Shown here: positions 1-64,000 of the stretch, one piece after another
How positions within the stretch are numbered: the first letter of the stretch is position 1
Layout: every line of letters begins with the position of its first letter
IMG/VR virus record: IMGVR_UViG_3300042566_001780
Span: 129,190-193,189 of that record
Reading direction: 5' to 3' (one strand)
Length of the DNA: 64,000 nucleotides
DNA from: a virus
Program-made: the position numbers and the translations under genes
The notes under the pieces: generated by a model
The model's database searches: none
What the model was told of the DNA's origin: nothing
Seen by the model: the letters and a program-made list of their open reading frames with translations, nothing else

Positions 1-339
1 CATATTGCAGATCTTGAAGGTCAAAAGCTGCAATTCATGAGTGCTCTTGAAGCTCAACGAACTGCGGCTCTTGGTACTCTTGAGTCTGAAATGAATTCTA
101 TTGGGCCGGCAAATCAATCTGCAGCTCAACAAATTCAATCGATGACACAACAAATCCAGCAGCTGCAGGAGTTGATCGCAAGAAATACAAATCGCGAAGC
201 TGAACTTAAGGGTAAAATTACTGCTGAACAAGCACGATTTACTGTCAGCCAACAGCAATTTGAATCTGCTCTTGTCCTTGTCAAAACCGAACTTGAATCA
301 CAACGCTCTGCAATCACTTCCACTCTGACCTCTAACTAA
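1..339 (+). CDS. 5'-truncated CDS, Gln/Ala-rich coiled-coil protein (frame stays open to the window edge)
   Basis: No stop codon between position 1 and the ATG at 37 in this frame; heptad-like Q/A/E-rich sequence. Confidence 0.45.
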   Translation, partial: HIADLEGQKLQFMSALEAQRTAALGTLESEMNSIGPANQSAAQQIQSMTQQIQQLQELIARNTNREAELKGKITAEQARFTVSQQQFESALVLVKTELESQRSAITSTLTSN

Positions 340-342
340 TTT

Positions 343-1389
343 TTGGAACTTTACATCATGATCCCCTCTATCGAAAACAAGCCGAAATCTTTCTGGTCTC
401 GCCCTGAAGGAACTACTGGTATGCTGGTTCTTGCAGGTGCTGGTGTTGGTCTCTACTTTGCACTGCCCACCTTGCTGATCTTCATGACCGGTCTGATGGC
501 GCTGCTGGGCAAAACCATTGCTGTGGTTGTTCTTAGCGCTGTTCTTGGTGCACTGCTTTTTATTCTTACGAATAAAAAGTTCCTGACGCTGATGAACTTC
601 ATGTTCAAGTCGGCGATGCGCAAACTGACCGGGTGGTTCATTGAAATCGATCCTATCGGCATCATGAAGTCTTACATTGAAAAGATGCAAGAGCGTCGAG
701 AAGTTGTTGCTACTACTCGTGATCGTCTTCGCGGCCAAATCAAGGTGCTCGATGAAAAGATCCAAAAGGGCCAAAAGCAATATGAAAAATCGATGTCGAT
801 GGCCCAACTTGCAAAAGAGCGCGGTAATAATGGTGTTCTGACTGTTGAATCTCGGCAAGCTATGCGAGTTGAGCAGCTCAACAATGAAACTTACATTCCG
901 CTCAAGATGCAAATGGAAGCTCATCTTCGTGCTGCAAATAAGTATTACGAAGTGACTGGCACGGTAATTGAAGATCTGAAGAATGAAGTTCAAGCACAAT
1001 CTGATCGTCGTGAAATGATTATGGCATCTCATAGCATGATGAAAGCTGCTAAAGCTATTCTTCATGGTGGTACTGATGAGCGTGAAATGTTCGACCAAGC
1101 CCTTGAGTTTGTTGTGACCGATTACGGGATGAAACTTGCGGAAGTGGAAAGCTTTATTGAGAACAGCAAGCCATTTGTTGATAGCCTTGACATGCAAAAT
1201 GGTGTCTTTGAAGCTGAAGCTCTTAAGCGACTGCAAGAATGGGAAAACAAGGCTGACAGCATCCTGCTCGGCGATAGCAAACGAATCATGATCGAACAAT
1301 CTGCTGCAAATTCCCCACTTAATTTTAGTGTGAATGTGCCAAGTGTCTCGGCCGTGGATTATAATTCTCTCATTGCTGGTAAGAAGTAA
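343..1389 (+). CDS. membrane-anchored coiled-coil protein (2 N-terminal TM helices), function unknown
   Basis: 348-aa ORF; hydrophobic segments LVLAGAGVGLYFALPTLLIF and AVVVLSAVLGALLFIL, then long charged helical region. Confidence 0.6.
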   Translation: MELYIMIPSIENKPKSFWSRPEGTTGMLVLAGAGVGLYFALPTLLIFMTGLMALLGKTIAVVVLSAVLGALLFILTNKKFLTLMNFMFKSAMRKLTGWFIEIDPIGIMKSYIEKMQERREVVATTRDRLRGQIKVLDEKIQKGQKQYEKSMSMAQLAKERGNNGVLTVESRQAMRVEQLNNETYIPLKMQMEAHLRAANKYYEVTGTVIEDLKNEVQAQSDRREMIMASHSMMKAAKAILHGGTDEREMFDQALEFVVTDYGMKLAEVESFIENSKPFVDSLDMQNGVFEAEALKRLQEWENKADSILLGDSKRIMIEQSAANSPLNFSVNVPSVSAVDYNSLIAGKK

Positions 1390-1434
1390 TCTAGCAATAA
1401 TCAACTTTGAACTAACTTTTTAAGGAATTTTGAA

Positions 1435-2526
1435 ATGCTGCACAAACTGAAACCCATCCCCCGCATGATCCTGATTGCTGGTATTGTTGGTGGTATTGCA
1501 TTTGCTGTGCTGAAGACTCCTCTTGGTGATAAGATTAGCGCTCCTGTAGAAACTGGTGGTGCAAAGCAAAGCGCGCCAATTTTCCAAAGCTCTGCCCCCA
1601 GTGCAGGTGATTCTTACGATCGAATCATTTCGACTGGTGTGATGAAGGTCGGTGTTCAAGGCAATGCTCAACCTTTCTATGATGCCGGGGTTGGATTCAA
1701 CGTCGAATTCATGAAGATGGTTCTGGCACAACCCGAATTCCGCAATGTTCGCATCGACATTGCAGCAGAAACGGATACCTACGAAGACGTTCCGAAAACT
1801 CTGCTGAAGAAAGCAAATGGCGAATATGCTGTGGACATTGCAATCGACGGTCTCACTCTCCAAGATGGTGATGTTGGCGGTGTGACTTTTACCAAGCCGT
1901 ATGTGTCTGGTTTTGGCTATGCACTGATTACCAATCGCACTTCGACTATCAGCACTATTGCTGCTGTTGGCAGTAAGCGGGTTGGTGTCTTGGCTGGTGA
2001 TCCTGATGCAATGTCTCATGTCAAGCGTCTTTTCCCTGATGCGGAGATTGTTGAACTGAGCGATGCTCTGGTAAATGGTCAACGTACTTGGATCGCAGAT
2101 GCTTTCCGTGATGGCAAAGTGGATGTTCTGGTCTACGATTATCCTTTTGCCGTGGCAGAAATTGCAAATACTTCCCTGCAATTCGCCATTTCGAAACTGC
2201 CCGAATCTGACATTGCATACAAGATTGGTATTCGTACCAGTGATGTGCAACTGAAAGAAAAGCTGAATGCTGCTATTTCGAAGGTGGTTGAAACTGACGA
2301 GTATCGTGAACTGCTGAACAAGTACTTTGCTAGTAAGAAGGTTGTGGCTGCTCGTAAGAAGAGCGATGAAACTACCTACACTGTCAAGAAGGGCGACACC
2401 CTTTCGATGATTGCAGAACGTGTGTATGGTGATCGCATGAAGTATTCTGTGATCGAAAGCCGCAACAACCTTCCTAATCCTGATCTGATTAGTGTTGGTC
2501 AAGTGTTGGTGATTCCTTCTGTTTGA
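1435..2526 (+). CDS. signal-anchored SBP_bac_3 (MltF-like solute-binding fold) protein with C-terminal LysM domain
   Basis: N-terminal TM/signal; central TFTKPYVSGFGYALITN...RVGVLAGD pattern typical of family-3 solute-binding proteins; C-terminal YTVKKGDTLSMIAERVYGD...ISVGQVLVIP = LysM. Confidence 0.6.
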   Translation: MLHKLKPIPRMILIAGIVGGIAFAVLKTPLGDKISAPVETGGAKQSAPIFQSSAPSAGDSYDRIISTGVMKVGVQGNAQPFYDAGVGFNVEFMKMVLAQPEFRNVRIDIAAETDTYEDVPKTLLKKANGEYAVDIAIDGLTLQDGDVGGVTFTKPYVSGFGYALITNRTSTISTIAAVGSKRVGVLAGDPDAMSHVKRLFPDAEIVELSDALVNGQRTWIADAFRDGKVDVLVYDYPFAVAEIANTSLQFAISKLPESDIAYKIGIRTSDVQLKEKLNAAISKVVETDEYRELLNKYFASKKVVAARKKSDETTYTVKKGDTLSMIAERVYGDRMKYSVIESRNNLPNPDLISVGQVLVIPSV

Positions 2527-2546
2527 TCTAGACAGAAGAAAATAAA

Positions 2547-2573
2547 GGGGAGCAATTTGCTCCCCTTTTCTTT
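2547..2573 (+). terminator. rho-independent terminator hairpin (ggggagca/tgctcccc + T-run)
   Basis: 8-bp GC-rich stem followed by ttttcttt directly after stop of 1435..2526. Confidence 0.6.
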
Positions 2574-2585
2574 AGGAGATTTCAA

Positions 2586-2837
2586 ATGACACAAACAACT
2601 ATTGATCTTAGAGCAGAAATGTTGTCTCGGTGGCCCCAGATGACCCCAGAGATGATGGAAGAAATTTTGTGGTTGACACCTTATCCGGCAGGAACGGTGT
2701 CTCAGATCCTCACGTCTTTAGATGAGGCAAAGAAAAATTACGGAGATAATCCAGCAACTGTGATCAAAATGATGTATAATCAAATTGACGAGGAATTTAG
2801 AGCTTTCAAAGAAAAGCAAGCAGCTGGAGAAATTTGA
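2586..2837 (+). CDS. hypothetical protein (83 aa)
   Basis: ORF preceded by aggagat RBS. Confidence 0.5.
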   Translation: MTQTTIDLRAEMLSRWPQMTPEMMEEILWLTPYPAGTVSQILTSLDEAKKNYGDNPATVIKMMYNQIDEEFRAFKEKQAAGEI

Positions 2838-2904
2838 CTTTTGGTTACAATTTTTTGACAATTTTCGAACTTTTTTGATTTAGAATCTCTTTACACCAAC
2901 TTTT

Positions 2905-3198
2905 TTGGAGATCAACTTTATGATTCAAAACCTGAAACCCATCCCTCGCGCAATTGTGATTGCTATCATTGTTGGCGGACTTGGATATGCTGCTTCCAAG
3001 TTCATCCCTGATAGCAAGCCGTCCGAAAATCCAGCTTCCCAAACAGAAGTGACTTCTGTTCCCACTGAACAATCAGCCCCTCCAGCTCCAGAAGCACAAC
3101 AACAAGCTGCTACCCCGCAGCCTTCTGTCCCTGAAACTATGGCACCAACTCCAATTGCTCCTGGTCTGTCGGCCGTGATCGAAGCTGGCAACAAGTAA
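2905..3198 (+). CDS. small signal-anchored Pro/Gln-rich protein
   Basis: N-terminus MIQNLKPIPRAIVIAIIVGG parallels the N-terminus of 1435..2526 (MLHKLKPIPRMILIAGIVGG); RBS ggaga. Confidence 0.5.
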   Translation: MEINFMIQNLKPIPRAIVIAIIVGGLGYAASKFIPDSKPSENPASQTEVTSVPTEQSAPPAPEAQQQAATPQPSVPETMAPTPIAPGLSAVIEAGNK

Positions 3199-3210
3199 GG
3201 ATTTCACATC

Positions 3211-4107
3211 ATGAAAAAGATTTCTATTCTCGCGCTCGCAGCCGTTACTTTTGCCGCCCATGCAGCTCCTGTTGGCATTGCTTCTGGTCAACCGACTGGC
3301 ACCAATCACCCCATGGCACGAGATATTGCTGCGGTTTGTTCTACTGCAGATTCTCCCATCAACAACATTGTCAGTGATGGTTCTCTCGACAATCTGTTCA
3401 AGATCTATGGAGACAAGTCTGTGCAATATGGCATTGTTCAGGCAGATGCAATGGTCTATCAAAAGGGCCAAGACCCGAAAATGATGGAACGCATCATGAT
3501 GGTCTTTCCATTCTTTAGCACAGAAATTCATCTGGTAGCAAAAGCTGGATCGAATATCAATTCTCTTGCTGATCTTGCCGGAAAACGGGTTGTTGAAGGC
3601 CCTGAAGGTTCTGGCACATGGGTGACAGTGCAAGTCATCAAGCAGCTTACTGGTATGAAGTGGCAGGGTTTTTATGCTTCGCAGCAAGATGGCTTCAATG
3701 CAGTGGTAAATGGTCAAGCAGATGCCGAATTCATTGTGGCTGGAAAGCCAATTGTCATGCTGCAAAAGAATCAAGGATTCAAACTGGTACCATTGTCTCA
3801 TCCCAAACTTGATTCCTTTGGACTGTATACCAAGACGATGATTCCGAGTGGTACCTATGAATCATCGAAAAGCACTGTAGGCACATACAAAGTTGACAAC
3901 GTGCTTGCCACATTTGCATTCAAAAACCAGTACCAAAAAGAAATTGGTACTCTGGTGACATGTATTTCTCGCAACATCGAAAAGCTGCAGACCGGTGCAT
4001 CCTTCCACCCAAAGTGGAAGGATGTCGATCCTAAGGATATTAACCGTATTCAATGGCCAGCGCATCCTGCTGCAAAAGCTGCGATTGAGCGTGAAATCAA
4101 GCGGTGA
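3211..4107 (+). CDS. periplasmic substrate-binding protein, TAXI-TRAP / phosphonate-binding (PhnD-like) fold, with signal peptide
   Basis: Signal peptide MKKISILALAAVTFAAHA; GSGTW motif and overall SBP pattern. Confidence 0.55.
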   Translation: MKKISILALAAVTFAAHAAPVGIASGQPTGTNHPMARDIAAVCSTADSPINNIVSDGSLDNLFKIYGDKSVQYGIVQADAMVYQKGQDPKMMERIMMVFPFFSTEIHLVAKAGSNINSLADLAGKRVVEGPEGSGTWVTVQVIKQLTGMKWQGFYASQQDGFNAVVNGQADAEFIVAGKPIVMLQKNQGFKLVPLSHPKLDSFGLYTKTMIPSGTYESSKSTVGTYKVDNVLATFAFKNQYQKEIGTLVTCISRNIEKLQTGASFHPKWKDVDPKDINRIQWPAHPAAKAAIEREIKR

Positions 4108-4165
4108 TTTAGTGTAAAATTCAATTAGGTAATTTCTTTTCTTTTTAACTTTAGGAGCTTTTCAA

Positions 4166-4786
4166 ATGACTACCAAAACTTTTTATGTTGCCAATGCCCT
4201 GCAAGCTGCACTGATGAATCAAGTGTTTATTCACGAATTCACTGACGGCTTCTGGAAAGGTCAGCGCCCTATTGGTCATGGTGATGTGTGGAAAGATGTT
4301 GAGATCAAAGTGACTGAAGATGGCACTCTTGGCCCAGTTGGTTTTACTCCCGCCCGCATGTACAATCTACTCAATCCTGAATTCATTAAGGCATCTACTG
4401 ATGCGCTGATTGAAGCAGGCAAACCTATCAAAGAAGACATCACCATTCAGAAAATCAAGTCTGAACTGCCTGAACTGTCTCGCATCATCGGCCAGCGCAT
4501 GACCAAAGTCGATGAAGCTCCCATCAAGCTGTGGCGTGGTCGTGGTGCAAATGCTACTCCTAGTGCAAAGGCTCGCGAAGCTAGTGCCAAGCTGGTGGAT
4601 GCCGCAAATCAACCGGTTGCTAAACCCGAAAAGGGTGCTAAGCGCACTGTGACTAAAGCCGCAAATGGTGTTACCACTACCCGTGTTGAAGTAACGAGTA
4701 CGCCAACCTCGGCATTCCCATTCGCAGCTACTGAAGCAACTGAGACTGCTTCTGAAGAAACTACTTCCGAAACTTCTGCTGAGTAA
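4166..4786 (+). CDS. hypothetical protein with disordered T/S/E-rich C-terminus
   Basis: 206-aa ORF, RBS aggagc. Confidence 0.55.
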   Translation: MTTKTFYVANALQAALMNQVFIHEFTDGFWKGQRPIGHGDVWKDVEIKVTEDGTLGPVGFTPARMYNLLNPEFIKASTDALIEAGKPIKEDITIQKIKSELPELSRIIGQRMTKVDEAPIKLWRGRGANATPSAKAREASAKLVDAANQPVAKPEKGAKRTVTKAANGVTTTRVEVTSTPTSAFPFAATEATETASEETTSETSAE

Positions 4787-4792
4787 TCGGAT

Positions 4793-4824
4793 CTGGGAGG
4801 TTGAAAAATACCTCCCAGCTTTGA
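4793..4824 (+). terminator. hairpin ctgggaggt/acctcccag followed by ctttgat
   Basis: 9-bp stem directly after stop. Confidence 0.45.
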
Positions 4825-4890
4825 TAAATAAATCATCAAACTTCAGATGATAGACGTCTGAAGACAAATTAACCAAACGGAGAGTTCCGA

Positions 4891-6015
4891 ATGGCAAATG
4901 AAAAAGTCAAAAAAGTCAGTGTTGTTATTGGCCGCTTTTCTCCATTCCACAATGGACACAAGTACATTCTGGAAACTGTTGCCAAGCAATCTCATAAAGT
5001 CATTGTTCTGATTGGGTCTTCTTTCCAATCGCGTTCATTGAAAAACCCGTTCACTTTTGCTGAACGTCAATCTGTTATCGAAGCTTGGGCCAAAGATAAC
5101 GAGATTGAAAACACCTACATTTATCCGATTCGCGACTATCCCTACAATGATGCGCAATGGATCAAATCTATCCAAGAAGCAGTGTCTTATGCTACGTTGC
5201 TCGACAATCGCCCTCTCGAAATCCATTTGACTGGGTGCGATAAAGATTCCTCTACTTGGTATCTCCATGCTTTCCCACAGTGGAAGACTCATTTCCTGTC
5301 GGAATACACTGGCCAGGATTTGAAGACTAACGCTACACTGGTTCGAGAAATTCTTTTTTCTGGCGATCCAATGTCTCATATTGCGCCTATGGTGCCAACT
5401 CAAACTCTTGACTTTATTTCCAAGTTCAAACGAACTGCTGAATTTGAAAATCTGAAGCAGGAATATGAAATCAACCGCAAATATAAGGCGGCGTGGTCGG
5501 TAGCTCCTTATGCTCCGACCTTTAACACTGCTGATGCAGTAGTGATTCAATCTGGGCATGTTCTTGTCGTAGAGCGTGGAGCAATGCCGGGTAAAGGTCT
5601 TTGGGCATTTCCTGGTGGATTCATAAATCAAAATGAGCGTATTCAGGATGCTGCAATTCGCGAGTTGATTGAAGAAACTGGTATTTGCTTGGCTGAAGGA
5701 AAAAGGAAGCATGAACTAACGAAAAACATCCTTCAAGGCTCAATCCGAGCAAAAGAGATTTTTGATCATCCTACTCGATCTGAACGTGGCCGCACGATTA
5801 CTGTGGCATATTTGTTCAGGCTCGACGATACAAAGCCGCTTCCTCAAGTATCTGGTCAATACATTCCAGAATATGAAAGTCGTGGCCAACAGATTGTAGA
5901 AACTGCCAATGCATTTTGGCTGCCTATCAATGATGCTCTGCAACAAACTGAAAAATGGTTTGAAGATCACTGGAGTATTTTGGCATGGGCCACTGCAATT
6001 AAAGATTCTCGTTAA
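4891..6015 (+). CDS. natV: bifunctional NMN adenylyltransferase / Nudix ADP-ribose pyrophosphatase (NadM/NatV-like)
   Basis: N-terminal GRFSPFHNGH (H/TxGH nucleotidyltransferase motif); C-terminal Nudix box GGFINQNERIQDAAIRELIEETGI. Confidence 0.8.
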   Translation: MANEKVKKVSVVIGRFSPFHNGHKYILETVAKQSHKVIVLIGSSFQSRSLKNPFTFAERQSVIEAWAKDNEIENTYIYPIRDYPYNDAQWIKSIQEAVSYATLLDNRPLEIHLTGCDKDSSTWYLHAFPQWKTHFLSEYTGQDLKTNATLVREILFSGDPMSHIAPMVPTQTLDFISKFKRTAEFENLKQEYEINRKYKAAWSVAPYAPTFNTADAVVIQSGHVLVVERGAMPGKGLWAFPGGFINQNERIQDAAIRELIEETGICLAEGKRKHELTKNILQGSIRAKEIFDHPTRSERGRTITVAYLFRLDDTKPLPQVSGQYIPEYESRGQQIVETANAFWLPINDALQQTEKWFEDHWSILAWATAIKDSR

Positions 6016-6058
6016 CCAGTTTTTGTGTTAGAATTCAATTTTCTTTAAGGAGTTTATC

Positions 6059-6736
6059 ATGAGTATGAATATGAATTTCCCTGGTGCATCCAAGTTCATG
6101 GATCGCATGTTCCGTAAAGCTGACAACGTTGTATGGGATCTAACAAATGGATCCATCGGCGTCGTAACGTCTGAAGGCATTGCCACCCTTGAAGGTGAAG
6201 GCGATGATGCTCGCATCAACATTAACATGTTTGATGATTTTGGCATGGCACTTCCCGCCTTTGCCCAAAGCACCCCGAAAGATGGTGTGAAAGTCGGTGA
6301 CATTATCTATCGTGGTTCCAGCAACAACATTGCTTGGGTCATCTCCAAGAACGAAGACAAGGGCACCTTCAAGCTGATGAAGCCCAATGGCGAAACTACC
6401 TCTTGGAATCCTCCCAAGGTCTCCATGCTTGGTTTTGAAAGTGGCGTGATGGTTCTTCGTTCGCTGGTTAGCATGTTGCCCAATGGTGATAAAGGCGTCA
6501 ATCAAATGCAAACTATGCTGATGCCGATGATGCTGATGGGCGGTCTTGAAGGCGAAGGTCTTGAGAAGATGATGCCGTTCCTTCTGATGAGCCAAATGAA
6601 TGGTGGTGGCGATTCTTCTGCTATGGGCGGTATGATGCAGGCCATGATGATGGCTCAAATGTTTAAGGGTGACGGAAAGCCTTCGCTGCCCAGCTTTGGT
6701 GGAAAGAAAAACAATGGCCCTTTCTCGGGGAGCTAA
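6059..6736 (+). CDS. hypothetical protein with Met/Gly-rich low-complexity C-terminus
   Basis: MLMPMMLMGG...MGGMMQAMMMAQMF tract. Confidence 0.5.
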   Translation: MSMNMNFPGASKFMDRMFRKADNVVWDLTNGSIGVVTSEGIATLEGEGDDARININMFDDFGMALPAFAQSTPKDGVKVGDIIYRGSSNNIAWVISKNEDKGTFKLMKPNGETTSWNPPKVSMLGFESGVMVLRSLVSMLPNGDKGVNQMQTMLMPMMLMGGLEGEGLEKMMPFLLMSQMNGGGDSSAMGGMMQAMMMAQMFKGDGKPSLPSFGGKKNNGPFSGS

Positions 6737-6828
6737 CTAGCAAAGAAGAGGTTGAGCGACTGTACTATGAAAATGCTCAACCTCTTCCCGAAAAGCTAGT
6801 TAGCAGCAATTTTGCTACGATTGTTGGG

Positions 6829-7170
6829 ATGAGACATTATGATGATGCTTTCACTAGAATCATTGAAATGTCAAAGCTGCCAAAAGAACGGCAACGGTTT
6901 TTCTTAGTAAGGGAACCCACTAATCCTTTTGACAAAAACGCAATTATGTTGCATGATGGAGTCAGAAAACTAGGTCATGTTTCTGCAGTTGAAGCCGTAA
7001 GGGTTAACAAAATTATTCAGAAATTGGTGGCGGATACAAACAATGAGCAAGTTCTCATTGCTACTATCAAGCCGAAGACTGAAGAGTTTAGATGGGTTAG
7101 TTCGTTTTCAGTTGAAATCATCGGGCATGTTTATGAACGATATGCTCGCAAATTTGGTCAAATTTTTTAA
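6829..7170 (+). CDS. HIRAN-domain protein
   Basis: FLVREPTNPFDKNAIMLHDG...KLGHV matches the HIRAN signature (REPxNPxDxNAI). Confidence 0.55.
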   Translation: MRHYDDAFTRIIEMSKLPKERQRFFLVREPTNPFDKNAIMLHDGVRKLGHVSAVEAVRVNKIIQKLVADTNNEQVLIATIKPKTEEFRWVSSFSVEIIGHVYERYARKFGQIF

Positions 7171-7821
7171 TCACTGTACAGGTTGATATGAATATCCATT
7201 AAGACCTTCTTTACATTGTTTACTAATTTTCCTTCTTGGTTCTCCAGTAACTCGTTCAGCCTCTCTTGCAGATCCAAATTTTCCATTAGGAGTTATATAC
7301 CAACCCTTAAAAGCATGATGCATGTGACCACGCTGATTTAAACTAATTTGCAATGCCGTTTCGGGCTTATGTTTTTTACCATAAAATGGATTTTTTTCAC
7401 CAGTGATAGCTAAGGCTATTTTGTCTTTTGATTGTTGTTTATGTTTTTTACCAAGCATAGTACCCGGTTTTCCAAAAGCTGGATTTTTGAATCCACTATT
7501 ATCAACTGGGTATAATCCATCATTATTATGCTTATTAAGAAAGCGAGGATTATCTCTAGCATTTATTCGTTGTAAAAAACGCGTTTCAAACTGTTTTGCT
7601 TTTTCTACGCTATTGAAAACTTTTCTTATTTCAAAAATAGCATTGACGTCTTGCTTCAATAAGCGTTGAACTGTTTTTGAGCTTGAAAAATATGTATTTC
7701 CTAGATCTTTAGGCTTGCAACCTTTAGCATACTTTACACCATAGTAAATTTGGTTAAACATTGGAAACCGTATCACATATGTAAAGGGCGTTCTATCGCC
7801 AGCAGTATGTTGATAATTCAT
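7171..7821 (-). CDS. GIY-YIG homing endonuclease with NUMOD3 repeats
   Basis: FTYVIRF...NQIYYGV (GIY..YIG spacing ~10); NPAFGKPGT..GKKHKQQSKDKI and NPFYGKKHKPET NUMOD3-like. Confidence 0.65.
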   Translation of the reverse strand: MNYQHTAGDRTPFTYVIRFPMFNQIYYGVKYAKGCKPKDLGNTYFSSSKTVQRLLKQDVNAIFEIRKVFNSVEKAKQFETRFLQRINARDNPRFLNKHNNDGLYPVDNSGFKNPAFGKPGTMLGKKHKQQSKDKIALAITGEKNPFYGKKHKPETALQISLNQRGHMHHAFKGWYITPNGKFGSAREAERVTGEPRRKISKQCKEGLNGYSYQPVQ

Positions 7822-7869
7822 AATCGCAGTTATTCATTTTCGTGCTTTATTTAATGTTAAGGAGATTTT

Positions 7870-8769
7870 ATGGGACAAGGTCGCTGGACATCTGATAGTT
7901 TTACAACTTACGCATCCACCACCAATTATCGTGCAATGAGCCGTGATGCTGTTTTCAGCAAATCTGTTCAGGCTGAACTGAAGACTGAATCTATCAAGGT
8001 TCGTGAATCTCGTGACTCTGCTGATAGCCCCAATTCGACTCCAATTATCCTCGGTCTGGATGTGACAGGCTCGATGGGTGAATATGCTGAGCGCATTGCC
8101 AAGGATGAACTGCCGAAGCTGATGAATGCAATTTTGGAACAGTCTCCTGTTGCTGATCCGCATCTGATGTTTATGGCTATTGACGATGTGCATGCATACA
8201 GTCAAGTGCCGCTGCAGGTGTCTCAATTTGAAGCCGACATTCGAATTCTGGAACAGCTTCGCAAGATTGTTCTGGTTGGCGGTGGCGGTGGCAACAAGTC
8301 TGAGTCTTACGACTTGGCATGGTACTGTGCTGGTATGAAGACTTCGATCGACTCTTTCGAGAAGCGTGGTGAAAAAGGTTTCTTGTTTACCTTTGGTGAT
8401 GAAGAAGCCCCTTACGAAACTTTGTCGATCAACGAGCAGACTCAAGTGTTTGGCGCTGGACAATATATTCCTATGCAGCCTCGAGAAATCCTGGATGCTG
8501 CAAAAAAGATGTATAATGTCTTTCACATCGTTATTGAACAAGGAAGTTATGCTCGAAGCCGATTCGATTCGGTGAAGAAAACATGGACTGATTTGCTTGG
8601 TAATAATGTTCTGTTCCTGAAAGATTTTCGAAATCTGTCGGAACTGGTAACAAGTACTATTCGAATTGCAAAAGGCGAAGACATGAGTCAAGTCATTCAC
8701 AATTCGTCTATTCCTCAAGAATTGAAGTACGCTTACCAAAATGCGTACGCATCGATGGAAACTGCGTGA
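7870..8769 (+). CDS. von Willebrand factor A (vWA)-like domain protein
   Basis: LGLDVTGSMG (MIDAS-like DxTxS), LVGGGGG, FLFTFGDEEAP beta-strand pattern. Confidence 0.5.
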   Translation: MGQGRWTSDSFTTYASTTNYRAMSRDAVFSKSVQAELKTESIKVRESRDSADSPNSTPIILGLDVTGSMGEYAERIAKDELPKLMNAILEQSPVADPHLMFMAIDDVHAYSQVPLQVSQFEADIRILEQLRKIVLVGGGGGNKSESYDLAWYCAGMKTSIDSFEKRGEKGFLFTFGDEEAPYETLSINEQTQVFGAGQYIPMQPREILDAAKKMYNVFHIVIEQGSYARSRFDSVKKTWTDLLGNNVLFLKDFRNLSELVTSTIRIAKGEDMSQVIHNSSIPQELKYAYQNAYASMETA

Positions 8770-8770
8770 A

Positions 8771-10066
8771 ATGAACCACATAGTTGTTGGCTCTGGCTAC
8801 GGTGATGAAGGCAAAGGATTGATGACCGATTATTTGGTCCGTCAATCCAATGCTAAAAACGTCGTTCGGTTTAATGGTGGTGCTCAAGCGGGCCATACTG
8901 TCCAAACTGATCATCGCCGTTATGTATTTGGACACTTGTCTGCAGGTACGTTTGCCGGAGCCAACACTATTCTGACTCGAGATTTCCTAATCAATCCTCG
9001 TGCATTGGTCAAGGAAATCCAGGATATGGAGGGCATTGGCCCCTCTTGTTATCCTGAAATCAAAGCGCATCGTAGTTGCCGAGTTACAACCATTTTCGAT
9101 ATTGCTATCAATGCAGTGTTGGAAATTTCTCGTGGATCTAGTGCTCACGGCTCTTGCGGGATGGGTATCAATGAGACTGTAGTTCGAAATGATAACCCGC
9201 TGCTTTTTGGAACTCGTTTGTATGATGTCAAGCAAATGAGTGTCAAACAACTTGCAGAAAAACTGAAAACCATTCATGATAAATGGGTACCAATTCGCCT
9301 GAAAGAGCATGGCATTACGATTGGTTCACTCGAGAGCATGAATGACAATTTTGCAAATATTCTTTGCAAAGAAATCAACTACATCCAAGAAGCACGGTTG
9401 ATGCTTGATGCATTGTCTGAAATTTCATATGATGATCAATCTGCGCTGATCGGTAATACGGTTTTTGAGGGTGCTCAGGGTCTTGGGCTTGACGAAGAAT
9501 TTGGACATTTTCCACATGTGACCCGGTCAAAAACTGGATCTGTGTGGGCATTCGATTATTTGGATGATTATTTCTTTGGTCAATATGTAGGCAGCTTGGT
9601 TTACGGACGATCTGGCACGTATTGGCTTGAAAATGTAGAAGTAGTATATGTCACCAGGGCGTATGCTACTCGTCACGGTAATGGACCGCTGTCTGAAGCT
9701 GGTGGAAATATTGGTGATGGGTCAAATGTTTATGATTTGACTAACAAACCAAATCCATTTCAAGGATCACTTCGATTTGCTCCATTGAATTTGCAATTAC
9801 TTCGAGATAACATTCAAAAAGATATTGCTCGAACTGATAGAAGTTTGCGGAAAAATGGAAACGCTCCACAACACACATACCAGAAAGTGATTGCACTCAC
9901 CTGTATGGATCAACTTGGCAATTATGTCAATGTGATTGATGTTAACGGTGTTATTCGCCCAGTCCTCTCGTCTGATCTTCCACAAATGATTGAGGAACAG
10001 GTTGGACTTAGAGTAAAATACATTAGTCATGGGCCAAAAGCCTCTGACATCAAAAAAGTTTTCTAA
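8771..10066 (+). CDS. adenylosuccinate synthetase (PurA)-family enzyme (PurA-like or PurZ-like)
   Basis: GSGYGDEGKG P-loop, RFNGGAQAGHTV, FEGAQGLGLD, all collinear with PurA motifs GDEGKGK / GGHNAGHT / FEGAQGTLLD; start moved to ATG 8771 after upstream stop. Confidence 0.75.
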   Translation: MNHIVVGSGYGDEGKGLMTDYLVRQSNAKNVVRFNGGAQAGHTVQTDHRRYVFGHLSAGTFAGANTILTRDFLINPRALVKEIQDMEGIGPSCYPEIKAHRSCRVTTIFDIAINAVLEISRGSSAHGSCGMGINETVVRNDNPLLFGTRLYDVKQMSVKQLAEKLKTIHDKWVPIRLKEHGITIGSLESMNDNFANILCKEINYIQEARLMLDALSEISYDDQSALIGNTVFEGAQGLGLDEEFGHFPHVTRSKTGSVWAFDYLDDYFFGQYVGSLVYGRSGTYWLENVEVVYVTRAYATRHGNGPLSEAGGNIGDGSNVYDLTNKPNPFQGSLRFAPLNLQLLRDNIQKDIARTDRSLRKNGNAPQHTYQKVIALTCMDQLGNYVNVIDVNGVIRPVLSSDLPQMIEEQVGLRVKYISHGPKASDIKKVF

Positions 10067-10156
10067 CAGGCTTAGGGACTCTTGCCTTTTCAAAAAGAGT
10101 CTCACCCGCAAAGATCGATAGACGATCTCTTGCAATCATGATCAAGGAGCTTAATC

Positions 10157-11548
10157 ATGGAACAACTTAGCTACAACCCTATCCTCGACGTCGATTCGTA
10201 CAAAGCTGCACACCAGTTTTCGTACCCAAAGAACGTCACCGGCATGTTCTCTTATATTGAGGCACGCACCAAGAATGATGTGATGATTCCGTTTGGACTG
10301 TCGATGTTCTTGCAAAAGTACATGTCAATCCAAATAACGAAGGCTTATATCGATGAAGCTGAAGAATTCTTCAAGCTGCACGGTGAACCATTTTCTCGTG
10401 AACCCTGGGAGCACATTGTCAACGAATATGACGGCTTTATGCCTCTCACTATTCGTGCAGTACCTGAAGGAACTCCGGTGAAAAGCTCTAATGCAATTGT
10501 CACTGTTCAATGTGATGATCCTGCAGTGCACTGGCTGTCTTCTTACGTCGAAACCAAAATCCAACGCGCAATTTGGTATCCTACTACGATTGCTTCAATG
10601 GACTATGCAATCAAGCGGGTCTTTAAGGAATTCTATGAAGCTACTGGGGCAGATATGAATTTGCTCCCGTTTGCCCTCCATGATTTTGGTGCGCGTGGTG
10701 TCGCAAGCTACGAGCAATCTGAAATTGGCGGTGCAGCACACATGGTCAACTTCATGGGTTCTGACACCGTGGCAGGTATTCGTGCTGCAAACTTCTATTA
10801 CAGTGAGCAAATGGCCGGGTTTTCTGTGCCGGCTACTGAGCACAGTGTGGAATGCTCGTTTGGTGAAGAAAATGAAATCGGTTATCTGGAACACGTCATT
10901 GACAATCTGGCCAAGCCTGGTGGTATTGTGTCTATTGTGATTGACGGCTATGATGTTTATCGTGCTGCGCAAACTCTTTGCACTACGCTGAAAGACAAGA
11001 TCATTGCAAGCGGCGTCAAGGTCGTATTCCGCCCTGATAGTGGGGATATGCAAGTGGTGGTGCCTCGTATCCTTGAATTGCAGGCCGCTACTTTTGGTTA
11101 TGAAGTCAATGAAAAAGGCTTCAAGAAGATTAAATACGTTGGCATTATCCAAGGTGATGGCGTTGATCACTTGTCCATTCGTTCGCTGCTTGGCAAAATG
11201 AAGGTGATGGGTTTCTCTGCTGATAACGTGGTTTTTGGATCTGGTGGTGCACTGCTCCAAAAGGTCAATCGAGACGTTTTCAAATTCGCCCAAAAAGCTT
11301 CTGCTGTTCGGATTGATGGGAAGTGGGTCGGTATCAGTAAAAATCCAATCACCGATCCCGGAAAGCGAAGCAAGGAAGGCGTTTTGACTCTTGTTAAGAG
11401 TCGACTGACTGGTGAATACTCTACGGCTCGAATTGATGATAAGCGTCTTGATTCTGAGTTTGAAGACCAAATGGAACTTGTCTACTACAATGGCAAGATC
11501 ATGAATTCTCCAACTTTGTCTGAAATTCGAGAACGCTGCAAGCTGTAA
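10157..11548 (+). CDS. nadV: nicotinamide phosphoribosyltransferase (NAMPT/NadV)
   Basis: N-terminal NPILDVDSYKAAHQ signature, 463 aa, RBS aaggagc. Confidence 0.85.
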   Translation: MEQLSYNPILDVDSYKAAHQFSYPKNVTGMFSYIEARTKNDVMIPFGLSMFLQKYMSIQITKAYIDEAEEFFKLHGEPFSREPWEHIVNEYDGFMPLTIRAVPEGTPVKSSNAIVTVQCDDPAVHWLSSYVETKIQRAIWYPTTIASMDYAIKRVFKEFYEATGADMNLLPFALHDFGARGVASYEQSEIGGAAHMVNFMGSDTVAGIRAANFYYSEQMAGFSVPATEHSVECSFGEENEIGYLEHVIDNLAKPGGIVSIVIDGYDVYRAAQTLCTTLKDKIIASGVKVVFRPDSGDMQVVVPRILELQAATFGYEVNEKGFKKIKYVGIIQGDGVDHLSIRSLLGKMKVMGFSADNVVFGSGGALLQKVNRDVFKFAQKASAVRIDGKWVGISKNPITDPGKRSKEGVLTLVKSRLTGEYSTARIDDKRLDSEFEDQMELVYYNGKIMNSPTLSEIRERCKL

Positions 11549-11552
11549 ACGT

Positions 11553-11580
11553 ATGGGGACCTAAAAGGTCCCCATAATAG
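11553..11580 (+). terminator. hairpin atggggacc/ggtccccat after nadV
   Basis: 9-bp stem, weak T tract. Confidence 0.4.
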
Positions 11581-11624
11581 TTTCTAATGCCTGCAAAATT
11601 TGAACACCTCTGGGATGTCCCGAA

Positions 11625-12236
11625 ATGACCGAAATTAACTTAGATAACTCCCCACTGCAATTCATTGTTACTACTTTAGACGAAGAAGATCGACCCAAAA
11701 TTGAATCTCATTTACTACGTCTTTCTAAAGAAGATCGCTATTTGCGATTTTTTGCTGCACTTGGTGATTCCCAAATCAAACACTACGCTTCAACTATTGA
11801 CCTGAAAAAGGGGAAGGCTTTCGGCATCATTACCCTGCCAGATCGCAAGCTGGTTGCATTAGCTCATGTATCTGAGATTGAAAAATCTGATCATAGAGTC
11901 ATTGCAGAAATGGGCGTCTCAGTTGATGCCGATGTTCGAGTTCAAGGCCTTGGAAAAAGACTGATGGATCGCACGGTGACTTACTGCCAAACCCATGGAA
12001 TCAACACACTGTTTATGTCATGCTTGCGCGAGAACAAAGTCATGCAAAAGCTGGCAAAAGATTTTGATTTGCGGATTGTGCTTGACGCTGGAGAGGCCAT
12101 GGCAGAACTTGATTTGGATCCACTGGACAAAATGAAAGCCATGCCGAAAGAAATGCTATACCAGCAAATTTCTTTGTTTGACAAAGCATTCAAGCACAAC
12201 AAAATGTTGATCGATGCCGTTTTTAGTGTACAATAA
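11625..12236 (+). CDS. GNAT-family N-acetyltransferase
   Basis: RVQGLGKRLM motif A (Q/RxxGxG/A). Confidence 0.55.
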   Translation: MTEINLDNSPLQFIVTTLDEEDRPKIESHLLRLSKEDRYLRFFAALGDSQIKHYASTIDLKKGKAFGIITLPDRKLVALAHVSEIEKSDHRVIAEMGVSVDADVRVQGLGKRLMDRTVTYCQTHGINTLFMSCLRENKVMQKLAKDFDLRIVLDAGEAMAELDLDPLDKMKAMPKEMLYQQISLFDKAFKHNKMLIDAVFSVQ

Positions 12237-12268
12237 CATTAACAAAACAAATTTTTGAAAGTCCCCAA

Positions 12269-12709
12269 ATGTTCAAATCTGCTATCTTGGCTTCTGCAAT
12301 TCTTGCACTTTCTGCAAGTAGCATGGCTTCCAGCGACTCTGGAGATTGGGAACTCTTGGCAAAAGGCACAGATCGCACTTACACCGTTTTGACTGAAAGC
12401 ATTCAAATTGACATCACTAACCAAAGTGCTCAATTTGCAATGAAGGTTGAATATACACCGCCGGTCAAGTTGAGTAAGAAGCCAGGTGATGTACTTGTTA
12501 CCTCTGTTGAGACTACATTGGTGTTGTGTGATGCTGATAAAGTCATTTCAATGACTCGACTGGGCATGAATCAGAAGGGTGAATACGTGGTTGATGATAA
12601 TTATGCCATGGTTTATTCCAAGACGAAAGCGCCAAACATGGTCATTACACACATTTACAATTTTGCATGTGAAAAAGTTTCGAAGCATGTGAAAAAGAAG
12701 ACGATTTAG
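12269..12709 (+). CDS. secreted hypothetical protein (signal peptide)
   Basis: MFKSAILASAILALSASSMA signal. Confidence 0.5.
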   Translation: MFKSAILASAILALSASSMASSDSGDWELLAKGTDRTYTVLTESIQIDITNQSAQFAMKVEYTPPVKLSKKPGDVLVTSVETTLVLCDADKVISMTRLGMNQKGEYVVDDNYAMVYSKTKAPNMVITHIYNFACEKVSKHVKKKTI

Positions 12710-12726
12710 TGATAGAATTCATTTAA

Positions 12727-12803
12727 CGCCACTTAGCTCAGTTGGTCAGAGCAAGAGCTTCTAACACTCCAGGTCGCGGGTTCGAGCCCCGCAGTGGCGA
12801 CCA
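12727..12803 (+). tRNA. solitary tRNA-like gene, anticodon loop reads uuCUAac (possible CUA amber-suppressor) with weak anticodon stem; encoded CCA
   Basis: 7-bp acceptor cgccact/agtggcg, D arm gctc-agttggtca-gagc, T arm gcggg-ttcgagc-cccgc, CCA end; anticodon stem agagc/actcc has only 3 pairs. Confidence 0.55.
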
Positions 12804-12833
12804 GTTTTTCTCCTCGTTTAAGGATTTTTAAAA

Positions 12834-14828
12834 ATGTCTGATTTCAAGTTTTTTGCTACCAAAGTTTTTGACAAGTTTACTGAAATGTCGAAGGGTGAAC
12901 TGTTCACCGTCGATATTGATGGTGACAACCTGTACGCCCATTACATCAGCTCTTTCCCTGATGGCACTAATCCGATCTTCAAGACTCGGACAGAGCATGA
13001 GTGCTCTACCTGCAAGAACTTCATTCGCAATCTGGGTCTTGTTGTTTCCATCTCTGGTGGCAAACTGGATTCTGTTTGGAATGTGAAGGGTCTGCAAAGT
13101 CCCTACAAAGAAGTGGCTGCTGCACTTCATCAATATGTGGTGGTGAATAATGTCAAGACCATCTTCCGCTCTACAGAACGTTCGTATGGTGTTGCCGAAT
13201 CCAAGCAATTGATTGACAACAACATTCATCGTTGGAATCACCTACACGGTGTTGTGGCTGCAAAGCATTATGCCAAAGCAAATGCTGCAACTCAAATTGG
13301 CGAGTTCAATGCCCATATTCAGGTATTTTCTCGTGGGCTGGAAGAATTTACGAAAGACTCGATTGATTCTGTTCTGGATCTGATTGCCAGCAAGTCCATT
13401 TATCGCGGTGAAGAGCATAAGCCGGCTGTCGATGCGTTCAAGAAGCTGTTTGATGCTTATCACAAGCTGAAGACTGCCAAAGAGAAGAACATTTTCGTCA
13501 TGGAAAATGCAAATACCTTTGGTGCTCGTATTCGTAACACTGTGATTGGCACCCTGATTCAAGATCTGTCGGCTGGTGAAGACTTGGAAAAGGCAGTTCG
13601 CTCGTTTGAAACGAAGGTTTCACCTACCAACTACAAGCGCACTACGGCTCTCATTACACCCCGAATGATTCAAGATGCAATGAAGACTATCGGTGAACTT
13701 GGTCTTGAGTCTGCGCTGGAACGTCGTCTGGCAAACATCTCGGATGTTAGTGTCAATAACGTTCTGTGGGTGGATAATGCTGTCAAGCCCATGATGAAGG
13801 GCGGTATTGAAGGCTTGTTGATGGAGGCAACTTCGAGCAAGGATGCTGCTATTAGCTTCAAGAATCCGGTCAATATCGGGATTGAAGAGTTTATGGCTGA
13901 TATTCTGCCAAGCGCTTCTGAAATCAACATGTGCGTGAAGAATGAGCATCTGGCAAATTTTGCTACGCTCACTGCTCCTGTTCATGCTGATTCTGAAAAA
14001 CTGTTTAAGTGGAACAATGCGTTTGGTTGGTCGTATGATGGCAACATCACTGATACCATTCGTGAACGAGTGAAGGCTGCTGGTGGTAACGTTGATGCTA
14101 AGCTTCGATTTAGCCTGTCGTGGTTCAACTACGATGATCTGGACATCTATGTGACTGAACCTAACGGTCGAGAAATTTATTTCTGCAACAAGGATGGAAA
14201 ACTTGATGTTGACATGAATGCTGGTGGTGGTCGCAGCCGTACCCCGGTTGAGAACGTCAGTTTCAAGAATCCTCAAGATGGAGTTTACGTTGTCAAGGTG
14301 AATCAGTATTCTCGTCGTGAAACTACAAATGTTGGTTTTGTGATTGAAGCAGCCTCGGGTTCTGGTACTAATCAGTACTCGTACAATAAGGCAGTTTCTG
14401 GCAAAATTAATGTTGGTAGCTTTACCGTGAAGAACGGTGTCATTGTTGATGTCAAGATGGGTGCTGGAATTTCTGGTACTGGAATCTCCGAAACTAAATG
14501 GGGTGTCAAGACTGAGAGCCCGGTGAAAGTGAAGACTGTTATGTTTAGCCCCAACTATTGGGATGACAATAAGGTCGGTAACAAGCATTGGTTCTTTATC
14601 TTGGAAGGTTGCAAAACTGACCAAGCAGCCCGAGGGATTTATAATGAATTCCTTGACGCGCGACTTGAAAAGCACCGCAAAGTGTTTGAAGTCCTGGGTG
14701 ACAAGACAAAGTGTCCAGCTATTGATGATCAATTGAGTGGTTTGGGTTTCTCTTCTACTCGAAAAGATCAAGTTTTGGTTAGTGTGAAACTCGGTAAATC
14801 GACAAAAGTGTTTAATATCAATTTTTAA
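12834..14828 (+). CDS. large hypothetical protein (664 aa) with C-terminal beta-sandwich region resembling the DUF2135/YfaP-type domain
   Basis: C-terminal LDIYVTEPNGREIYFCNKDG...PVENVSF...GVYVVKVNQYSRRE pattern (from memory of the family logo; weak). Confidence 0.55.
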   Translation: MSDFKFFATKVFDKFTEMSKGELFTVDIDGDNLYAHYISSFPDGTNPIFKTRTEHECSTCKNFIRNLGLVVSISGGKLDSVWNVKGLQSPYKEVAAALHQYVVVNNVKTIFRSTERSYGVAESKQLIDNNIHRWNHLHGVVAAKHYAKANAATQIGEFNAHIQVFSRGLEEFTKDSIDSVLDLIASKSIYRGEEHKPAVDAFKKLFDAYHKLKTAKEKNIFVMENANTFGARIRNTVIGTLIQDLSAGEDLEKAVRSFETKVSPTNYKRTTALITPRMIQDAMKTIGELGLESALERRLANISDVSVNNVLWVDNAVKPMMKGGIEGLLMEATSSKDAAISFKNPVNIGIEEFMADILPSASEINMCVKNEHLANFATLTAPVHADSEKLFKWNNAFGWSYDGNITDTIRERVKAAGGNVDAKLRFSLSWFNYDDLDIYVTEPNGREIYFCNKDGKLDVDMNAGGGRSRTPVENVSFKNPQDGVYVVKVNQYSRRETTNVGFVIEAASGSGTNQYSYNKAVSGKINVGSFTVKNGVIVDVKMGAGISGTGISETKWGVKTESPVKVKTVMFSPNYWDDNKVGNKHWFFILEGCKTDQAARGIYNEFLDARLEKHRKVFEVLGDKTKCPAIDDQLSGLGFSSTRKDQVLVSVKLGKSTKVFNINF

Positions 14829-14835
14829 AAGGTGA

Positions 14836-15258
14836 ATGAAAATGACTGCAAATATCTTTATGCAAGCTTCCCGCATGAAACTGCGTTTCCCCTCTAACAA
14901 GGGTGATCTAACTGTGGAACAACTGTGGGATCTTCCGCTGTCTTCCAAGACGGCTTTTGATCTGGATACCATTGCCCGTGCAGTGTATACTCAGATGAAT
15001 GCTGTGTCGGAACCGAGTTTTGTGGCAGTTCGTTCCAATCCCGTCAAGGAAAAGCTGGAATTGTCTCTGGAAATCGTGAAGCACATCATCTCGGTGAAGA
15101 TGGCTGAAAATGAAGTGGCCGCAAAGCGTGCCGCAGCTCGAGTGGAACGTGATCGACTGATGTCTATCCTGGCAGATAAGCAGGATGCAGAAACCCGATC
15201 GCTGTCTGTGGATGAAATCCGCAAGCGCCTCGCGGATCTGGATGCAGAAACTGCTTAA
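14836..15258 (+). CDS. hypothetical protein (140 aa)
   Basis: ORF with aaggtga RBS. Confidence 0.5.
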   Translation: MKMTANIFMQASRMKLRFPSNKGDLTVEQLWDLPLSSKTAFDLDTIARAVYTQMNAVSEPSFVAVRSNPVKEKLELSLEIVKHIISVKMAENEVAAKRAAARVERDRLMSILADKQDAETRSLSVDEIRKRLADLDAETA

Positions 15259-15273
15259 TTGAAAACGTAAATA

Positions 15274-15298
15274 GGATAGGGAATTGTTCCCTATCCTA
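15274..15298 (+). terminator. hairpin aggatagggaa/ttccctatcct
   Basis: 11-bp perfect stem after stop; no strong T-run. Confidence 0.35.
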
Positions 15299-15415
15299 TT
15301 ACCACTAATGGAGAAAATCATGAAATCGTAGATCAACCAAAAATTCTATCTGTACTCTATCTCTCGCTGTGATATCCCAATCGCACATCGCGCCATTCAG
15401 GCAACACACTCCGCG

Positions 15416-15658
15416 ATGGAGTATTGTTACCAATTTGGCCGCTCTCCGGATTTTCATCCGTCTTTCATTCATCTAACTGCAAAAGACAAAGATGCTCTAC
15501 TTGAGCTAAAGTCTAAGCTGAATGCATCTGGCATTCAGACTGCAGAATTTCACGAACCGTACAGTGACTGGGGGCTGACCTCAATTTCATGTTGTCTTTC
15601 TGAAGATCAGCGTGGAATGTTGTCGCATCTCAAACTTTGGTCCATTAAGGAGAAATGA
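15416..15658 (+). CDS. hypothetical protein (80 aa)
   Basis: ORF only. Confidence 0.3.
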   Translation: MEYCYQFGRSPDFHPSFIHLTAKDKDALLELKSKLNASGIQTAEFHEPYSDWGLTSISCCLSEDQRGMLSHLKLWSIKEK

Positions 15659-15729
15659 GCATGACGACGTAGATTCCTACTGTTGAAGAAGCAATTGAGA
15701 AATCTAGTGAGGGTTTTCAGTTTGCTACG

Positions 15730-16242
15730 GTGTCATTCTTGAGGCACGGTGAGCTTGTTGCTGAAAGGTTTGAGGACCTTATGTCTTTGGAAAGAAAACA
15801 CCCCTGGGCCTCACCGGGATGGTTCTCGAGTCATTTTGAAGACATTCGATCTAAGCTATTACCACAAATGGACATGATCAAGACCTATCAAAAATTTCAC
15901 GACATTGGAAAACCATTCTGTAAAGTGGTTGATGAAAATGGAAAAGCTCATTATCCCAATCATGCAAAAATTTCAGCACAAATCTGGAACACATCTGGTC
16001 GATGTCCTATCATTGGAGAATTGATTGCCCGTGATATGGAATTTCATCTCTTGAAACCTAGTGAAATTGATGAAAACTATCCCATTGATTCGCTAAGCTT
16101 GATTTTGATGGTGACTGCGTTATGTGAACTTTATGCAAATGCAGAAATGTTTGATGGACTTGAGTCTGATAGCTTCAAGATTAAATGGAAGCGATTGGAC
16201 AAAATTGGGAGCAAACTAATTAGTAGGATGTTGAATCTGTGA
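15730..16242 (+). CDS. small HD-domain-like protein
   Basis: KFHDIGKPF motif. Confidence 0.4.
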   Translation: MSFLRHGELVAERFEDLMSLERKHPWASPGWFSSHFEDIRSKLLPQMDMIKTYQKFHDIGKPFCKVVDENGKAHYPNHAKISAQIWNTSGRCPIIGELIARDMEFHLLKPSEIDENYPIDSLSLILMVTALCELYANAEMFDGLESDSFKIKWKRLDKIGSKLISRMLNL

Positions 16243-16255
16243 CCCAGTAGAATTG

Positions 16256-16262
16256 CTAAATA
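16256..16262 (+). promoter_or_regulatory. CTAAATA late-promoter-like motif upstream of 16292 gene
   Basis: gctaaatag 30 nt upstream of ATG; same motif recurs before other structural genes. Confidence 0.4.
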
Positions 16263-16291
16263 GCTTATTAGTTTACAAGTAAAAAGCAATT

Positions 16292-17377
16292 ATGTCAGGT
16301 TCACCCTTTTTAGATCAGCTTCAAGAAAACGTAAGAAATTACGTTGAGCGCACCAGCGGAAATGGATCTAGAACTTTGGGAGTCGAAGACATAATTGCTT
16401 CATCATTAGCACGAGTAAAACCTGCATCTTCGAATGTAGTAGATACTAATGTGCCGGGGTATCCGCCAACCCCAACCGGTTTTACTGTTTCAGCAGAATC
16501 TTCCTACATTGTTGTATCACATGATCAACCGATTTATACTTTGGGTGGCGGGCACTCTCTAACTAGAGTGTATGGTAAATTAAAAGTAGATTCTCAAATA
16601 CCAGTTTTTGCTGACGCTGAAGAAATAGGTCAATTTACCGGATATATTTGGCTGATGCCGGCCAGCCCAAATGAAATTTGGCATTTGTGGATAAAGTGGG
16701 AAGCCATAAATGAGAATATCAGTAATACTCCTGCTGGTGGAGATAATGGATTAGTCGCTACTACAAGTAAGGTAGATGCTGCCAGTATCGATACCCGTGG
16801 CTTAGACATTAAAGATGACTCTGGAAATACTATTTTTTCTCCGACTGGAGAAATTTCCAATCAAGCTTTCTTGAATGTTAATGGAAATAACATTCTTTTG
16901 TCTGATATTGCATCAGGTAGTCTGATACCGGCATTAAGCTATGTTGGAGATTTTGCTACACCACCAACTGAAGGTACCCTGGGTGGTGATTGGCGACAAA
17001 ATGCAGTCTATAAAAACCCAACTGATGGAAAATCATATGTGTTAACCGGTTCTCCGTTAGCTTGGGTAGAATATTTGGTCGACGGCCAATCATTCTATTT
17101 GACAATAGAATCTACTAATGGAACATCCTTTAGAGTTGGCCAGAATATAAATACAACATTGAAGGCACGATTATTTAAAAATGGTGCTGAAGTTACAAAT
17201 GAAACCCCGGAAAGTTGGTTCTTTTGGCGCCGATTATCTGGAATACCCCAACAACCACCTAATGACGATGCAACATGGAATGCCCTGTACGCTGGCGGAT
17301 ATAAACAAGTGACAATTAATGTCGATGATGTTTATGCTCGTGCTACATTTTTCTGTGACATCATAAGTAATTACTAA
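16292..17377 (+). CDS. structural / tail-fibre-associated protein
   Basis: Position directly upstream of fibre genes; Thr/Ser/Gly-rich beta-type composition. Confidence 0.45.
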   Translation: MSGSPFLDQLQENVRNYVERTSGNGSRTLGVEDIIASSLARVKPASSNVVDTNVPGYPPTPTGFTVSAESSYIVVSHDQPIYTLGGGHSLTRVYGKLKVDSQIPVFADAEEIGQFTGYIWLMPASPNEIWHLWIKWEAINENISNTPAGGDNGLVATTSKVDAASIDTRGLDIKDDSGNTIFSPTGEISNQAFLNVNGNNILLSDIASGSLIPALSYVGDFATPPTEGTLGGDWRQNAVYKNPTDGKSYVLTGSPLAWVEYLVDGQSFYLTIESTNGTSFRVGQNINTTLKARLFKNGAEVTNETPESWFFWRRLSGIPQQPPNDDATWNALYAGGYKQVTINVDDVYARATFFCDIISNY

Positions 17378-17385
17378 GGAAAATC

Positions 17386-18852
17386 ATGGCCCAATTAGTT
17401 TCAACTGGTCAAATAACAATCGTTGATACCAACGATGCGCGCACCATAACAGCAGTTTTAGTTGCAAATGGAGCAACACAACAGATCTATACAAAAGATG
17501 AATCGACGGTAACATATGTGCCAAGTTGGTTTACGACCAACTTGGTGATTACACCGCAGATTGCTATTGGCGGTATGACATCTGCGCAAACTTGGGCTGC
17601 ACTTAGTAATAAAACTTTTGCTTTAACAGCAGGCGGTGCAGCTTTAACGACAGCCTCTACATCTGCTTCATTCGTCAATAACAGCGATGTGGTAGTGAAC
17701 ACGCCATTTGTCGTTACTCATGCAGCAGCAGGATCTTCCACACCGTCAACTATAGCTATAGCAGCAAACCTTAAAGATTCAGTGGCTGCATTTACGTTAT
17801 TTTTTGATGCTGATTTTGTTGATCCAACCACACTTTTAGTAACGCATATCACATGTCAGATTACTCTCACCACGGTGAAGACTGGCACTAATGCTGTTTT
17901 TATTACGTTGCGCGGACAAACTAGTATCGAAGAAGCTACGGGATCTGTTAAAAACAATATTGCAATTGCCGCAGATTTAGTTCGCTCTAGCGGAATTGAT
18001 ACCACTAATTTAACTTATAAGTGGTATGAAGACGGAGGTGGTGTTCAGATCACGACATCACTTGCTAGTTATGCTACTAAATATGGGTTGAAAACATCCA
18101 GTGCCGGCACTGTACCAACAGCAACCGGCACTGACCTTGGTGTAAACATTCCAGGAGTTGGTACTGGAAATGCTTTTAACACATTAGTAATCAATGAAAC
18201 TGCTGTTGCAGATATTGAAATATATAAGGTTGAAATTACTGATGGTGATTCAAAAACATATGTAGCATATTTCACAATCTATGATTTAAGCGATCCTTAT
18301 GAAGTCCGAGTTTTATCGTCAACTGGAGATAAGTTGCAAAATGGTCAGGGGAGCACAGTTTTAACACCTGAAGTATTTTACGGTGCCACAAAAGTCTCGT
18401 CATTGACAGATTGGTCATTTACGTGGTTCTTCTATGATAGGAATGGTAAACGGGGTGCTTTTGTTGACACGGCAAAAATTAGCACTGCTGGCGGAGCTAA
18501 TATTTCAGCAAACACTACAGGTAATAGCGCCACTTTTACATATGGTGGTACTAGCTACGCCTTTACCGCTGGTATGATTATTAAGGCAGTGAAGCCAAAT
18601 GGAGAAGCATTTTTCTATGAAGTTGCAAGTAGCACCACAAATAGCGTAACTATTAGAGCACCGTCGATTAACACATGGTTGACATTTGTTGATTATCCTG
18701 CCCCGTCATCTACTACTGATTTTGTTAATGGAAAACTATTTGGATGTACTACAGGTGGCACCAGAACCACTATCAACAACAATAGCATTACATTGACTGG
18801 TGATGAAGTTGACAGTAAAGCTAGAATCTTAGTTGAAGCTTATCGTCCATAA
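17386..18852 (+). CDS. tail-fibre-like protein sharing N-terminal module with the giant fibre
   Basis: N-terminus MAQLVSTGQITIVDTNDAR vs MPTLVSSGDITISDVNDGL of the 18904 ORF. Confidence 0.55.
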   Translation: MAQLVSTGQITIVDTNDARTITAVLVANGATQQIYTKDESTVTYVPSWFTTNLVITPQIAIGGMTSAQTWAALSNKTFALTAGGAALTTASTSASFVNNSDVVVNTPFVVTHAAAGSSTPSTIAIAANLKDSVAAFTLFFDADFVDPTTLLVTHITCQITLTTVKTGTNAVFITLRGQTSIEEATGSVKNNIAIAADLVRSSGIDTTNLTYKWYEDGGGVQITTSLASYATKYGLKTSSAGTVPTATGTDLGVNIPGVGTGNAFNTLVINETAVADIEIYKVEITDGDSKTYVAYFTIYDLSDPYEVRVLSSTGDKLQNGQGSTVLTPEVFYGATKVSSLTDWSFTWFFYDRNGKRGAFVDTAKISTAGGANISANTTGNSATFTYGGTSYAFTAGMIIKAVKPNGEAFFYEVASSTTNSVTIRAPSINTWLTFVDYPAPSSTTDFVNGKLFGCTTGGTRTTINNNSITLTGDEVDSKARILVEAYRP

Positions 18853-18903
18853 TAATAGATAACAAACTGCTGCAACTTTCATATTCGATAAAAATCTAAA
18901 AAT

Positions 18904-21900
18904 ATGCCAACATTAGTAAGTTCTGGTGACATCACTATTAGCGATGTCAATGATGGTCTTAATGCAAGACTATCTAATGAGTCACACGTTATTCCAACAG
19001 ATGCAGATGGGTTAAATGGAGATTTCTCTGGTTGCTCTACTACTATATCTGTGTTTGTTGGTCCCATAGATGATTCTGCAAACTGGACTATTACAGCTTT
19101 GGCATCTCCAGGTTTAACTGGTACATTAGCTGGCAGGACGTATACGGTAACTGCATTGAGCGGAGATATTGGGTATGTTGATCTAACTGCTTCTAAAACT
19201 GGTTTCCCATCTATTACGTCTAGATTTTCTGTTTCTAAAGCAGTTGCTGGCACCAATGGTCAAGATGCATCTCAAATTGCTGTAGTTGCAACCCAATGGG
19301 ATTATCGTGACGATGATGCAGCTTGGGGCATCAGAATTAACGGTACACTGCAAACAGGCGCTGCACGTGGTCATAAACTTGTAGTATTGAACCCAGCTAC
19401 TAATACAGTATCGATAAATCAAAACTACGATACTTATGGATCTGTATCTAATACAGATAGTTTGGCTGCTGCAATTTCTGCGGTTGCGGACGGACTAGTG
19501 GTCATTCTTACCACATATGATGCTACTCAATGTAATCAAAATTTGAGAAATGCTTTAAGATTATGCGGAAGTGAATCAACTGAAACCTGGGCAACACAAC
19601 GTAAATCTCACGCTTTCATTGGCCAAAAAGGTCTTCCTATTGGTGCTGCATATGAAAAGACTGGATTTGGCACCACCTCTGCTGGTACTTCAAGAGTAGC
19701 TGCATATTTTACCACTAGTGGCGTTGTGCGAAATGGATCTACTGCATTTAATGCAGTTTCAGCAATTCTTTCTAATGAAGCACATGTGTTTACTGCATCA
19801 ACTGCCGGTGTGGTTGCTTCATATGTTGGATCTGGCACTGAGCTACGGGTGTATGATGGTACTGTTTTATTGACATATGATGGTTCTGGTACTTTACCAG
19901 GTACTTGGAAGTTTACAAATGTTGCTTCAAACATCACAATTGGGGCGATATCTGATAGCGGCGCATTTGCCACTATTGGCGATCATTCAGGTGTTGCTGA
20001 TGGTGTTGACACATCTAGCATTACATACACTATTACTGGTAAATCGTTAATTAATTCCGATTTCACTTTAGTGAAGGTACAGACCTTTAGTAAAGCTAAA
20101 CGTGGAATAGAAGGCGATAATGCTATATCCGTAACGCTATCAAATGAAACTCACGTTTTTCCAGCTACTTACACAAATATAGTTTCTAATTATAGGAATT
20201 CTGGAACTGAAATCCAAGTTCTTGAAGGAGCAACTGAATTAGCATATGATGCGGCCGGGTTAACTCCCGGCACATGGAAAGTTGATACCTCATCAAGTAA
20301 CATAGTTGCCGGTCCTGTCAAAAAATTTATTTTGGGAGATGATTGGGTTTTTAATGATGGGATGGGCAGCAGTGGATGGGGGGTTAATACTGCAGTAACT
20401 TGTATTATTTGGGCAAATAATCAATTTATTGCTGGTGGCACAAATGGAAAAATTGCTACTAGTTCTGATGGAATTACCTGGTCGGTAAATGAAAATTTAT
20501 CAAAAACTGGGTGGGGAGATAGCGTAATTTTAGACATAATTTGGACTGGTGTTCAGTATGTTTTAGTAGGAGCCAATGCTACCTATTCTTCAGATCTTAG
20601 TATTTGGTATGCAAATGGATCAATAAATTCTACAGCTGTGGCTACTAGTTCTGATGGAATTAATTGGGAATATCAACCCGACTTAAATCTAAAAACAAAT
20701 AATGGCGCATTATGCATAGCTTGGAATGGATCAAAATATGTTGCTGGTGGTCAAGCTGGGTTAATAGCAACCAGTTTAGATGCTAAAACCTGGGAAATTA
20801 GCACAAATTTGTCGTCTACTGCGTGGGGCACAAATGTATCTGGTGATTCAGTTGATGTTCTTGATATAAATTGGAATGGATCGCAATTTTTAGCTGTAGG
20901 GGTTTTGGGGCGTGTGGCCACCAGTCCTGACGGTGTAACTTGGACATATCAGGCTGGGTTAACTAGTACAGCATGGGGGACCAGTTTAACTGGCGCGGTT
21001 AGATCAATTAATTGGAATGGGTCCCAGTATGTTATTGTTGGGCAAGGCGGGAGAGTGGCTACAAGTCCTAATGGTATCACGTGGACATATCAAAGTGGAT
21101 TAGCAAGTACTGCTTGGGGTGCAGGAGCAATATATTCTATAAATTGGAATGGATCTCAATATATTGTAGTTGGCGCATCTGGCAAAGTAGCTACAAGCCC
21201 AGATGGAATAACTTGGACATATCAGAGCGGGATAACGAGTGTATGGGGGTCGAGTTATGATGCCTTTACTGTTATTTGGAATGGATCCAAATATGTCGTT
21301 GGTGGCGTTAGTGGATCAGTGGCAACGAGCGCCGATGGTATTACTTGGGCAAATCAGGGTGGGCTAGCTGGAACTGATAAGTGGTTAGATTCACCAGTTA
21401 ATTCAGGAACATTATTATCTAGATATGCTATTATTGGTGGTGACGGAGCTAAATTAGCAGTTAGATTTAATGATGAATGGGAATTTCAAGATGCTTTTGC
21501 CATTAAATCTGCTATCGATCTAACAGTTTTAGATTTTAATGGTTCGCAATATATTGTTGGCGGGACAAATGCAACGCTAGCTATAAGCAGTGATGGAATA
21601 TATTGGACATACCAAGATGGACTGGCTAATGCGAGCTGGGGGACCAGTGCTACTTACGATATAAATTGGAATGGATTTCAATACATGGCTGTCGGAGCTG
21701 GAGGCCGAGTAGCAACAAGTCCAGATGGTATTACCTGGACATATCAAAGCAGTCTAGCTAGTACAACTTGGGCGACAGCTACGGCTTATTCGATTAGTTG
21801 GAATGGATCTCAATATGTTATAGTTGGTACTTTAGGCAGGGTCGCTACAAGTCCAGATGGCATAACTTGGACTTATCAGGGCGGCTTGGCTAGTACAACT

Positions 21901-24900
21901 TGGAGCACTGCTACGGCCCGCTGTATTGTTTGGAACGGGTCACAATATCTCGTTGTAGGACAATCTGGACGAGTAGCTACAAGCCCAGATGGCATAACTT
22001 GGACTTATCAGGGTGGACTTAGAGCTACTTCGTGGGGAACATTAGATACGGTGTTTGATGTCCATTGGAATGGATCACAGTATTTGGTTGTTGGAGATTC
22101 AGGTAAAGTTGCAACTAGTCCAGATGGAATAACTTGGACAAATCAAACAGGCTTATCGAGTACTACTTGGGGGACGGTCAATGAAATATATTCAATTGGT
22201 TGGGATGGATCTCAATATGTAGTTTGCGGCATGGATGGTGATATAGCTACTAGCTTTGATGGTATAACATGGAAATACCAAGCGGGGCTTTGGAATACAC
22301 CATGGGGAGCATTAGATTATGCTAATAGCATTATTTGGGATGGAACACAATTCTTAGTTGTCGGGGATAATAGAAAATTAGCTACCAGCGTAGATGGAGT
22401 AAACTGGAAATTTAAACCTAATTTATCTGGATGGAAAAATTCTGGGAATGTAAACCATCTTGCAAATATAGATAATACTGTTTATGCTCTTGGATCTGCT
22501 GGGAATATTGCATGTTCAAATAATCTTATAGATTGGACATTTTTAGCCCCGGTTGGTGCTGTTGACATAGGGGCCGTTTCGCTTACTGGTATTGCAAAAT
22601 CTGCAAATGACACATTATGTGCAATTGGGTCAAATAATCTAGTTATGGTGGGCAATGAGAATCAAAACTTATCATTACGCCTCGGTTATGCATCAATAAA
22701 CACACGCTTTTTTGCTAATACCGCAAATAAAATAAATTGGAATGGTACACAATACCTTGCTGTTGGTAATGATGCAAGCATAGCAACTAGCGTAGATGGC
22801 GTAACGTGGGTTAATCAAGTTGGCTTAATAAGCGCTGACTGGGGAATAAGTAATATAAATGATGTCCATTGGAATGGATCACAATATGTCGTTGTTGGCA
22901 ATTCTGGCAAAGTAGCTACGAGTCCAGATGGAATAACTTGGACAAATCAAACAGGCCTATCGAGTACTGCTTGGGGGATAGATGATATTTTTGCAGTGGC
23001 GTGGAATGGATCGCAATACATAGTTGGTAGCAATTATGGTGGTATTGCAACTAGCCCAGATGGAATAACTTGGACATATAGAAGTGGATTAGCAAGCACA
23101 ACGTGGGGAGCGGCTGCTGTGCGTGCAATTAACTGGAATGGATCGCAATATCTAGTGGCTGGTGCTTCTGGCAAAGTAGCTACAAGTCCAGATGGTATTA
23201 CATGGGCATATCAGGGGGGTTTAACCAGCACTACATGGGGGACAACTACGGCATATTTTGTTAACTGGAATGGATCACAGTATCTTATAGGCGGCGCAGC
23301 TGGGCGAATAGCAACTAGCCCAGATGGAATAACTTGGACATATAGAAGTGGATTAGCAAGCACAACGTGGGGGTCAGCATCGACAGCTATTGTTTATTCT
23401 ATTAATTGGAATGGATCGCAATATCTAGTGGCTGGTGGATCAGGTAAAGTTGCAACTAGCCCAGATGGAATAACTTGGACATATCAGAGCGGGTTGACTA
23501 GCACTGCGTGGAGTTCTAGCGCTGTTTTTTCAATTAGCTGGAATGGATCGCAATATCTAGTTGTTGGGGAATTGGGTAAAGTTGCAAGTAGCACAACTGG
23601 AGTATCTTGGGTGTATGGCCGCAGATTAACAAGTACTACATGGGGCGGGAGTGATATAAACGATATAGTTTGGAATGGATCTCAATATCTAGTTATTGGT
23701 GATTCAGGTAAAGTTGCAACTAGCACAACTGGAGTATCTTGGTCTTATCAACCATTATTGCAAGATACTTTATGGAGATCTACAAATATTAACGCAATTA
23801 ACTGGAATGGATCTCAATATCTTATATGCGGCGAGGGCGGTGCTATAGCAACCAGCCCAAATGGGGTAACTTGGACATATCAAAGTGGATTGACGAGCAC
23901 TGCATGGGGGACAACTGCCGTTTATGCAATTAACTGGAATGGATCGCAATATCTCATAGCTGGTGGATCAGGTAAAGTTGCAACTAGTCCAGATGGAATA
24001 ACTTGGACAAATCAAACAGGCCTATCGAGTACTGCTTGGGGGACAAATACTATATATTCTATTAGTTGGGGTGGATCTCAATATGTTATTGCTGGGAATT
24101 CTGGCGCTATAGCAACCAGCCCAAATGGGGTAACTTGGACATATCAAGGTGGTTTAGCCAGTACTGCTTGGGCGACTAGTGCAGTACGCAGCATTGTTTG
24201 GAATGGATCGCAATATCTAGTGGCTGGTGCTTCTGGCAAAGTAGCAACAAGCCCAAATGGAGTAACTTGGACATATCAAGGTGGTTTAGCCAGTACTGCT
24301 TGGGGTGCCGAAATAGTTTATTCAATAAGCTGGAATGGTTCACGTTATATAGTAGCAGGTGGTGATATTGGATCTACTGGTAAAGTAGCCACAAGTTCAA
24401 ATGGCGTAACATGGACATTTGCAGATATAAATAATGATTCTTCGTCTACGCCCATTTTAACAAAAAGTTATTACGATGGAACACGATTCATATTATGCAG
24501 CTCAGGCCAATTGTGGTTTAGCACGGTCGGGGATATTAGCTTTTTATATCCTACTTGGACTATTACCCAAGCATTGCCAGCCGGATCTGAATGGAATACA
24601 AATACCTATGCTTCATCAATAGCATGGGGCAATAATGTTTTTTGTGTTGTTGGCGAATACGGAAGAGTGGCTACGAGTGTTGATGGTAATATTTGGATAC
24701 ACCAGGAATTGCTTAATTCAATTGGCGGATGGAACTATTCAAACATTAATCAAGTAATTTTTGCAAATGGAGTATTTTGCATTATTGGGGATTATGGCAA
24801 TACAGCCATAAGCGCTGATGGCATCACCTGGCAAGTTAGCAATTCATTAGTTAGTACTGATTGGGGTAGAAATCCTATAACATCAATAGTTTGGGCTAAT

Positions 24901-25746
24901 GGAAAATTCCATATTTTTGGATATAATGGAAAGACCGCTTTTAGCTCGGACGGATTAACCTGGCAATTTAATAATAAAATTAGACTAACAGAATGGGGAA
25001 TTGATAAAGATATTTTCTGCTCTTTTGCAAATGATGAAATCATTTACGCTGGGGGGACTGATGGATACCTAGTTTTTAGCGATGATTTTGTTGGTATTGA
25101 AATGCATTCCGATTTCAATAATGGTGCAGATTCTGCCGTTATTGATTATCTAGTGACAGGATATTCCTCAAGAAACGAATATTTTAGTGTCAAAAAACAG
25201 CAAACTTTGAGTAAGGCTAAAACTGGAAATATTGCAACAGCCACATTTGGAGTAAACATTACTGGCCAAATAACACCAGCAAATGCAAGCACGTTTATTG
25301 CTAATACTGCAATAGGAACTGCGCAAATTGCTGATGCAAGCGTAGAGACATTAAAGATTGCCGGTAATGCAGTTACCGTTCCGGCTTCAGCGTATACTGC
25401 CGCTGCATTTACGCTGACTACAACATTTGCTGTTATTCAATCAGTTGTAGTTGATTTGCAGAGCGATATTCCGATACCAGTGATAATAACCTCATCATTT
25501 ACTTTAAGTGGCGCAACGGTATCTCAGTTTAGAATTCTTCGTGGAACCACTGTGTTGTTTACATCTGGTGAAATAGTGCAGGGGACTGATGGCATAAATA
25601 AACCAACATCACCTATTTCTATTGCTATTGGTGATACTGCTCCAATAGGAACGTCTACATATTACCTAGAAGCTAGATATGTAAGCGGGTTTACTGCTAG
25701 AACTGCCGCGACTAGAAATCTAACAATATTAGGTGTAAAGAAATGA
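18904..25746 (+). CDS. giant tail fibre / adhesin (2,280 aa) with >=30 Asp-box (BNR, S-x-D-G-x-T-W) ~42-aa repeats
   Basis: Repeats of ...VATSPDGITWTYQSGLASTAWG..INWNGSQY.VAG.SGK... across residues ~480-1800; uninterrupted 6.8-kb ORF. Confidence 0.8.
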   Translation: MPTLVSSGDITISDVNDGLNARLSNESHVIPTDADGLNGDFSGCSTTISVFVGPIDDSANWTITALASPGLTGTLAGRTYTVTALSGDIGYVDLTASKTGFPSITSRFSVSKAVAGTNGQDASQIAVVATQWDYRDDDAAWGIRINGTLQTGAARGHKLVVLNPATNTVSINQNYDTYGSVSNTDSLAAAISAVADGLVVILTTYDATQCNQNLRNALRLCGSESTETWATQRKSHAFIGQKGLPIGAAYEKTGFGTTSAGTSRVAAYFTTSGVVRNGSTAFNAVSAILSNEAHVFTASTAGVVASYVGSGTELRVYDGTVLLTYDGSGTLPGTWKFTNVASNITIGAISDSGAFATIGDHSGVADGVDTSSITYTITGKSLINSDFTLVKVQTFSKAKRGIEGDNAISVTLSNETHVFPATYTNIVSNYRNSGTEIQVLEGATELAYDAAGLTPGTWKVDTSSSNIVAGPVKKFILGDDWVFNDGMGSSGWGVNTAVTCIIWANNQFIAGGTNGKIATSSDGITWSVNENLSKTGWGDSVILDIIWTGVQYVLVGANATYSSDLSIWYANGSINSTAVATSSDGINWEYQPDLNLKTNNGALCIAWNGSKYVAGGQAGLIATSLDAKTWEISTNLSSTAWGTNVSGDSVDVLDINWNGSQFLAVGVLGRVATSPDGVTWTYQAGLTSTAWGTSLTGAVRSINWNGSQYVIVGQGGRVATSPNGITWTYQSGLASTAWGAGAIYSINWNGSQYIVVGASGKVATSPDGITWTYQSGITSVWGSSYDAFTVIWNGSKYVVGGVSGSVATSADGITWANQGGLAGTDKWLDSPVNSGTLLSRYAIIGGDGAKLAVRFNDEWEFQDAFAIKSAIDLTVLDFNGSQYIVGGTNATLAISSDGIYWTYQDGLANASWGTSATYDINWNGFQYMAVGAGGRVATSPDGITWTYQSSLASTTWATATAYSISWNGSQYVIVGTLGRVATSPDGITWTYQGGLASTTWSTATARCIVWNGSQYLVVGQSGRVATSPDGITWTYQGGLRATSWGTLDTVFDVHWNGSQYLVVGDSGKVATSPDGITWTNQTGLSSTTWGTVNEIYSIGWDGSQYVVCGMDGDIATSFDGITWKYQAGLWNTPWGALDYANSIIWDGTQFLVVGDNRKLATSVDGVNWKFKPNLSGWKNSGNVNHLANIDNTVYALGSAGNIACSNNLIDWTFLAPVGAVDIGAVSLTGIAKSANDTLCAIGSNNLVMVGNENQNLSLRLGYASINTRFFANTANKINWNGTQYLAVGNDASIATSVDGVTWVNQVGLISADWGISNINDVHWNGSQYVVVGNSGKVATSPDGITWTNQTGLSSTAWGIDDIFAVAWNGSQYIVGSNYGGIATSPDGITWTYRSGLASTTWGAAAVRAINWNGSQYLVAGASGKVATSPDGITWAYQGGLTSTTWGTTTAYFVNWNGSQYLIGGAAGRIATSPDGITWTYRSGLASTTWGSASTAIVYSINWNGSQYLVAGGSGKVATSPDGITWTYQSGLTSTAWSSSAVFSISWNGSQYLVVGELGKVASSTTGVSWVYGRRLTSTTWGGSDINDIVWNGSQYLVIGDSGKVATSTTGVSWSYQPLLQDTLWRSTNINAINWNGSQYLICGEGGAIATSPNGVTWTYQSGLTSTAWGTTAVYAINWNGSQYLIAGGSGKVATSPDGITWTNQTGLSSTAWGTNTIYSISWGGSQYVIAGNSGAIATSPNGVTWTYQGGLASTAWATSAVRSIVWNGSQYLVAGASGKVATSPNGVTWTYQGGLASTAWGAEIVYSISWNGSRYIVAGGDIGSTGKVATSSNGVTWTFADINNDSSSTPILTKSYYDGTRFILCSSGQLWFSTVGDISFLYPTWTITQALPAGSEWNTNTYASSIAWGNNVFCVVGEYGRVATSVDGNIWIHQELLNSIGGWNYSNINQVIFANGVFCIIGDYGNTAISADGITWQVSNSLVSTDWGRNPITSIVWANGKFHIFGYNGKTAFSSDGLTWQFNNKIRLTEWGIDKDIFCSFANDEIIYAGGTDGYLVFSDDFVGIEMHSDFNNGADSAVIDYLVTGYSSRNEYFSVKKQQTLSKAKTGNIATATFGVNITGQITPANASTFIANTAIGTAQIADASVETLKIAGNAVTVPASAYTAAAFTLTTTFAVIQSVVVDLQSDIPIPVIITSSFTLSGATVSQFRILRGTTVLFTSGEIVQGTDGINKPTSPISIAIGDTAPIGTSTYYLEARYVSGFTARTAATRNLTILGVKK

Positions 25747-26156
25747 AATTTACAATTTTCAATGTAACTACTGGAGAAATAGCTAAAAATGTCGATTGCT
25801 CAGAATCTACAATTTTATTGCAGTATGATCCCTTAGAATATTCGCATATACCAGGAGAATGGGATTATTTTTCCACATACATAGAAAATGGCATCCCAAT
25901 CCAAATGCCAGAGCGCCCAAGTGAATTTCACATCTTTGATTATTCTATTAAGGAATGGGTAGACCCAAGAACGCCAGATTCTGAATGGCTATTAGTTAGA
26001 CAAAAACGAAATCAATTGTTAGCTGAGTGTGATTGGACACAACTTCCAGATGTGCCGCTGCCAACCAAAGAGATATGGGCAATTTACCGTCAAGAATTAA
26101 GAGATATAACGCTTCAACCTGACCCATTTAATATTATTTGGCCTGAACAACCTTGA
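25743..26156 (+). CDS. hypothetical protein (137 aa), translationally coupled to fibre gene
   Basis: ATGA overlap with the end of the 18904 ORF. Confidence 0.5.
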   Translation: MKFTIFNVTTGEIAKNVDCSESTILLQYDPLEYSHIPGEWDYFSTYIENGIPIQMPERPSEFHIFDYSIKEWVDPRTPDSEWLLVRQKRNQLLAECDWTQLPDVPLPTKEIWAIYRQELRDITLQPDPFNIIWPEQP

Positions 26157-26203
26157 ATATGTTATAAAATAAATTTTCCATATAAATTCATAACATTATA
26201 AAT

Positions 26204-27457
26204 TTATAGAACACCAACTAAACTTGTCGGTGATTGGAAAATTCTAAAAGACTCTTCACTAGGAAGAGGAACGCGATATTTCAATTTCGCTTTCTTTAGC
26301 CAGTCATGCAGCTCTTTCCACGAACTTACCATAGGTATCTGGGTTTCCTTCCATAGGTCCTCTAGATACCCCTTAGATGGGAGTTCAGGATAAAACTTTT
26401 TGCTTTTCTGGATTACTACTTCATAGCCGCGCCTAGCAATTTCGCATGATGCGGCTATTGGATCTGGCAATGTTGGGTTTAGCACATTACCAATTGTTGA
26501 CGAATAGGCGGCATTTATTTCACACAGTTTGAAATATTTTGATAAGACGGCTTTTAGTGTAGCTTTCTTCCATTGATTTTTGCAAAGCCGATTTAAATTT
26601 TTGCCTTTACCAATAGAACCACTTTTAAAATTTAACTGCTCAATAAAAAGAGTTTTCACATGCATATGCTGTAACCAGCGAGAAATTGCATGTCCTATTT
26701 CTCTAGTTTCATGTTGGAGCTTATCAGCAGATGCCCGTTTGCCAGTTAAACTTTTCAAAGAAAATAATTTTGTTTCAACAATCTTATTTCCATCAAAAAT
26801 GGATATGCCGATGTAATTTGGGTTTAAGTCAATTCCAGCATACCTATTTGCTAAAGGTTTAGCGATAGGTTTTATGCTTTTCTTGACTTTAGAATCATCA
26901 AAAGACAAACAAATATGTTGCGAAGTGAGCGACACCGTAATTGGCAAACTCTTACTATTTGCCAGTGTAATTGCAAATTGCCATAGCTTACTCCAATTTT
27001 TCCTCATTTTTGGCAAAGAAATAAGGACCTGCTTACCTTGCCATGGCTTAAACAATACAGAATCTGCACCAAAACTAAATTTTCTATTGCCTTTAGCTGG
27101 AGACTCACCAATAAGATAAACCGGATTTAGGCGTAGCTCTTTCCATTCGTCATTTGAGATCAAACCTTTAGCACGTCTGACTAGATTTTTAACTCCGCCA
27201 AAAACTCTACTTGTTCTATCAGTCTCAGAGTCAGCTCTAAACATACCAATACCACACTTAACAGCAGATTGTTGAAACCATGAATCTAATTGATCTTTGA
27301 ACCTAGTTCTAATTTCTGCTCTAACTGAAATTTCTGCGCACCCATAAGACGCCTGCTTGTAAGCAGTGCGAATCATCGAAGACTGCGCTATTTGCAGTTC
27401 TTTAATGAACTTAGCATCCTCTTCAGATAATTGTATTGGAAATTTCAGAGTGATCAT
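26204..27457 (-). CDS. tnpB: TnpB (IS605/IS607 OrfB, RuvC-like RNA-guided nuclease family)
   Basis: GIDLNPNYIGISIF (RuvC-I D), TLFIEQLNF (RuvC-II E), CEINAAYSSTIGN (RuvC-III region with E in place of the usual D), sparse Cys in zinc-finger region. Confidence 0.75.
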   Translation of the reverse strand: MITLKFPIQLSEEDAKFIKELQIAQSSMIRTAYKQASYGCAEISVRAEIRTRFKDQLDSWFQQSAVKCGIGMFRADSETDRTSRVFGGVKNLVRRAKGLISNDEWKELRLNPVYLIGESPAKGNRKFSFGADSVLFKPWQGKQVLISLPKMRKNWSKLWQFAITLANSKSLPITVSLTSQHICLSFDDSKVKKSIKPIAKPLANRYAGIDLNPNYIGISIFDGNKIVETKLFSLKSLTGKRASADKLQHETREIGHAISRWLQHMHVKTLFIEQLNFKSGSIGKGKNLNRLCKNQWKKATLKAVLSKYFKLCEINAAYSSTIGNVLNPTLPDPIAASCEIARRGYEVVIQKSKKFYPELPSKGYLEDLWKETQIPMVSSWKELHDWLKKAKLKYRVPLPSEESFRIFQSPTSLVGVL

Positions 27458-27481
27458 GACGAAATTGTTTTGTATGCTTGA

Positions 27482-28075
27482 TTATCTATTTATATCTTTT
27501 GCCATTTCTTTAGCAAATTCTTTGAGCTCTTTTCTTCGATTGGAATAAATTTTCATTGAAAAGTGATGAATGATTGAAACTAAATCTTGAGTTAACTCAA
27601 TTTGGAAATCTTCCTCAACTGTTGCATTAATTGGTACAATCTTCACATCAAAATGCGCAAGGAAATTTTCAATATATCCATAACCAAATCTCGTCAATCT
27701 ATCCTTATATGTCACATAAATTGTATCAATCTCTTTTGCAATACATTTACTAATTAGTTTGTTAAAAGATTTTCTAGATTCATTCATGCCAGATGCAATA
27801 TCTTCAAACTCCTCGTCGATTATCACCCCGTTGGCACTGGCATATGATCTAAGTGTCTGTTTTTGCCTTATCAAATCATCTTTTTGCTTAGTTGTACTAA
27901 CTCTAGCATAAATGACTTTTTTCCTAGATTTAACTATTTCCTCTTCGAGGGGAAAATATAAAAATTTTCCAGATGGTAATTTTGAAAATTTAATGTGACC
28001 AGCCAATCTCCAGTTATGGAGAGTTTGACTACTAATCTTGTATTTTTCTTTAACCTGTTTAGCTGAAAGGTACAT
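27482..28075 (-). CDS. tnpA: IS607-type TnpA serine recombinase (N-terminal MerR-like HTH)
   Basis: N-terminal HTH; VIYARVSTTKQKDDLIRQ catalytic serine motif; 197 aa. Confidence 0.8.
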   Translation of the reverse strand: MYLSAKQVKEKYKISSQTLHNWRLAGHIKFSKLPSGKFLYFPLEEEIVKSRKKVIYARVSTTKQKDDLIRQKQTLRSYASANGVIIDEEFEDIASGMNESRKSFNKLISKCIAKEIDTIYVTYKDRLTRFGYGYIENFLAHFDVKIVPINATVEEDFQIELTQDLVSIIHHFSMKIYSNRRKELKEFAKEMAKDINR

Positions 28076-28159
28076 ATAAAATATTTTTATGAACTATCAT
28101 CTATTTATACGATTTTGGCGATAAATGTTATAATAGCTCTAAAAAATAGAGGAGCTATT

Positions 28160-28459
28160 ATGTCGACGTCTGCACAAACTTGGTACAAAGCAAAGTTACT
28201 TCCTGCTGCGCAAAGTATCTTTACGGATTCTTTCTATCCAGAAGCCAAAAAGACAGGCACACAGTATGTGTGGTTCACTCAAGTTGATCCGTCTCCCTCT
28301 CATTCAAAAGTCTTAGTAGCGTCAAAACTTGCCGAAGGCTATCTTCGTATGATCACCCTTGAGTTAGCAAAACATTGCCTTGAACCTAAACAAAAAGCAT
28401 CAAAAGCTGAAATGGATCAGCTTAATGCTTTGATGCTTTCTTTGAAAGATAAAATCTAA
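28160..28459 (+). CDS. hypothetical protein
   Basis: aggagc RBS then ATG at 28160 (the longer ORF from 28115 lacks RBS). Confidence 0.45.
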   Translation: MSTSAQTWYKAKLLPAAQSIFTDSFYPEAKKTGTQYVWFTQVDPSPSHSKVLVASKLAEGYLRMITLELAKHCLEPKQKASKAEMDQLNALMLSLKDKI

Positions 28460-28951
28460 ATGAACAAGAATGTTCTATGGCTCGATCTTGAAGACACAAT
28501 CATCGAGCCTGTGTTGAATGGATGGGGAAATGTCTCTCTTATCCCAGGTAAAATTGAAAAAATCAAAAATTTCATGAGGGAATACAAACCTGATGAAGTG
28601 AACATTTTTTCATTTGCGATTCATAATGACTTTGAGAAACGTGGATTTGAGCATTTCGTGAAACCCTGGCTGGAAGAGAAGCTTGAATGCAAGTTCATGA
28701 TGATTCCAACTGTAGATGATGAGATCAAATCTGCATGTTGTGCCCAATTGATGCTTGCGCGAAATGCAGTCACCTTCTCAGACATGGTAGAATTTTGGGG
28801 CAAGCAAATTGCATTTAGGCTGTTCATCAGGCACCATTTTCATAATCAAGAAGTAACACTGTTTGATGATGCAGTTCACGATGAAATCGTGTTTTTGCCT
28901 GAGAACAACACACGTATTGAAATTTTCAACATCGACAATTATGGACAATAA
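28460..28951 (+). CDS. HAD-superfamily phosphatase-like protein
   Basis: LWLDLEDTII (motif I DxDxT-like) and LFDDAVHDE (motif IV DD). Confidence 0.45.
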   Translation: MNKNVLWLDLEDTIIEPVLNGWGNVSLIPGKIEKIKNFMREYKPDEVNIFSFAIHNDFEKRGFEHFVKPWLEEKLECKFMMIPTVDDEIKSACCAQLMLARNAVTFSDMVEFWGKQIAFRLFIRHHFHNQEVTLFDDAVHDEIVFLPENNTRIEIFNIDNYGQ

Positions 28952-29222
28952 TCAAGCACAATTCCAGCAATTTTCTGACACTATCACTTTTTCTAAGCAG
29001 CAAATTCTTGAAGCGTTGCTTAAGAAAATTGTGAAAGTGAAATTCACAAAAGCAGATGGATCTATCACTGAAATGGAATGTACTCTCAATGATGCGTTGA
29101 TTCCACAAAACGCTAAAACATCTGAATCTACAAGTGAAAGCGAACTTGTGATTCGTTGCTACTCTATTGATCGCCAGGGTTGGCGATCATTTCGCATTGA
29201 TCGATTAATTGAACTCTCCTAA
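28941..29222 (+). CDS. hypothetical protein
   Basis: ATG 28941 overlaps upstream stop by 11 nt; longer ORF from 28863 is probably read-through of overlap. Confidence 0.4.
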   Translation: MDNNQAQFQQFSDTITFSKQQILEALLKKIVKVKFTKADGSITEMECTLNDALIPQNAKTSESTSESELVIRCYSIDRQGWRSFRIDRLIELS

Positions 29223-29230
29223 GGAAATCT

Positions 29231-29539
29231 ATGAACATCAAAATTTTCAAACCTATTTCTGGACCTGAAATCATTGCAGAACTGTTGAATGAAGGAGCAG
29301 AATTCTATCGAATTTCACGACCACTCACTATTCATGTTATGCGTGGACCAGATGGAAATCCGTCTCTTGCATTTTCTGAATTTTCAATGGTGACTGCAGA
29401 TAAGAGTCCAGTGATTCTTTACAAGTCTGCGCTGATTTGTGAACCAATGGAGCCGGTTCCTGAAATTGCAGCAAATTACCAGCAGAATGTGACAGGTCTT
29501 ATTCTCCCACAATCGAATGGGCAAATCCTAACAGGCTAA
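29231..29539 (+). CDS. hypothetical protein (102 aa)
   Basis: RBS aaggaaa. Confidence 0.5.
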   Translation: MNIKIFKPISGPEIIAELLNEGAEFYRISRPLTIHVMRGPDGNPSLAFSEFSMVTADKSPVILYKSALICEPMEPVPEIAANYQQNVTGLILPQSNGQILTG

Positions 29540-29543
29540 ATCA

Positions 29544-29572
29544 AAAGGTGCAAATTTGCACCTTTTCTGTAT
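29544..29572 (+). terminator. rho-independent terminator aaaaggtgcaaa/tttgcacctttt
   Basis: 12-bp stem followed by T-rich run. Confidence 0.6.
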
Positions 29573-29614
29573 ATTGCGCTAAATAATAAAAGATTGCCTT
29601 TTGGAGAGACTTTT

Positions 29615-30340
29615 ATGTCCATTTTACGTGAATTGATTAAACTGCAAGAGAATGCTGATGATATTAAGGTCGTTAAGTCTAATGAACCTTTAGAGTTGTC
29701 TGACATTGTTGAATATTTTCCGTCTAAGCATACAGCAGTGTTAGACAAACTTTGGGGAACTGAACGTTTGACTTGGCATGGTAAAAAGTTCTTTGATGCT
29801 AATAATCTCGGTGATGTTTATGTAGAAGCAGAAGACGCCGTAGATGCTGTTATTGGAGATGTATCTATTGATGCGGGTATTACCTTATCTCCCGTATATC
29901 GTTCAAATCTCCCTGAATTAGATTTTGATCCTGACACTATCGAGTGGCAATCAAAGATCGGCAAGAATGATAAGCAAGAAGTGTATCTTGGCTATGATCC
30001 AAAGACTGATAAGCTCTACATGGGTTTTGATGCTTGGATTGATGAGCAAGATTACAATGACGCCTTTGACGAGCAATTTGAACGTATTGTTGGTGAGCGC
30101 TTTGATGATGAAAACAAAGTCCATGAAGCGATCGCTGAAGAAACATGGAAAAAGTATACGAAGTCCAAGCAGAGCTTTTATGGAATCATTTTTGAAATTT
30201 CATATGATGAAGGTTCAAACTCGATTGATGAAGCATTAGAGTTACCGCAATTTACGAATCCTGGCGGGTTCTATGGTGGCGACTGCTATGGCGAGTTCAA
30301 GCGCCAATACCCTAACGTGATTGATCTTCGTTTGGACTAA
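29615..30340 (+). CDS. acidic hypothetical protein
   Basis: ggagagac RBS before ATG 29615; Asp/Glu-rich. Confidence 0.5.
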   Translation: MSILRELIKLQENADDIKVVKSNEPLELSDIVEYFPSKHTAVLDKLWGTERLTWHGKKFFDANNLGDVYVEAEDAVDAVIGDVSIDAGITLSPVYRSNLPELDFDPDTIEWQSKIGKNDKQEVYLGYDPKTDKLYMGFDAWIDEQDYNDAFDEQFERIVGERFDDENKVHEAIAEETWKKYTKSKQSFYGIIFEISYDEGSNSIDEALELPQFTNPGGFYGGDCYGEFKRQYPNVIDLRLD

Positions 30341-30342
30341 AG

Positions 30343-31137
30343 ATGACTGCACATTTATCCGAGCAAGAATTTGACTTTTCGAAAAGTGTAGAACATGCGC
30401 TTTCGAAAACCCTCGACTTAGCAAAATCTGCTTATGTTAACGTCAAAGCTGCTCGTGATGAATACCAAACAAAACAGTCTGAACAAGATGAAGTTACCGA
30501 TGATGCAGAAGCTGCTAGAAATGAAATAGAAGTTTCTGCATCAACAATAATTGCTAACTTGATTTTAGACACTGAAGATCCATCCGAAAAAGATATGGAA
30601 GCATTTGCTGAATTATCTGATGATGAGCTTCAAGAAATTATTACAAAAATAGATGAGATTGCAAAAAACTTTAAACAAATTCCATCAGAGATGTTTAAGG
30701 CTTTGCAAGTAGCAGATTTCTTAGATGCGAGTGATAAAAATAGAGAAACTATCTCTAAAATAACATCTGAAGTCGATACTGCGTTATTGCCAAAAGTAGG
30801 CAAAACCATGAACAACAATCACAGATATATTGTTGATTTATGGCAAGAAGTTATTGAATCCTATGACGGGAAAACATTCCAATCTGGATTCATTAAAACA
30901 TTAAAAAAGCTGTCACAAGAAAATCAAAAGATTAACCAATCACGGGTAGGGATTGGTTCTTTTTTGTATGTGGGTACTAAACTTGTTGAAGTGTTTAGAG
31001 CCCAACTTCAAGTTTTAGAGGTAAGACTGAAGAAACTTAAAACTTTGGTACTAAAAGAGATGTCTACTAATATAGACCGTCCTATTACTAAAGAGCACCT
31101 CAAAGCTGTCAAGTCGCTAGTCCAAAAAATGAAGTAG
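30343..31137 (+). CDS. hypothetical helical protein (264 aa)
   Basis: ORF directly abutting upstream gene. Confidence 0.5.
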   Translation: MTAHLSEQEFDFSKSVEHALSKTLDLAKSAYVNVKAARDEYQTKQSEQDEVTDDAEAARNEIEVSASTIIANLILDTEDPSEKDMEAFAELSDDELQEIITKIDEIAKNFKQIPSEMFKALQVADFLDASDKNRETISKITSEVDTALLPKVGKTMNNNHRYIVDLWQEVIESYDGKTFQSGFIKTLKKLSQENQKINQSRVGIGSFLYVGTKLVEVFRAQLQVLEVRLKKLKTLVLKEMSTNIDRPITKEHLKAVKSLVQKMK

Positions 31138-31169
31138 ACCAAAGGTCACCATCATGGTAGAATTATACC

Positions 31170-31388
31170 ATGATCATTACTTCAAAACCCAAACTCTCCC
31201 CCGTTACTGCTGACCAAATTGTTCTTCGCCTTGAGGGTATTACCTTGAGTGCAAAGCAACGAGAGCTTGCAGTTCCTCATATCAATAGTTTCCATGAAGG
31301 AAAAATTTCGTATATGCGAATGCTAGACTATGTCAAACGCGCATGCAGTCGAAATAAAGTTTCTCTACTGAATCATCATGATGCCTAA
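31170..31388 (+). CDS. hypothetical protein (72 aa)
   Basis: ORF only. Confidence 0.35.
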   Translation: MIITSKPKLSPVTADQIVLRLEGITLSAKQRELAVPHINSFHEGKISYMRMLDYVKRACSRNKVSLLNHHDA

Positions 31389-31566
31389 CTTCAAAACAAT
31401 TGCTCTTCATGTAGTTGTGGCTCTATTAACCCTTGGGTTTCTTGTGCCGCCTTTCATTAACTCAACAAGCACTTTTCTCGTTATCATTGGTTTCATTCTT
31501 GCAATTGCCAGTGTGGGTTTGATTGTTTTGTCTGCTGTAAAAATTTACTTTTTCTTCCACAAATGA
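31378..31566 (+). CDS. small two-TM membrane protein
   Basis: Hydrophobic 62-aa ORF. Confidence 0.35.
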   Translation: MMPNFKTIALHVVVALLTLGFLVPPFINSTSTFLVIIGFILAIASVGLIVLSAVKIYFFFHK

Positions 31567-31579
31567 GGATTTCTCAAAA

Positions 31580-32464
31580 ATGTCTAATCAATTGAAAGTT
31601 AAGTTATTCGGCATTCTGCTGGCACTATCAGGATTCTTCGGGTTGCTATACATAGCCGTGTTTTTAGAACGTGTGCCAGTAGGTCATGTTGGTGTTATTG
31701 TTAATCTACTTGGATCGGACAAAGGTGTTTCAATCCAGGAAGTTGGTCCAGGTCGACATTTTGTCGGCATCAACCAAAAGCTCTACACCTTCCCAACATT
31801 CACTATGACAGTTGGATGGACAGCAGATTCAAATCCTGAAGTGGGATCACCAAATAATGAGGAAATGAGTTTCCAAACATCTGATGGTCTAGTTGTGACT
31901 GCAGATGTCGGAGCATCAGTTAGTGTAGATCCAAGTAAAGTTTCTATCCTATTCCAAAAGTATCGAAAAGGCATGGATGAAATTGTCGATTCTTATGTTC
32001 GACGAAATATTCAAGATGCTTTGGTTCGAAAAGCCGGCGTAATGGGTGTAGAATCTGTCTATGGCGCTGGTAAGAATGAACTGCTGAATGCTGCCTTTGA
32101 GGATGTTAAGAAAGAGATGGCGGATCTCGGGATTATCATTGAAAAAATGTACTGGATTGGTCAGATTCGTCTCCCTGAAGTGGTGGTGACTGCAATCAAC
32201 AAGAAGATCTCTGCTACCCAAGAAGCTGAACAGCGTCGAAATGAAGTTGAAAAAGCTAAAGCCCAAGCTGCAATTGAACGCGAAAAAGCGCAAGGCGAAG
32301 CTGATGCTGTGCTGATCGCCGCTGAGGCTCAAGCAGAAGCTAACCGTAAGTTGAGTGCGTCAATCACCAAAGAGCTGAATGACTATCGGTCTATTGAGAA
32401 ATGGGATGGAAAGACCCCACAATATATGACAGGTCCAGTGCCTTTCGTCAACTTGCAAAAATGA
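31580..32464 (+). CDS. SPFH/band-7 (prohibitin/HflKC-like) membrane protein
   Basis: N-terminal TM then VPVGHVGVIVNLLG... SPFH beta-rich core and charged AEAQAEANRK coiled tail. Confidence 0.65.
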   Translation: MSNQLKVKLFGILLALSGFFGLLYIAVFLERVPVGHVGVIVNLLGSDKGVSIQEVGPGRHFVGINQKLYTFPTFTMTVGWTADSNPEVGSPNNEEMSFQTSDGLVVTADVGASVSVDPSKVSILFQKYRKGMDEIVDSYVRRNIQDALVRKAGVMGVESVYGAGKNELLNAAFEDVKKEMADLGIIIEKMYWIGQIRLPEVVVTAINKKISATQEAEQRRNEVEKAKAQAAIEREKAQGEADAVLIAAEAQAEANRKLSASITKELNDYRSIEKWDGKTPQYMTGPVPFVNLQK

Positions 32465-32472
32465 GTTGTATA

Positions 32473-32501
32473 ATGGGAAGACTAATAATCTTCCCATTTT
32501 C
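32473..32501 (+). terminator. terminator atgggaaga/tcttcccat + tttt
   Basis: 9-bp stem, T-run. Confidence 0.55.
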
Positions 32502-32506
32502 ATCAA

Positions 32507-32950
32507 ATGAAAAACCTCTACGCTACACAGAAACTTTGGGCTCGTCGGTGGATGGCTCTTGGATCTTTTCTGTACAAAATTTTCAAAGTGCCAATCAACT
32601 TTGTACTTTTTTGTATTAGAATTCCAATCGACTTCTATAAATTTTTGAAGGAAGAACCCGGCGCGGCAATATTTGTAAGCGTTGTCATTTCACTAGTTTT
32701 TTCGGTGATCTTTGCAGTATATACAGACGTACAATTGCAAAAACCAGCTGAAGGTCATCTCATAGCTGAAGTTATGGCAATTGACGGATGTACCGAAAAT
32801 ACTATGAAGCTGCGAGCAGAACGTCAATCTTCTCCAATGACGCGACGAGATGTTCAGCGTGTCAAAGAAGACTGTGAGAAATACTGGGAAGATCAACGCA
32901 TTCTTAAAGAGCAAAAAGAAGCACTTCTGAAAAAAGCTAGACTTCTGTGA
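32507..32950 (+). CDS. hypothetical membrane protein
   Basis: Hydrophobic N-half; 147 aa. Confidence 0.4.
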   Translation: MKNLYATQKLWARRWMALGSFLYKIFKVPINFVLFCIRIPIDFYKFLKEEPGAAIFVSVVISLVFSVIFAVYTDVQLQKPAEGHLIAEVMAIDGCTENTMKLRAERQSSPMTRRDVQRVKEDCEKYWEDQRILKEQKEALLKKARLL

Positions 32951-32957
32951 GATTATC

Positions 32958-33614
32958 ATGAAAAAGTATCCGCGAACTGTTCACCTCCCTTGGTCCCTTG
33001 GAACCGAGAGCGATGACAAGATGTTGCAAAATGTAGATCATTTTGTTGGCAAGCAGATTGTCGTCACTATCAAAATGGATGGTGAGAACTGTACTGCCCA
33101 CGCAAATGGTCACATTCATGCTCGTTCTTTGGATAGTGTCTCGGGTCCTGATCGTGATTGGGTTAAAAAGTTTCTGCTTGAAAATGTGTGTTACAATCTT
33201 CCTGAGAACTGGCGTGTTTGCGGTGAAAATCTTTTTGCTAAGCACTCTATCTTCTACGAAGATCTGAAATCCTACTTTATGGGTTTTAGCATTTGGAATA
33301 ACGAAAACATCTGTCTTTCGTGGGATGACACTCTTGCATGGTTCGAGTTGCTGAATGTGACTCCAGTTGAAGTTGTCTATGAGGGTATTTTTGATGTTGA
33401 TGCATTGAAGAAGCTTGAAAAGACTATGGATTTTTCTAAGCAGGAAGGATATGTCATTCGACTAAAAGATTCATTCCACTATGATGAATTTGGCACCAAT
33501 GTAGCAAAGTTTGTAAGAGCAAATCACGTGCAGACTGATCAACACTGGCGCCATTCTGCAATTGTTCCCAATGTCCTTAAGGATGAAAATGAAAAAGAAA
33601 CGTGCAATAGTTAA
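32958..33614 (+). CDS. ATP-dependent RNA/DNA ligase-like nucleotidyltransferase (small Rnl-type)
   Basis: TIKMDGENC (motif I KxDG), EGYVIRLKD (motif IV), KFVRANHV (motif V-like). Confidence 0.55.
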   Translation: MKKYPRTVHLPWSLGTESDDKMLQNVDHFVGKQIVVTIKMDGENCTAHANGHIHARSLDSVSGPDRDWVKKFLLENVCYNLPENWRVCGENLFAKHSIFYEDLKSYFMGFSIWNNENICLSWDDTLAWFELLNVTPVEVVYEGIFDVDALKKLEKTMDFSKQEGYVIRLKDSFHYDEFGTNVAKFVRANHVQTDQHWRHSAIVPNVLKDENEKETCNS

Positions 33615-33624
33615 GTGTCAAGTC

Positions 33625-33876
33625 ATGGTGAGCAACATTAAGCAACAGAATGCTGCTTCATTCATGACTGATTTGACTCCAACCTTACGGGTCAATAATC
33701 TATCTTGGATCCCCGGAAGTCATCACAAAAACAAACTTGTATTTGATGCTGAGTATGGTCCAGTTGCCGGTGGGTGGCAGTCTGACGTGATTGCAAAAGT
33801 GAAGCGAGGCCTTGCAAAAGCTGGGTCTACTGCAGGTGTTCAAATTCTTAGTTACAATCGACAGGTGGTAGAGTGA
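33625..33876 (+). CDS. hypothetical protein
   Basis: ATG after upstream stop; longer ORF from 33562 overlaps ligase. Confidence 0.35.
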   Translation: MVSNIKQQNAASFMTDLTPTLRVNNLSWIPGSHHKNKLVFDAEYGPVAGGWQSDVIAKVKRGLAKAGSTAGVQILSYNRQVVE

Positions 33877-34106
33877 TGTTTTTTGAAATTGTTTCTCCAA
33901 GTAATGCCCGGCAAATGCTAGTTCGTTTGTCTGAGCCTGAAAAGATTCAGATTCGCATGTTGCAAAATGAAGCTCAACTTGATTCTTTTCGACATGAATT
34001 TCTGAAAGCAGACGGTCCTCCATCTCTTGACACTATGAAAGAAGTGCATGCATCACTGATGGAATCTTTCAAGCAAAAAACCAATTCTGTTTCTACTCAA
34101 TTTTGA
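33873..34106 (+). CDS. hypothetical protein (77 aa)
   Basis: ATGA overlap coupling. Confidence 0.4.
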   Translation: MMFFEIVSPSNARQMLVRLSEPEKIQIRMLQNEAQLDSFRHEFLKADGPPSLDTMKEVHASLMESFKQKTNSVSTQF

Positions 34107-34116
34107 AGGAATTATC

Positions 34117-34710
34117 ATGGAAGACGAAAACAAGCTAAAGCAACTCGTTGAGTACATCAAAGTCACTGCGCCCATCAAGATTGTGGATGATAATACTGCT
34201 AAGGTCATGGCAGAGATCATCACCACCAATCTGGTCAATGGCATTGAGAATCTGAAACGTGTTACCGGTTCTAGTGCAAAATCCATCCAGCTGCTTAATG
34301 AAAAGTTGGACAGCTACATCCAAAAGGTGAAGTCTGAAGAGAATCAGAAAGCTATTAGGAATGTTGGGTTGAATCTTGCTCAAGCTATGGGCCTAAAGGC
34401 CGCGCAGAAACCTGTAGTTCAACCAAAACCTGTGGTGCAAGTGGCTAAACCAGTTGTGTTGAAGCCAAATAATCTCCACGTAATGGTGAAGACCCACCCT
34501 GATCCAAAAGTCAAACAACCTACTGGTTTGTACAAGGTCCAAGAACTGGTGGTTGAAGGCGATAAAGTCCAAGTGAAAATTCATGGAAACCGCGGATGGG
34601 TTCTTGATAGTCGTGGTGCCATTCCTCTGTTCCTTGATTTCTACAAAAACTATCGAACCAACAAGACAAAGATGACATCTATGTATGATGTGATTCGAAA
34701 CGCAGTCTAA
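34117..34710 (+). CDS. hypothetical protein (197 aa)
   Basis: RBS ggaa; ORF. Confidence 0.5.
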   Translation: MEDENKLKQLVEYIKVTAPIKIVDDNTAKVMAEIITTNLVNGIENLKRVTGSSAKSIQLLNEKLDSYIQKVKSEENQKAIRNVGLNLAQAMGLKAAQKPVVQPKPVVQVAKPVVLKPNNLHVMVKTHPDPKVKQPTGLYKVQELVVEGDKVQVKIHGNRGWVLDSRGAIPLFLDFYKNYRTNKTKMTSMYDVIRNAV

Positions 34711-34752
34711 TCACGATAATCCTATAAATAGGCAATAGTAACTAAAGGACTA

Positions 34753-35373
34753 TTGCCTATTATGTTTTCTACTCTCAAAGAAATGTTATCCCTCCAAGAG
34801 GGTGATGTCATCAAAGCCAATTTTGGTAAACCTATTCGGTCTTCAGGAATTCCTGTCCCTCCTGGATTCGACCGATTTGAAGTTGAAGATGTCAATGATT
34901 CTGCTTCCAACATCATTGGTATCAAGGATGGCAATCGCAAAAAAGTATCTACTGCTTCTCCTGAACTAGCAAAAGCTTTGGTAGATGCATATAATCGTGG
35001 TGGTGAAACGTCATTTGATATTCAGCCCATGAAATTTGGCTCCAGTGAACAGCTTGCTCTAGATGATGTTGGTATATCATTGACGGAAAAACCATCTTAC
35101 TGGGATGATTTTGAAGGATCTGGGTATGCTGCTAAGAGAAATCTAAATGATCTCAGTTTAAAGAGAATTGAAAAAGTTTTAGGTAGAAAAATTCCTATAA
35201 TGACTGGTGAAGAAATTTATGGGACTTCAGTGAAACCTCGTGGACCTTTGGCTTCAGTCAAGAATATGCCAGATGACAGTTTTGTTATCATCAAATTTGA
35301 TGATGGATCAAAGTATCTGGCATATACTAGAGAAGCAAATACCTACATTCGCACATGGCAAAAAATCGACTGA
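34753..35373 (+). CDS. hypothetical protein (206 aa)
   Basis: ORF. Confidence 0.5.
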   Translation: MPIMFSTLKEMLSLQEGDVIKANFGKPIRSSGIPVPPGFDRFEVEDVNDSASNIIGIKDGNRKKVSTASPELAKALVDAYNRGGETSFDIQPMKFGSSEQLALDDVGISLTEKPSYWDDFEGSGYAAKRNLNDLSLKRIEKVLGRKIPIMTGEEIYGTSVKPRGPLASVKNMPDDSFVIIKFDDGSKYLAYTREANTYIRTWQKID

Positions 35374-35634
35374 CTTCTTCAACCTAAAAATAGTTGAGAA
35401 TTTTTACCAAAAGTTTGTACAAACTTGCTAAATAAGTGTATAATTCATTTTTAGTTTAAAACCTTCCCTAAAGCTTATCATGAAAACCTTCTTCGAGACC
35501 ACTAAGAATAATCATTTCTGGCATAATGACCAGATGATTTCTTTTGCTCAGGAGAAAGATGAGCACAGTCTACCCGGACTTAAAGAAGGCGGAAGAGGTA
35601 CTTAAAAAGTAACTTGACCACAAATCTAAAAAGT

Positions 35635-35666
35635 CTGGGAACCAAAAAGGTTCCCAGTTTTGTTTT
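35635..35666 (+). terminator. terminator ctgggaacc/ggttcccag + ttttgtttt inside the long intergenic region
   Basis: 9-bp stem + T-run. Confidence 0.55.
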
Positions 35667-35855
35667 AGAGATACGCTATCAATGGCACACCCGGTGACCG
35701 CAACGGCGTAAAACAAAATGTTGCAGTTAGGAGGGGGGTTCCGGAGGGCAATCCAATGGACAACTACATGATGTGTGTAGGATCTATTTTGAAGTTCATT
35801 CATTATGAATGAACTCTTTCAAGATCATTTTCAATAGTGATCTTAAAAGAGTTTT

Positions 35856-35940
35856 CCATCAGATGCCAAACTGGTTATGGCACTCGACTTTTAATCGAGC
35901 GCGTTACGCTTTGTGGGTTCGAGTCCCACCTGATGGACCA
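35856..35940 (+). tRNA. tRNA-Lys(UUU)-like, 85 nt with long (13-nt) variable arm; encoded CCA
   Basis: Acceptor ccatcag/ctgatgg, D gcca/tggc, anticodon stem ctcga/tcgag loop cuUUUaa, extra arm gcg-tta-cgc, T gtggg-ttcgagt-cccac. Confidence 0.6.
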
Positions 35941-35948
35941 AAGTTTTT

Positions 35949-36024
35949 GCCTGTTTAGCTCAGTTGAGAGAGCAAAATGTTGATAACGTTTAGGTCGCTG
36001 GTTTGAGTCCAGCAACAGGCACCA
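35949..36024 (+). tRNA. tRNA-Ile(GAU)
   Basis: Acceptor gcctgtt/aacaggc, anticodon loop ttGATaa, T gctgg-tttgagt-ccagc, CCA. Confidence 0.8.
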
Positions 36025-36030
36025 AAAAAT

Positions 36031-36115
36031 GTCGCGTGTTGGCTGCTGGTAACGGCCCTCACCCTTTCAAGGTGACGTCTTTATGACTGCGGTTCGATTC
36101 CGCCACGCGACGCCA
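36031..36115 (+). tRNA. tRNA-Glu(UUC)-like, 85 nt with long variable arm; encoded CCA
   Basis: Acceptor gtcgcgt/acgcgac, anticodon stem tcacc/ggtga loop cuUUCaa, extra arm gtc-tttat-gac, T loop ttcgatt. Confidence 0.55.
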
Positions 36116-36121
36116 AGTTAT

Positions 36122-36193
36122 TGGGGGATTGTCATCTGGTGATGACATTGCGCTTTGACCGCAAGAAGGTGGGTTCGATCCCCACTCCCCTTG
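36122..36193 (+). tRNA. tRNA-Gln(UUG), no encoded CCA, U1-U72 mismatch
   Basis: D gtca/tgac, anticodon stem ttgcg/cgcaa loop cuUUGac, T gtggg-ttcgatc-cccac. Confidence 0.6.
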
Positions 36194-36203
36194 CACTTGA
36201 CAT

Positions 36204-36241
36204 AATTGTTCTCCTATAAATAGAGTATAAGGAGAACAATT
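36204..36241 (+). promoter_or_regulatory. perfect 12-bp inverted repeat enclosing TATAAATA late-promoter motif and sequestering the aggag RBS of the GIY-YIG gene
   Basis: aattgttctcct / TATAAATAgagtata / aggagaacaatt-ATG; TATAAATA at 36215..36222. Confidence 0.6.
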
Positions 36242-36910
36242 ATGCAAAAAACACAAAAGAAATATCATTATATTTATAAAACAACTTGTCTAATTACTAA
36301 AAAATTTTATATAGGCATGCACTCAACTGATAACTTAAATGATGGTTATCTTGGAAGTGGAAAGATTCTTAGTTATTCTATTGCCAAATATGGTAAGGCC
36401 AATCATGTTTGCGAAATTTTAGAATATCTACCTAATAGAGAAGCACTAAACGATCGTGAAAAAGAAATAGTAAATGAGGATTTATTAAATCATCCATTAA
36501 ATATTAATCTTGTATATGGTGGTTCTGGTGGAACTCATGGAAAAGAGGCCGAGGTATGGGCAAGACCGGGGTATAAAGAAAGAGTAGCTATTTCTTTATC
36601 TAATGCGATGAAAAAACGTTGGTTACATATAGAATATGCAAATAAAATTAGTTTGCATAGGAAAATACTTTGGACTAATGATGAATATCGAAACAATATG
36701 CTTGTTGTTTTGCGATCGGCTTTTTTGGGAAAACAACACACTGCAAAAAGCAAAGCATTAATTGGTGAAAAAAATTCAATAAGTCAATTAGGATCAAAGA
36801 ATTCCCAGTTTGGAACTTGCTGGATTACTAATGGAATAAAACCAATTAAAATAAAGAAAGAGTGTCTTGACGAATATTTGGTGAAGGGGTATCGTTTAGG
36901 AAGAAAATAA
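36242..36910 (+). CDS. GIY-YIG homing endonuclease (NUMOD3-containing)
   Basis: YHYIYKTTCLITKKFYIGMHST GIY-YIG motif; HTAKSKALIGEKN NUMOD3. Confidence 0.8.
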   Translation: MQKTQKKYHYIYKTTCLITKKFYIGMHSTDNLNDGYLGSGKILSYSIAKYGKANHVCEILEYLPNREALNDREKEIVNEDLLNHPLNINLVYGGSGGTHGKEAEVWARPGYKERVAISLSNAMKKRWLHIEYANKISLHRKILWTNDEYRNNMLVVLRSAFLGKQHTAKSKALIGEKNSISQLGSKNSQFGTCWITNGIKPIKIKKECLDEYLVKGYRLGRK

Positions 36911-36935
36911 TTTGTTCATGTTTAGTGTTATTTGC

Positions 36936-37008
36936 TGGCCGGTAGCTCAGTTGGTAGAGTGTCGGGTTGTTACCCCGGGTGTCGCGAGTTCGAATCTTGC
37001 CCGGCCAG
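36936..37008 (+). tRNA. tRNA-Asn(GUU), no encoded CCA
   Basis: Acceptor tggccgg/ccggcca, D gctc/gagt, anticodon loop ttGTTac, T gcgag-ttcgaat-cttgc. Confidence 0.7.
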
Positions 37009-37021
37009 CAAATAGCATTAT

Positions 37022-37099
37022 AGGGGAGTAGCTCAATTGGCAGAGCGCTGGTCTCCAAAACCAGAGGCTGTTCCGGTTCAAATCCGACCTCCCCTGCCA
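37022..37099 (+). tRNA. tRNA-Trp(CCA), encoded CCA
   Basis: Acceptor aggggag/ctcccct (as in bacterial tRNA-Trp), anticodon stem ctggt/accag loop cuCCAaa. Confidence 0.75.
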
Positions 37100-37154
37100 A
37101 TAATTATAACTTCGATCATCAAAATTTGGTGATGATGGAGATTTTAAAAACAAT

Positions 37155-37230
37155 CTGCACTTAGCTGTTCTGGTGAAAGCATGGCGCTGAAAACGCCGGG
37201 AGACTGGTTCGATCCCAGTAGTGCAGGCCA
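37155..37230 (+). tRNA. tRNA-Phe(GAA), encoded CCA
   Basis: Acceptor ctgcact/agtgcag, anticodon stem tggcg/cgccg loop ctGAAaa, T actgg-ttcgatc-ccagt. Confidence 0.75.
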
Positions 37231-37237
37231 AAATTAT

Positions 37238-37311
37238 GGTGTTGGTAAGATAGTGGTAGTCCGCCTGTCTGTGAAACAGGAAGCGAGGGTTCGATTCCCC
37301 CCTTCACCCCA
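37238..37311 (+). tRNA. probable tRNA-His(GUG) with G-1:C73 and atypical acceptor/T stems
   Basis: Anticodon stem cctgt/acagg loop cuGUGaa; extra 5' G pairing C73 then CCA; two U-U mismatches in acceptor stem. Confidence 0.5.
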
Positions 37312-37318
37312 AAATAAT

Positions 37319-37394
37319 GCCAATGAAGCAATCTGGTGATTGCACCTGACTGTCGATCAGGTTCAGGCGAGTTCGATCCTCGTCATTGGCGCCA
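37319..37394 (+). tRNA. tRNA-Asp(GUC), encoded CCA
   Basis: Acceptor gccaatg/cattggc, D gcaa/ttgc, anticodon loop ctGTCga, T gcgag-ttcgatc-ctcgt. Confidence 0.8.
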
Positions 37395-37399
37395 TTCAT

Positions 37400-37474
37400 G
37401 GTTCATTGGCCGAGAGGCGAGGCAACTTCTTCATGCGGAGTCCTACAGTAGTTCGAATCTACTATGAACCACCA
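37400..37474 (+). tRNA. tRNA-Met/Ile2(CAU), encoded CCA
   Basis: Acceptor ggttcat/atgaacc, anticodon stem acttc/ggagt loop ttCATgc, T agtag-ttcgaat-ctact. Confidence 0.7.
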
Positions 37475-37478
37475 AAAA

Positions 37479-37552
37479 GCCCCTGTAGTTCAATGAAAGA
37501 ACACACCTTTGGTACGGGTGAGAAGACAGTTTGATTCTGTCCTTGGGCACCA
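37479..37552 (+). tRNA. tRNA-Thr(GGU), encoded CCA, two acceptor-stem mismatches
   Basis: D gttc/gaac, anticodon stem cacct/gggtg loop ttGGTac, T gacag-tttgatt-ctgtc. Confidence 0.6.
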
Positions 37553-37601
37553 ATCTTTTGCTAAATAGATCCTATGTAGCCTTTTCGTAGGAGAAACACT
37601 C

Positions 37602-38198
37602 ATGCTAGTTAGCGAGCTTTTTGAAGCAAGAAACCCAAAATTAACCTATACCGAGAAACAAGTCAAGAAGGTCTTAGACCGGGTGACCGTTGAATTGACT
37701 GGAAATGAGAGTGGCGTTATGTCACGTTTAACTACTCGTTATTCCCGTTTAGACAAAGCTGCAAAATTAATGCAGGAAAAGCGTAATGCTCTAAACGAGG
37801 AAATGAAGCAAGTAGCAGAAAGCTTGTTTGATGCTCAAGATGAAGTGTTGACTCGTGTTGTGGATACGGTGTCATACACCATTACTTTGTCTAAAGCAGA
37901 AAAGGCAGAATCAAAATCCCCAACCAAAAAAGTTGATTATTCTGCAGTGGTAAAAGAGCTTGCTCAGATGTTGCCTGAATTACAAGAAAAGATCGACCAA
38001 ATCACTGAGCAATACACCGAAATTATTCAACCAAAAGATACCCCGGTTAAGTTAATTGTTAAGTCAAAACTTGATGAAGGATTCACCGCTTTTGCAAAAT
38101 CTTTAGTCAAGTCATTCAAAGAAATGCTGAAATCTATCAAATCTTGGGGTAAGGATTATGATAAGAGATTGGCTGCTTTGAAGAAACAGACATCATGA
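37602..38198 (+). CDS. hypothetical protein carrying the shared M-L-x-x-E-L-F-E N-terminal leader
   Basis: MLVSELFEA start; helical/charged; directly upstream of the LRR array. Confidence 0.5.
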   Translation: MLVSELFEARNPKLTYTEKQVKKVLDRVTVELTGNESGVMSRLTTRYSRLDKAAKLMQEKRNALNEEMKQVAESLFDAQDEVLTRVVDTVSYTITLSKAEKAESKSPTKKVDYSAVVKELAQMLPELQEKIDQITEQYTEIIQPKDTPVKLIVKSKLDEGFTAFAKSLVKSFKEMLKSIKSWGKDYDKRLAALKKQTS

Positions 38199-38911
38199 AA
38201 CTTAGACAATTGCTTGAAAGCCAATCTCAATTTCTTCAAACAAGAGAAGAGATTGAAGCATGGCTCCAAAAGATGAAAATTGAAAACTACACCATTAGAA
38301 ATGATCTTATGGTAGATGTTGATGGGGATGTTAACCTTTCTTTTAAAGGCTTATCATTCATTCCAGTCCAATTTTTCACAGTTATTGGAAATTTTTGGTG
38401 TTCACATAATCAATTAACATCACTCGACGGAGCACCTAGAGAAGTTGGCAGAGATTTTGAATGCGGTGAAAATGAGTTAACTTCTCTTAAGGGAGCACCT
38501 AGGGAAGTTGGTGGAGATTTTGATTGTTCTCATAATCAATTAACATCTCTTAAGGGAGCACCAAAAGATGTTGGCAAAGATTTTGATTGCAGCAATAATC
38601 AATTAACATCTCTTAAGGGTGCACCTAGAGAAGTGGGCGGAAATTTTTGGTGTTCACATAATCAATTAACATCACTCGACGGAGCACCAAGAGAGATAGG
38701 CGGTCATTTTAATTGCAGCACAAATCAATTAACATCTCTTGAAGGTGCTCCAAGAGAAGTAGGCGGAAGTTTTTATTGTAGATGGAATAAATTAACTTCC
38801 CTTGAAGGTGCACCTAGAGAAGTTGGTGGAAGTTTCAATTGTACTGGTAATGAATTGGCTTCATTAGATGGCATTGGAAATGTCACAGGTCAAATTTATT
38901 CGGATCTCTAA
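38195..38911 (+). CDS. leader-bearing BspA-type leucine-rich-repeat protein (paralog 1)
   Basis: MKLRQLLES leader; ~8 repeats NQLTSLKGAPREVGGDFDCSH. Confidence 0.65.
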   Translation: MKLRQLLESQSQFLQTREEIEAWLQKMKIENYTIRNDLMVDVDGDVNLSFKGLSFIPVQFFTVIGNFWCSHNQLTSLDGAPREVGRDFECGENELTSLKGAPREVGGDFDCSHNQLTSLKGAPKDVGKDFDCSNNQLTSLKGAPREVGGNFWCSHNQLTSLDGAPREIGGHFNCSTNQLTSLEGAPREVGGSFYCRWNKLTSLEGAPREVGGSFNCTGNELASLDGIGNVTGQIYSDL

Positions 38912-38912
38912 A

Positions 38913-39383
38913 ATGAAGCTAAAACAATTATTTGAAAATAGCAATAACCAATTTCTTCAAACCCGAGAAGAAATTGAGACATGGCTCCAAAAGATGAAAA
39001 TTAGAAACTACACCATCAGAGATGATCTGATGGTAGATGTTGATGGTAATGTAGATTTAAGTAAAAAGAATTTATCATTTATTCCAGTCAAATTTTGGGA
39101 AGTTGGTGGAGATTTTGATTGTTCTCATAATCAATTAACATCACTCAATGGTGCTCCCAGAGAAGTTGGTGGAAGTTTTTGGTGTGGCCGTAATCAATTA
39201 ACATCTCTTAAGGGAGCACCTAGAGAAGTTGGTAGAGGTTTTTTCTGCTATAACAATCAATTAACATCTATTGAAGGTGCTCCCAGAGAAGTAGGCGCGG
39301 ATTTTAACTGCAGATTTAATAAATTAACATCTCTTGATGGCATTGGTAATGTAGGTGGCCAGATTTATTCGGATCTATCATGA
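38913..39383 (+). CDS. leader-bearing LRR protein (paralog 2)
   Basis: MKLKQLFEN leader at ATG 38913; 5' ~130 nt near-identical to paralog 1; LTSL-GAPREVG repeats. Confidence 0.65.
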   Translation: MKLKQLFENSNNQFLQTREEIETWLQKMKIRNYTIRDDLMVDVDGNVDLSKKNLSFIPVKFWEVGGDFDCSHNQLTSLNGAPREVGGSFWCGRNQLTSLKGAPREVGRGFFCYNNQLTSIEGAPREVGADFNCRFNKLTSLDGIGNVGGQIYSDLS

Positions 39384-40141
39384 AATTAAGACAATTATTT
39401 GAAAATAGCAATACCCAATTTCTTCAAACTAGAGAAGAAATTTCTAATTGGTTGCTCGACAATACCATTCTCAAACCTCATGATTTCCAAATCAATGCCG
39501 ATTTAACTGTTGACGTTTTTTCTAGCTTCAAAATCTTCATGTCAGCATGGGATTATGATTTGTACCGGCTGCCAGTGCGATTTGGATATTGCACTGGCAG
39601 TTTTGCACTATCTCGTATAGCAAATCTACAAACATTAGAAGGTTGTCCAACCCATGTTGAAGGCTCTTTCTTTTGTGAAAGAACAGGCATCCAGGACCTC
39701 CAGGGTGCTCCCAGGGAAGTCGGTGGAGATTTCTTTTGTGGCTATTCAGAATCTCTAATGTCACTCGTGGGTGCTCCAGATAAGGTTGGAAGAAACTTTA
39801 AATGCAATAATTGCCCTGATTTAGAATCTCTAGAGGGCGGTCCTTCTGAAGTTGGCTATGACTACAATTGCTCTTATAATGCATTGCGATCCTTAGTCGG
39901 AGCTCCTAGAGAAATAGGTGGTGAATTTGACTGCTCAAATAATGAATTATTTTCTCTAAAGGGAGCGCCTAGGGATGTTGGTCTTTCATTTGATTGCGCA
40001 AATAATAATTTGACATCATTGAAGGGTGCTCCATTGCACATAGGCGAAGATCTTATAGCTTGGGGAAATCAAATCGCCGGTTCTGCAAATTACGGCTATA
40101 CACCCCGATCTATTGGCGGTGAAATAATCGGGGTTGAATAA
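39380..40141 (+). CDS. leader-bearing LRR protein (paralog 3)
   Basis: MKLRQLFEN leader; GAPREVGGDF / GAPDKVGRNF repeats. Confidence 0.6.
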   Translation: MKLRQLFENSNTQFLQTREEISNWLLDNTILKPHDFQINADLTVDVFSSFKIFMSAWDYDLYRLPVRFGYCTGSFALSRIANLQTLEGCPTHVEGSFFCERTGIQDLQGAPREVGGDFFCGYSESLMSLVGAPDKVGRNFKCNNCPDLESLEGGPSEVGYDYNCSYNALRSLVGAPREIGGEFDCSNNELFSLKGAPRDVGLSFDCANNNLTSLKGAPLHIGEDLIAWGNQIAGSANYGYTPRSIGGEIIGVE

Positions 40142-40911
40142 TGAAATTAGTTGACTTGTTTGAATCAGAAGATGATTTTGATTTCACTACCAAAGATGGA
40201 ATAGCAGAGTGGTTAAAAGTAAATTATATTTGGGAGTTTTATGACATTCATGATGACTTAAGTGTATCTGTTTTTGACAATGTCAATATCACAGTTCTTG
40301 GAAAAGACAAGTCAAAAATTCCAGTTAAGTTTAGAAAAGTATACGCATTTTTAACTGACGTACCAATTACCTCTCTTGAAAATTTTCCAGATTCAGCAAG
40401 AGAAATTATTATTCAAAGTGCAAAAATAAAGAATTTGCAAGGAATCACCCAAGATACCTTTGCATATTCAATACAAGCATGTAAAGAGTTGGAATCTTTA
40501 GATGGATTGCCGCAAGAAGTTAATGGAAGCATTTACATTAACAGATGCCCAATTACTTCCTTAAAGGGATCACCATTAAGAATCGACGGAGATTTTTCTG
40601 TTGTTCGGTGTGGTTTAAAGTCGTTGAGATATGGCCCAAGAGAAGTCACTGGATTACTCGATATACGAAAAAATGAACTAACTTCACTAAAAGGATGTCC
40701 TGAAGGTGTTGATTACATAGATGCCACATCTAATTTGATCACTAATTTGATTGGTGTTCCGGAATCAGCAGATGAACTCTATTTAACAGATAATCCTTTA
40801 GAATCTTTAGAAGGATTGCATGATGGTCGTATTGTTGTTAGATCTATAGGTGCTAATATTTCAAAAGACGAAAAATTGAAATACCCAAATGCCACAATTG
40901 TGACTGAATGA
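40141..40911 (+). CDS. leader-bearing LRR protein (paralog 4, diverged)
   Basis: MKLVDLFES leader; LESLDGLPQEV / ITSLKGSPLRI repeats. Confidence 0.6.
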   Translation: MKLVDLFESEDDFDFTTKDGIAEWLKVNYIWEFYDIHDDLSVSVFDNVNITVLGKDKSKIPVKFRKVYAFLTDVPITSLENFPDSAREIIIQSAKIKNLQGITQDTFAYSIQACKELESLDGLPQEVNGSIYINRCPITSLKGSPLRIDGDFSVVRCGLKSLRYGPREVTGLLDIRKNELTSLKGCPEGVDYIDATSNLITNLIGVPESADELYLTDNPLESLEGLHDGRIVVRSIGANISKDEKLKYPNATIVTE

Positions 40912-40926
40912 AACTGGAGAAAAGTT

Positions 40927-42426
40927 ATGAAATTGAAAGAACTATTAGAATCATATGATGAATTTGACTTTTCTACCAAAGAAGGTATTTCTAATTGGCT
41001 AAAAGAAAAAGGCAACAGAATTGGCAATTACACTATACACGATGATTTGAGTGTATCATTCCATAGCACTGTTTATTGGCATTGGCTGGATGGGATTACT
41101 AAATTACCATTCAAAATTCGCGATGTTAATGGCACCTTTGAGCTCAATGACGTTCCATTAACTACCCTGGAAAATTTTCCAGATAACGCTAATACAATCC
41201 ATCTTGAAAGTCTTGATATTGAAGACTTGACAGGAATTACCCAAACAGCAGAACGATATATTATCAAACACTGCCCTAATTTGAAAAGTCTAGATGGATT
41301 GCCGCCTCATGTAGAAGGCCTAGACCAATGGGCTGGAGTGTTTATTCATAATTCTGGAGTTGAAAGTTTAAGCGGAAGTCCAAGCACAATAAACGGCGAT
41401 TTTGTTGTAATTCGATGCAAATTGAAGTCACTCAAATACGGTCCCAGAGAAGTAACTGGTGAATATGACGTTGAATATAACCAGTTAGAATCGCTGAAAC
41501 ACAGCCCAAGAGCAGCAAGCCAACTATTAGTCGGATATAACAAAATAACATCTCTTAAGGGATGCACACCTGGTATTACTGTATTGAATATTGAGGGAAA
41601 TCCAATATCTTCACTAGATGGATTGCCGGAATCTCTACATAATGATGGTATCGTGTATGCCGAGAGGACAAATATCAGTGATGAAGAAATAGCAAAATAC
41701 CCAAATGGATTCTTCATCAAAGATCATGGAATGTTTGTTGCTGAAGGATGGAAAGAAAAAGCGCAAGTTGCGGGCGCAGCGGCATTAATGGCTACTGCTC
41801 TATTGGTGAATCGCGGACCAGAGGAAGCCCCAAGTGATAGGGCAATTGCAGGAAAAATTGATCATTCTAACATTTCTGTAGAAAAACCAAAATTGAATAA
41901 CAAATCGTCTGTCTTTAGTGGTTCAGCTAAAGTTCTTTATGATGAAGCGAAGAAGCAGGGTATACGCGGGGCAGAATTGATTCAATTGATTGCGCAATCT
42001 GCACATGAGACTGCAAATTTTGGTAAGCTTATTGAGATGGGTAGTAAGGATTATTTCAAGAAATATGATCCCAAACATAACCCAAGGAAAGCCGAAATAC
42101 TTGGAAATACTAAGGTTGGAGATGGTGAAAAATTTAAAGGTCGCGGTTTTCTCCAATTAACGGGTCGTGATGTTTATATGCGAGCTGGAAAAGCTTTAGG
42201 ATTGCCACTAGAAGAGAAACCGGAATTGTTAGAAGATCCAAAGATTGGTGCTAAAGCGTCAATTTGGTTCTGGAAAACCAGGGTTCAGCCAAAGGTCAAA
42301 GATTTCTCTGACGTTGAAGAAGTCACCCAATACATTAACCCGGGATTAAAGGGGTTATCTGATCGACAAAAGAAATTTCGAGAATTTTCTAATCTCTATA
42401 ATCTAGAAACAAAAAAGTCAAAATGA
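40927..42426 (+). CDS. leader + LRR N-domain fused to TM segment and GH19/lysozyme-like (COG3179-type) domain
   Basis: MKLKELLES leader; TM AQVAGAAALMATALLV; C-terminal AQSAHETANF ... EKFKGRGFLQLTGRDVY matches the GH19 signature [FHY]GRGxxQL(T/S). Confidence 0.7.
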   Translation: MKLKELLESYDEFDFSTKEGISNWLKEKGNRIGNYTIHDDLSVSFHSTVYWHWLDGITKLPFKIRDVNGTFELNDVPLTTLENFPDNANTIHLESLDIEDLTGITQTAERYIIKHCPNLKSLDGLPPHVEGLDQWAGVFIHNSGVESLSGSPSTINGDFVVIRCKLKSLKYGPREVTGEYDVEYNQLESLKHSPRAASQLLVGYNKITSLKGCTPGITVLNIEGNPISSLDGLPESLHNDGIVYAERTNISDEEIAKYPNGFFIKDHGMFVAEGWKEKAQVAGAAALMATALLVNRGPEEAPSDRAIAGKIDHSNISVEKPKLNNKSSVFSGSAKVLYDEAKKQGIRGAELIQLIAQSAHETANFGKLIEMGSKDYFKKYDPKHNPRKAEILGNTKVGDGEKFKGRGFLQLTGRDVYMRAGKALGLPLEEKPELLEDPKIGAKASIWFWKTRVQPKVKDFSDVEEVTQYINPGLKGLSDRQKKFREFSNLYNLETKKSK

Positions 42427-42432
42427 GTTAGA

Positions 42433-43107
42433 ATGAATAGAGTTTTTGTGAAGGTTCTATTCAACATGTCAGATCAATTGATTTCTTTGGAATTAACTGC
42501 GCAACAGTTTTATCATTCAAAGTTCAACACATATCACAATTGGGAGCATATTTCTTATGTGCTTTCCCAATATAGAGCAATCTTCAAAAAAGATCCAAGC
42601 AAGACAGAATTTGCAGCCATTCTGTTTCACGATTGCATCTATGTACCAGGTTCTCCTCATGGAGTCAATGAAATGCTGAGTGCGATAACTGCATGTAAAG
42701 TTGTCAAGTTCTCAAACTTCAAAGACATTGATGTAGAGTTGTTAGAGAAAATTATTCTGGCTACGAAGGTCCAAAATTATTTAGATCCTGGATTCTATGA
42801 TGAAGATTGCAATCGCGTGCTGGATGCAGATGTCGCGTCGCTAGCTGCACCGTATGAAGATTTTTTGCAAAACAATGCAAATATCATTTTTGAGAATCAT
42901 GGGCCCGTTCGATTTGGGTATGAAATGGATATTTGCAGTTATGCTTCTGTTGAATTTCTGTTGAAACTTAGTTCAAGATTATACATTTACAGAACTCAAG
43001 AAGCGCGAGAATTACTTGAGGAAAAAGCACGCGACAATATTGACAGGTTTAAACGAAATCCAAGAGACATCAATAGCTATTTGATTAAGTCTTCAGATTT
43101 TTGCTAA
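42433..43107 (+). CDS. HD-domain phosphohydrolase
   Basis: HNWEH ... ILFHDCIY (H..HD) motifs. Confidence 0.55.
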   Translation: MNRVFVKVLFNMSDQLISLELTAQQFYHSKFNTYHNWEHISYVLSQYRAIFKKDPSKTEFAAILFHDCIYVPGSPHGVNEMLSAITACKVVKFSNFKDIDVELLEKIILATKVQNYLDPGFYDEDCNRVLDADVASLAAPYEDFLQNNANIIFENHGPVRFGYEMDICSYASVEFLLKLSSRLYIYRTQEARELLEEKARDNIDRFKRNPRDINSYLIKSSDFC

Positions 43108-43110
43108 TTT

Positions 43111-43434
43111 CTAGCAATCTTCTCCATTTGGTATGTTTTGATCATGCCACTCCCCTTCAATGCAATGCCTGATTTCGTGCAGAAGGCATCTAGGGTAATT
43201 TCGCAAATTAATTATGCAAATTTTTTGTTGATTGACATCTATTAATCTAGCGGATCCTTGAATTTGGGGATTATTGAATCTACTAGGATCGGAATGAATA
43301 ATTAGCCTGAAATCGGAATGAACGATTTCGGGTTTTTTACTGGCACTGAATTGCGAATGACCAGTGCCCGCGCATGCAGTCAGAAGCACAATGAATAGAA
43401 CAGATATGAAATAATTCATAGGTGGGAATAGCAT
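43111..43434 (-). CDS. small lipoprotein with HExxH motif
   Basis: Lipobox VLLTAC; CLLHEIRHC. Confidence 0.45.
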   Translation of the reverse strand: MLFPPMNYFISVLFIVLLTACAGTGHSQFSASKKPEIVHSDFRLIIHSDPSRFNNPQIQGSARLIDVNQQKICIINLRNYPRCLLHEIRHCIEGEWHDQNIPNGEDC

Positions 43435-43492
43435 TTTGTTGATTATTTAGCCTCGAATCATCCTAAAATCATTTTCTTCTATATTTGCATTT

Positions 43493-43924
43493 TTGATACA
43501 ATGTTTTCTCTATAAGGAGAAATCAGTGTCATTTAACATCAACACACAAACGATTAACGTCTCAAAATCTGAATTGCTTAAGATCATGAAGCAAAACCTT
43601 GAACAGCATAAGGTTGAGTTTCAAGAAGCAGTGAAAGATTTTCATCAACGTCTTCAAGAAGATTTGAAACTTGCTCTTAAGAAAGTTTCAAAGATTGAAG
43701 ATCCCCAACAATTGAAGCAGTTCAAATTCAATGTGGCATTTCCAGAAAATCATGAAGAAGATTATCGTCAAGTAATTGAAATGCTTGAAATGTCGGTTGA
43801 CGAAACCATTCAACTGGATACTCGCACATTCAAAGCGTATGTCAAGAATGAGTGGGAATGGAAAATGCGATTCAAGTCACTGACTGAAGTTTATAAGACT
43901 GCCGGGTCTTCACTGTCTCTGTGA
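43493..43924 (+). CDS. hypothetical protein (143 aa)
   Basis: ORF. Confidence 0.45.
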   Translation: MIQCFLYKEKSVSFNINTQTINVSKSELLKIMKQNLEQHKVEFQEAVKDFHQRLQEDLKLALKKVSKIEDPQQLKQFKFNVAFPENHEEDYRQVIEMLEMSVDETIQLDTRTFKAYVKNEWEWKMRFKSLTEVYKTAGSSLSL

Positions 43925-44418
43925 GGACGACACCTTTAGTTCGAGATGAGGTCATTCCCATCTCGAATACTGCTTTATTGAAGGTAGCCGAGTTGAAAGA
44001 CAAAGAATCCCTTTTACTCGGTCATCTTGCCCAATTCACACACGATGAATGTTTCCAAAATGCTGGTTGGAAAATCATTCCGAGTGAACCAAGAGCGCTA
44101 TATGACCGAGAATTAGTCGGATCTGATTTATTACAAGATGATAAAATTGCTACCTTCATGACACAAAATGGAAAGCTGTCATTGAACCACACGATTACCC
44201 ACGATGAATATAACTTTTGGGTCAATAGATTAAGATCCGGATTAGACACAATAATCCAAAGTTTCGAATTTACAGATAACACATATTCTGCGATTCGATA
44301 TAAAGGTGCAATTTCGTTTAGATTATTGTACGCAGCCAGAGATCTTGGAATAAGAGCAGGAATAAGCTCTTACTTTTTTAACCGAGAATTAGCTTACACA
44401 TTCAACTTGAAGGAATGA
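43921..44418 (+). CDS. hypothetical protein (165 aa)
   Basis: GTGA-overlap coupling to upstream ORF. Confidence 0.45.
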   Translation: MRTTPLVRDEVIPISNTALLKVAELKDKESLLLGHLAQFTHDECFQNAGWKIIPSEPRALYDRELVGSDLLQDDKIATFMTQNGKLSLNHTITHDEYNFWVNRLRSGLDTIIQSFEFTDNTYSAIRYKGAISFRLLYAARDLGIRAGISSYFFNRELAYTFNLKE

Positions 44419-44924
44419 AAATTATGGATCAACACGACCACTCTTTTAATGGTATTTCTGAAGATGATCTGATGTCTCTCGATGATTCGTTGGATTTAGA
44501 TATGGCATTCAACACTGATCCATTTCCTGATTGGGTCTATGATATTGCCTGCATGCATCGCAAGTTTGGCGTCAATGAAATTGTACGTGGATTTGATCCA
44601 GAAAAGCTGAAGAAGTTTATTGAATTCCGAATCAAGTTTCTTGAAGAAGAACTTAATGAATCGAAAATTGCAATGGACCAACAAAAGTATGATGACTTTG
44701 TTGATGCCATGATTGATCTTTGTGTGGTAGCAATTGGCACGCTAAATGCACTGGATGTAGATGCATATACAGCATGGGATCGTGTTCATAAGGCAAATAT
44801 GTCTAAGCAGCCGGGGATTAAGCCTGGTCGAGTTAATCCACTTGGCTTGCCCGATTTGATAAAGCCGGAAGGGTGGCAAGCGCCAGAACATACTGATAAC
44901 ATCGGGCTAATGAGCAAACTGTGA
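44415..44924 (+). CDS. MazG-like (all-alpha NTP pyrophosphohydrolase) protein
   Basis: FLEEELNESKIAMD...DDFVDAMIDL...AWDRVHKANMSK helical EExxE/D-rich motifs. Confidence 0.55.
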   Translation: MKIMDQHDHSFNGISEDDLMSLDDSLDLDMAFNTDPFPDWVYDIACMHRKFGVNEIVRGFDPEKLKKFIEFRIKFLEEELNESKIAMDQQKYDDFVDAMIDLCVVAIGTLNALDVDAYTAWDRVHKANMSKQPGIKPGRVNPLGLPDLIKPEGWQAPEHTDNIGLMSKL

Positions 44925-44930
44925 TTTTAA

Positions 44931-44958
44931 AAAGGCATTCATATGAATGCCTTTTTTG
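44931..44958 (+). terminator. terminator aaaggcattca/tgaatgccttt + tttt
   Basis: 11-bp stem + T-run; immediately followed by gCTAAATAg. Confidence 0.6.
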
Positions 44959-44993
44959 CTAAATAGTTCATTGAACATTATCGATTTAGTAAA

Positions 44994-45851
44994 ATGCGCA
45001 CACTCCCGATATTATCCATAGTCCACACACCAGTTGCAGGTCCTGCATATATTGAGGTAGCTGGGGATTTTACCTCATTGTTCCATGGTAAAGAATGGAT
45101 TAACCCATCTACGCTTGCCAGATATCCGTTTTACACGTACACTGCGGCACCGTATGGAATAAAGTTGCTGACTGCTACAACGTTTTCACTAAATGAAAAT
45201 GAGTTATACGACGGCAACTATGTGGTGTACACAAAAACATCAGCATCAGATTTTGAGCCCGTTGAATTTGTTGGTGGAAATACACGAATACGTGTTATAC
45301 AGACAATAAGTACCGATGGAGCAGGCTCTCAGTTAACAACTGGTACAGTTTACAATATTTCAACATATTTGTTGAGCATTGCAGATGAATCTGATAAGCT
45401 AGTCCTAGAAACACAGTATGATAATGATCGCCCTCTAGAATTGGTTGGGCGAAATTTTTCTGGTTGGGGAGAGATTCTTCATCAAAACCAAATAAGATTA
45501 GCTCAAAATTTTGCATCAGACACTGCGCCAACAAACCCCTTCACCGGTCAACTTTGGTTCAATAGTACATCAAACGTGCTTTCAATATATAATGGTTCAT
45601 GGTTGCCAGTGAACGTGGCCATTGTTGGATTAATGTATCGGCACACCCAAGTAACACCCCAGTTGATTTGGACAATCAACCACAATTTGGGCGAGCGCAT
45701 CGTGGACATACAAGTATTCAAAAATACAGGTTTGGCTGCCCCAAATGATGTAAAATTAATATTTCCAAATGATGTGACATTCAACAGTGCGACTCAAGTA
45801 ACAGTGACATTCTCGAATGCTGAGAGTGGGTATGCTATAATTAGAGGATGA
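44994..45851 (+). CDS. hypothetical (probable structural) protein
   Basis: Preceded by CTAAATA motif 44959..44965. Confidence 0.5.
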   Translation: MRTLPILSIVHTPVAGPAYIEVAGDFTSLFHGKEWINPSTLARYPFYTYTAAPYGIKLLTATTFSLNENELYDGNYVVYTKTSASDFEPVEFVGGNTRIRVIQTISTDGAGSQLTTGTVYNISTYLLSIADESDKLVLETQYDNDRPLELVGRNFSGWGEILHQNQIRLAQNFASDTAPTNPFTGQLWFNSTSNVLSIYNGSWLPVNVAIVGLMYRHTQVTPQLIWTINHNLGERIVDIQVFKNTGLAAPNDVKLIFPNDVTFNSATQVTVTFSNAESGYAIIRG

Positions 45852-45856
45852 AGTCG

Positions 45857-45957
45857 CCAGTTTTTTCTGCACCACTTTTTTCTGCACATTTATTTTTACG
45901 CCAGTTTTTTCTGCACCAGTTTTTCTGCAAAATAATTTTTACACCAGTTTTTTCTGC
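45857..45957 (+). repeat. five direct copies of C(C)AGTTTTTTCTGCA(C) in 100 bp
   Basis: Copies at 45857-72, 45873-87, 45901-16, 45917-29, 45944-57, immediately upstream of ATG 45969. Confidence 0.7.
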
Positions 45958-45968
45958 TTTAGATTTTT

Positions 45969-46601
45969 ATGAACATCTTTGCACTTCACCAAGATCCAGT
46001 TCTTGCTTCACGGTACCATCTTGACAAGCATGTAGTCAAGATGATTACAGAGTATAATCAAATCGCTTCTACTGCGCATCGGGTCATTGATGGTGTTCCG
46101 GTTGAACTTCGAGTCAATAATCGCAAACGTAATACATTTGTATTCAAAGATGAAGTTGTGAATATCGTTGAGAAAAATGGCCGGCAAGTTCTTGATCTGC
46201 AGCCATTTACTTGTTATGTTGCAAGTCACATCAATCACCCTTCATCAAAGTGGGCTCGCACTACAAAAGAGAACTATCTTTGGCTAGTTGAATTGATTAC
46301 TGCCCTTCATGCAGAATTTGAATTTCGATATGGCAAAGAACATGGTGGCAAAAAGCTGCTTCCCTTTCTCAGCAATGCACCAAAAAATCTGAAGTCGTCT
46401 ATTCTTACCCCATTTGCACAAGCAATGCCTAATGAATACCAAAATGAAAATGATCCAATTGCTGCATACCGTGCTTTCTACCTTGGGAGTAAAAAGAGAT
46501 TTGCAACCTGGACAAAACGAGAAGTCCCAGATTGGTTTGCAGCAGGACTTAAGCCCGATGAAAGCGTCATCGATTTCCAAAGAGTCCGTAACAGCCATTG
46601 A
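45969..46601 (+). CDS. hypothetical protein (210 aa)
   Basis: ORF downstream of the direct-repeat array. Confidence 0.5.
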   Translation: MNIFALHQDPVLASRYHLDKHVVKMITEYNQIASTAHRVIDGVPVELRVNNRKRNTFVFKDEVVNIVEKNGRQVLDLQPFTCYVASHINHPSSKWARTTKENYLWLVELITALHAEFEFRYGKEHGGKKLLPFLSNAPKNLKSSILTPFAQAMPNEYQNENDPIAAYRAFYLGSKKRFATWTKREVPDWFAAGLKPDESVIDFQRVRNSH

Positions 46602-46788
46602 AGATCGGTTAAAAATTGTAGAAGCTACAAGAAAAAATCTCACAAAAAAATCTGATTTTTATCGAGGGCTTTTCCAAACAAATCAAGCTGCACTTTCAGC
46701 AGTGTATAATCAACTTATAGCAGAAGAAATTTTACTTACAGTTGAACGAGACACTATTTTGGAATTGCTAAAAAATGAAAAATACTAA
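46558..46788 (+). CDS. possible small ORF bridging 46601-46775 (uncertain)
   Basis: Only coding potential covering the 170-nt gap; overlaps upstream gene by 44 nt. Confidence 0.25.
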   Translation: MKASSISKESVTAIEDRLKIVEATRKNLTKKSDFYRGLFQTNQAALSAVYNQLIAEEILLTVERDTILELLKNEKY

Positions 46789-47341
46789 AGAAATTTTTGT
46801 TGTTGATCTTGAAGCTACTTGCTGGGAAACAAAGCAAGAACAAGGTTACAAACCGAATGAAATCATTGAGATCGGCATTTGCAAAGTTGATCTTGAAAGT
46901 GAAGAAGTTCACCAAGCACAATCTTGGATTGTCAAACCTAGGTTCACAGAAGTAAGTCCATTCTGTACGCAGTTGACCACTTTGACTCAAGATGTAGTCA
47001 ACAATGGTTTTGACATTGTTGATGCGCTAAGAGAAATCAAGCAAGTCTACTCCTTGACTCGAGAAGACATTTGGTGTAGTTGGGGACAATACGATAGGAA
47101 TAAGCTTTCCAATCAAGGTGGTGGTTCTCTACGAGCAATTTATGGTCATGAGATTGATTCTATCTTTGCTCAAATGGAACATTTTAACTTAAAGACACTG
47201 TTTGCTCTTCAGCGCAAGGTCCCACCCTGTGGAATGGCAAAAGCTCTTCAAATTTGTAAGTTGCCACTTATTGGCACCCATCATCGTGGCGATGACGATG
47301 CTCATAACATTGGTCGAATTGCATTGCAAATGTTCAAGTGA
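46775..47341 (+). CDS. DEDDh 3'-5' exonuclease (DnaQ/RNase T-like)
   Basis: VVDLEATCW (Exo I D-x-E), NEIIEIGICKV, HHRGDDDAHN (Exo III H-x4-D). Confidence 0.6.
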   Translation: MKNTKEIFVVDLEATCWETKQEQGYKPNEIIEIGICKVDLESEEVHQAQSWIVKPRFTEVSPFCTQLTTLTQDVVNNGFDIVDALREIKQVYSLTREDIWCSWGQYDRNKLSNQGGGSLRAIYGHEIDSIFAQMEHFNLKTLFALQRKVPPCGMAKALQICKLPLIGTHHRGDDDAHNIGRIALQMFK

Positions 47342-47362
47342 TCTAAAAATCTAAATGACACC

Positions 47363-47388
47363 AGGGCTCCGTAGGAGCCCTTTTTCTT
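47363..47388 (+). terminator. terminator agggctcc-gta-ggagccct + ttttt
   Basis: 8-bp GC stem + T-run; near-identical hairpin recurs at 56571. Confidence 0.65.
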
Positions 47389-47632
47389 GTCTGTGTGAAA
47401 CTCATTATGGCGCAATTTTGGGTGTCCCTGAGTGCTTCTGGTGACTTCTAGCAATAGCGCTAAATTAGCTTGGTCTATTGCATCTCTTCTCAAAAGCTTC
47501 TTATTTGCAACTGCTCAGCACTAAAGCTTATTTGCCCCATAATGCCTATAAATTGCGCGCACAGCTTATGGCATAGCCTTTTTCTCTTTCTCTCAAGTTC
47601 ATTCTTCTAAATAGACTATTGAAGAACTGTGT

Positions 47633-49546
47633 TTGTCGTCAAACAAAGAGAAGGTTATTGCGATCATGGCATCAAATGAAATCAACCAACTTACTACCCA
47701 TGACTTATGGGTAGAAGCAAGAAAATTTAACTTAAGTATTACAAGACCAACATCAAATACTATTCAACTATCTATTCGCAAGCCAGTTAGTGATGGTCCT
47801 GTTGATGGTGCAGTCTTAACCTTAAGTGATCATCCTATTACTGCTACTGAGTATCCTGAAGATGGGACTCAGTATACCGGTGGATCTCTAGTATTTGGGC
47901 AAACTGGAGTTCAAAAGATAGGTAGAGCTCAAGTCATTTCATTCTGGTCAACCTTCTTTCAAGTTCCATTCCCTTCCGGGACAATTTCATCAGATGGAAT
48001 GATAGAGTGGACTGTCACAGTAACTGGTACTAACCCATCTGCGACATACTATGCATCTATTCATGCGTGCACCAATATTCTTCAGTACTACCCAATTGGT
48101 ATTCAATCATATCCTTTGGAAAGTTCACGCGTCGAAAAAGATTCTTCTGCATATACAGGATCTATTCCTACACTTCCGTCTGCACCAACGTCCCCAACAC
48201 CTGGGATGGTGTATCATGATCTTCAACTAAACTCGGTTCAATATTGGGATGATACTCGTTCTGTATGGGTGCCCACCCGCTCAGATACTATTACGACTGG
48301 GCCTATCAATCCAGGAATTCCTGGCCAAACTTATCTATTTTCTCCAGCAACTACACTAAAGGTTTTTAATGGAAAAGAATGGACGATAGCTTCATCCACG
48401 AATCTACAACTTAAAACGAGTCCTACTCAATGGACAAATATGGGATCAGTAACATCTGGTACAAAATTTCCAGAAACGCCTAATGTAGCAGACTTCTTCT
48501 ATGATTTTACGAGTCAAAGAATTCAATTTTGGGATGGCGCAGCTTGGCAGATTCCAACTACAAGCAATACCTTGTTTAATACAGGAAGTTCAATCGTGCC
48601 TGCATTTGCTGGCAACTTTACTGTAGAACCAATTGATTTTGTCAATCCATATGTGGGCCTACTTTTCTACAATACGTCCCAGAAAATTCTGAATGTGTGG
48701 AATGGTACCTCTTGGCAACAAGCAAATACATCCCAACAGGGTACACCCACTACTGACAAAATCCGAATTGGCAATGATGGTTCTTATGACGAACGTCTGC
48801 GTCTAATTCGCGTCATCAAATCAGAATTTGGATGGCCCAATTCCTGTATTGAGTTAACTGAAGATAATTTCAACACAGCTATTGATAATGCGCTTGAGAC
48901 ATATCGCCAACTTTCTGCTGGTGCTTATGAAAAACGGTATATCCTACAGACGTTAGTTACAGATCAGCAAACTTACTATCTCAATAACCCAGTAGACGAG
49001 ACTGACAGGATAGTTACAGTTCAGAAAATTCACAGATTGAATATTCTGGGTGCTAATTCTATGAATTGGGACACTAACGTTTACTTCCAAACTTTCCTAT
49101 CTCAGTTCTATAGTTCTGGATACACTGACATTCTGTCTATCCATTTGATGCATTCTTTAAGTGAAGAATTCCAAAGAATCTTTGCAGGTGAAATGACATT
49201 TTTGTGGAATGAAGCCCGAAGAGAATTAATGATCACCCGCCGAGTAGCTAGAAATGAGAAAGTCGTTCTTGAAGTAGATCTTGAGAGAACTGAGCAGGAA
49301 CTCCTACTCGATCGATATGCAAAGCAATTTATTCAGCAATATGCTACTGCCACAGTCAAAGAGATGCTCGGATTACTTCGTTCAAAATATTCAAGTGGTA
49401 CTCCAGGTCCTGCTGGTACTATCACATTGAATGGTGATACCTTGATTGCTGAAGCTCGCCAAGATTTTGCAGAACTCAAAGAAGCACTTTTAAATTGGGA
49501 ATATCAAAGTGCTGCAATGGGCAATGTGTCAATGATATTTGGGTAA
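47633..49546 (+). CDS. virion structural protein (baseplate/fibre-like, 637 aa)
   Basis: CTAAATA at 47607-13 upstream; alternative start ATG 47666 has better RBS (agaagg). Confidence 0.5.
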   Translation: MSSNKEKVIAIMASNEINQLTTHDLWVEARKFNLSITRPTSNTIQLSIRKPVSDGPVDGAVLTLSDHPITATEYPEDGTQYTGGSLVFGQTGVQKIGRAQVISFWSTFFQVPFPSGTISSDGMIEWTVTVTGTNPSATYYASIHACTNILQYYPIGIQSYPLESSRVEKDSSAYTGSIPTLPSAPTSPTPGMVYHDLQLNSVQYWDDTRSVWVPTRSDTITTGPINPGIPGQTYLFSPATTLKVFNGKEWTIASSTNLQLKTSPTQWTNMGSVTSGTKFPETPNVADFFYDFTSQRIQFWDGAAWQIPTTSNTLFNTGSSIVPAFAGNFTVEPIDFVNPYVGLLFYNTSQKILNVWNGTSWQQANTSQQGTPTTDKIRIGNDGSYDERLRLIRVIKSEFGWPNSCIELTEDNFNTAIDNALETYRQLSAGAYEKRYILQTLVTDQQTYYLNNPVDETDRIVTVQKIHRLNILGANSMNWDTNVYFQTFLSQFYSSGYTDILSIHLMHSLSEEFQRIFAGEMTFLWNEARRELMITRRVARNEKVVLEVDLERTEQELLLDRYAKQFIQQYATATVKEMLGLLRSKYSSGTPGPAGTITLNGDTLIAEARQDFAELKEALLNWEYQSAAMGNVSMIFG

Positions 49547-49552
49547 TCAATT

Positions 49553-51367
49553 ATGGCAGATTTAAACACTTGTCCAAATGGGGCTGGATCAATTAACAAT
49601 CCAGCAAATGCATTACCTGAAATTCCGGCATATGTAGTACCTGAAATTCCAGATGTCAACTATTCAGTCACTGACTGTTTAGTTGACTCAAATATACAAG
49701 AGCAAATTGCAGTTGAGGCTCTCAATATCAGCGGAGCTCCGCTCAACATATTCAAGCTCCTAGGTGTTCATGAACAGGGCAAACTAATTGACTTAACAGG
49801 AAATGGTACTCCGCTTAATGGAAGTGATAATGTTTTTGATTCACTCGCATCTAATTGGGCATCTTCTCAAGTGGGAATGGCTGTGTTGACAACCCCATCA
49901 TGGGTAGGATATGATTTTGGTGTTATAAAAACGAGTTATGGATTGGACGCAAATGGACCTGGTATTGCAAACAATCAGCATATTACATCATTGAGAATTA
50001 CTCAACCTGCTCAAAATAGACGGGCTCTTCAAATTAAAGTTGAACAATCTGATGGGCAATATTCATTATCCAGCCTAATCATTACTGGTTCTGGTACTGC
50101 TACTATTACTGACTTCACCGCTGGGCCCAAATGCAAACCTGGTATATTTTCATTAGTAGCTGATGCAACTAATTCATTTACGGTTTTCTTTATTTCAGGT
50201 ACCACTGAATTAGTCGGCATCTTAAAGCCTAATCTTAGATTCAATTCAAATTACGGATCATTCACGTTAACATCAAATTCCACTTTTGCCAATGGCGACA
50301 TCATCACTGCATCAATTCAATTGAAGTGGAATCGTGTTGATATTGTTAATTTAGTAGATGACGCTACAGCGCAGAATGTTCGCATTAAACAATCTAAGCC
50401 ATCTCGCTATTGGAGAATAGTGCCTACATCATTTAGTGGTGTTGCTTTAAATGAGCCCTGGGAAATATCAAAGCTTGAGCTTTTTGATTATCAAACCACA
50501 CGGCTTGATGATATTCAGGATCCACTATTACTTGAGAATCGCGACCGTGATTATGCATCTCAATCAGTTCAATTAAAGGTTGCCTATCAACCAACTGATA
50601 CTATATCTGATCTATCCAAATTTGGATTTCAGATGACAGATAGTTTCACATTTACCGCAAGCTTTGCCCAAATGGTGAAATTACTTGGAAGGCCTATCGT
50701 AGTCGGTGACGTTTTAGAGCTTCCAAGTGAAATGCAATATGACCAAAATCTGAAACCGGTTAGAAAGTTCTTAGAAGTATCAGATACATCATGGGCGGCT
50801 GATGGGTATACGACTGCCTGGAAACCGATTATGTATCGATTCCAAGCATCTCAGTTAATTCCATCTCAGGAACATCGCGACATTCTTGGCACCGTTGACA
50901 CTCAGAAATTCCTTGTTGATGACGGTACTTTCCTTGATGGTATTGAACAAATTCAAACTGCTCCATTAACGATTTCGCAACAAGTAAAAACTGAAGCCTT
51001 ACAAGAAGTACCAGAAAAAGGTACGAACGTAACTGAAATTGCATCTGGTACTAGTCGATACGGTGAACCTGGTACTTATGATGGACGTGATCTTTATGTT
51101 GAAGATGGGTTACCACCAGATGGGTTACCATATACCGAAGGCTTCAAACTCCCAGATGTAACTGATGCTTCTGATGGAGATTATTTCAGATTAAACTATG
51201 ATCCAAAGATGAATATTGCTTCACGTCTTTACAAGTTTAGCTCAGTTAAAAATAAGTGGATTTATGTTGAAACTGATAGACGTCCTATTAATACTTCACA
51301 CAAGCCTTCACAATTACAAGTCATGCAACAACCTAAAGTCGTTTCCTTAGAAAGCAAAAACCTATGA
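49553..51367 (+). CDS. virion structural protein (604 aa)
   Basis: Tightly packed with neighbours in structural block. Confidence 0.5.
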   Translation: MADLNTCPNGAGSINNPANALPEIPAYVVPEIPDVNYSVTDCLVDSNIQEQIAVEALNISGAPLNIFKLLGVHEQGKLIDLTGNGTPLNGSDNVFDSLASNWASSQVGMAVLTTPSWVGYDFGVIKTSYGLDANGPGIANNQHITSLRITQPAQNRRALQIKVEQSDGQYSLSSLIITGSGTATITDFTAGPKCKPGIFSLVADATNSFTVFFISGTTELVGILKPNLRFNSNYGSFTLTSNSTFANGDIITASIQLKWNRVDIVNLVDDATAQNVRIKQSKPSRYWRIVPTSFSGVALNEPWEISKLELFDYQTTRLDDIQDPLLLENRDRDYASQSVQLKVAYQPTDTISDLSKFGFQMTDSFTFTASFAQMVKLLGRPIVVGDVLELPSEMQYDQNLKPVRKFLEVSDTSWAADGYTTAWKPIMYRFQASQLIPSQEHRDILGTVDTQKFLVDDGTFLDGIEQIQTAPLTISQQVKTEALQEVPEKGTNVTEIASGTSRYGEPGTYDGRDLYVEDGLPPDGLPYTEGFKLPDVTDASDGDYFRLNYDPKMNIASRLYKFSSVKNKWIYVETDRRPINTSHKPSQLQVMQQPKVVSLESKNL

Positions 51368-52104
51368 GACTAAAAGAATTATTCGAAGACATTCATGTCA
51401 TAAAGGATATCTGGACTAAGGAAGAAGCAGATGATCGAGTAGCCAATACTGCATTTCGGCTTGAAGATAAATGGAAAAAATATCCATCAAAAATAAAGTT
51501 TCCAGTCGAAAACTTTGAAGTAGTTCAAGTTAGAAATGCTGGCATCATTATTGACTGGGAAATAGGTTTGCGTAACAAACTGAACGGGCAATTTGCTGCT
51601 ATCTTGAATGCAGACCAGACCTCTATCAAAGTTGGCAAAAAGAAAATAGTTGGTAAAGCTACATCTGTTGCTTCAGTGAATGGCAATTATCTTGGTCAAG
51701 GACTAATGCAAAAGCTCTACCAATACTTGTCTGATAATGGAGAAATTCTATTCTCGTCAACAGACCAGTCTTTTGGTGGTAAAAAGCTATGGCAAAAATT
51801 TGTTCAGGAAAACAACGAAAACACCTTCTTAGTGTTAGAACTGTTTGAGCATAGCTTTTCATTTGTTCAATCAAAAAATAGTTTTGGCAGATTAAGAAAT
51901 GCTGAAGGAGTGTCACCACTTGAATTCTATGAAAAGAATAAGAGTAAAAATGGTGTAGCTCTCATCATCAAAGCTGATTATGACAAACTAATCAAACTTG
52001 CATATTTGAAGTCTTCGGGTAGTTTCAATCCAAGCTATTTTATGACACTGCCAAAAGGCCATCCCCTCATTAGCGAATTCAATTCAATAGCTTTCAGACC
52101 ATGA
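51364..52104 (+). CDS. hypothetical protein with M-R-L-K-E-L-F-E leader
   Basis: MRLKELFED start matches the leader family although body is unrelated. Confidence 0.5.
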   Translation: MRLKELFEDIHVIKDIWTKEEADDRVANTAFRLEDKWKKYPSKIKFPVENFEVVQVRNAGIIIDWEIGLRNKLNGQFAAILNADQTSIKVGKKKIVGKATSVASVNGNYLGQGLMQKLYQYLSDNGEILFSSTDQSFGGKKLWQKFVQENNENTFLVLELFEHSFSFVQSKNSFGRLRNAEGVSPLEFYEKNKSKNGVALIIKADYDKLIKLAYLKSSGSFNPSYFMTLPKGHPLISEFNSIAFRP

Positions 52105-53045
52105 TTACAAACTATCATTACTCTGCGCAATTAAAATCATATTTGCGCCAAATTGCTCTTATATTCAATGGTCTCCAAGTAAAAACTGGAGTTGGTGAAT
52201 GCGGTGAAGAGGAATTTATTTCTGTTCCATGCGTTATTGGTAGCAAAGATCGAGTAGTCGCTGCGTTAATGTCTGGAAATACGAAGAACCGAGTATTCTC
52301 ACTACCAACTATGTCTCTGTTTCTTCAAAACTTGGCCATGGCGCCAGAAAGAAGAAAAGTACAGGCAATGGTAGATCAACGTGTCACAATGAAAACAGGT
52401 GGCGTATTTCCTGACGACTTGACTGTCGTCAAACGCGCGATGCCCGTACCATTCAATATGACAGTTGAACTGACAATCTATACTTCTAACAATGATCAGA
52501 TGTATCAGATATTGGAGCAAATATTAGTTCTATTCAATCCAGATGTTCAATTTCAAAAATCAGATGCGCCATTTGACTGGACAAAACTAACAAAAATTGA
52601 ACTTATTGATATTGCTAATGAAGAAAATTATCCTGCAGCTACAGATAGAAGAATCATAAATTGGACTCTTACTTTTGAGGTGCCTATCTATATGAGCGTG
52701 CCAATGGGTGTCAAGGACGATTTAGTAAGAAAAGTCACTATTCAACTTTCTGCCAATTCAAATATGACTCCAATTAATGAGGTTGATGAAGATGGTAATT
52801 TAACTCCCTTTGGAACACCGATTGCTATCATGGAATATGATACTCGGCCATTCCCGACTATAACTGAGCAAGATTGTACGTTTACTTCAACTTCTGTGCC
52901 AGAAAATCCGCAAGTTAATGATACTTGGTGGAGACCTGCTCTAAATAAAGCATTTAGGTGGAACGGTGCTTCATGGGTAGATTTTGAACAATACCTTCCT
53001 CCACAGAGAACTAATGTTGATCCTTTTGAGCCAAAACCACTATGA
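52101..53045 (+). CDS. structural protein (314 aa)
   Basis: ATGA coupling. Confidence 0.45.
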   Translation: MITNYHYSAQLKSYLRQIALIFNGLQVKTGVGECGEEEFISVPCVIGSKDRVVAALMSGNTKNRVFSLPTMSLFLQNLAMAPERRKVQAMVDQRVTMKTGGVFPDDLTVVKRAMPVPFNMTVELTIYTSNNDQMYQILEQILVLFNPDVQFQKSDAPFDWTKLTKIELIDIANEENYPAATDRRIINWTLTFEVPIYMSVPMGVKDDLVRKVTIQLSANSNMTPINEVDEDGNLTPFGTPIAIMEYDTRPFPTITEQDCTFTSTSVPENPQVNDTWWRPALNKAFRWNGASWVDFEQYLPPQRTNVDPFEPKPL

Positions 53046-54619
53046 AATTATCTGAAGCAAAAATGTCATCTAGTCGCTTTAAAGCGGCCTTAGATAAAGG
53101 AGATGCAACTATTGGTTTTGAATTTGAGATGTTGATTTCTCCAGATTCAAATTTGTACCGACCAGTTAAAGATCCAGATGCGTTAAGGACACTTGATGTC
53201 AGCAATTTGACAGATATTAACGAATTACTAGATATTCCTGGTGTTGGGAGATATGATAAAAATAATGTCCAAACCGCATTTTGGAAATGGCAAGATGAAC
53301 AAGCTGAAGAATGGATAGATGACAATTGGCGAGATTGGGATGATGAAGATGAGCCTAGTGAATCTGCAGCTCGAGACCAGGCAGAATTTCACATTCTAGA
53401 TCAAGTTAGAAAACAAGCAGTCTTTACATTTGAAGATTACTGGAAAACATTCAAGAATGCAAAAGAGGCATTATTTGAGTTCAACATTGATCCGGCATTT
53501 GGTTGGGTAGATGATAACGAAGTCTATATTGACATTGAAGAAGATCTAGAAACACGATATGACAAAACATGGGCCGAAGTTAAAGAAATTGTTGCACAGA
53601 GTTTACTAAATTCCCCTGAACTTGGCATTGCTAAATTTGGTGAATCATCAAATGGTCAATGGAAATTAATGGATGACGGATCTATTACAGACAAAGATGC
53701 AAATGAGTATCCAAATATTGTTGGTTATGGATATGAATTAATATCGCCACCATTAGCTGCAAGTGAAGCATTAGAAGCAATGCAAAAAGTGTTTGATTGG
53801 ATGAGTAGACACAAAATTGAAACTAATCAATCGACCGGCTTCCATATCAACATTTCGATGGATAATTTAGATTCATTAGACCCAGTCAAATTGATCTTAT
53901 TTTTGGGTGACGATTACGTATTGAACAAATTTGATAGATCGACATCAAAGTACACAAAATCACAAATCCAAAATCTTTATTGGTATGTGAAGAACAGCAA
54001 TCCTTCAAAAGATATAAAACATGAAAATGGAATTTACACGATTGCAAAACGTGTCTTACTAAGCTCTGAAAAATATCGATCTGTTAATTTCAAAAAATTA
54101 GAACTTCAAAATCCGTATCTTGAATTTAGATCAGTTGGTAATGAAGATTATCATAGAAGATCAGAAGCAATTTTAGACACTATTGGAAGATTTCTGGTGG
54201 CATTGAATATTGCATGTGACCCAGAAGCTTATAAGCAAGAATTCCTTAAGAAACTTGTGCTACTTGGTGCAAATAACAAAGATGAAATGTCAGACGACCC
54301 ATTAGCTTCACTTATACCTTTAGCTGATGTATATGCTAAAGCACTCGATGATTTGAAACAATGGGGCAATGAGCCTACATTGGCGGGACTATTAGCCTTA
54401 AAGTCAATTATTAGGATGGCGCATTTTGAAGTTCAATATGAACACAAAAAACTAAGATCAACGCATATCAACAGACTGCGTGATTTGATTTCTATGATTG
54501 GACTGACTCCAAAAAGTTTCATTGAATTAATTAGCAGTGATGAATATAACAAATTATTTCAAGTGCAGCAAATCACTAGTCAAATGCAAGATCTAAAACT
54601 ACTTCCGAAAAGCGCTTAA
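53042..54619 (+). CDS. structural protein (525 aa) upstream of sheath
   Basis: ATGA coupling; acidic/Trp-rich. Confidence 0.45.
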   Translation: MKLSEAKMSSSRFKAALDKGDATIGFEFEMLISPDSNLYRPVKDPDALRTLDVSNLTDINELLDIPGVGRYDKNNVQTAFWKWQDEQAEEWIDDNWRDWDDEDEPSESAARDQAEFHILDQVRKQAVFTFEDYWKTFKNAKEALFEFNIDPAFGWVDDNEVYIDIEEDLETRYDKTWAEVKEIVAQSLLNSPELGIAKFGESSNGQWKLMDDGSITDKDANEYPNIVGYGYELISPPLAASEALEAMQKVFDWMSRHKIETNQSTGFHINISMDNLDSLDPVKLILFLGDDYVLNKFDRSTSKYTKSQIQNLYWYVKNSNPSKDIKHENGIYTIAKRVLLSSEKYRSVNFKKLELQNPYLEFRSVGNEDYHRRSEAILDTIGRFLVALNIACDPEAYKQEFLKKLVLLGANNKDEMSDDPLASLIPLADVYAKALDDLKQWGNEPTLAGLLALKSIIRMAHFEVQYEHKKLRSTHINRLRDLISMIGLTPKSFIELISSDEYNKLFQVQQITSQMQDLKLLPKSA

Positions 54620-54645
54620 TTCTGGCCAGAAAAATAGTCATTTGT

Positions 54646-54652
54646 CTAAATA
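54646..54652 (+). promoter_or_regulatory. CTAAATA late-promoter-like motif upstream of tail sheath
   Basis: gtCTAAATAct 59 nt before ATG 54711. Confidence 0.4.
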
Positions 54653-54710
54653 CTAAGAATCAATCAAATTAGATTTGATTATCGTAATCACCCTTTAGGA
54701 GATAAAAACA

Positions 54711-56552
54711 ATGGCTACTTTAGTTTCCGCTGGCGTATCAGTTAGCGTTATAAATCAAAGCTTCTTCTTCCCTGCAGTTAGCACTACCGTGCCGCTTTTC
54801 TTCGTTGCTACCAAATCTGGTAAAGTGCAGCTTGATGGCGTGACTCCTGCTCTCGGCACATTAGAAGCTGGTGTTGTTCGTACTGTGACTTCTTTAGCTC
54901 AATCCCTTGAGTTATATGGAGTTCCAAGTTTCAGAACCGACATTTCTGGCAATGCACATCATGGCGATGCTCGCAATGAATACGGTCTTATGGCTCTTAA
55001 CCAATATCTTGGCGCCGGTAACCGTGCTTATGTGGTTCGCGCTGACATTGATCTTGACGATGAGCAACCTGAAACCTTCTACACATTTGGCACCCCAGTT
55101 TTAGTTGGCACCCCGTCCTTCTCTGGACTTGGTAACGGTACTATTTCTGGCATCACTGCTACTAATAACAAAGTGAAGCCGCAAACCTTCACTGTGTCAT
55201 TTACTTCTGCTACTGCATTCACAGTGCGTGGTTCTATTTCCGGTTTCATTGGTTCAGGCACTGTTGGCACCCCATTCACTTCTTCAAGAATCAACTTGAC
55301 TGTTGCTGATGGCTCCGTTGACTTCCAATCTGGCGATTCTTTCACCTTTGGCGTAGCATATGCTGCTACCGCTGGTGCAAATGCTGGTAATGGTACTATG
55401 ACTGGAATTGCTGCAGATACGTTAGCAGTTGCAGAAAACTGGACTATTACCTTCACCTCTGCTACTTCGTTCAACGTAGTTGGCTCAGTGTCTGGTACTT
55501 TAGCTGGTGGTACTACTGGTGTTGTTTATGACAACAATCGCATCATCTTCACTATTACTCCTGGAAGCACGCCATTTACCTCAGGTGACACCTTCACATT
55601 GACAACAACTCAAGTGACAGTATCTGATGTTCTTGGATCTACTGATGCTGCTCGTCGCACTGCTATTGTGACCGCTCTTGCTGCTGCTATGAATTCAAAT
55701 ACTGAAGTTCGTTCAGATTTGTATGAGTTCACTTTAGTTGCTGCTCCTGGGTATCATGAGCTTTCTGATGAATTAGCTGCATTAGTTGCTGATGTGAAAG
55801 AAGAAGCATTTGCAGTGGTTGACACTCCATGCAATCTGTCTCCTGCACAAACTGCAGCTTGGGCTATGACTTCGGGCAAATCTGCTTCTAACAACTTGGC
55901 TTATTACTATCCATGGTGTGTCGTGAGCAACCTTGATGGCAAGGACGTTTTAGCTGCTCCTTCTGGTACTGCTATCCGCACAATTGCTTTTAGCGATCAA
56001 AATGGTTATGTCTGGACTCCTCCAGCAGGTGTAGCCAATGGCTTAGTGACAGGTGTTTCTAAGGTTGGTTACGTGACTGGTACTCTTGGTACAGCTACTA
56101 CTTTTGTGGAAGCAGCGCTTAATGAAGGCCAACGCGATGCTCTTTATGAGTACAACAAGAACATCAACCCAATCACCTTCTTCCCTGGAAGAGGTATTTT
56201 GATCTGGGGTCAAAAGACTGCTGCTCCTGCTGCATCTGCTCTTGATCGTATCAACGTGGCTCGTTTGGTTGCTTATGTTCGTAGAGTTATTCGTAAGGGT
56301 GCAATGCCATTCGTGTTCCAACCTAACGACCAAATCACTCGTGATAACCTAAAGGCTGCCGTTGATGGTATCTTGTCTGATGTTCTTTCTAAGCGTGGTT
56401 TGTATGACTTTGCTACTTTATGCGATGAGTCAAACAATACACCTGATAGAATTGATCGCAATGAATTGGTTGTAAGTGTCGCCATAAATCCTACGCGCGC
56501 GGCAGAATTTATTTATATCCCGGTGACAATTACTGGGTCGAGCGGTGTCTAA
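54711..56552 (+). CDS. contractile tail sheath protein (gp18-like)
   Basis: 613 aa; conserved sheath C-terminus GILIWGQKTAA...RINVARLVAYVRRVI...FVFQPND; RBS taggagat. Confidence 0.85.
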   Translation: MATLVSAGVSVSVINQSFFFPAVSTTVPLFFVATKSGKVQLDGVTPALGTLEAGVVRTVTSLAQSLELYGVPSFRTDISGNAHHGDARNEYGLMALNQYLGAGNRAYVVRADIDLDDEQPETFYTFGTPVLVGTPSFSGLGNGTISGITATNNKVKPQTFTVSFTSATAFTVRGSISGFIGSGTVGTPFTSSRINLTVADGSVDFQSGDSFTFGVAYAATAGANAGNGTMTGIAADTLAVAENWTITFTSATSFNVVGSVSGTLAGGTTGVVYDNNRIIFTITPGSTPFTSGDTFTLTTTQVTVSDVLGSTDAARRTAIVTALAAAMNSNTEVRSDLYEFTLVAAPGYHELSDELAALVADVKEEAFAVVDTPCNLSPAQTAAWAMTSGKSASNNLAYYYPWCVVSNLDGKDVLAAPSGTAIRTIAFSDQNGYVWTPPAGVANGLVTGVSKVGYVTGTLGTATTFVEAALNEGQRDALYEYNKNINPITFFPGRGILIWGQKTAAPAASALDRINVARLVAYVRRVIRKGAMPFVFQPNDQITRDNLKAAVDGILSDVLSKRGLYDFATLCDESNNTPDRIDRNELVVSVAINPTRAAEFIYIPVTITGSSGV

Positions 56553-56569
56553 CTAAATTTTTGCAAATA

Positions 56570-56595
56570 AAAGGGCTCCTAGGAGCCCTTTTTCA
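56570..56595. terminator. bidirectional terminator aagggctc-ctag-gagccctt
   Basis: Hairpin flanked by A-run and T-run, between convergent sheath (+) and HNH (-) genes. Confidence 0.6.
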
Positions 56596-57445
56596 ATTTT
56601 TGAATCTCAGACATTAATTCTTCTAATGTAATGCTGCTTCTATGCCATTTCCCATTATTCTCTCTCCATGGGATGAATTGTAGATTACAATGGTGCCCTA
56701 TTATTTCTGGTGCAATTTGCCGCATGAAACCCTCATAGATAGATAATTTATGGTCAACTTGAAAATTATCTATTTGCCGGTCATTAAGCCCTCTTTTGGA
56801 TGCATCATAATTGCTAATGTAGCACACATTCTTTTCTGTTACTGCTCTCACTTTTCTTCGATAGATTTCAAATTCAGAAATTTGGTCCAGCGGAATCCAG
56901 TATCCACGTTCTTCTTGAGTCTTACGTATTTGTGCAGCTTTCTGTTTTGAGTTATTAGAAATCTTTTGTTTAACTTCTGCAGTATGCTTTTTCCCTTTCA
57001 TTCCACCAACAAAATCTGGGGCACTGCGAATTTTTTCCATTGCTATGCGATGTTTTTCTTTTTGTTCTGGAGTTATTTTTTGCCCTGTTACCTTTTTTCT
57101 TATTTTCTCTTTCGTTTCTTCAGACAGTGTTTTGCCCTTCAAATGATTATCCCTAGCAGCAACTCGCTGACGTGCTTCATCTGACCATTCATTTTTGTAT
57201 CCACTTTTGCCAAAATTCCATGGAATTCTCTTAGTCAGCTTTTTTGATTTTTTTGCTTCCTTCCTCTCTCTTGCTGCTTCTGACATATCTTTTTTAGCAG
57301 CACTACGTTTTGCAGCACTTTCTTCACTTTGCATAGGTGCATCTGGGAATTTCTCTAAATACTGGTCCCTTGTTAATCCATGATGCACCAAGTGACGCTT
57401 GGTGATAGCGTGAAATTCTCTACCGCAAATTTTGCAAGTTATCAT
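56579..57445 (-). CDS. HNH homing endonuclease with N-terminal Zn-finger and NUMOD3-like repeats
   Basis: CKICGREF..H..HH; GKTLSEETKEKI, GKKHTAEVKQKI; C-terminal VDHKLSIYEGF...HHCNLQFIPWRENNGK HNH. Confidence 0.65.
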   Translation of the reverse strand: MITCKICGREFHAITKRHLVHHGLTRDQYLEKFPDAPMQSEESAAKRSAAKKDMSEAARERKEAKKSKKLTKRIPWNFGKSGYKNEWSDEARQRVAARDNHLKGKTLSEETKEKIRKKVTGQKITPEQKEKHRIAMEKIRSAPDFVGGMKGKKHTAEVKQKISNNSKQKAAQIRKTQEERGYWIPLDQISEFEIYRRKVRAVTEKNVCYISNYDASKRGLNDRQIDNFQVDHKLSIYEGFMRQIAPEIIGHHCNLQFIPWRENNGKWHRSSITLEELMSEIQKLKKGS

Positions 57446-57503
57446 TTTGTGTTAAGCAAAAATAGTTAATTAGCTATTTTAACAAATTGTTACAGATTCG
57501 TGC

Positions 57504-57536
57504 AAAAACAAAGGGAGCTAATAGCTCCCTTTTTAA
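57504..57536. terminator. bidirectional terminator aagggagct-aat-agctccctt flanked by A- and T-runs
   Basis: Lies between the two minus-strand genes. Confidence 0.55.
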
Positions 57537-57552
57537 TAAGCTTTTTAGCTTA

Positions 57553-58149
57553 TTAGGCGTTGAAACCGCCAAGTGCAGTACCAAGGCCTTCGCCACCTTC
57601 GCTGAGCGAACGAGCATGATCATAACGCAATGTCAATTGGATAGTAACAGCTTCAGAAGCAGAGTAATCAAGATCAGAGAAGTCGGCAGCTTGAATAAAG
57701 CAGCCTTCTAAAATCCAGGTTTCAACCACAGTCTCATCACCATCTAATTGCTCAAGTTTCATGCCAAACTTGTAGTCAGAACCCGTAGCTGCAGTATTGA
57801 GCCAACGGCCGTCAAGATCAACACCAACTAAACGTTGTTGAGTCTCTAATTGACCCTTGACCACTTTAGTAGCTAAACCAGTAATGTCATCTTCAAGAGT
57901 AAGGTTAACTGGAGACCAGGTATGCTTGCCAGATACATATGCCACTGAGTTATAACGGTGGATTGGCACTTCCTCAAATTCGATCTGGGGACGTGTAATT
58001 GTCGTTGCTTGCATGGAAAGGTCTCTGGAATTGACACCAGACACTAGACGACCCATATCTTGGAACGTCACTCTCCACTTGTTTTTCATTTTTGGGTGAT
58101 ATATTCCAGACCCAACGCCAGGAATTCCAAAACTTGATAATGTTGCCAT
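57553..58149 (-). CDS. tail tube protein family (gp19-like), minus strand
   Basis: ATTITRPQIEFEEVPIHRYNSVAYVSGKHTWSPVNLTLEDD resembles the gp19 core pattern (...F.NRKI.VAG.RTFDDWTVT.MND); minus-strand CTAAATA at 58205..58211. Confidence 0.55.
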   Translation of the reverse strand: MATLSSFGIPGVGSGIYHPKMKNKWRVTFQDMGRLVSGVNSRDLSMQATTITRPQIEFEEVPIHRYNSVAYVSGKHTWSPVNLTLEDDITGLATKVVKGQLETQQRLVGVDLDGRWLNTAATGSDYKFGMKLEQLDGDETVVETWILEGCFIQAADFSDLDYSASEAVTIQLTLRYDHARSLSEGGEGLGTALGGFNA

Positions 58150-58417
58150 TTTTATTTTCTCCGAGAAATAAAAGCCGGTTGTCTTTCAACCTAATTCTTA
58201 TAAGTATTTAGCAATTTTGACTTTTTTCTAACGATTTTTCAAAAAGCAATACTCCAGACATATGTATTGGCAATTATAGGAGTCACCCAGGGACACCCAG
58301 AGGTGATATCGCTCTATAAGATGATGGGCTCTAAAGCTAAGTGCCGAAAAATGCCCCCAGGTTCACTAAATGAAACCCAGCTAAATAGATTATGACAATT
58401 CTCTTTTGGAAAATTAA

Positions 58418-59719
58418 ATGGCTGATATCTCAAGCTTACTTAAAACGAGCGGTTTAGATTTGGAAAGAACTGCAACTGACATATTTGGCACAGTTGTATC
58501 TGATTTTTCCAAAGGTACTTTAGAACCAGCATTACGCTCAATTACGGGTGTTCCTGCGCAGCCATTACCAGATAGAAATGCTGGCGGGTGGTATGCTACA
58601 TCATATGCCCATTCATTAGCAAATACTAATACTCGACCTAAGCTAAAATTCCTGTTTAAGGTGGAGTTCTTATTTCGTGCAGAGATAATAAATGCTTATC
58701 CATCTCTAAAGGACAATACTTTTGTGTTTTCTATTAAATCAGTTGATAGACCGAAGGTAGACTTTGAGTATGAAGAGGTTAATAGATACAACTTTAGAAC
58801 AAAAGTGTTGAAACAAATTAAGCATCGTGAATTAACAATGTCATTTCATGATGATGTTGGTAATCAAGTCTATGAGTTTTTTAGAACTATGATGATGGTG
58901 CATTCGCCGATCACTAGAAGATCTGCCACTGCTACCCATGATATAGCTTCACAGGCGGCTACATATTCAACCGGTCACGGTATGCTTTTTACTACAGACC
59001 CAACAGCCAATACTGATTTTGCTCATCGCGGCGTTATTAACACTGAAATTGGCAATGCAATTCAGGCTATCAAAATAACGCAAATCTTTTTGCAACCACA
59101 GAATAATTCAATTCAAGATTCAACAAAAGAAGTTGCTTTTTTCTTTATGAATCCCAGAGTTGTATCTTTTGATTTAGATGATGTTTCACACGAATCGTCA
59201 GATGCAAACGTATTCACTATGCAGTTTGATTACGATTTTATGGTGATGTCTGATGCCTCAGCTCTTAAGAAATTCGATGATTCGAAAAGTTTGGCTGCAT
59301 TGCCGGGAGCGCCAAGTGAACCATCTCCAGCAATAGGTGCAAGTACCTCGTCCTCACCTGGTGGCGGATTGGGGAATAAAATAACCGGAATTTTATCTTC
59401 AGTTGGTGGAAGAGCTGTTCAAAAAATAACAAATGAGACTATAGGAAAAGCTTTGCGAAAAGTGCCTGGACTAGATGGATTAGCAAGTACAGTTAGCGGA
59501 ATTGCTGGTTCATTGGCTTCAGGTGGTATATCTTCAGTTAGCAGTTCTTTCCAAAGATTAGCATCATCGCCCACAGGTTTATTTGGATCAGCGAATACTC
59601 AATCACCGACATCTCAAAGCATATTGACTGACTCTTCTACATTCGGTGATGATTTGGTTGGCTTAAATACATCTAATCAATCATTTCCAAGTGTACCGAG
59701 GTTCACTGATCTAGCTTAA
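58418..59719 (+). CDS. tail tube-family protein with long Ser/Gly-rich C-terminal extension
   Basis: RPKVDFEYEEVNRYNFRTKV...LTMSFHDD tube-like core in first ~170 aa; CTAAATA at 58381..58387. Confidence 0.55.
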   Translation: MADISSLLKTSGLDLERTATDIFGTVVSDFSKGTLEPALRSITGVPAQPLPDRNAGGWYATSYAHSLANTNTRPKLKFLFKVEFLFRAEIINAYPSLKDNTFVFSIKSVDRPKVDFEYEEVNRYNFRTKVLKQIKHRELTMSFHDDVGNQVYEFFRTMMMVHSPITRRSATATHDIASQAATYSTGHGMLFTTDPTANTDFAHRGVINTEIGNAIQAIKITQIFLQPQNNSIQDSTKEVAFFFMNPRVVSFDLDDVSHESSDANVFTMQFDYDFMVMSDASALKKFDDSKSLAALPGAPSEPSPAIGASTSSSPGGGLGNKITGILSSVGGRAVQKITNETIGKALRKVPGLDGLASTVSGIAGSLASGGISSVSSSFQRLASSPTGLFGSANTQSPTSQSILTDSSTFGDDLVGLNTSNQSFPSVPRFTDLA

Positions 59720-59727
59720 GGAATTAC

Positions 59728-60174
59728 ATGAAAAAAGGACCAATGCGGGGTAGATTTATCCCCAAACACCCAGAAAAATATCTAGGTAATGCAGCCAAAA
59801 TATTTGGGAGATCTAGTTGGGAATTTATGCTATTCCGGTATCTTGATTCAACCCCAGCCGTTATTAATTGGGCTAGCGAAGAAATTGCAATTCCATACTT
59901 GTCTCCATTAGATAATAGAGTCCATCAATATTATCCAGATGCATTTGTCATTTATCGAGACAAATATGGCAATATCAAAAAAGAGATAATTGAGATAAAG
60001 CCATACAAAGAAACTGTATTGACAGAAAAGTCATCAGATAGAGACAAAATAGCAATTGCAGTTAATCATGCAAAGTGGAAATATGCATCAGAGTTTGCAA
60101 TTAAGCAGGGAATGAATTTTCGCATAGTCACAGAAAAAACGCTTTTTAGACCGTTTGGCAAAACCGCTAAATAA
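59728..60174 (+). CDS. hypothetical protein, possible PD-(D/E)xK nuclease fold
   Basis: YPDAFVIYRD...EIIEIKP (D...E-x-K). Confidence 0.35.
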   Translation: MKKGPMRGRFIPKHPEKYLGNAAKIFGRSSWEFMLFRYLDSTPAVINWASEEIAIPYLSPLDNRVHQYYPDAFVIYRDKYGNIKKEIIEIKPYKETVLTEKSSDRDKIAIAVNHAKWKYASEFAIKQGMNFRIVTEKTLFRPFGKTAK

Positions 60175-60198
60175 GAAATATTATTTCTTTAATCTACG

Positions 60199-61014
60199 AT
60201 GTCTAAAACTTATACTAAAAAATTTCATATTATTTACAAAATAACCAGATTTGATGGAGCATTTTATATTGGGATGCACAGTACTGATAATTTGGATGAT
60301 GGTTATTTTGGATCAGGAAACAGAATTTCGCGATCTCTTAAATATCACGGCATTCACCAACATACTAAAGAAATTCTTGAATTTTTACCATCTAGAAAAG
60401 AATTAGTTGAACGCGAAAAACAAATAGTTAATGAAACTCTCCTAGCAGATCCACTATGTCTAAATTTGTGTACTGGTGGTGGTTATGTTGCACGTGCTCC
60501 TGACCATCCAGATGCTAATAAAAATAGAGCTGAAGGCGTAAGACGATTTTATGCCTCTGAAAAAAGCGTATTAGCAAGACAAAAAATATCTCAAGCAAAT
60601 AAAGGACGAAAAGCCTCAGATGAGGCAAAACGAAATATGAGTGCTGCAGCTAAAAAACGAATGCAGGAGCAAAAAGAGTCAGGATTATGGGAAAAAGTTA
60701 AATTAAAAAATGCAGAAGCGCACCGTGGAAAGCCGCAAAGCGATGAAACTAAGAAAAAACGAGTAGCATCACGAAAAGCAAATTTAAATGGTAGGAAAAT
60801 AACTTTTTCGGCGCAAGCGCGCTTAAACATTTCAAAATCCCTTATAGGCAGTGCCAGAAATGTTAAAAAATGGAAAATAATATCTATTATTGATGGTTCT
60901 TTTTTCATCATTGAAAATAGAGCAAAATGGTTGAGAGAAAATAATTTTGCGGGTCGAGTGAACACGATAAGGGATCAAACTGGAATAATAGTTTACAAAA
61001 TTGAAAGAGCCTAA
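60199..61014 (+). CDS. GIY-YIG homing endonuclease (three NUMOD3 repeats)
   Basis: FHIIYKITRFDGAFYIGMHST; NUMOD3 at KGRKASDEAKRNMS, HRGKPQSDETKKKR, GRKITFSAQARLNIS; CTAAATA 60167..60173 upstream. Confidence 0.8.
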   Translation: MSKTYTKKFHIIYKITRFDGAFYIGMHSTDNLDDGYFGSGNRISRSLKYHGIHQHTKEILEFLPSRKELVEREKQIVNETLLADPLCLNLCTGGGYVARAPDHPDANKNRAEGVRRFYASEKSVLARQKISQANKGRKASDEAKRNMSAAAKKRMQEQKESGLWEKVKLKNAEAHRGKPQSDETKKKRVASRKANLNGRKITFSAQARLNISKSLIGSARNVKKWKIISIIDGSFFIIENRAKWLRENNFAGRVNTIRDQTGIIVYKIERA

Positions 61015-61016
61015 TT

Positions 61017-61475
61017 ATGCAAACACGATTTATTAATCCATTAGATGAATTATTCGAAATAGACCCTAGTTGCAGAAAAATAGAAGATACTACTGATCGT
61101 GATGATACTGATTATGAAGTAGCTGAAGTCCAAAGTCAACCTGTTGAAGTAGTCAAAGATGAAGAAGATATTGACACTGATCAAAAAATAGATGCAGTAT
61201 ATGATGCAGCGCTCGAAGCTTACCAAAATCAAACTGCTATGGTTGAATTGCTTGAGCCACGATATGCTGCACGTAATGCAGAGGTGGCAGCTACTTATTT
61301 GAATATTGCTTTACAGGCAGTTACTTCAAAAGCTCGTGTAAAGAATGATAGAAAACGGGTTGGACAGTTTATCCCGGGGGCATCCAATAAAATCACGAAT
61401 AATACTATTGTTGCATCCCGGGAAGAAATTCTTAGAATGATTTCAGTTGATGCTGAGACTAAGAAATTATCTTAG
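61017..61475 (+). CDS. acidic hypothetical protein
   Basis: ATG 3 nt after upstream stop. Confidence 0.45.
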   Translation: MQTRFINPLDELFEIDPSCRKIEDTTDRDDTDYEVAEVQSQPVEVVKDEEDIDTDQKIDAVYDAALEAYQNQTAMVELLEPRYAARNAEVAATYLNIALQAVTSKARVKNDRKRVGQFIPGASNKITNNTIVASREEILRMISVDAETKKLS

Positions 61476-62653
61476 TAAGTTAGATTAATGTAACCTTCTA
61501 CATCAATTCCATTATTTTCTAATTCTGCTTTTATTTCTGCAGCGCTCTTACCAGCAACTGAGGAATCAAATGGATTTGAGGTTATCAAAACATTCCCGCC
61601 GATGTAAGAGGCAATGCCTGCAAGATTCTTCAACTTATTATTTCTTGCTGAGAAAGAAGCGCCAACATGTTTTGGGGAACCTTTAAGCGACGTTAATTGA
61701 TTGTTGTCGCTGTTGAATTGTCTCCCAACAAATCTCGGTCCACCCTCAAGATTTTCTAATTTGTTGTTTTGACAACTGAAGTCTGAACCAACATCCTTCA
61801 CACATCCTGCTAAGCTCGTTAGTTTATTTCCACTTAAATCTACAGAACCGCCAACTTCTCTAGGCATTTTTCCAAGTGACATTAGTTTGCAATTCATAGC
61901 TGCATAGTTTGCTCCTACGTACTGTGGGGCAAATTCTAAGGTCTTAAGATTATTTCTTGAGCAATTGAATGAACCTTCAACATGATAAGGACAACCTTCT
62001 AAAGAATCCAAGAATAGATTGCCTTGAATTCTAAAAGATCCACCTATTTTGCCAAATCTGACCGGAATTTTCTTAAGTTTCTTGAATGATAGATCGACGT
62101 CACTAGATACGTCAACAGTCAAATCGTCATTAACAGTGTAGTTGCTAATTTTGTACTTTTTCAATCGCGCAACAACTTCTTCCTTCGAATTAGGAAAATC
62201 ATTATCATTTTCTGGCGTATACACCTTTGTGACTAACTTGCCTAATTGTTTGAAAGCAGCATCGTAGATATTGACCAAAATGTCAACTGGAGCGTCGCCC
62301 ACAATAGAAGGCTTTGGACTCTTCATCTTGTATGGAGTATCAGATGAAGTACCACGAATTTGACCATTTGCGTAGACAATATAGAAGTCTTTCCATGGAC
62401 CTAGCCCAAAACCGGGTTTTGCAAAGTAAAAAGATCCTCTAACAGCAGCTAGAGGACCTGTCTTATCATAAGCAGAAATGGCTTTGTATGAATCTAAGTC
62501 TTTTGCTTTTTCAATAGCAGCTTTAACGTCAGCTTTTGAAGCACCTATATTCTTGAGCCAAACATTGGTTTTTCCTCGTAGATGCTTTGCTTTATCATCA
62601 TACCGAATGAATTGCTCTAGATCTTTATTTTCAAATAATTGTGCCAACTTCAT
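61472..62653 (-). CDS. leader-bearing LRR protein (paralog 6, minus strand)
   Basis: MKLAQLFEN leader; internal NYTVNDDLTVDVSSDVDLSFKKLKKIPVRF module and LTSLKGSPKHVG repeats as in 38195 family. Confidence 0.6.
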   Translation of the reverse strand: MKLAQLFENKDLEQFIRYDDKAKHLRGKTNVWLKNIGASKADVKAAIEKAKDLDSYKAISAYDKTGPLAAVRGSFYFAKPGFGLGPWKDFYIVYANGQIRGTSSDTPYKMKSPKPSIVGDAPVDILVNIYDAAFKQLGKLVTKVYTPENDNDFPNSKEEVVARLKKYKISNYTVNDDLTVDVSSDVDLSFKKLKKIPVRFGKIGGSFRIQGNLFLDSLEGCPYHVEGSFNCSRNNLKTLEFAPQYVGANYAAMNCKLMSLGKMPREVGGSVDLSGNKLTSLAGCVKDVGSDFSCQNNKLENLEGGPRFVGRQFNSDNNQLTSLKGSPKHVGASFSARNNKLKNLAGIASYIGGNVLITSNPFDSSVAGKSAAEIKAELENNGIDVEGYINLTY

Positions 62654-62680
62654 AGATTTTCCTTTTGAATTTGAATCTAT

Positions 62681-63283
62681 TTAGACGACTTCTTCAAAAT
62701 TCTCGGCAATTTGTTTGATATACGAATGCGCTCTAGAGTTTGGTGGAATAAAGTTGCCCAAATACTCCGCTTGCACTGGAAGAATCTTACGCGTCTTCAA
62801 AATCAATGCTTCTGCTCTATTTGGGATATATGGAGCATATAGCAATTGCATACCGGCTTCTTCAAGAAACAAAGAATCCTTCTTGTTGTTATCATACTTG
62901 CACGCAGTTACCACGTTCATCCAGGTATCTTTTCCACCACGAGACACGGGAATAATATGATCGCGAGACAACTTGTAAGACGGGAATGAATGGCCACAAT
63001 AAGCGCAAGTATAGTTGTCCCGAGCAAACAACTCTTTATTTGTCAGCAATGGGATTTTGTTGCGCTTATATGCATGCGATTCACCACGAATAGCAATAAT
63101 CGGGGCTGTCTCAATTTTAGATTGAAGACCACTGATTCGGTTAAGACCACCACGAAAACGAACAAAGTCGGGCTCGCCGAGTTGCCATGCCACCAAGTCT
63201 TTAGCATGGTAGACAATAGCATCTTCATAAGTGCCCCAGTGCAATGGATTACCTTGTTGGTCTAGAATCAAAATCGTGTTCAT
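62681..63283 (-). CDS. HNH endonuclease
   Basis: CAYCGHSF...LSRDHIIPVSRGGKDTWMNVVTACKYDNNKK HNH/Zn motif. Confidence 0.7.
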   Translation of the reverse strand: MNTILILDQQGNPLHWGTYEDAIVYHAKDLVAWQLGEPDFVRFRGGLNRISGLQSKIETAPIIAIRGESHAYKRNKIPLLTNKELFARDNYTCAYCGHSFPSYKLSRDHIIPVSRGGKDTWMNVVTACKYDNNKKDSLFLEEAGMQLLYAPYIPNRAEALILKTRKILPVQAEYLGNFIPPNSRAHSYIKQIAENFEEVV

Positions 63284-63284
63284 T

Positions 63285-63743
63285 TCATTCTTCCTTAGTT
63301 TTGAGCAAATCTTCTAATTGTTTAACATATTTTTGATGATCTCTTCGACCATCTTTTAAAAACTCTTCACAACTCATCCAAACAGTGTATTCTGTTTCAG
63401 AACACCATTTATCAAAATTCCATCTATCAATTATCCTAGCAGCATATACAGTCAAGTCATATGTGCCAGATCGCAAGACTACTCTTTCATGTGCCAGTAA
63501 AAACGGTGTCTCTGCAAGATTATATGCTACTAACCCAAGTTCTTCCTCAGCTTCTCTAACAGCGCACCCAAAAGCATCTTCATCTTCTTCAATTTTACCT
63601 TTGCTAAGCATAGGGCGAGGACCACCCAACTTTGGGTTAGAACTCACCATCATCAGATACTTGTAAGATCCATCTTCATCCTTCAGATAAGGAATTAACC
63701 CTGCTCTAGCACGCTTCTCATACTGTAATTCATCATGTTCCAT
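63285..63743 (-). CDS. Nudix hydrolase
   Basis: Nudix box GKIEEDEDAFGCAVREAEEELGL. Confidence 0.65.
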   Translation of the reverse strand: MEHDELQYEKRARAGLIPYLKDEDGSYKYLMMVSSNPKLGGPRPMLSKGKIEEDEDAFGCAVREAEEELGLVAYNLAETPFLLAHERVVLRSGTYDLTVYAARIIDRWNFDKWCSETEYTVWMSCEEFLKDGRRDHQKYVKQLEDLLKTKEE

Positions 63744-63870
63744 TAAAAACCTCTCGTGACAAAAATAATGGGCCCATAGTAGAGCCCATTATAACTCCTA
63801 GGCGAGAAAAATGCACAATCTTTAGTTGTGCATATGAATCGCCAAATTTCAAATAAGCGCTCCATTTCTC

Positions 63871-63878
63871 TATAAATA
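63871..63878 (+). promoter_or_regulatory. exact T4-type late promoter TATAAATA (plus strand) with two CTAAATAG copies on the minus strand 20-45 nt downstream
   Basis: ctcTATAAATAgatt; tatttag x2 at 63893-63917 reads CTAAATA on minus strand, pointing toward the Nudix/HNH block. Confidence 0.45.
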
Positions 63879-64000
63879 GATTATCAACTTATTTCTATTT
63901 AGTATCTATTTAGTGTCTCAAGAATCTTTCATCCGTCAAAATTACCGTATCTATCCGACTAAGGAGCAAGCTGCTTACCTTAATCAAGATATGGGAAATC

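Follow-up and report, generated by a model that had tools for sequence, protein, structure and literature searches.

A phage PurA-like gene paired with a vWA gene belongs to a branch distinct from PurA and PurZ

Introduction

Adenylosuccinate synthetase (PurA; EC 6.3.4.4) forms adenylosuccinate from IMP, L-aspartate and GTP, and its long form is represented by the Escherichia coli structures 1CG3 and 1ADE. In phages the superfamily also includes PurZ and PurZ0 (N6-succino-2-amino-2'-deoxyadenylate synthase; PDB 6FM1, 7ODX and 7VF6). PurZ is linked to DatZ, MazZ and DpoZ or to DutZ and DmtZ, and at the position of E. coli PurA Asp13 the phage PurZ and PurZ0 proteins carry Ser in 100% of 147 sequences (PMC12884076). 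Phage PurA homologues are now routinely, and automatically, annotated as PurZ, and hence are taken as markers of 2-aminoadenine genomes.

Two further systems resemble parts of the locus described here. NARP2 of KVP40-like phages is defined by two NAD enzymes only, NadV and NatV. TerY-P conflict modules combine a vWA protein with a Ser/Thr kinase and, in some cases, a PP2C phosphatase. Nucleotide chemistry also enters antiphage immunity. The Kongming system ties dIMP/dITP to NAD+ depletion, and the phage counters described so far only deplete dAMP (bioRxiv 10.1101/2024.12.20.629578). In another context, an adenylosuccinate synthetase can form part of PUA-domain defence operons (bioRxiv 10.64898/2026.01.15.699771).

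Here we analyse a PurA-like gene at positions 8771-10066 of a viral window (the whole stretch of 64,000 nucleotides under study). A preliminary description had offered two readings of this gene: a PurZ that could mark, together with a distant HD gene and a MazG-like gene, a 2-aminoadenine (Z) pathway, or a plain adenylosuccinate-synthetase auxiliary gene.

Results

The gene at 8771-10066 (+) is real and its product, of 431 aa, is a member of the adenylosuccinate-synthetase family, as had been proposed. The surrounding open reading frame spans 8741-10066 (+), the ATG at 8771 is the right start, and homologues start at the same MNH/MNY residues. Pfam PF00709 scored 134 bits (cutoff 27, E 6e-39), in a match that covers profile positions 1-273 of 416 only. 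The AlphaFold model (pLDDT 91.9) has the expected fold and resembles solved adenylosuccinate synthetases at E 1e-24 to 1e-19 and TM 0.67-0.70, with Foldseek giving E 2.6e-24 and TM about 0.67-0.70 for the E. coli enzyme; bacterial PurA provides the best matches in both structure and sequence. When the family to which the protein belongs was compared with E. coli PurA by hhalign, the two aligned at a probability of 99.8% across PurA residues 1-293; the C-terminal third of the family, where the aspartate loop and the guanine-binding elements lie, has diverged too far to be aligned with PurA at the HH level. The motifs GDEGKGL, GGAQAGHT, SCGMGINE and FEGAQG are all present as quoted earlier, and the reported deviation at conserved PurA positions was thus borne out.

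Scores against more specific models fall far below their cutoffs: 120.8 bits against 402 for the NCBIfam PurA equivalog NF002223, 103.5 against 395.55 for the PurA equivalog TIGR00184, and 51.9 against 300 for the NCBIfam PurZ model NF038379. A profile of the vWA-linked PurA-like family scored higher on PurA structures (127 bits) than on PurZ0/PurZ structures (31 bits). In a neighbour-joining tree of 37 sequences, none of them archaeal PurA (capped distances, 200 bootstraps), this family and PurZ plus PurZ0 were each recovered in 200/200 bootstraps and PurA in 185/200, and the window protein fell outside the PurZ plus PurZ0 clade in 200/200. The family amounts to 1892 clusters (50% identity, E <= 1e-30) among 1.84 billion representatives. 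Its signatures HGS[CV]GxGI.E, TRHGxG, TNxxNx[FWY]QG..R and T[CH]xDQ all occur in the window protein, as HGSCGMGINE, TRHGNG, TNKPNPFQGSLR and TCMDQ, respectively. We conclude that the PurA-like protein is neither housekeeping PurA nor PurZ/PurZ0, and that it represents a large uncharacterised third branch.

Several points had made a 2-aminoadenine pathway attractive. The gene is a phage-encoded PurA homologue, HD-like and MazG-like ORFs lie within the same window, and the phage PurA-like group as a whole bears the label '2-aminooxy adenylosuccinate synthetase' in PHROG and RefSeq. Against this reading stand the scores and the bootstrap separation given above, as well as the P-loop, in which the window protein keeps an Asp (G-D12-E-G-K-G) where the PurZ references read G-S-T/E-G/A-K-G. 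Moreover, the protein has the long-form architecture with a helical insert that is absent from PurZ, and the 201 phage records with PurZ show no overlap with the records that carry the vWA-linked clade. As for the supposed partners, ORFs of both enzyme classes named in the preliminary description do exist, but their matches to these classes are weak: the HD-like ORF (42433-43107) has an H...HD pattern and a match to PHROG 'phosphohydrolase' (E 3.6e-17) with no match in Pfam, and the MazG-like ORF (44415-44924) matches Pfam PRA-PH (MazG-type) at 36 bits. Both are more than 32 kb away from the PurA-like gene. DatZ orthology of the former is ruled out by its lack of similarity to the DatZ proteins of phiVC8 and S-2L (E 2.6 and 12). 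Orthology of the latter to MazZ is likewise rejected, with E 0.012 to S-2L MazZ in a single comparison and with DR2231 as its best solved relative in the PDB. Of the window ORFs that were scanned against Pfam or PHROGs, none proved to be a DNA polymerase.

Residue conservation was counted over 159 distinct members of the vWA-linked clade, and ligand roles were taken from the contact table of the Helicobacter pylori enzyme (PMC11571797), transferred to E. coli numbering by a constant offset. The P-loop is intact. Residues D12, K15, H42, Q236, H302 and N325 are invariant (159/159), the first four being equivalent to D13, K16, H41 and Q224 of E. coli PurA, so that the Asp lost in PurZ is present in every member; T251, equivalent to the 5'-phosphate Thr T239, is kept in 158/159. 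In the C-terminal third, equivalences come from MAFFT and motif anchoring. D380, which MAFFT pairs with the guanine-specifying D333 where hhalign found no alignment, is Asp in 133 and Asn in 26 of the 159 members, and S419 (S414 in E. coli; 133/159) and G421 (G416; 138/159) are also MAFFT equivalences in a region unalignable by hhalign.

The substrate pocket tells a different story. Among the IMP ligands Asn38, Thr129, Thr239, Arg143', Val273 and Arg303, only the Thr239 equivalent is kept, probably along with Arg143 as R139. The position of N38 is Gln in 157/159, that of T129 is Cys or Val, that of V273 is His in 159/159, and that of R303, which in PurA contacts the ribose 2'-OH, holds S, T, A, K or V and is Arg in 0/159. 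The aspartate-site set Arg131, Thr301, Arg303 and Arg305 is not retained: the position of R131 is always hydrophobic (L, V, M, I or C), that of T301 is Gln in 158/159, and near R305/R306 one Arg is left, R335, which could match either, as gap placement is ambiguous. Two residues of the clade, N325 and R335, are new and are invariant or nearly so, and an Arg is often gained beside the 5'-phosphate Thr (R252 in 115/159). C129 was considered as a catalytic active-site cysteine and rejected because the residue is Val or Thr in 17/159 members. Judged by alignment, the residues for phosphotransfer are conserved and those of the aspartate/ribose-2'-OH site are replaced. However, PurZ uses aspartate without the canonical TTGRxRR loop, and thus the lost arginines are no proof of lost aspartate use.

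Directly upstream lies a gene for a vWA-domain protein, Y (7870-8769, +; 299 aa), with a MIDAS-like D64-x-T66-x-S68 motif. Its stop codon, TGA at 8767-8769, is 1 nt from the PurA-like ATG at 8771, a spacing shared with the relative L176. Of 151 related loci, 149 (76 of 77 viral, 73 of 74 genomic) have a vWA gene of ~300 aa at this place and on the same strand, and in INPHARED the vWA and PurA-like genes have the same distribution (Mycobacterium about 202, Rhizobium 10, Vibrio 6). Conservation of the vWA protein starts at residue 1, with the pattern M-G-x-x-x-[W/F] in 82/84 viral and 67/75 genomic homologues, and its N-terminal tail is of low confidence in the structure model. The best 120 and 150 homologues, 376-458 aa long, included no vWA/PurA-like fusion. 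It should be noted that related jumbo phages can owe a conserved gene order to shared descent. The vWA pairing is also found in mycobacteriophages, in alpha- and gammaproteobacterial phages and in Clostridium chromosomes, which argues against mere shared descent for the vWA gene. The pairing of the genes suggests a partnership, physical or functional, between the two proteins. This coupling had escaped the preliminary description.

The two genes form the end of a cassette, in the order X or a J-domain/kinase-like protein, then the vWA protein, then the PurA-like enzyme. In the window the first place is taken by X (6059-6736, +; 225 aa), a frequent third member in phages that combines a conserved domain at the N-terminus with a C-terminal tail rich in Met and Gly and matched nothing in Pfam or PHROG. 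At the same relative position its identity is 68% in the jumbo contig L004, 51% in phiKT1024 and 40% in RHph_TM39. X occurs in 25 viral loci, and a divergent form in 17 more, never together with the J-domain/kinase-like gene. X was rejected as a universal third component, because mycobacteriophages lack it and some phages have it without a PurA-like gene. The J-domain/kinase-like protein has an N-terminal J domain with an invariant HPD motif, and its kinase-like domain lacks the HRD and DFG aspartates. Between X and Y the window holds a gene for a small HIRAN-domain protein (6829-7170, +; Pfam HIRAN 25.8 bits), found at the same place in 12 related loci, and a GIY-YIG/NUMOD3 homing endonuclease gene (7171-7821, -; NUMOD3 45 bits, phrog_314 homing endonuclease). 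The latter is missing at the corresponding place in the close relatives L176/L177 and in L003-L006; it is an insertion and no functional part of the cassette.

Many large phages carry the cassette, and diverse bacteria have it as a stand-alone operon. In bacteria it is autonomous: the copy in Clostridium carboxidivorans P7 is flanked by ordinary cell genes. Operons with the J-domain/kinase-like, vWA and PurA-like genes are found, for example, in C. carboxidivorans and in Massilia. None of the PurA-like, vWA, X and J-domain/kinase-like proteins matched a PADLOC model, and no description of the cassette was found in the searchable literature, including the survey of viral NAD+-ADPr (PMC9503650) and the Kongming paper. 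A megablast search with window positions 8000-12000 gave no match in INPHARED. By its tail sheath protein, the phage falls among Ralstonia RsoM2USA/XacN1-type jumbo myoviruses, at 51-56% identity.

Genes for NAD+ salvage flank the cassette in the window, as described before. NatV (4891-6015, +; NMN adenylyltransferase plus Nudix, Pfam CTP_transf_like and NUDIX), whose synteny is conserved in jumbo-phage contigs, lies upstream, and NadV (10157-11548, +; nicotinamide phosphoribosyltransferase, Pfam NAMPT_N and NAPRTase) directly follows the PurA-like gene; with both present, the window corresponds to the definition of NARP2. A consensus scan found no terminator-like site between 10066 and 10157, and nadV is probably co-transcribed with the PurA-like gene. 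After nadV the scan marked a terminator-like hairpin (11552-11576, +; 11-bp stem, 6 G-C pairs, T-rich tail), although such sites are no more numerous in the region than in shuffled sequence. NadV/NatV are near the PurA-like gene in only 20/80 viral and 13/80 genomic loci, and we therefore reject NAD+ salvage as an obligatory context of the cassette.

Discussion

The evidence tips, by a modest degree, toward a predicted catalytically competent PurA-fold enzyme of a distinct clade, encoded by the last gene of a vWA cassette and altered in specificity. According to this best reading, the protein would be an active PurA-type ligase, probably GTP-dependent, that works with its vWA partner. The alignment to PurA points to GTP as phosphoryl donor and to a 6-oxopurine as substrate. 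The enzyme would bind GTP and use its gamma-phosphate to phosphorylate O6 of an IMP- or dIMP-type 6-oxopurine nucleotide. Displacement of the O6 phosphate by an amine would then yield an adenine nucleotide substituted at N6. The PurA pocket for L-aspartate and the ribose 2'-OH appears to be rebuilt here around family-specific invariant residues, and for this reason the amine donor, or the sugar or phosphate state of the nucleotide, probably differs from that of the PurA reaction. The vWA protein would be an obligatory partner, perhaps a regulator, an adaptor or a substrate carrier.

A bolder version of this idea is tentative, and we regard it as possible but doubtful. Next to PurA and PurZ, the clade might form a third functional branch of the superfamily, with an undescribed reaction. 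In this reaction an NTP would drive the activation of a nucleotide of the (deoxy)inosine type, which would then be coupled not to free aspartate but to another amine, such as the N-terminal glycine of the vWA protein or a client protein; or else dIMP/dITP or ITP produced by deaminase-based immunity would be re-aminated. The three-gene cassette might then be a conflict or counter-defence system common to phages and bacteria.

Among the alternatives, the one that survives best, though we think it unlikely, is an ordinary auxiliary adenylosuccinate synthetase, with the vWA protein as a regulator or an unrelated neighbour. It would provide more AMP/ATP during infection, for instance for the ATP-consuming NAD+ salvage by NadV/NatV nearby. 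The preliminary description was right about the family and the neighbourhood, and its reading of a plain auxiliary gene is only partly right. In favour of this reading, the equivalents of D13, K16, H41 and Q224, the P-loop and, judged by MAFFT, possibly the guanine-specifying Asp are kept, bacterial PurA is the best match, and the gene has natV and nadV on its two sides, with no terminator found ahead of nadV. Also, the canonical Arg-rich loop is dispensable for aspartate use, as the alignment of PurZ shows. However, the protein scores below every PurA equivalog cutoff and falls in a clade of its own, the aspartate/ribose-2'-OH residues are gone, and the pocket has gained an invariant His, Asn and Gln. 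Furthermore, coupling to a vWA gene and to a J-domain/kinase-like gene or X is unparalleled for housekeeping purA, and NAD+ salvage genes are nearby in only a minority of loci.

Another idea is an enzyme of counter-defence, which would re-aminate or consume the (deoxy)inosine nucleotides from deaminase-based immunity, alongside NadV and NatV as rebuilders of NAD+. Candidate targets would be the Kongming dITP signal, which triggers NAD+ depletion (bioRxiv 10.1101/2024.12.20.629578), or the conversion of ATP to ITP by RADAR or Cad1. The 6-oxopurine chemistry is apparently retained, the loss of the ribose-2'-OH-contacting Arg (R303) is expected for a deoxy substrate, an Arg is gained beside the 5'-phosphate Thr, and NAD+ salvage genes recur as neighbours in both phage and bacterial loci. 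This idea is purely inferential and we consider it improbable: it leaves the vWA partner and the J-domain/kinase-like gene unexplained, the cassette also resides in bacterial chromosomes away from prophage genes, and NAD genes are absent near most loci.

More improbable still is a protein-directed ligase, in which the attacking amine would be the N-terminal glycine of the vWA protein or a residue of a presented client, and the product a protein-N6-adenylate adduct. The conserved vWA N-terminus with its low-confidence tail and the loss of the dicarboxylate-binding arginines of the aspartate site would suit such chemistry, as would accessory genes that look protein-directed (the J domain with HPD, the kinase-like domain without HRD/DFG, the Met-rich tail). 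Nevertheless, the chemistry has no precedent, and N-terminal conservation can have other causes. Finally, the reading of the gene as PurZ/PurZ0, marking a Z genome together with the HD-like and MazG-like genes, is close to refuted.

As the present case shows, a large share of phage PurA homologues cannot be read as PurZ. This share includes all Bxz1-type mycobacteriophages, the Rhizobium T4-like phages, a group of Vibrio phages and many jumbo phages, and hundreds of bacterial loci add to it. A simple rule separates PurZ from non-PurZ: Ser or Asp in the P-loop, plus an upstream vWA gene. Should the clade have a reaction of its own, it would mean a new nucleotide-modifying or nucleotide-salvaging activity in phage-host biology, and cultured carriers exist as models (Bxz1/Catera, phiKT1024 and RHph_TM39); in Catera the PurA-like and vWA proteins are gp252 and gp250.

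Comparison with known systems

The locus shares with NARP2 the two NAD enzymes, which flank the cassette both in the window and in related jumbo-phage contigs. However, the PurA-like gene is no component of NARP2, and the PurA-like/vWA pair occurs without NAD enzymes in about 75-85% of loci. With TerY-P modules the cassette has in common a vWA gene beside a kinase-fold gene in a small mobile operon of bacteria and phages. It differs in that no component matches TerY-P in PADLOC, a phosphatase is missing, the kinase-like protein has a J domain at its N-terminus and no HRD/DFG aspartates, and the third gene encodes a PurA fold.

PurZ and PurZ0 resemble the clade as phage-borne offshoots of the PurA superfamily with altered substrate pockets. 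In both, the ribose-2'-OH-contacting Arg is unconserved, and the guanine-site motif of PurZ0 from an Arthrobacter phage resembles the 'T-x-x-D-Q' of the PurA-like proteins. In contrast, PurZ and PurZ0 have a P-loop Ser and about 340-390 aa without the helical insert, whereas the PurA-like protein has Asp and 431 aa; identity between them is 19-21%, and the partners DatZ, MazZ, DpoZ, DutZ and DmtZ were not found in the window. Likeness to long-form PurA extends to the fold and the helical subdomain, to the P-loop GDEGKG, to the catalytic residues Asp, Lys and His, to the FEGAQG Gln and the Thr239 equivalent and, judged by MAFFT, possibly to the guanine-specifying Asp. Yet identity to PurA is only 23-26%, the T300/T301/R303 loop is rebuilt, and the PurA-like clade stands separate in the tree and paired with a vWA gene.

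A PurA-like gene with an intact frame and fold

The PurA-like gene lies in an open frame at 8741-10066 (+), and the start at ATG 8771 assigned to it in the preliminary description is correct, as its closest homologue (431 aa, 97% identical) and distant ones share an MNH/MNY start; the TGA of the upstream gene (8767-8769) ends one base ahead of this ATG. The motifs reported for the protein (GDEGKGL, GGAQAGHT, SCGMGINE and FEGAQG) were each found. Pfam PF00709 matches it with an E-value of 6e-39, covering profile positions 1-273 of 416 only, and an AlphaFold model made with 62 homologues as input (pLDDT 91.9) matches solved adenylosuccinate synthetases with E-values of 1e-24 to 1e-19 and TM scores of 0.67-0.70. 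Pfam also upholds the flanking NAD+ salvage genes, natV (4891-6015, +) and nadV (10157-11548, +). The start, the motifs, the family and fold matches and these two assignments thus show that the original observation is real. About 20 residues (DYFFGQYVGSLVYGRSGTYWLEN, residues about 262-285) are inserted in this protein and its 97%-identical relative, and other members of the clade (its vWA-linked PurA-like relatives) are without them; the insert is modelled poorly, with pLDDT below 50 at residues 275-280.

A recurrent cassette with a vWA gene

The vWA gene directly upstream (7870-8769, +) has homologues upstream of and near a PurA-like gene in Vibrio phage phiKT1024 (47% identical), Rhizobium phage RHph_TM39 (42%), mycobacteriophage Catera (gp250, 30%, E 3e-33) and three jumbo-phage contigs. 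In INPHARED, the PurA-like gene is recorded for Mycobacterium (202), Rhizobium (10) and Vibrio (6), and the vWA gene has the same distribution (201 Mycobacterium and one Mycolicibacterium, 10 Rhizobium, 6 Vibrio). In a library of 1.84 billion representatives, the clade amounts to about 1,900 clusters at 50% identity (E <= 1e-30). We examined the loci of 80 among at least 534 relatives in IMG/VR and of 80 among 505 relatives in bacterial assemblies (one genome per species); where the upstream sequence spanned 1.1 kb or more, a same-strand upstream vWA gene, mostly directly adjacent, accompanies the PurA-like gene in 76 of 77 viral and 73 of 74 genomic loci. In Clostridium carboxidivorans P7, whose chromosome is complete, a J-kinase/vWA/PurA-like operon (3985-8961 of the fetched locus) sits amid ordinary cell genes, with no prophage genes flanking it, and the 80 bacterial loci fetched show no conserved neighbours beyond the three cassette genes. 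A flavin-containing amine oxidase gene lies 82 bp downstream of the Clostridium operon on the same strand, and an FAD oxidoreductase about 4 kb downstream in one jumbo contig (L006).

The third gene takes one of two forms, which never occur in one locus. In the window it encodes protein X (6059-6736, +), 225 aa, whose N-terminal domain is conserved and whose C-terminal tail is rich in Met and Gly; Pfam and PHROG searches with it returned nothing. Homologues of X occur in 25 viral loci, and a divergent form in 17 more; X is also encoded in phiKT1024 (6039-6752 of L002), L009:4741-5532 and L043:6480-7073. X is more conserved than the enzyme, being 68% identical to its counterpart in the jumbo contig L004 versus about 45% for the PurA-like protein, and it is also found in a few phages without the PurA-like gene (Acinetobacter, Ralstonia RP13 and Roseobacter RDJL3). 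The alternative form, in 31/80 viral and 53/80 genomic loci, encodes about 340 aa in which a J domain at the N-terminus is fused to a kinase-like domain (Catera gp249, L010:2595-3668; L021:5830-6864; Clostridium, L107:3985-5022; and more than 50 further loci). Its HPD motif is invariant and Pfam DnaJ is passed at 34.6 bits; the kinase-like domain of Catera gp249 matches Pkinase at 37.5 bits. Because the HRD and DFG aspartates are absent from a 58-sequence consensus, it is probably a pseudokinase.

NADAR-family and TROVE (Ro60-like) genes occur near the phiKT1024 cassette (about 5023-12896 of its locus). Ro60 itself contains a vWA domain, and the Bxz1-type mycobacteriophages that bear the cassette are known to encode a Ro-like protein as well.

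Neither the searchable literature nor PADLOC yielded a description of the vWA/PurA-like cassette. Database labels for the enzyme read 'PurA-like adenylosuccinate synthetase' or, wrongly, '2-aminooxy adenylosuccinate synthetase', and in a 2026 survey most of the 481 phage PurA homologues fall into neither the PurA nor the PurZ group, a point that the survey passes over (PMC12884076).

Genomic setting

The window shares with its relatives the gene order natV, X, HIRAN, vWA, PurA-like and nadV, and the sole convincing terminator-like hairpin follows nadV (11552-11576). A GIY-YIG/NUMOD3 homing endonuclease gene (7171-7821, -) is inserted between the HIRAN and vWA genes; it is missing there in two close relatives (L176 and L177) and in L003-L006. 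Of the fetched loci, 20/80 viral and 13/80 genomic ones have a NadV or NatV homologue no more than 8 kb away. This recurs often enough to suggest a common theme, but too seldom for the PurA-like gene to count as a member of the NAD pathway.

The window derives from a large myovirus, with 12 tRNA genes and T4-type tail proteins; its tail sheath shares 51-56% identity with the sheaths of Ralstonia RsoM2USA and the Xanthomonas/Stenotrophomonas XacN1-type jumbo phages. A megablast of 8000-12000 against INPHARED gave no DNA-level match. A lone tRNA gene at 12727-12803 (+), labelled 'Pyl' by ARAGORN, has a CTA anticodon reading the amber codon, lies 23 kb from the 11-tRNA cluster (35856-37552) and may encode a suppressor tRNA. 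A 664-aa phrog_1735 protein (12834-14828, +; DUF8224 in the close relative L176) precedes a 140-aa phrog_2018 protein (14836-15258, +), a pair also found near the PurA-like gene in two other loci (L029 and L089). The window further encodes two solute-binding proteins (SBP_bac_3 with LysM, 1435-2526, +; NMT1_3, 3211-4107, +), a 2280-aa protein whose sole Pfam match is one ILEI domain near the N-terminus (18904-25746, +) and an SPFH/Band-7 family protein (31580-32464, +). ABC-transporter ATPase genes lie near the NMT1_3 gene in the related jumbo contigs L005 and L006.

A rebuilt substrate pocket

Nor is the protein a canonical PurA: it scores 120.8 and 103.5 bits against the PurA equivalog models (cutoffs 402 and 395.55) and is 23-26% identical to PurA of E. 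coli, Listeria and Enterococcus; the hhalign alignment of its family to E. coli PurA stops at residue 293, short of the aspartate loop and guanine-binding elements. Ligand contacts from Table 3 of the H. pylori AdSS study (PMC11571797) were moved to E. coli numbering by a constant offset and then to an alignment of 159 clade sequences. The phosphotransfer set D13/K16/H41/Q224 (D12, K15, H42 and Q236 here) is 100% conserved; strong selection therefore acts on the apparatus for NTP-driven 6-oxopurine activation. T239, a ligand of the 5'-phosphate, is conserved too (T251), and R139 is likely the equivalent of R143, the Arg that PurA takes from the partner subunit. The guanine-specifying D333 (D380) is Asp in 133 members and Asn in 26; Cys378, shortly before it, is His in 35 of the 159. 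The phosphoryl donor may be a different nucleotide in a sub-clade.

Elsewhere N38 is replaced by Gln (157/159), T129 by Cys (142) or Val (14), with Thr in three, R131 by hydrophobic residues in all, V273 by His (159/159) and T301 by Gln (158/159). R303, which in PurA contacts the ribose 2'-OH as well as the anion of the aspartate site (PMC11571797), is Arg in no member; Ser, Thr, Ala, Lys or Val takes its place. The sole Arg left of the RRRR loop is R335, matching R305 or R306 (gap placement is ambiguous). As judged from the alignment, the aspartate/ribose 2'-OH pocket is rebuilt around the new invariant residues H302, N325 and Q331.

The best-supported reading is that the protein would be an active PurA-type ligase with an altered substrate and a vWA partner. 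It would add a phosphate, probably from GTP, to O6 of a nucleotide resembling IMP or dIMP, and an amine would then take the place of that phosphate. Either the amine donor or the sugar and phosphate state of the nucleotide would be unlike PurA's, and the vWA protein would be an obligatory partner. Two further ideas each fit parts of the data. The enzyme might consume or re-aminate (deoxy)inosine nucleotides from deaminase-based immunity, in keeping with the loss of the 2'-OH-binding Arg, the recurring NAD+ gene neighbours and the Kongming system, in which dITP triggers NAD+ depletion (bioRxiv 10.1101/2024.12.20.629578). Alternatively, the amine might be the N-terminal glycine of the vWA protein: 82/84 viral and 67/75 genomic homologues of that protein conserve M-G-x-x-x-[W/F] from the very start, and its N-terminal tail has low model confidence. 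A plain adenylosuccinate synthetase is also possible, since the non-canonical loop of PurZ can bind aspartate.

Comparison with PurZ and canonical PurA

The proposal that the gene marks a 2-aminoadenine (Z-base) pathway does not survive. Ser occupies the position of PurA Asp13 in 100% of 147 phage PurZ/PurZ0, and 99% of the PurA group have Asp there (PMC12884076); this P-loop Asp is kept in the window protein and in all 159 distinct clade members collected. The curated PurZ model gives 51.9 bits (cutoff 300), the clade profile reaches 127 bits on bacterial PurA but 31 bits on 7VF6 and 6FM1 (PurZ0/PurZ structures), and hhalign aligns the clade family to phiVC8 PurZ over 110 N-terminal columns only (E 2e-7). 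A neighbour-joining tree of 3 PurZ, 2 PurZ0, 3 canonical PurA and 29 clade members separates PurZ+PurZ0 (200/200 bootstraps), the clade (200/200) and PurA (185/200). The 201 phage records with PurZ relatives (Arthrobacter, Microbacterium, Gordonia, Acinetobacter and Vibrio podoviruses) have zero overlap with those carrying the clade. The suggested partners fare no better: the HD-like frame (42433-43107) shows no similarity to DatZ of phiVC8 or S-2L (E-values of 2.6 and 12) and has no Pfam domain, and the MazG-like frame (44415-44924) matches S-2L MazZ only at an E-value of 0.012 one-to-one, its best solved relative being the dUTPase-like DR2231. No DNA polymerase was found among the scanned frames of the 64-kb window. 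The P-loop Asp, the PurZ score, the tree and the DatZ/MazZ mismatch all stand against the Z-base hypothesis, which we reject. With canonical PurA the clade has the phosphotransfer residues in common, whereas the residues of the aspartate and 2'-OH sites differ.

What the first reader, a model, noticed from the sequence alone, without database searches (positions are those of the whole stretch)
18904..25746. 2,280-aa fibre made of ~30+ Asp-box (BNR) repeats with long near-identical DNA repeats inside the gene
The protein is dominated by a ~42-aa unit (VATSPDGITWTYQSGLASTAWG...INWNGSQY.VAG.SGK). Each unit carries an S-x-D-G-x-T-W Asp-box, predicting several tandem beta-propellers. This is unusual for a phage receptor-binding protein at this scale. 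At DNA level, 40-120-nt segments recur almost identically (e.g. tggaatggatcgcaatatctagtggctggtg at ~23140, ~23410, ~24210; atagcaaccagcccaaatggggtaacttggacatatcaa at ~23850 and ~24110). Such repeats are substrates for expansion, contraction and replication slippage, a possible route to rapid host-range change.
Basis: seen in the sequence. Interest (0 to 1): 0.6.

Follow-up and report, generated by a model that had tools for sequence, protein, structure and literature searches.

The report
Five-propeller tail fibre of jumbo phage
One gene of a giant bacterial virus encodes a 2,280-residue tail fibre with 35 copies of a 44-residue beta-propeller blade (probably five seven-bladed propellers) looped out of a small fibre domain; it is an extreme example of a common but unstudied phage module, not a new kind of system.

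Summary
ORF 18904-25746(+) encodes 2,280 aa with 35 tandem blades of about 44 aa (132 nt), and the quoted DNA repeats sit at the stated coordinates. Exact repeats reach 62 nt; synonymous shuffles give a mean of 24 nt and a maximum of 41.

Structure prediction and fold searches show generic seven-bladed beta-propellers. Stand-alone and phage-fibre relatives carry 7 or 14 blades, so 35 most simply means 5 x 7. The partition itself is unresolved.

Corrections and additions:
- **Motif:** it is the 7-residue "short Asp-box" (S-x-D-G-x-T-W). There is no canonical 8-residue Asp-box and no Pfam BNR hit. The nearest Pfam family is DUF6242.
- **Nesting:** the whole 1,581-aa array (aa 479-2059) is inserted in a hairpin of an Ig-like fibre domain.
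- **Fibre slot:** related phage contigs keep the upstream tail gene and only the fibre's N-terminal ~115 aa. Their fibres have zero blades, so this slot varies by module swapping.
- **Repeat age:** most blades are old (synonymous sites near saturation), with patches of gene conversion or two-blade duplication.

The slippage/host-range idea is untested and structurally awkward. The likely role is a multivalent host-surface binding module on a side fibre. This is a new variant of a known kind, of moderate interest.

The parts
18904..25746 (+). Tail-fibre gene, 2,280 aa
   Evidence: ORF list. The exact protein is on record as 'hypothetical protein' on a 291,687-nt contig.
18943..19260 (+). aa 14-119: N-terminal 'SNE-type' Ig-like domain (D0). 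It is the conserved anchor and the only part shared with the syntenic fibres of related phage contigs.
   Evidence: An HMM built from 146 such domains of other proteins gives iE 4.6e-11. Identity to the fibres of L009-L020 is 30-41% over aa 1-113/119, and extends to aa 293 in L011. The N-terminal motif M..LVS[ST]G.ITI.D.ND is shared only with the upstream gene.
19366..19632 (+). aa 155-243: ILEI/PANDER-like domain
   Evidence: Pfam PF15711, E=3.5e-14, 53.5 bits against a cutoff of 27. The POMGNT1 stem domain 5ggj matches at E=2.8e-4.
19732..20115 (+). aa 277-404: complete SNE-type domain (D1)
   Evidence: SNE HMM positions 2-128, iE 5e-50. 42-46% identity to tail proteins of Bacillus phages BCP78, BM15 and Hobo.
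20104..20337 (+). aa 401-478: N-terminal two-thirds of a second SNE-type domain (D2), interrupted by the propeller array
   Evidence: SNE HMM positions 3-86, iE 7e-28. The split domain aligns colinearly with D1 (z=20.8).
20338..25080 (+). aa 479-2059: array of 35 four-stranded blades. It opens with an outer strand 'DWVFND' and ends with strand 3 of blade 35, 'GYLVFS'. The most parsimonious reading is five seven-bladed propellers, with inferred boundaries near aa 818/819, 1127/1128, 1437/1438 and 1748/1749.
22868..24338 (+). Most repetitive DNA zone: a two-blade (264-nt) super-repeat, 5.5 copies, holding most of the long exact repeats
   Evidence: TRF period 264. Exact repeats of 62/58/47/43/42 nt have at least one copy here; the 54-nt repeat has one copy at 22099, outside the zone. 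Even blade offsets are more similar than odd ones.
25081..25230 (+). aa 2060-2109: C-terminal third of the split SNE-type domain D2
   Evidence: SNE HMM positions 71-126, iE 9.4e-12, at aa 2053-2109. phmmer against aa 356-431 gives iE 3e-5. The local alignment has z=9.2.
25231..25743 (+). aa 2110-2280: C-terminal tip region, beta-rich, fold unresolved
   Evidence: Shared with the C-termini of other long tail proteins P0031, P0044 and P0024 (E 5e-14 to 2e-8). AF2 confidence is low, with pLDDT mostly below 55. No PDB or Pfam hit.
25743..26156 (+). Tail-fibre assembly chaperone gene, overlapping the fibre stop codon (ATGA)
   Evidence: Pfam PF16778 Phage_tail_APC, E=5e-16. PHROG 4912 'tail fiber assembly', E=3.6e-16.
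17386..18852 (+). Upstream tail protein. It is conserved in related phage contigs and has the same N-terminal motif as the fibre.
   Evidence: PHROG 3267 'tail protein', E=5.8e-42. 42-74% identity over the full length on 12 IMG/VR contigs, plus a 182-aa fragment. Motif. It ends TAA-TAA-TAG, so there is no read-through fusion.

Best explanation
This is a side or distal tail fibre of a jumbo contractile-tailed phage. The tail sheath is closest to those of Ralstonia RsoM2USA and Xanthomonas XacN1/Xoo-sp13.

Proposed architecture and mechanism:
- The N-terminal ~115 aa dock the fibre on the baseplate, probably next to or onto the product of the upstream gene, which carries the same N-terminal motif.
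- An ILEI/PANDER-like domain and Ig-like 'SNE-type' domains form the proximal shaft.
- A 1,581-aa array of 35 short-Asp-box blades loops out of a hairpin of the second SNE-type domain. It most likely folds into five seven-bladed beta-propellers.
- The array's first strand and last strand lie next to each other, as the insertion geometry requires.
- The chain then returns to finish the host domain and ends in a ~170-aa tip. Assembly of the tip is probably helped by the chaperone encoded immediately downstream.

Proposed function: the propellers are compact, near-symmetrical binding modules, not enzymes. They would give the fibre many equivalent low-affinity sites for a repetitive host surface polymer such as polysaccharide, for the first reversible adsorption step.

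Proposed origin of the DNA repeats: they are footprints of how the array grew, by amplification of one- and two-blade units followed by patchy gene conversion. They are not a switch.

Shown: gene, domain order, blade count, nesting, propeller fold, family distribution, module swapping among relatives. Inferred: the 5 x 7 partition, the closure, virion location, the binding function and the ligand class.
For: Fibre identity:
- PHROG tail proteins lie upstream and a Phage_tail_APC chaperone lies downstream.
- The SNE-type domain is shared with long proteins that carry Phage_Tail_Tip, Phage-tail_3, Peptidase_S74, collagen and CBM_5_12 domains.
- It is also shared with Bacillus phage tail proteins.
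- Sheath at 54711-56552 is 56% identical to that of RsoM2USA.

Blades and fold:
- 35 blades are found.
- AF2 assigns four strands per blade with the S-x-D-G hairpin between strands 3 and 4.
- Foldseek top hits are double seven-bladed propellers, including the GH74 Asp-box enzymes.

Unit of seven:
- Relatives have 7 stretches at about 320 aa and 14 at about 640 aa.
- Nine of ten phage-fibre relatives checked have exactly 7 blades.
- The deepest pLDDT dip in the canonical region of model 2 falls at aa 1746-1765. That is the predicted boundary between propellers 4 and 5.

Nesting:
- An independent HMM hits aa 401-486 with positions 3-86 and aa 2053-2109 with positions 71-126.

Distal and variable role:
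- Syntenic fibres of 7 related contigs share only the N-terminus (aa 1-113/119; aa 1-293 in L011) and have no blades.

Binding, not catalysis:
- The blades are near-identical, with short loops and no Pfam glycosidase match.
- The literature assigns the Asp-box hairpin a structural role, not a ligand-binding one.
- phiKZ gp131 is a precedent: a fibre-borne seven-bladed propeller proposed to bind the host.

Repeat history:
- The identical-codon fraction is 0.47 against 0.40 expected.
- A few blade pairs reach 0.82-0.85.
- Long exact tracts exceed the synonymous shuffles.
- Periodicity is two blades, not seven.
Against: - No ligand, no virion localisation and no oligomeric state are known.
- I had no model coordinates, so the partition into propellers and the closure are not shown.
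- The two AF2 runs disagree on register. In run 1 the confident propeller spans blades 18-24/25, which does not fit boundaries at multiples of seven. AF2 simply closed whichever blades the alignment covered.
- Blades without the motif (8, 17, 31) and the two Thr-variant blades (24, 25) could mark different boundaries, for example 8+9+7+7+4.
- Most characterised Asp-box propellers are glycosidases, so an enzymatic role is not excluded.
- The tip domain, not the propellers, could carry the specific receptor site.
Confidence: 0.55

Rival explanations
1. Contingency locus. The near-identical DNA repeats drive frequent in-frame gain and loss of blades by slippage or unequal recombination, which changes host range quickly.
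For: Exact direct repeats of 40-62 nt spaced at multiples of 132 nt are present and are far more numerous than synonymous shuffles allow. A 264-nt super-repeat shows that duplications did happen. Beta-propellers are known to amplify from single blades with a continuum of blade numbers (PMC9218822).
Against: Mean blade nucleotide identity is only 0.60, and synonymous sites are close to saturation (0.47 against 0.40 expected), so most of the array is old and stable. Changing the count by 1-2 blades would shift the register of every downstream propeller. Relatives come in units of 7 or 14 blades. Related phages vary this slot by swapping the whole distal module. No second allele of this gene exists in any collection searched, so there is no polymorphism evidence either way.
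Confidence: 0.1
2. The propellers are enzymes: a polysaccharide depolymerase or glycosidase like the GH74, GH33 and GH58 Asp-box propellers (for example the K1F endosialidase) that clears capsule or EPS.
For: Most characterised Asp-box propellers are glycosidases. GH74 tandem seven-bladed enzymes are among the best Foldseek hits and have the highest identity, 12-14%. Weak sub-threshold sequence echoes of the motif occur in 5-bladed glycoside hydrolases and carbohydrate-binding proteins.
Confidence: 0.15
3. The array is mainly structural or non-specific: a bulky spacer, a shield, or an environmental-adherence decoration (to mucus or EPS). Receptor specificity would reside in the C-terminal tip or in other fibres.
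For: The C-terminal ~170 aa is a separate region shared with other tail proteins, and it is followed by a dedicated chaperone, as for the receptor-binding tips of many fibres. The array is an insertion that the host domain can do without in other proteins, where the SNE domains are uninterrupted.
Against: In many relatives the seven-blade module is itself the C-terminal end of the fibre (P0251, P0261, P0108, P0111, P0132), which is the usual place of a receptor-binding domain. The cost of 4.7 kb of coding sequence argues for a selected function.
Confidence: 0.2

Closest known systems
phiKZ gp131 C-terminal seven-bladed beta-propeller (jumbo-phage tail-fibre protein)
   Same: It is a jumbo myophage fibre protein whose distal part is a seven-bladed propeller proposed to bind the host. 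Paralogous fibre proteins share similar N-termini for docking (PMC13250141). Here the fibre and the upstream tail protein share an N-terminal motif.
   Different: gp131 has one terminal propeller. Here there are 35 blades, nested inside another domain. The blade profile found no significant match in any PDB sequence (best E=0.7), so no sequence relationship to gp131 or any other solved structure is detectable.
GH74 xyloglucanases / OXG-RCBH (tandem seven-bladed Asp-box propellers, e.g. 1sqj, 4lgn, 3a0f)
   Same: Tandem seven-bladed propellers of the Asp-box lineage, with a hairpin motif between strands 3 and 4. They are among the top Foldseek matches (E~1e-16, 12-14% identity).
   Different: They carry the canonical 8-residue Asp-box in only some blades. 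They have irregular blades and a catalytic cleft between two propellers. They are secreted enzymes, not virion proteins. The fibre has only the 7-residue form, in 29 of 35 blades.
Pfam DUF6242 (PF19755) and Ycf48/HCF136-like PSII_BNR (PF14870) propellers
   Same: These are the nearest sequence families. 43 of 57 relatives and alignment members hit DUF6242 at E<=0.01 (best 3.7e-16). One relative passes the PSII_BNR cutoff. Database names such as 'photosystem II stability/assembly factor-like' are attached to relatives.
   Different: The fibre itself scores below the cutoff (23.3 bits at best against 29). DUF6242 has no known function. Ycf48 is a single cellular propeller.
[quoted passage not shown]
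   Same: Arrays of very similar blades amplified from one or a few blades. Up to 47 consecutive blades are reported, which fold into several propellers, for example 7+8. 2ymu is the top Foldseek hit.
   Different: Those are mostly WD40-type cellular proteins with >60-80% blade identity. Here mean blade identity is 52% (aa) and 60% (nt), so most amplification is old. The protein is also a phage fibre.
Stand-alone 7- and 14-blade phage proteins of the same blade family (e.g. Limnohabitans phage DC31 XLZ15464.1; uncultured Caudovirales proteins in BFVD)
   Same: Same blade family at 30-45% identity, located in tail or lysis gene neighbourhoods.
   Different: They have one or two propellers, are not nested, and are all annotated as hypothetical. 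This gene has five propellers' worth of blades.

Membership tests
BNR / Asp-box repeat (Pfam PF02012, BNR_2 PF13088, PSII_BNR PF14870, Sortilin-Vps10 PF15902) | Significant match to one of the Pfam BNR-type models | tested here: not met
   The whole protein and five sub-segments were scanned at E<=1 to 10. No BNR-type model was reported, only sub-threshold DUF6242. Among 57 relatives and alignment members, each of PSII_BNR, BNR_2 and Sortilin-Vps10 is hit by only one.
BNR / Asp-box repeat | Canonical motif (S/t)-X-(D/n)-X-G-X-(T/s)-(W/f/y), 8 residues from S to W | tested here: not met
   A regular-expression search finds zero occurrences in 2,280 aa. The consensus definition is from PMC2716378.
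Short Asp-box (s-Asp-box) propellers sensu Quistgaard & Thirup 2009 | Motif S/t-X-D/n-X-X-X-W/f/y (7 residues) in the loop between strands 3 and 4 of a blade | tested here: met
   29 of 35 blades carry it at the hairpin between the AF2-assigned strands 'KVATS' and 'TWTY' (definition). Caveat: known s-Asp-boxes lack the Gly and occur in one or two blades of 5-bladed GH32/GH43 propellers. Here Gly follows Asp directly and the propellers are 7-bladed. The hairpin geometry was not checked because no coordinates were available.
Seven-bladed beta-propeller fold | Four-stranded antiparallel blades arranged in a closed ring of seven | tested here: inconclusive
Pfam DUF6242 (PF19755) | Score at or above the gathering threshold (29 bits) | tested here: not met
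   The best segment scores 23.3 bits, E=6.6e-5. Relatives pass: P0127 42.3, P0245 44.3, P0267 54.2 bits. The fibre is therefore a divergent relative, not a scored member.
Phage tail fibre with downstream Tfa-type assembly chaperone | Fibre gene in a tail module, followed directly by a tail-fibre assembly chaperone gene. The N-terminus is conserved among relatives and the distal part is variable. | tested here: met
   PF16778 / PHROG 4912 chaperone at 25743-26156. PHROG tail proteins lie upstream. Only aa 1-113/119 is conserved in six of the seven syntenic fibres of related contigs that match (aa 1-293 in L011). Virion incorporation itself is not testable with these tools.
ILEI/PANDER (FAM3) domain, PF15711 | Score above the Pfam gathering threshold (27 bits) | tested here: met
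   53.5 bits, E=3.5e-14, aa 155-243, covering the full profile length 1-89/90. It is supported by the POMGNT1 stem domain 5ggj at E=2.8e-4.

The most novel reading that the evidence does not exclude
The 35 blades form a closed chain of five propellers held by a single 'global velcro': the very first strand of the array completes the very last blade. The whole 1,581-aa assembly would then hang from one beta-hairpin of an Ig-like fibre domain. It would present about 35 equivalent glycan-binding sites per chain, and more per fibre if the fibre is oligomeric. That would be a new architectural class of phage 'super-lectin' adhesin, built from a widespread blade family that has no solved structure and no annotation in PHROGs.
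Probability: 0.15. Interest if true: 0.7.

Novelty: new variant of a known kind. Interest (0 to 1): 0.45.

Why it matters
Three points matter.

- **An unstudied phage module.** The blade family is large: 10,667 cluster representatives at E<=1e-3. It recurs in phage tail modules as 7- or 14-blade units. Yet it has no solved structure detectable by sequence, and neither this fibre nor six other large blade arrays tested hit any PHROG family through their blades. Only a DUF is nearby in Pfam. Phage receptor-binding annotation therefore misses a common module.

- **A folding and assembly test case.** This gene is the largest array seen here in a phage context. Because the array is nested, five propellers must leave and re-enter one hairpin, which makes it a clean test case for multi-propeller folding and closure.

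- **Guidance for host-range engineering.** Comparison with related contigs shows that this fibre slot diversifies by whole-module exchange behind a conserved ~115-aa adaptor. That is practical guidance on where to cut when engineering host range.

It does not open a new kind of mechanism.

Tried and rejected
- **Read-through fusion.** The upstream tail gene is in the same frame, and the window encodes a tRNA with anticodon CUA. I rejected a fusion because the upstream gene ends TAA-TAA-TAG and another TAA lies in the spacer.
- **Searching the 5.8-billion protein set with the 44-column blade profile.** It returned only four short fragments, because candidate selection favours short proteins. 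That search was wasted.
- **Looking for close relatives of the fibre.** None was found in INPHARED by megablast, IMG/VR, GTDB genomes, JGI metagenome contigs or by exact-protein contig look-up. The repeat-number polymorphism test could therefore not be run.
- **AF2 run 1 (aa 470-1669).** MAFFT stacked all homologues on two stretches. The other half of the model was unfolded (pLDDT ~33), and the propeller register followed the alignment coverage. I therefore do not use it to place propeller boundaries.
- **Seven-blade periodicity in DNA identity.** This would indicate whole-propeller duplication. It is absent; only a weak two-blade periodicity is seen.
- **Similarity between the fibre N-terminus and the upstream protein by BLAST.** Not significant. 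Only an 18-residue N-terminal motif is shared.
- **C-terminal tip against PDB and Pfam.** Nothing found.
- **PHROG scan of six other large blade arrays from the representative set.** No blade-family or tail-protein hits; the only hits were RCC1-type PHROG families on P0084, so their viral or cellular origin is unknown.

Full report
**1. The observation**

The ORF 18904-25746 (+) exists and encodes 2,280 aa. Tandem Repeats Finder reports periods of 132 and 264 nt between about 21707 and 24338. A blade HMM built from the clearest units finds 34-36 matches between aa 478 and 2041.

Reading all units in register gives 35 sets of inner strands plus one extra N-terminal outer strand. The unit is 44 aa, not about 42.

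The longest exact direct repeats are 62, 58, 54 and 47 nt. These repeats are not explained by protein conservation plus codon bias:
- In 200 shuffles of synonymous codons, the longest repeat averaged 24 nt (maximum 41).
- Repeated 30-mers averaged 0.3 in the shuffles, against 136 observed.

Because the blades are on average only 60% identical in DNA, assembly collapse is unlikely to have created the array.

**2. Context**

The window is part of a jumbo phage.
- The identical protein is on record on a 291,687-nt contig.
- The window carries a tail sheath gene at 54711-56552. Its best relatives are Ralstonia phage RsoM2USA (56%) and the Xanthomonas and Stenotrophomonas jumbo phages Xoo-sp13, XacN1, CM1 and RAS14.
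- It also carries NAD-salvage genes, a PurA/PurZ-like gene and a tRNA cluster.
- There is no near-identical DNA in 50,697 phage records.

Around the gene:
- Immediately upstream lie two PHROG 'tail' proteins.
- Immediately downstream, overlapping by ATGA, lies a Phage_tail_APC / tail-fibre-assembly chaperone.
- Next comes an IS607-family transposase with a TnpB-like partner.
- The upstream tail gene is in the same frame as the fibre but ends TAA-TAA-TAG, so the two are separate genes.

**3. Domain order**

An HMM built from 146 copies of an unannotated ~128-residue domain in other proteins hits the fibre four times. I call it 'SNE-type' after its LSNExHVF start.

| Fibre residues | HMM positions | iE |
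|---|---|---|
| aa 14-119 | 5-128 | 4.6e-11 |
| aa 277-404 | 2-128 | 5e-50 |
| aa 401-486 | 3-86 | 7e-28 |
| aa 2053-2109 | 71-126 | 9.4e-12 |

The last two hits are complementary halves of one domain. Joined together they align colinearly with the intact copy (z=20.8). The C-terminal piece is significant on its own (z=9.2; phmmer iE 3e-5).

The whole blade array (aa 479-2059, 1,581 aa) is therefore an insertion in a hairpin of the second SNE-type domain.

Other parts of the protein:
- Between the first and second SNE-type domains lies an ILEI/PANDER-like domain (PF15711, 53.5 bits; POMGNT1 stem domain E=2.8e-4).
- After the split domain comes a ~170-aa tip. It is shared with the C-termini of a few other long tail proteins, and its fold stayed unresolved.
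- Proteins that share the SNE-type domain carry Phage_Tail_Tip, Phage-tail_3, Peptidase_S74, collagen and CBM_5_12 domains. They include tail proteins of Bacillus phages. This confirms the fibre identity.

**4. The blades**

AlphaFold2 with an alignment of 14-blade relatives gives pLDDT above 90 wherever the alignment covers the query. It assigns four strands per unit:
- strand 1, 'xYSINW'
- strand 2, 'QYLVVG'
- strand 3, 'KVATS'
- strand 4, 'TWTY'

The S-x-D-G-x-T-W hairpin lies between strands 3 and 4, which is where Asp-boxes always lie.

Fold searches agree on the fold:
- Foldseek's best PDB hits are double seven-bladed propellers: 2ymu, the GH74 Asp-box enzymes, Aip1, PorZ and BT4663.

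The fold claim is therefore supported. The family claim needs correction:
- The protein contains no canonical 8-residue Asp-box. It carries the 7-residue pattern [ST]-x-[DN]-x-x-x-[WFY] in 29 of 35 hairpins. This corresponds to the 'short Asp-box' of Quistgaard & Thirup.
- No Pfam BNR-type model is hit. Only DUF6242 appears, below its threshold.
- Relatives do pass DUF6242, and one passes PSII_BNR. This is a divergent branch of the Asp-box lineage, not a scored member.
- The blade profile has no significant hit in any PDB sequence (best E=0.7), and the protein has no PHROG hit.

**5. How common and how large**

The blade profile finds 10,667 cluster representatives at E<=1e-3 among 1.84 billion proteins, and 306 at E<=1e-30. 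Typical sizes are 7 stretches in proteins of about 320 aa and 13-14 stretches in proteins of about 640 aa.

Many relatives lie in phage contexts:
- a gp38-like and endolysin neighbourhood
- Limnohabitans phage DC31
- IMG/VR contigs
- BFVD entries, including a Caulobacter phage tail fibre and cyanophage baseplate proteins

In ten fibre-like relatives checked, the module has exactly 7 blades in nine cases and 6 in one.

Larger arrays exist in the global set. One search reports 67, 40 and 35 stretches for P0090, P0107 and P0126; the stricter recount gives 59, 36 and 24. Their origin is unknown. Within phage contexts seen here, 35 blades is the largest count.

**6. How many propellers**

Thirty-five equals 5 x 7, and seven is the family's unit. 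The array begins with a lone outer strand and ends after a strand 3, which is the usual 'velcro' arrangement. Insertion into a hairpin requires the two ends to meet.

In AF2 run 2 the deepest confidence dip inside canonical sequence (pLDDT 67-70, against 83-98 for the other inter-blade linkers) falls at aa 1746-1765. That is the predicted boundary between propellers 4 and 5.

I still mark the partition as inferred, for three reasons:
- I had no coordinates.
- In run 1 the confident propeller comprised blades 18-24/25, following alignment coverage and not multiples of seven.
- The four blades without the motif (8, 17, 31, 35) and the two Thr-variants (24, 25) could mark other boundaries.

**7. 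History of the repeats and the slippage idea**

Across blade pairs, identical amino acids use the identical codon 47% of the time, against 40% expected from codon usage. Most of the array is therefore old.

A few pairs reach 82-85% identical codons and 85-87% nucleotide identity. The long exact tracts are mosaic. The recent events have a two-blade period: TRF period 264, with even offsets more similar than odd. There is no seven-blade period. This fits the known mode of propeller growth by blade amplification, plus gene conversion.

The proposal that such repeats give rapid host-range change is not supported:
- I found no second allele anywhere.
- Changing the count by one or two blades would shift closure.
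- The natural variation that can be seen is of another kind. Twelve IMG/VR contigs keep the full-length upstream tail gene at 42-74% identity (a thirteenth holds only a 182-aa fragment). On seven of them the downstream ORF (434-1,832 aa) matches this fibre, only at its N-terminus (aa 1-113/119; aa 1-293 in L011), and none of the downstream ORFs has any blades.

This is classic module swapping behind a conserved adaptor.

**8. Likely function**

The position behind a conserved adaptor, the dedicated chaperone, and the fact that relatives often end in a seven-blade module all point to host recognition. The phiKZ gp131 precedent agrees.

The blades are compact and nearly symmetrical, and no glycosidase family is hit. 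I therefore favour multivalent binding to a repetitive surface polymer over catalysis.

The ligand, the oligomeric state and the relative roles of the propellers and the tip are unknown. An enzymatic role and a mainly structural role remain live rivals.

**9. Verdict**

The 'BNR' label is loose, and the slippage mechanism is unsupported.

The new points are:
- the nesting of the whole array inside an Ig-like domain
- the short-Asp-box identity of a large, unannotated phage blade family
- the evidence that this fibre slot varies by module replacement

This is a new variant of a known kind (beta-propeller receptor-binding modules on phage fibres; amplified propeller arrays). Interest is moderate.

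Noticed in passing
window 26204-28075 (-): An IS607-family serine transposase lies at 27482-28075 (NCBIfam NF033518, 166 bits against a cutoff of 110). Next to it is a 417-aa partner with RuvC-like motifs by eye (TnpB-like) but no Pfam or NCBIfam hit. The pair is inserted directly after the tail-fibre chaperone gene of a jumbo phage. Its GC is 35.3%, against 40.1% for the window.
   Followed up: partly
window 12727-12803 (+): A tRNA with anticodon CUA, amber-suppressor-like (ARAGORN calls it tRNA-Pyl), lies just after an ORF that ends in TAG. TAG is the rarest stop among 50 long ORFs (3 TAG, 26 TAA, 21 TGA). This is possible stop-codon suppression in part of the genome.
   Followed up: partly
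window 35856-37552 (+): A cluster of 11 tRNA genes: Lys, Ile, Glu, Gln, Asn, Trp, Phe, His, Asp, Met, Thr.
   Followed up: no
window 8741-10066 (+): A divergent adenylosuccinate-synthase-like gene (PHROG 1211, E=2e-49). All NCBIfam PurA and PurZ models score far below their cutoffs (PurZ 51.8 bits against 300). Whether it is a PurZ-type enzyme for a modified base was not resolved.
   Followed up: partly
window 4891-6015 and 10157-11548 (+): NAD-salvage genes: a NadR-like cytidylyltransferase with a Nudix domain, and nicotinamide phosphoribosyltransferase.
   Followed up: no
window 17395-17448 and 18913-18966 (+): The fibre and the upstream tail protein start with the same 18-residue motif, M..LVS[ST]G.ITI.D.ND. 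It is found nowhere else in the six-frame translation of the window and is possibly a shared docking peptide.
   Followed up: partly
window 19732-20115 (aa 277-404 of the fibre), and proteins P0002-P0076: The ~128-residue 'SNE-type' domain (LSNExHVF...PGTWK...SKAKxG) is repeated many times in very long metagenomic tail proteins of up to 3,807 aa. It has no Pfam or PHROG model.
   Followed up: partly
window 20575-20628 (aa 558-575): An 18-residue insertion inside blade 2 (NATYSSDLSIWYANGSIN) carries an extra copy of the short Asp-box pattern. It may be the remnant of a collapsed blade.
   Followed up: no
L005 5602-15596 (IMGVR_UViG_3300009151_000030): Three consecutive ORFs of about 1,090 aa each lie next to a weak (29%) propeller match on a 179-kb viral contig. 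They are possibly paralogous fibre genes.
   Followed up: no
window 12834-14828 (+): A 664-aa protein of unknown function (PHROG 1735, E=9e-229) is conserved at 46-52% identity across 549 phage records of very different hosts.
   Followed up: no

What the first reader, a model, noticed from the sequence alone, without database searches (positions are those of the whole stretch)
35856..36115. Two 85-nt tRNAs with type-II-like long variable arms but Lys (UUU) and Glu (UUC) anticodons
Both genes fold with solid acceptor, D, anticodon and T arms plus an extra 12-13-nt hairpin arm (gcg-tta-cgc and gtc-tttat-gac). Long variable arms are normally restricted to Leu, Ser, Tyr and Sec tRNAs in bacteria. 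The anticodon loops read cuUUUaa and cuUUCaa unambiguously within 5-bp stems. Possible explanations are chimeric or remodelled tRNAs, tRNAs that evade host anticodon nucleases (PrrC and RloC target Lys and Glu tRNAs), or decoys. The presence of an RNA ligase gene (32958-33614) in the same region is suggestive.
Basis: seen in the sequence. Interest (0 to 1): 0.6.

Follow-up and report, generated by a model that had tools for sequence, protein, structure and literature searches.

The report
Phage Lys and Glu tRNAs with extra arm
A large uncultured phage encodes a lysine tRNA and a glutamate tRNA that each carry an extra hairpin arm normally found only on leucine, serine and tyrosine tRNAs; both belong to conserved, apparently undescribed families in uncultured phages and may be reshaped to escape host enzymes that cut tRNAs.

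Summary
ARAGORN calls tRNA-Lys(UUU) at 35856-35940 and tRNA-Glu(UUC) at 36031-36115. Each is 85 nt, encodes CCA and has a 13-nt variable region with a 3-bp hairpin.

It falls below Rfam's general tRNA threshold and resembles tRNA-Sec only weakly.

Neither gene is a one-off. The Glu gene belongs to a family of 25 distinct sequences, and the Lys gene to a sub-family of about 10. Compensatory changes support every helix of the Glu fold, including the extra arm. In the Lys sub-family the extra-arm stems differ in sequence yet still pair.

Roughly 3-5% of sampled viral Lys(UUU) and Glu(UUC) genes are long-armed. Such genes are nearly absent from cultured phages and rare in cellular genomes.

The anticodons and bodies point to normal Lys and Glu charging. 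AAA and GAA are the phage's commonest codons, and the long form is the only UUU tRNA in several near-complete phage tRNA sets.

My best, untested explanation is that the reshaped body blocks tRNA-cutting defence nucleases. The proposed link to the RNA ligase is not supported.

The parts
35856..35940 (+). tRNA-Lys(UUU), 85 nt, 7/5 cloverleaf plus variable-arm hairpin. Acceptor 35856-35862 / 35930-35936; A8; D arm 35865-35881; anticodon arm 35883-35899; A73 at 35937; encoded CCA 35938-35940.
   Evidence: ARAGORN. Rfam RF00005 at 54.2 bits. Lowest-energy fold, z -2.5. In the 9-sequence sub-family alignment, 100% of cells pair and 11 of 22 pairs change on both sides.
35890..35892 (+). Anticodon TTT (reads AAA, and AAG by wobble) within the loop CTTTTAA.
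   Evidence: AAA makes up 4.08% of codons in the window.
35900..35912 (+). Variable region of the Lys tRNA: C + GCG-TTA-CGC + TTT, i.e. 1 unpaired base 5', a 3-bp stem, and 3 unpaired bases 3'. This is the layout typical of phage tRNA-Tyr.
   Evidence: Layout analysis. Relatives keep the hairpin using different stems: GGCA/TGCC, GAT/ATC, GAGA/TCTC, GGC/GCC.
35949..36024 (+). tRNA-Ile(GAU), normal length, lying between the two long-arm genes.
   Evidence: ARAGORN. Rfam at 63.7 bits.
36031..36115 (+). tRNA-Glu(UUC), 85 nt, 8/4 geometry. Acceptor 36031-36038 / 36104-36111 (8 bp); U8-U9 linker; D arm 36041-36057 (GGCT/GGCC with a U13.G22 wobble); anticodon arm 36059-36075; T arm 36089-36103 (4-bp stem); G73 at 36112; encoded CCA 36113-36115.
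   Evidence: ARAGORN. Lowest-energy fold equals the centroid, z -3.3. Below the RF00005 threshold. tRNA-Sec model 38.3 bits, below its threshold of 47. Family of 25 sequences: acceptor fully paired (8/8) in 24, T stem fully paired (4/4) in 24. In the 7-sequence alignment, 18 of 25 pairs change on both sides.
36066..36068 (+). Anticodon TTC (reads GAA, and GAG by wobble) within the loop CTTTCAA.
   Evidence: GAA makes up 4.19% of codons in the window.
36076..36088 (+). Variable region of the Glu tRNA: C + GTC-TTTAT-GAC + T, i.e. 1 unpaired base on each side of a 3-bp stem.
   Evidence: L606 has identical acceptor, D and anticodon arms but the stem GCCC/GGGC. There are 10 distinct stems across the family.
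36120..36194 (+). tRNA-Gln(UUG), normal length, last gene of the four-tRNA array (spacers 4-8 nt).
   Evidence: ARAGORN. Rfam at 42.6 bits, 36122-36193.
35635..35657 (.). Strong bidirectional terminator-like hairpin that closes the upstream unit, about 200 nt before the array.
   Evidence: 9-bp stem, 6 G-C pairs, T run.
36242..36910 (+). GIY-YIG (Seg-like) homing endonuclease gene between the two tRNA clusters. Listed as context, not as part of the tRNAs.
   Evidence: PHROG 314, E 2e-35. DNA similarity to T4 segA. Homologues in 26 of 250 viral tRNA loci.
36936..37552 (+). Second cluster of seven normal-length tRNAs: Asn, Trp, Phe, His, Asp, Met, Thr.

Best explanation
Both genes are functional phage tRNAs. 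They belong to conserved viral families in which a Lys(UUU) or Glu(UUC) decoder has gained a class-II-style variable-arm hairpin. The Glu family has also shifted one base pair from the T stem to the acceptor stem (8/4).

Shown here: the folds, their conservation through compensatory changes, the strict pairing of each body with its anticodon, the viral distribution, and the frequent presence of a normal-length twin.

Inferred: the tRNAs are still charged with Lys and Glu, because LysRS and GluRS read mainly the anticodon loop, which is intact, and they then read the phage's most-used codons, AAA and GAA.

Inferred, more tentatively: the extra arm is selected because it changes the tRNA's shape beside the 3' strand of the anticodon stem and the elbow. 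Host or rival-phage nucleases that recognise the tRNA body (PARIS AriB, OLD or Septu-type Toprim enzymes, PrrC/RloC-type anticodon nucleases) would then no longer dock or cut, while the synthetase, EF-Tu and the ribosome, which already handle class II tRNAs, still accept the tRNA.
For: - **Genuine tRNAs:** ARAGORN, Rfam and energy folds agree.
- **Glu family covariation:** 98.9% of cells pair and 18 of 25 pairs change on both sides, including 3 of 4 variable-arm pairs; 0 of 500 shuffles reach the covariation score. Across 25 distinct members there are 10 different variable-arm stems.
- **Lys sub-family covariation:** 100% of cells pair and 11 of 22 pairs change on both sides. The variable-arm stems differ in sequence but still pair.
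- **Lys identity:** the UUU anticodon and A73 are both present, the complete published Lys identity set (PMC9976931).
- **Glu identity:** U34, U35, C36, A37, G1-C72, U2-A71 and U13.G22 are present. The D-stem signature GNCU/GGNC occurs in 43% of phage Glu tRNAs but in 0 of 215 Ser and 0 of 280 Leu.
- **Fixed anticodon:** an anticodon-free scan for the Glu body found 6 loci, all with UUC.
- **Sole AAA decoder:** in phage arrays of 17-33 tRNAs, the only UUU tRNA is the long form, usually next to a normal Lys(CUU).
- **Codon use:** AAA is 4.08% and GAA 4.19% of codons in the window, and each is the preferred synonym.
- **Fit with evasion:** AriB cuts tRNA-Lys(UUU) at 40|41 and needs contacts outside the anticodon stem-loop. 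Septu cuts the variable loop of tRNA-Tyr (abstract of PMC13096335).
- **Twins:** 17 of 30 arrays with the 8/4 Glu also hold a normal Glu(UUC), directly adjacent in 9.
- **Uneven spread:** long arms cluster on certain anticodons, including the AriB targets Asn(GUU) and Thr(UGU).
- **Kept motif:** long Lys(UUU) retains the AAUC motif in 48 of 74 cases, against 12 of 37 for short phage Lys(UUU). This fits a body-level rather than a sequence-level escape route.
Against: - No nuclease, host or expression data exist for this phage, so the evasion step is inference only.
- PrrC is known to cut isolated anticodon stem-loops (my recollection, not checked here), so an added arm might not protect against it.
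- Long arms are also common on Ile(UAU), Cys, Trp and Met, which are not known PARIS targets. The overlap with known targets is therefore partial.
- In E. coli, U11-A24 and the absence of nucleotide 47 are major GluRS determinants. Both are lost here, so charging by an E. coli-like GluRS could be poor.
- The 48/74 versus 12/37 comparison ignores how the sequences are related to one another.
Confidence: 0.42

Rival explanations
1. Ordinary codon-supply tRNAs whose extra arm is only structural. Phage tRNAs evolve fast, and here the core is already unusual (A8 in the Lys gene, an 8/4 branch in the Glu gene). The hairpin would stabilise folding and have no role in conflict with the host.
For: The tRNAs match the phage's preferred A-ending codons. 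The variable-arm loops and stems vary in sequence, so only the shape is conserved. Variable-arm length seems loose in phage tRNAs generally: many phage Leu tRNAs have short variable loops (only 13 of 34 Leu(CAA) are long), and the 8/4 geometry appears in several isotypes.
Against: This does not explain why a normal-length twin with the same anticodon is so often kept beside the long form. It does not explain why long arms cluster on certain anticodons and are absent from Phe, Asp, Arg(ACG) and Gly(GCC) in the biased set. It does not explain why the forms are so much more frequent in viral than in cellular DNA.
Confidence: 0.25
2. Mis-charging tRNAs. The class-II-like body would be read by a synthetase that ignores or tolerates the anticodon: SerRS for the 8/4 Glu gene (G73 plus a long arm, as in allo-tRNAs), and TyrRS or LeuRS for the Lys gene (A73, U35, an A15-U48 pair, a Tyr-type arm). 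The phage would then insert Ser, Tyr or Leu at GAA or AAA, as nematode nev-tRNAs do with Leu.
For: Window Glu: 8/4 branch, G73, G1-C72, and a Ser-like arm layout of one unpaired base on each side. Window Lys: A73 and U35 are the critical Tyr elements, and A73 with A15-U48 and G18G19 are Leu elements. Its arm layout equals that of phage Tyr. Long Lys bodies sit nearest class II tRNAs in 38 of 77 cases. A same-anticodon twin is what one would expect if the two copies carried different amino acids. Allo-tRNAs insert Ser or Ala in E. coli (PMC5389517).
Against: AAA and GAA together are about 8% of the phage's codons. The long form is the only UUU tRNA in near-complete arrays. The Glu-family discriminator is A in 14, U in 8 and G in 2 of 25, so G73 is not conserved. 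G2-C71, conserved in bacterial tRNA-Ser, is U2-A71 here. The D arm is Glu-type and never Ser-type. The arm stems are 2-4 bp, against 4-7 bp in phage Ser. The anticodon is fixed on each body, unlike allo-tRNAs. The full Lys identity set is present.
Confidence: 0.1
3. A non-translating decoy or special-purpose tRNA. The long-arm copy would act as a competitive inhibitor or sponge for a tRNA-targeting nuclease, or would supply Lys or Glu to a tRNA-dependent enzyme, while the normal twin or the host tRNA does the decoding.
For: The twin arrangement. The PARIS authors raise the possibility that over-expressed viral tRNAs inhibit AriB by competition. The Glu gene departs from major GluRS determinants.
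Against: The window holds no normal Lys(UUU) or Glu(UUC) gene. In several large arrays the long form is the only UUU tRNA. The encoded CCA, intact T loop, G18G19 and fully paired acceptor stems are what a translating tRNA needs.
Confidence: 0.1
4. An artefact: pseudogenes or over-calls by ARAGORN.
For: The Glu gene fails Rfam's tRNA threshold. One family member (L241/L593) has a broken acceptor stem. Some long calls in the survey look doubtful.
Against: Full pairing with compensatory changes across 25 and 9 homologues from independent contigs. Encoded CCA. Position inside a tight tRNA array.
Confidence: 0.02

Closest known systems
Allo-tRNAs and (8/4) tRNA-Ser / tRNA-His of bacteria and phages (Mukai et al. 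2017, PMC5389517)
   Same: The Glu gene has the 8/4 split of the 12-bp acceptor/T branch, a long variable arm and, in this copy, G73. It was picked up weakly by the tRNA-Sec model, which is how allo-tRNAs were first found. Phages were already known to use 8/4 for Ser and His.
   Different: Allo-tRNAs have a Sec-like long D stem with a tetraloop, a longer anticodon stem, G73 or U73, and many anticodons on one body (35 codons; Lys seen once). Here the D arm is 4 bp with a 9-nt loop and is Glu-type. The anticodon stem is 5 bp. The family discriminator is mostly A. The anticodon is always UUC. The variable stem is only 2-4 bp.
Nematode nev-tRNAs (class II tRNAs with Gly(CCC) or Ile(UAU) anticodons; PMC3333845, PMC4300185)
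   Same: A long variable arm on tRNAs whose anticodons belong to class I amino acids.
   Different: nev-tRNAs are Leu-type bodies charged with Leu in vitro, and they are eukaryotic. The genes here keep the cognate identity elements (UUU with A73; the Glu anticodon loop, acceptor pairs and U13.G22), and they are viral.
Nuclease-resistant phage tRNAs: T5 tRNA-Lys(UUU), Thr and Asn against PARIS AriB (PMC11464382, PMC12409363); the anticodon-loop mutation hypothesis (PMC10264068)
   Same: A phage-encoded copy of a tRNA that defence nucleases target. Lys(UUU) is the classic target. The proposed benefit is the same.
   Different: The known examples escape through point changes at or near the cut site (U39A and A41C in T5). 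Here the anticodon loop and U39-C40 are kept, and a whole helix is added instead. No resistance has been measured.
Bacterial tRNA-Tyr (class II)
   Same: The Lys gene shares A73, U35, a 13-nt variable region laid out as 1 unpaired base, a 3-bp stem and 3 unpaired bases, and strong similarity to a phage tRNA-Tyr (L166).
   Different: The anticodon is UUU, not GUA. The closest same-phage relative is not consistently Tyr, so descent from Tyr is unproven.

Membership tests
Canonical tRNA (Rfam RF00005) | Score at or above the gathering threshold of 29 bits with a 7/5 cloverleaf | tested here: met
   Lys gene: 54.2 bits, with the variable arm treated as an insertion.
Canonical tRNA (Rfam RF00005) | The same criterion, applied to the Glu gene | tested here: not met
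   Not listed at the gathering threshold. ARAGORN and the energy fold give an 8/4 structure.
tRNA-Sec (Rfam RF01852) | Score at or above 47 bits; UCA anticodon | tested here: not met
   38.3 bits; the anticodon is UUC.
Class II tRNA (Leu/Ser/Tyr type) | Variable region of 10 nt or more that forms a hairpin | tested here: met
   Both genes have 13 nt with a 3-bp stem. The hairpins are kept by compensatory change.
Class II tRNA (Leu/Ser/Tyr type) | Anticodon for Leu, Ser or Tyr | tested here: not met
   The anticodons are UUU and UUC.
Allo-tRNA (Mukai 2017) | 8/4 or 9/3 acceptor/T branch with a long variable arm | tested here: met
   The Glu gene is 8/4. In the family, 24 of 25 members have 8/8 acceptor pairs and 24 of 25 have 4/4 T-stem pairs. 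The eighth pair is G-C in 24 of 25, so covariation cannot speak for or against it.
Allo-tRNA (Mukai 2017) | Sec-like long D stem with a tetraloop, and a lengthened anticodon stem | tested here: not met
   The D stem is 4 bp with a 9-nt loop and the anticodon stem is 5 bp. Definition taken from PMC5389517.
Allo-tRNA (Mukai 2017) | G73 or U73 discriminator (Ser identity) | tested here: inconclusive
   The window copy has G73. Across the family the discriminator is A in 14, U in 8, G in 2 and C in 1.
Allo-tRNA (Mukai 2017) | One body type carrying many different anticodons | tested here: not met
   An anticodon-free scan found 6 of 6 with UUC. In the fetched DNA, 28 of 28 carry CTTTCAA.
tRNA-Lys (substrate of class II LysRS) | U34, U35, U36 plus A73 (PMC9976931) | tested here: met
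   The loop is CTTTTAA and A73 lies at 35937. Whether the extra arm is tolerated by LysRS cannot be tested here.
tRNA-Glu (substrate of E. coli-type GluRS) | U34, U35, C36, A37; G1-C72; U2-A71; U13-G22 | tested here: met
   All are present in the window copy. The GNCU/GGNC D stem is Glu-specific among phage tRNAs.
tRNA-Glu (substrate of E. coli-type GluRS) | U11-A24 pair and absence of nucleotide 47 (short variable loop) | tested here: not met
   Pair 11-24 is G-C in the window and A-U in most relatives. The variable region is 13 nt.
tRNA-Tyr (bacterial) | A73 and U35; long variable arm | tested here: met
   The Lys gene has A73, U35 and the 1 + 3 bp + 3 arm layout that is modal for phage Tyr.
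tRNA-Tyr (bacterial) | GUA anticodon (G34, A36) | tested here: not met
   The anticodon is UUU.
Nuclease-resistant phage tRNA (T5 tRNA-Lys type) | Demonstrated resistance to a defence tRNase, and rescue of infection | not testable with these tools
   Needs biochemistry or genetics. Sequence only: U39 and C40 match the E. coli site, and position 41 is G rather than A.

The most novel reading that the evidence does not exclude
The long-arm copies are not equivalent to their normal twins. The added arm, and the 8/4 branch of the Glu tRNA, would redirect them to a different synthetase (SerRS, TyrRS or LeuRS), so the phage deliberately inserts a second amino acid at AAA or GAA. Alternatively, the long-arm copies serve as dedicated non-ribosomal substrates or decoys. 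Either reading would make these a viral counterpart of nev-tRNAs and allo-tRNAs, with a programmed dual meaning for very common sense codons.
Probability: 0.1. Interest if true: 0.9.

Novelty: new variant of a known kind. Interest (0 to 1): 0.62.

Why it matters
The rule that long variable arms belong only to Leu, Ser, Tyr and Sec tRNAs in bacteria and their viruses is broken here, and not by a single oddity. Conserved, covarying families of Lys(UUU) and Glu(UUC) tRNAs break it, and so do long-arm Asn, Thr, Gln, Trp, Cys and Ile tRNAs seen in passing. All come from uncultured phages.

These genes are largely missing from cultured phages, and one of the two falls below Rfam's tRNA threshold, so Rfam-threshold annotation would miss it.

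If the arm blocks tRNA-cutting defence enzymes, this would be a new escape route: changing the shape of the tRNA rather than the bases at the cut site. It could be tested directly with existing PARIS, PrrC, OLD and Septu assays.

The tRNAs could also serve as natural scaffolds that keep anticodon-based identity on an altered body, which is of interest for tRNA engineering.

Tried and rejected
- **tRNA-Sec or allo-tRNA identity for the Glu gene.** Rejected on score, D-arm type, variable discriminator and fixed anticodon.
- **Descent of the Lys gene from tRNA-Tyr.** The arm geometry and one phage Tyr (L166) fit. However, nearest-neighbour classification has only about 70% accuracy, and same-phage comparisons do not consistently pick Tyr. 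Left open.
- **RNA ligase or repair module.** Not supported.
- **Stop-codon or sense-codon reassignment in the window.** TAG ends 7 of 64 ORFs with no long read-through, and AAA and GAA are the preferred, abundant codons.
- **Close relatives among cultured phages.** None for either gene; only partial hits to two uncultured phages of about 635 kb.
- **Literature.** Eight full-text searches found no description of long-arm Lys or Glu tRNAs in phages. Absence from that library does not prove the finding is new.
- **First alignment attempt.** It failed because I put gap characters in the input.
Full report
**1. Observation**

ARAGORN finds 12 tRNA genes in the window. They include tRNA-Lys(ttt) at 35856-35940 and tRNA-Glu(ttc) at 36031-36115, both 85 nt. 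These two, tRNA-Ile(GAU) and tRNA-Gln(UUG) form a tight array with 4-8 nt spacers. A strong terminator lies upstream at 35635-35657.

The Lys gene folds as a 7/5 cloverleaf with the loop CTTTTAA, A73 and an encoded CCA. Its 13-nt variable region is C-GCG-TTA-CGC-TTT. Rfam's tRNA model gives it 54.2 bits.

ARAGORN and the energy fold both give:
- an 8-bp acceptor stem;
- a 2-nt linker (U8-U9);
- a 4-bp D stem with a U13.G22 wobble;
- the loop CTTTCAA;
- a variable region C-GTC-TTTAT-GAC-T;
- a T stem of only 4 bp;
- G73 and an encoded CCA.

Its lowest-energy fold equals the centroid, at 39% of the ensemble and z -3.3. It misses Rfam's tRNA threshold. Its best match is tRNA-Sec at 38.3 bits, below that model's threshold of 47, with the anticodon loop placed as ARAGORN places it.

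**2. Setting**

The window comes from a large tailed phage. It encodes a tail sheath, an endolysin, NAD-salvage enzymes and a Seg-like GIY-YIG homing endonuclease that lies between two tRNA clusters. No cultured phage is close at the DNA level.

**3. The genes are not one-offs**

I scanned IMG/VR for an anticodon loop, then a spacer too long for a normal variable loop, then a T arm. ARAGORN validated 84 tRNA-Lys and 29 tRNA-Glu of 82 nt or more in those loci.

*The Glu family.* Sub-family patterns, plus the one metagenome scan, gave 25 distinct relatives of the window's Glu gene.
- 24 have all 8 acceptor pairs, and 24 have all 4 T-stem pairs.
- The eighth pair is G-C in 24 of 25.
- The variable region is always C, then a 2-4 bp stem, then U, with 10 different stem sequences.
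- L606 shares the window's acceptor, D and anticodon arms exactly, yet its variable stem is GCCC/GGGC instead of GTC/GAC.
- On a 7-sequence alignment, 98.9% of cells pair and 18 of 25 pairs change on both sides. This includes 3 of the 4 variable-arm pairs. No shuffle (0 of 500) reaches the covariation score, and sliding the partners collapses pairing to about 45%.

*The Lys sub-family.* The window's Lys gene belongs to a sub-family of about 10 sequences.
- They share A8, a covarying 4-bp D stem, the T arm GTGGGTTCGA.TCCCAC, A73 and CCA.
- Pairing is 100%, and 11 of 22 pairs change on both sides.
- The variable stems differ (GCG/CGC, GGCA/TGCC, GAT/ATC, GAGA/TCTC, GGC/GCC).

**4. Distribution**

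I repeated the viral scan with a spacer range that admits normal and long forms alike. Roughly 3-4% of sampled viral Lys(UUU) genes and 4-5% of sampled Glu(UUC) genes are long-armed. These figures come from capped scans, so they are rough.

The same long-only Lys pattern was run on 185,579 bacterial and archaeal genomes. Only 5 of 120 hit loci held a validated long Lys, and two of those sit in tRNA clusters that suggest prophage. In the viral collection the figure was about 60%.

GenBank phages lack these forms. The most abundant long-Lys type has no match, and the window's sub-family gives only partial hits to two uncultured phages of about 635 kb. Eight literature searches found no description of them.

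**5. Which amino acid?**

Published identity rules (PMC9976931):
- Lys: the anticodon triplet plus A73.
- Tyr: A73 plus U35.
- Leu: A73 plus tertiary elements such as A15-U48 and G18G19.
- Glu: U34, U35, C36 and A37 are strong; G1-C72 and U2-A71 are weak; U11-A24, U13-G22:A46 and the absence of nucleotide 47 are major.
- Ser: the long arm and G73, with G1-C72 and G2-C71 conserved.

*The Lys gene.* It has the complete Lys set. It also has parts of the Tyr and Leu sets. Its arm layout (1 unpaired base, 3-bp stem, 3 unpaired bases) is the one typical of phage tRNA-Tyr. Leu is mostly (0,1), and Ser is (1,1) with 4-7 bp stems. Long Lys bodies often classify nearest to class II tRNAs: 38 of 77, against 14 nearest to Lys, with a classifier that is about 70% accurate.

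*The Glu gene.* It keeps the anticodon loop, G1-C72, U2-A71 and U13.G22. It lacks U11-A24 and the short variable loop.
- Its D-stem signature GNCU/GGNC occurs in 43% of phage Glu tRNAs, 13% of Gln, 0 of 215 Ser and 0 of 280 Leu.
- The family discriminator is A in 14, U in 8 and G in 2 of 25. GluRS does not need position 73, but Ser identity does.
- An anticodon-free scan for this body found 6 loci, all with UUC.

*Context.* In phage arrays of 17-33 tRNAs, the only UUU tRNA is the long one, usually next to a normal Lys(CUU). In the window, AAA (4.08%) and GAA (4.19%) are among the commonest codons, and each is the preferred synonym. Cognate charging is therefore the economical reading. It is inferred, not shown.

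**6. Why add an arm?**

The data argue for selection on shape.
- The hairpins are conserved only as structures.
- A long-arm tRNA frequently sits beside a normal tRNA with the same anticodon. Of 30 arrays with the 8/4 Glu, 17 also hold a normal Glu(UUC), directly adjacent in 9. Similar twins exist for Lys(UUU), Asn(GUU), Gln(UUG), Ile(GAU) and Trp.
- Long arms are unevenly spread over anticodons. In the less biased sample: Ile(UAU) 9/36, Asn 7/76, Cys 4/47, Trp 3/49, Thr(UGU) 3/58, and 3.1% of class I tRNAs overall.

Published work shows that defence nucleases read the tRNA body.
- PARIS AriB cuts Lys(UUU), Thr(UGU), Asn(GUU) and Thr(CGU) between positions 40 and 41, and needs contacts outside the anticodon stem-loop (PMC12409363).
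- Septu cuts the variable loop of tRNA-Tyr, and a Seg homing endonuclease amplifies phage anti-defence tRNA loci (abstract of PMC13096335).

An arm projecting from positions 44-48 lies right beside the AriB cut site. Long Lys(UUU) genes keep the AAUC motif more often than short phage Lys(UUU) genes do (48 of 74 against 12 of 37). That fits escape by shape rather than by point mutation, but the comparison is not corrected for relatedness.

I therefore favour a shape change that blocks tRNA-targeting nucleases (confidence about 0.4). The rivals are a purely structural role (0.25), mis-charging (0.1), a decoy or non-ribosomal role (0.1) and artefact (0.02).

**7. The RNA ligase**

The 218-aa PF09414 protein at 32958-33614 is real. 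However:
- it has no kinase-phosphatase partner nearby;
- it has no solved relative detectable by sequence;
- homologues occur in only 2 of 250 viral loci with such tRNAs.

It gives no support to a repair link.

**8. Comparison with known families**

The Glu gene works like an 8/4 tRNA of the kind Mukai et al. described. It fails their allo-tRNA definition on D-arm type, anticodon-stem length, discriminator conservation and anticodon diversity.

Both genes resemble nematode nev-tRNAs only in pairing a long arm with a class I anticodon.

They resemble nuclease-resistant T5 tRNAs in proposed purpose but not in means.

I class them as a new variant of a known kind.

**9. Limits**

- ARAGORN was the only tRNA caller available, and no tRNAscan-SE isotype models could be run.
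- All collection scans were capped or pattern-biased.
- The host is unknown.
- There are no expression, charging or cleavage data.

Noticed in passing
Viral loci, e.g. L036, L073, L085, L114, L033, L250, L021, L045, L380, L567; also L614 Ile(gat), 97 nt: Phage tRNA-Ile(UAU) genes often carry a 20-25 nt variable arm (12/21 in the biased sample, 9/36 in the less biased one). The hairpin loop has a conserved sequence, CAGATTA or TAGATTA, closed by covarying G-C pairs. Read as a 7-nt anticodon-type loop, it shows G-A-U, the Ile anticodon, in the middle, which suggests a possible IleRS-recognition mimic. This contrasts with the sequence-variable Lys and Glu arms.
   Followed up: partly
window 12727-12803 (+): An amber-suppressor-type tRNA with anticodon CUA (ARAGORN labels it 'Pyl'; Rfam tRNA 59.7 bits). 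TAG ends only 7 of 64 ORFs in the window, and reading through those stops adds at most 29 codons, so there is no clear sign of TAG recoding here.
   Followed up: partly
L250, L242, L035, L249, L103 (normal-length Lys tRNAs): The normal-length Lys(CUU) and Lys(UUU) genes in the same phage arrays are also non-canonical. They have A8-A9, C1-G72, and T loops reading ATCATTA or ATCGTTA in place of TTCGAAT. Phage tRNA-Lys seems to be diversified in more than one structural way.
   Followed up: no
Viral loci: Many phage tRNAs with Leu anticodons have a short 5-6 nt variable loop: only 13/34 Leu(CAA), 26/42 Leu(UAG) and 35/44 Leu(UAA) are long. The link between class II shape and isotype is therefore loose in both directions in phages.
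   Followed up: no
L591, L594, L597, L599, L600, L610, L611, L614 and others: Arrays holding the 8/4 Glu often also hold a 92-95 nt tRNA-Asn(GUU) with a long variable arm beside a normal Asn. Some also have long Gln(UUG), Trp, Ile(GAU), Lys(CUU) and Lys(UUU). This looks like a second, long-arm set of decoders in one phage lineage.
   Followed up: partly
L241 2017-2100, and L593 (same 310,728-bp contig): A member of the 8/4 Glu family whose 3' acceptor strand (TACGCGAT) cannot pair with its 5' strand (GTTCCGTG). It is probably a decayed or chimeric copy, and ARAGORN does not call it.
   Followed up: yes
window 36242-36910 (+): A Seg-like GIY-YIG homing endonuclease sits between the two tRNA clusters, behind a promoter-like TTGACA-18-TAGAGT. 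Homologues lie in 26 of 250 viral tRNA loci. A 2026 paper reports that T-even SegB amplifies anti-defence tRNA loci.
   Followed up: partly
window 8741-10066 (+), 4891-6015 (+), 10157-11548 (+): A homologue of PHROG 1211 (annotated there as '2-aminooxy adenylosuccinate synthetase', E 2e-49) lies next to NAD-salvage genes: an NMN adenylyltransferase/Nudix fusion and a nicotinamide phosphoribosyltransferase. The first may point to modified-base DNA metabolism.
   Followed up: no
L033 (Gly tcc, 84 nt); L466 (Lys ttt, 91 nt); one search list: Other 8/4 tRNAs occur in phage contigs. ARAGORN draws Ser, Pro, Gly, Ile, Ala, Thr, Tyr and Lys this way, including an 8/4 Gly(UCC) and an 8/4 Lys(UUU) that both carry long variable arms.
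   Followed up: no
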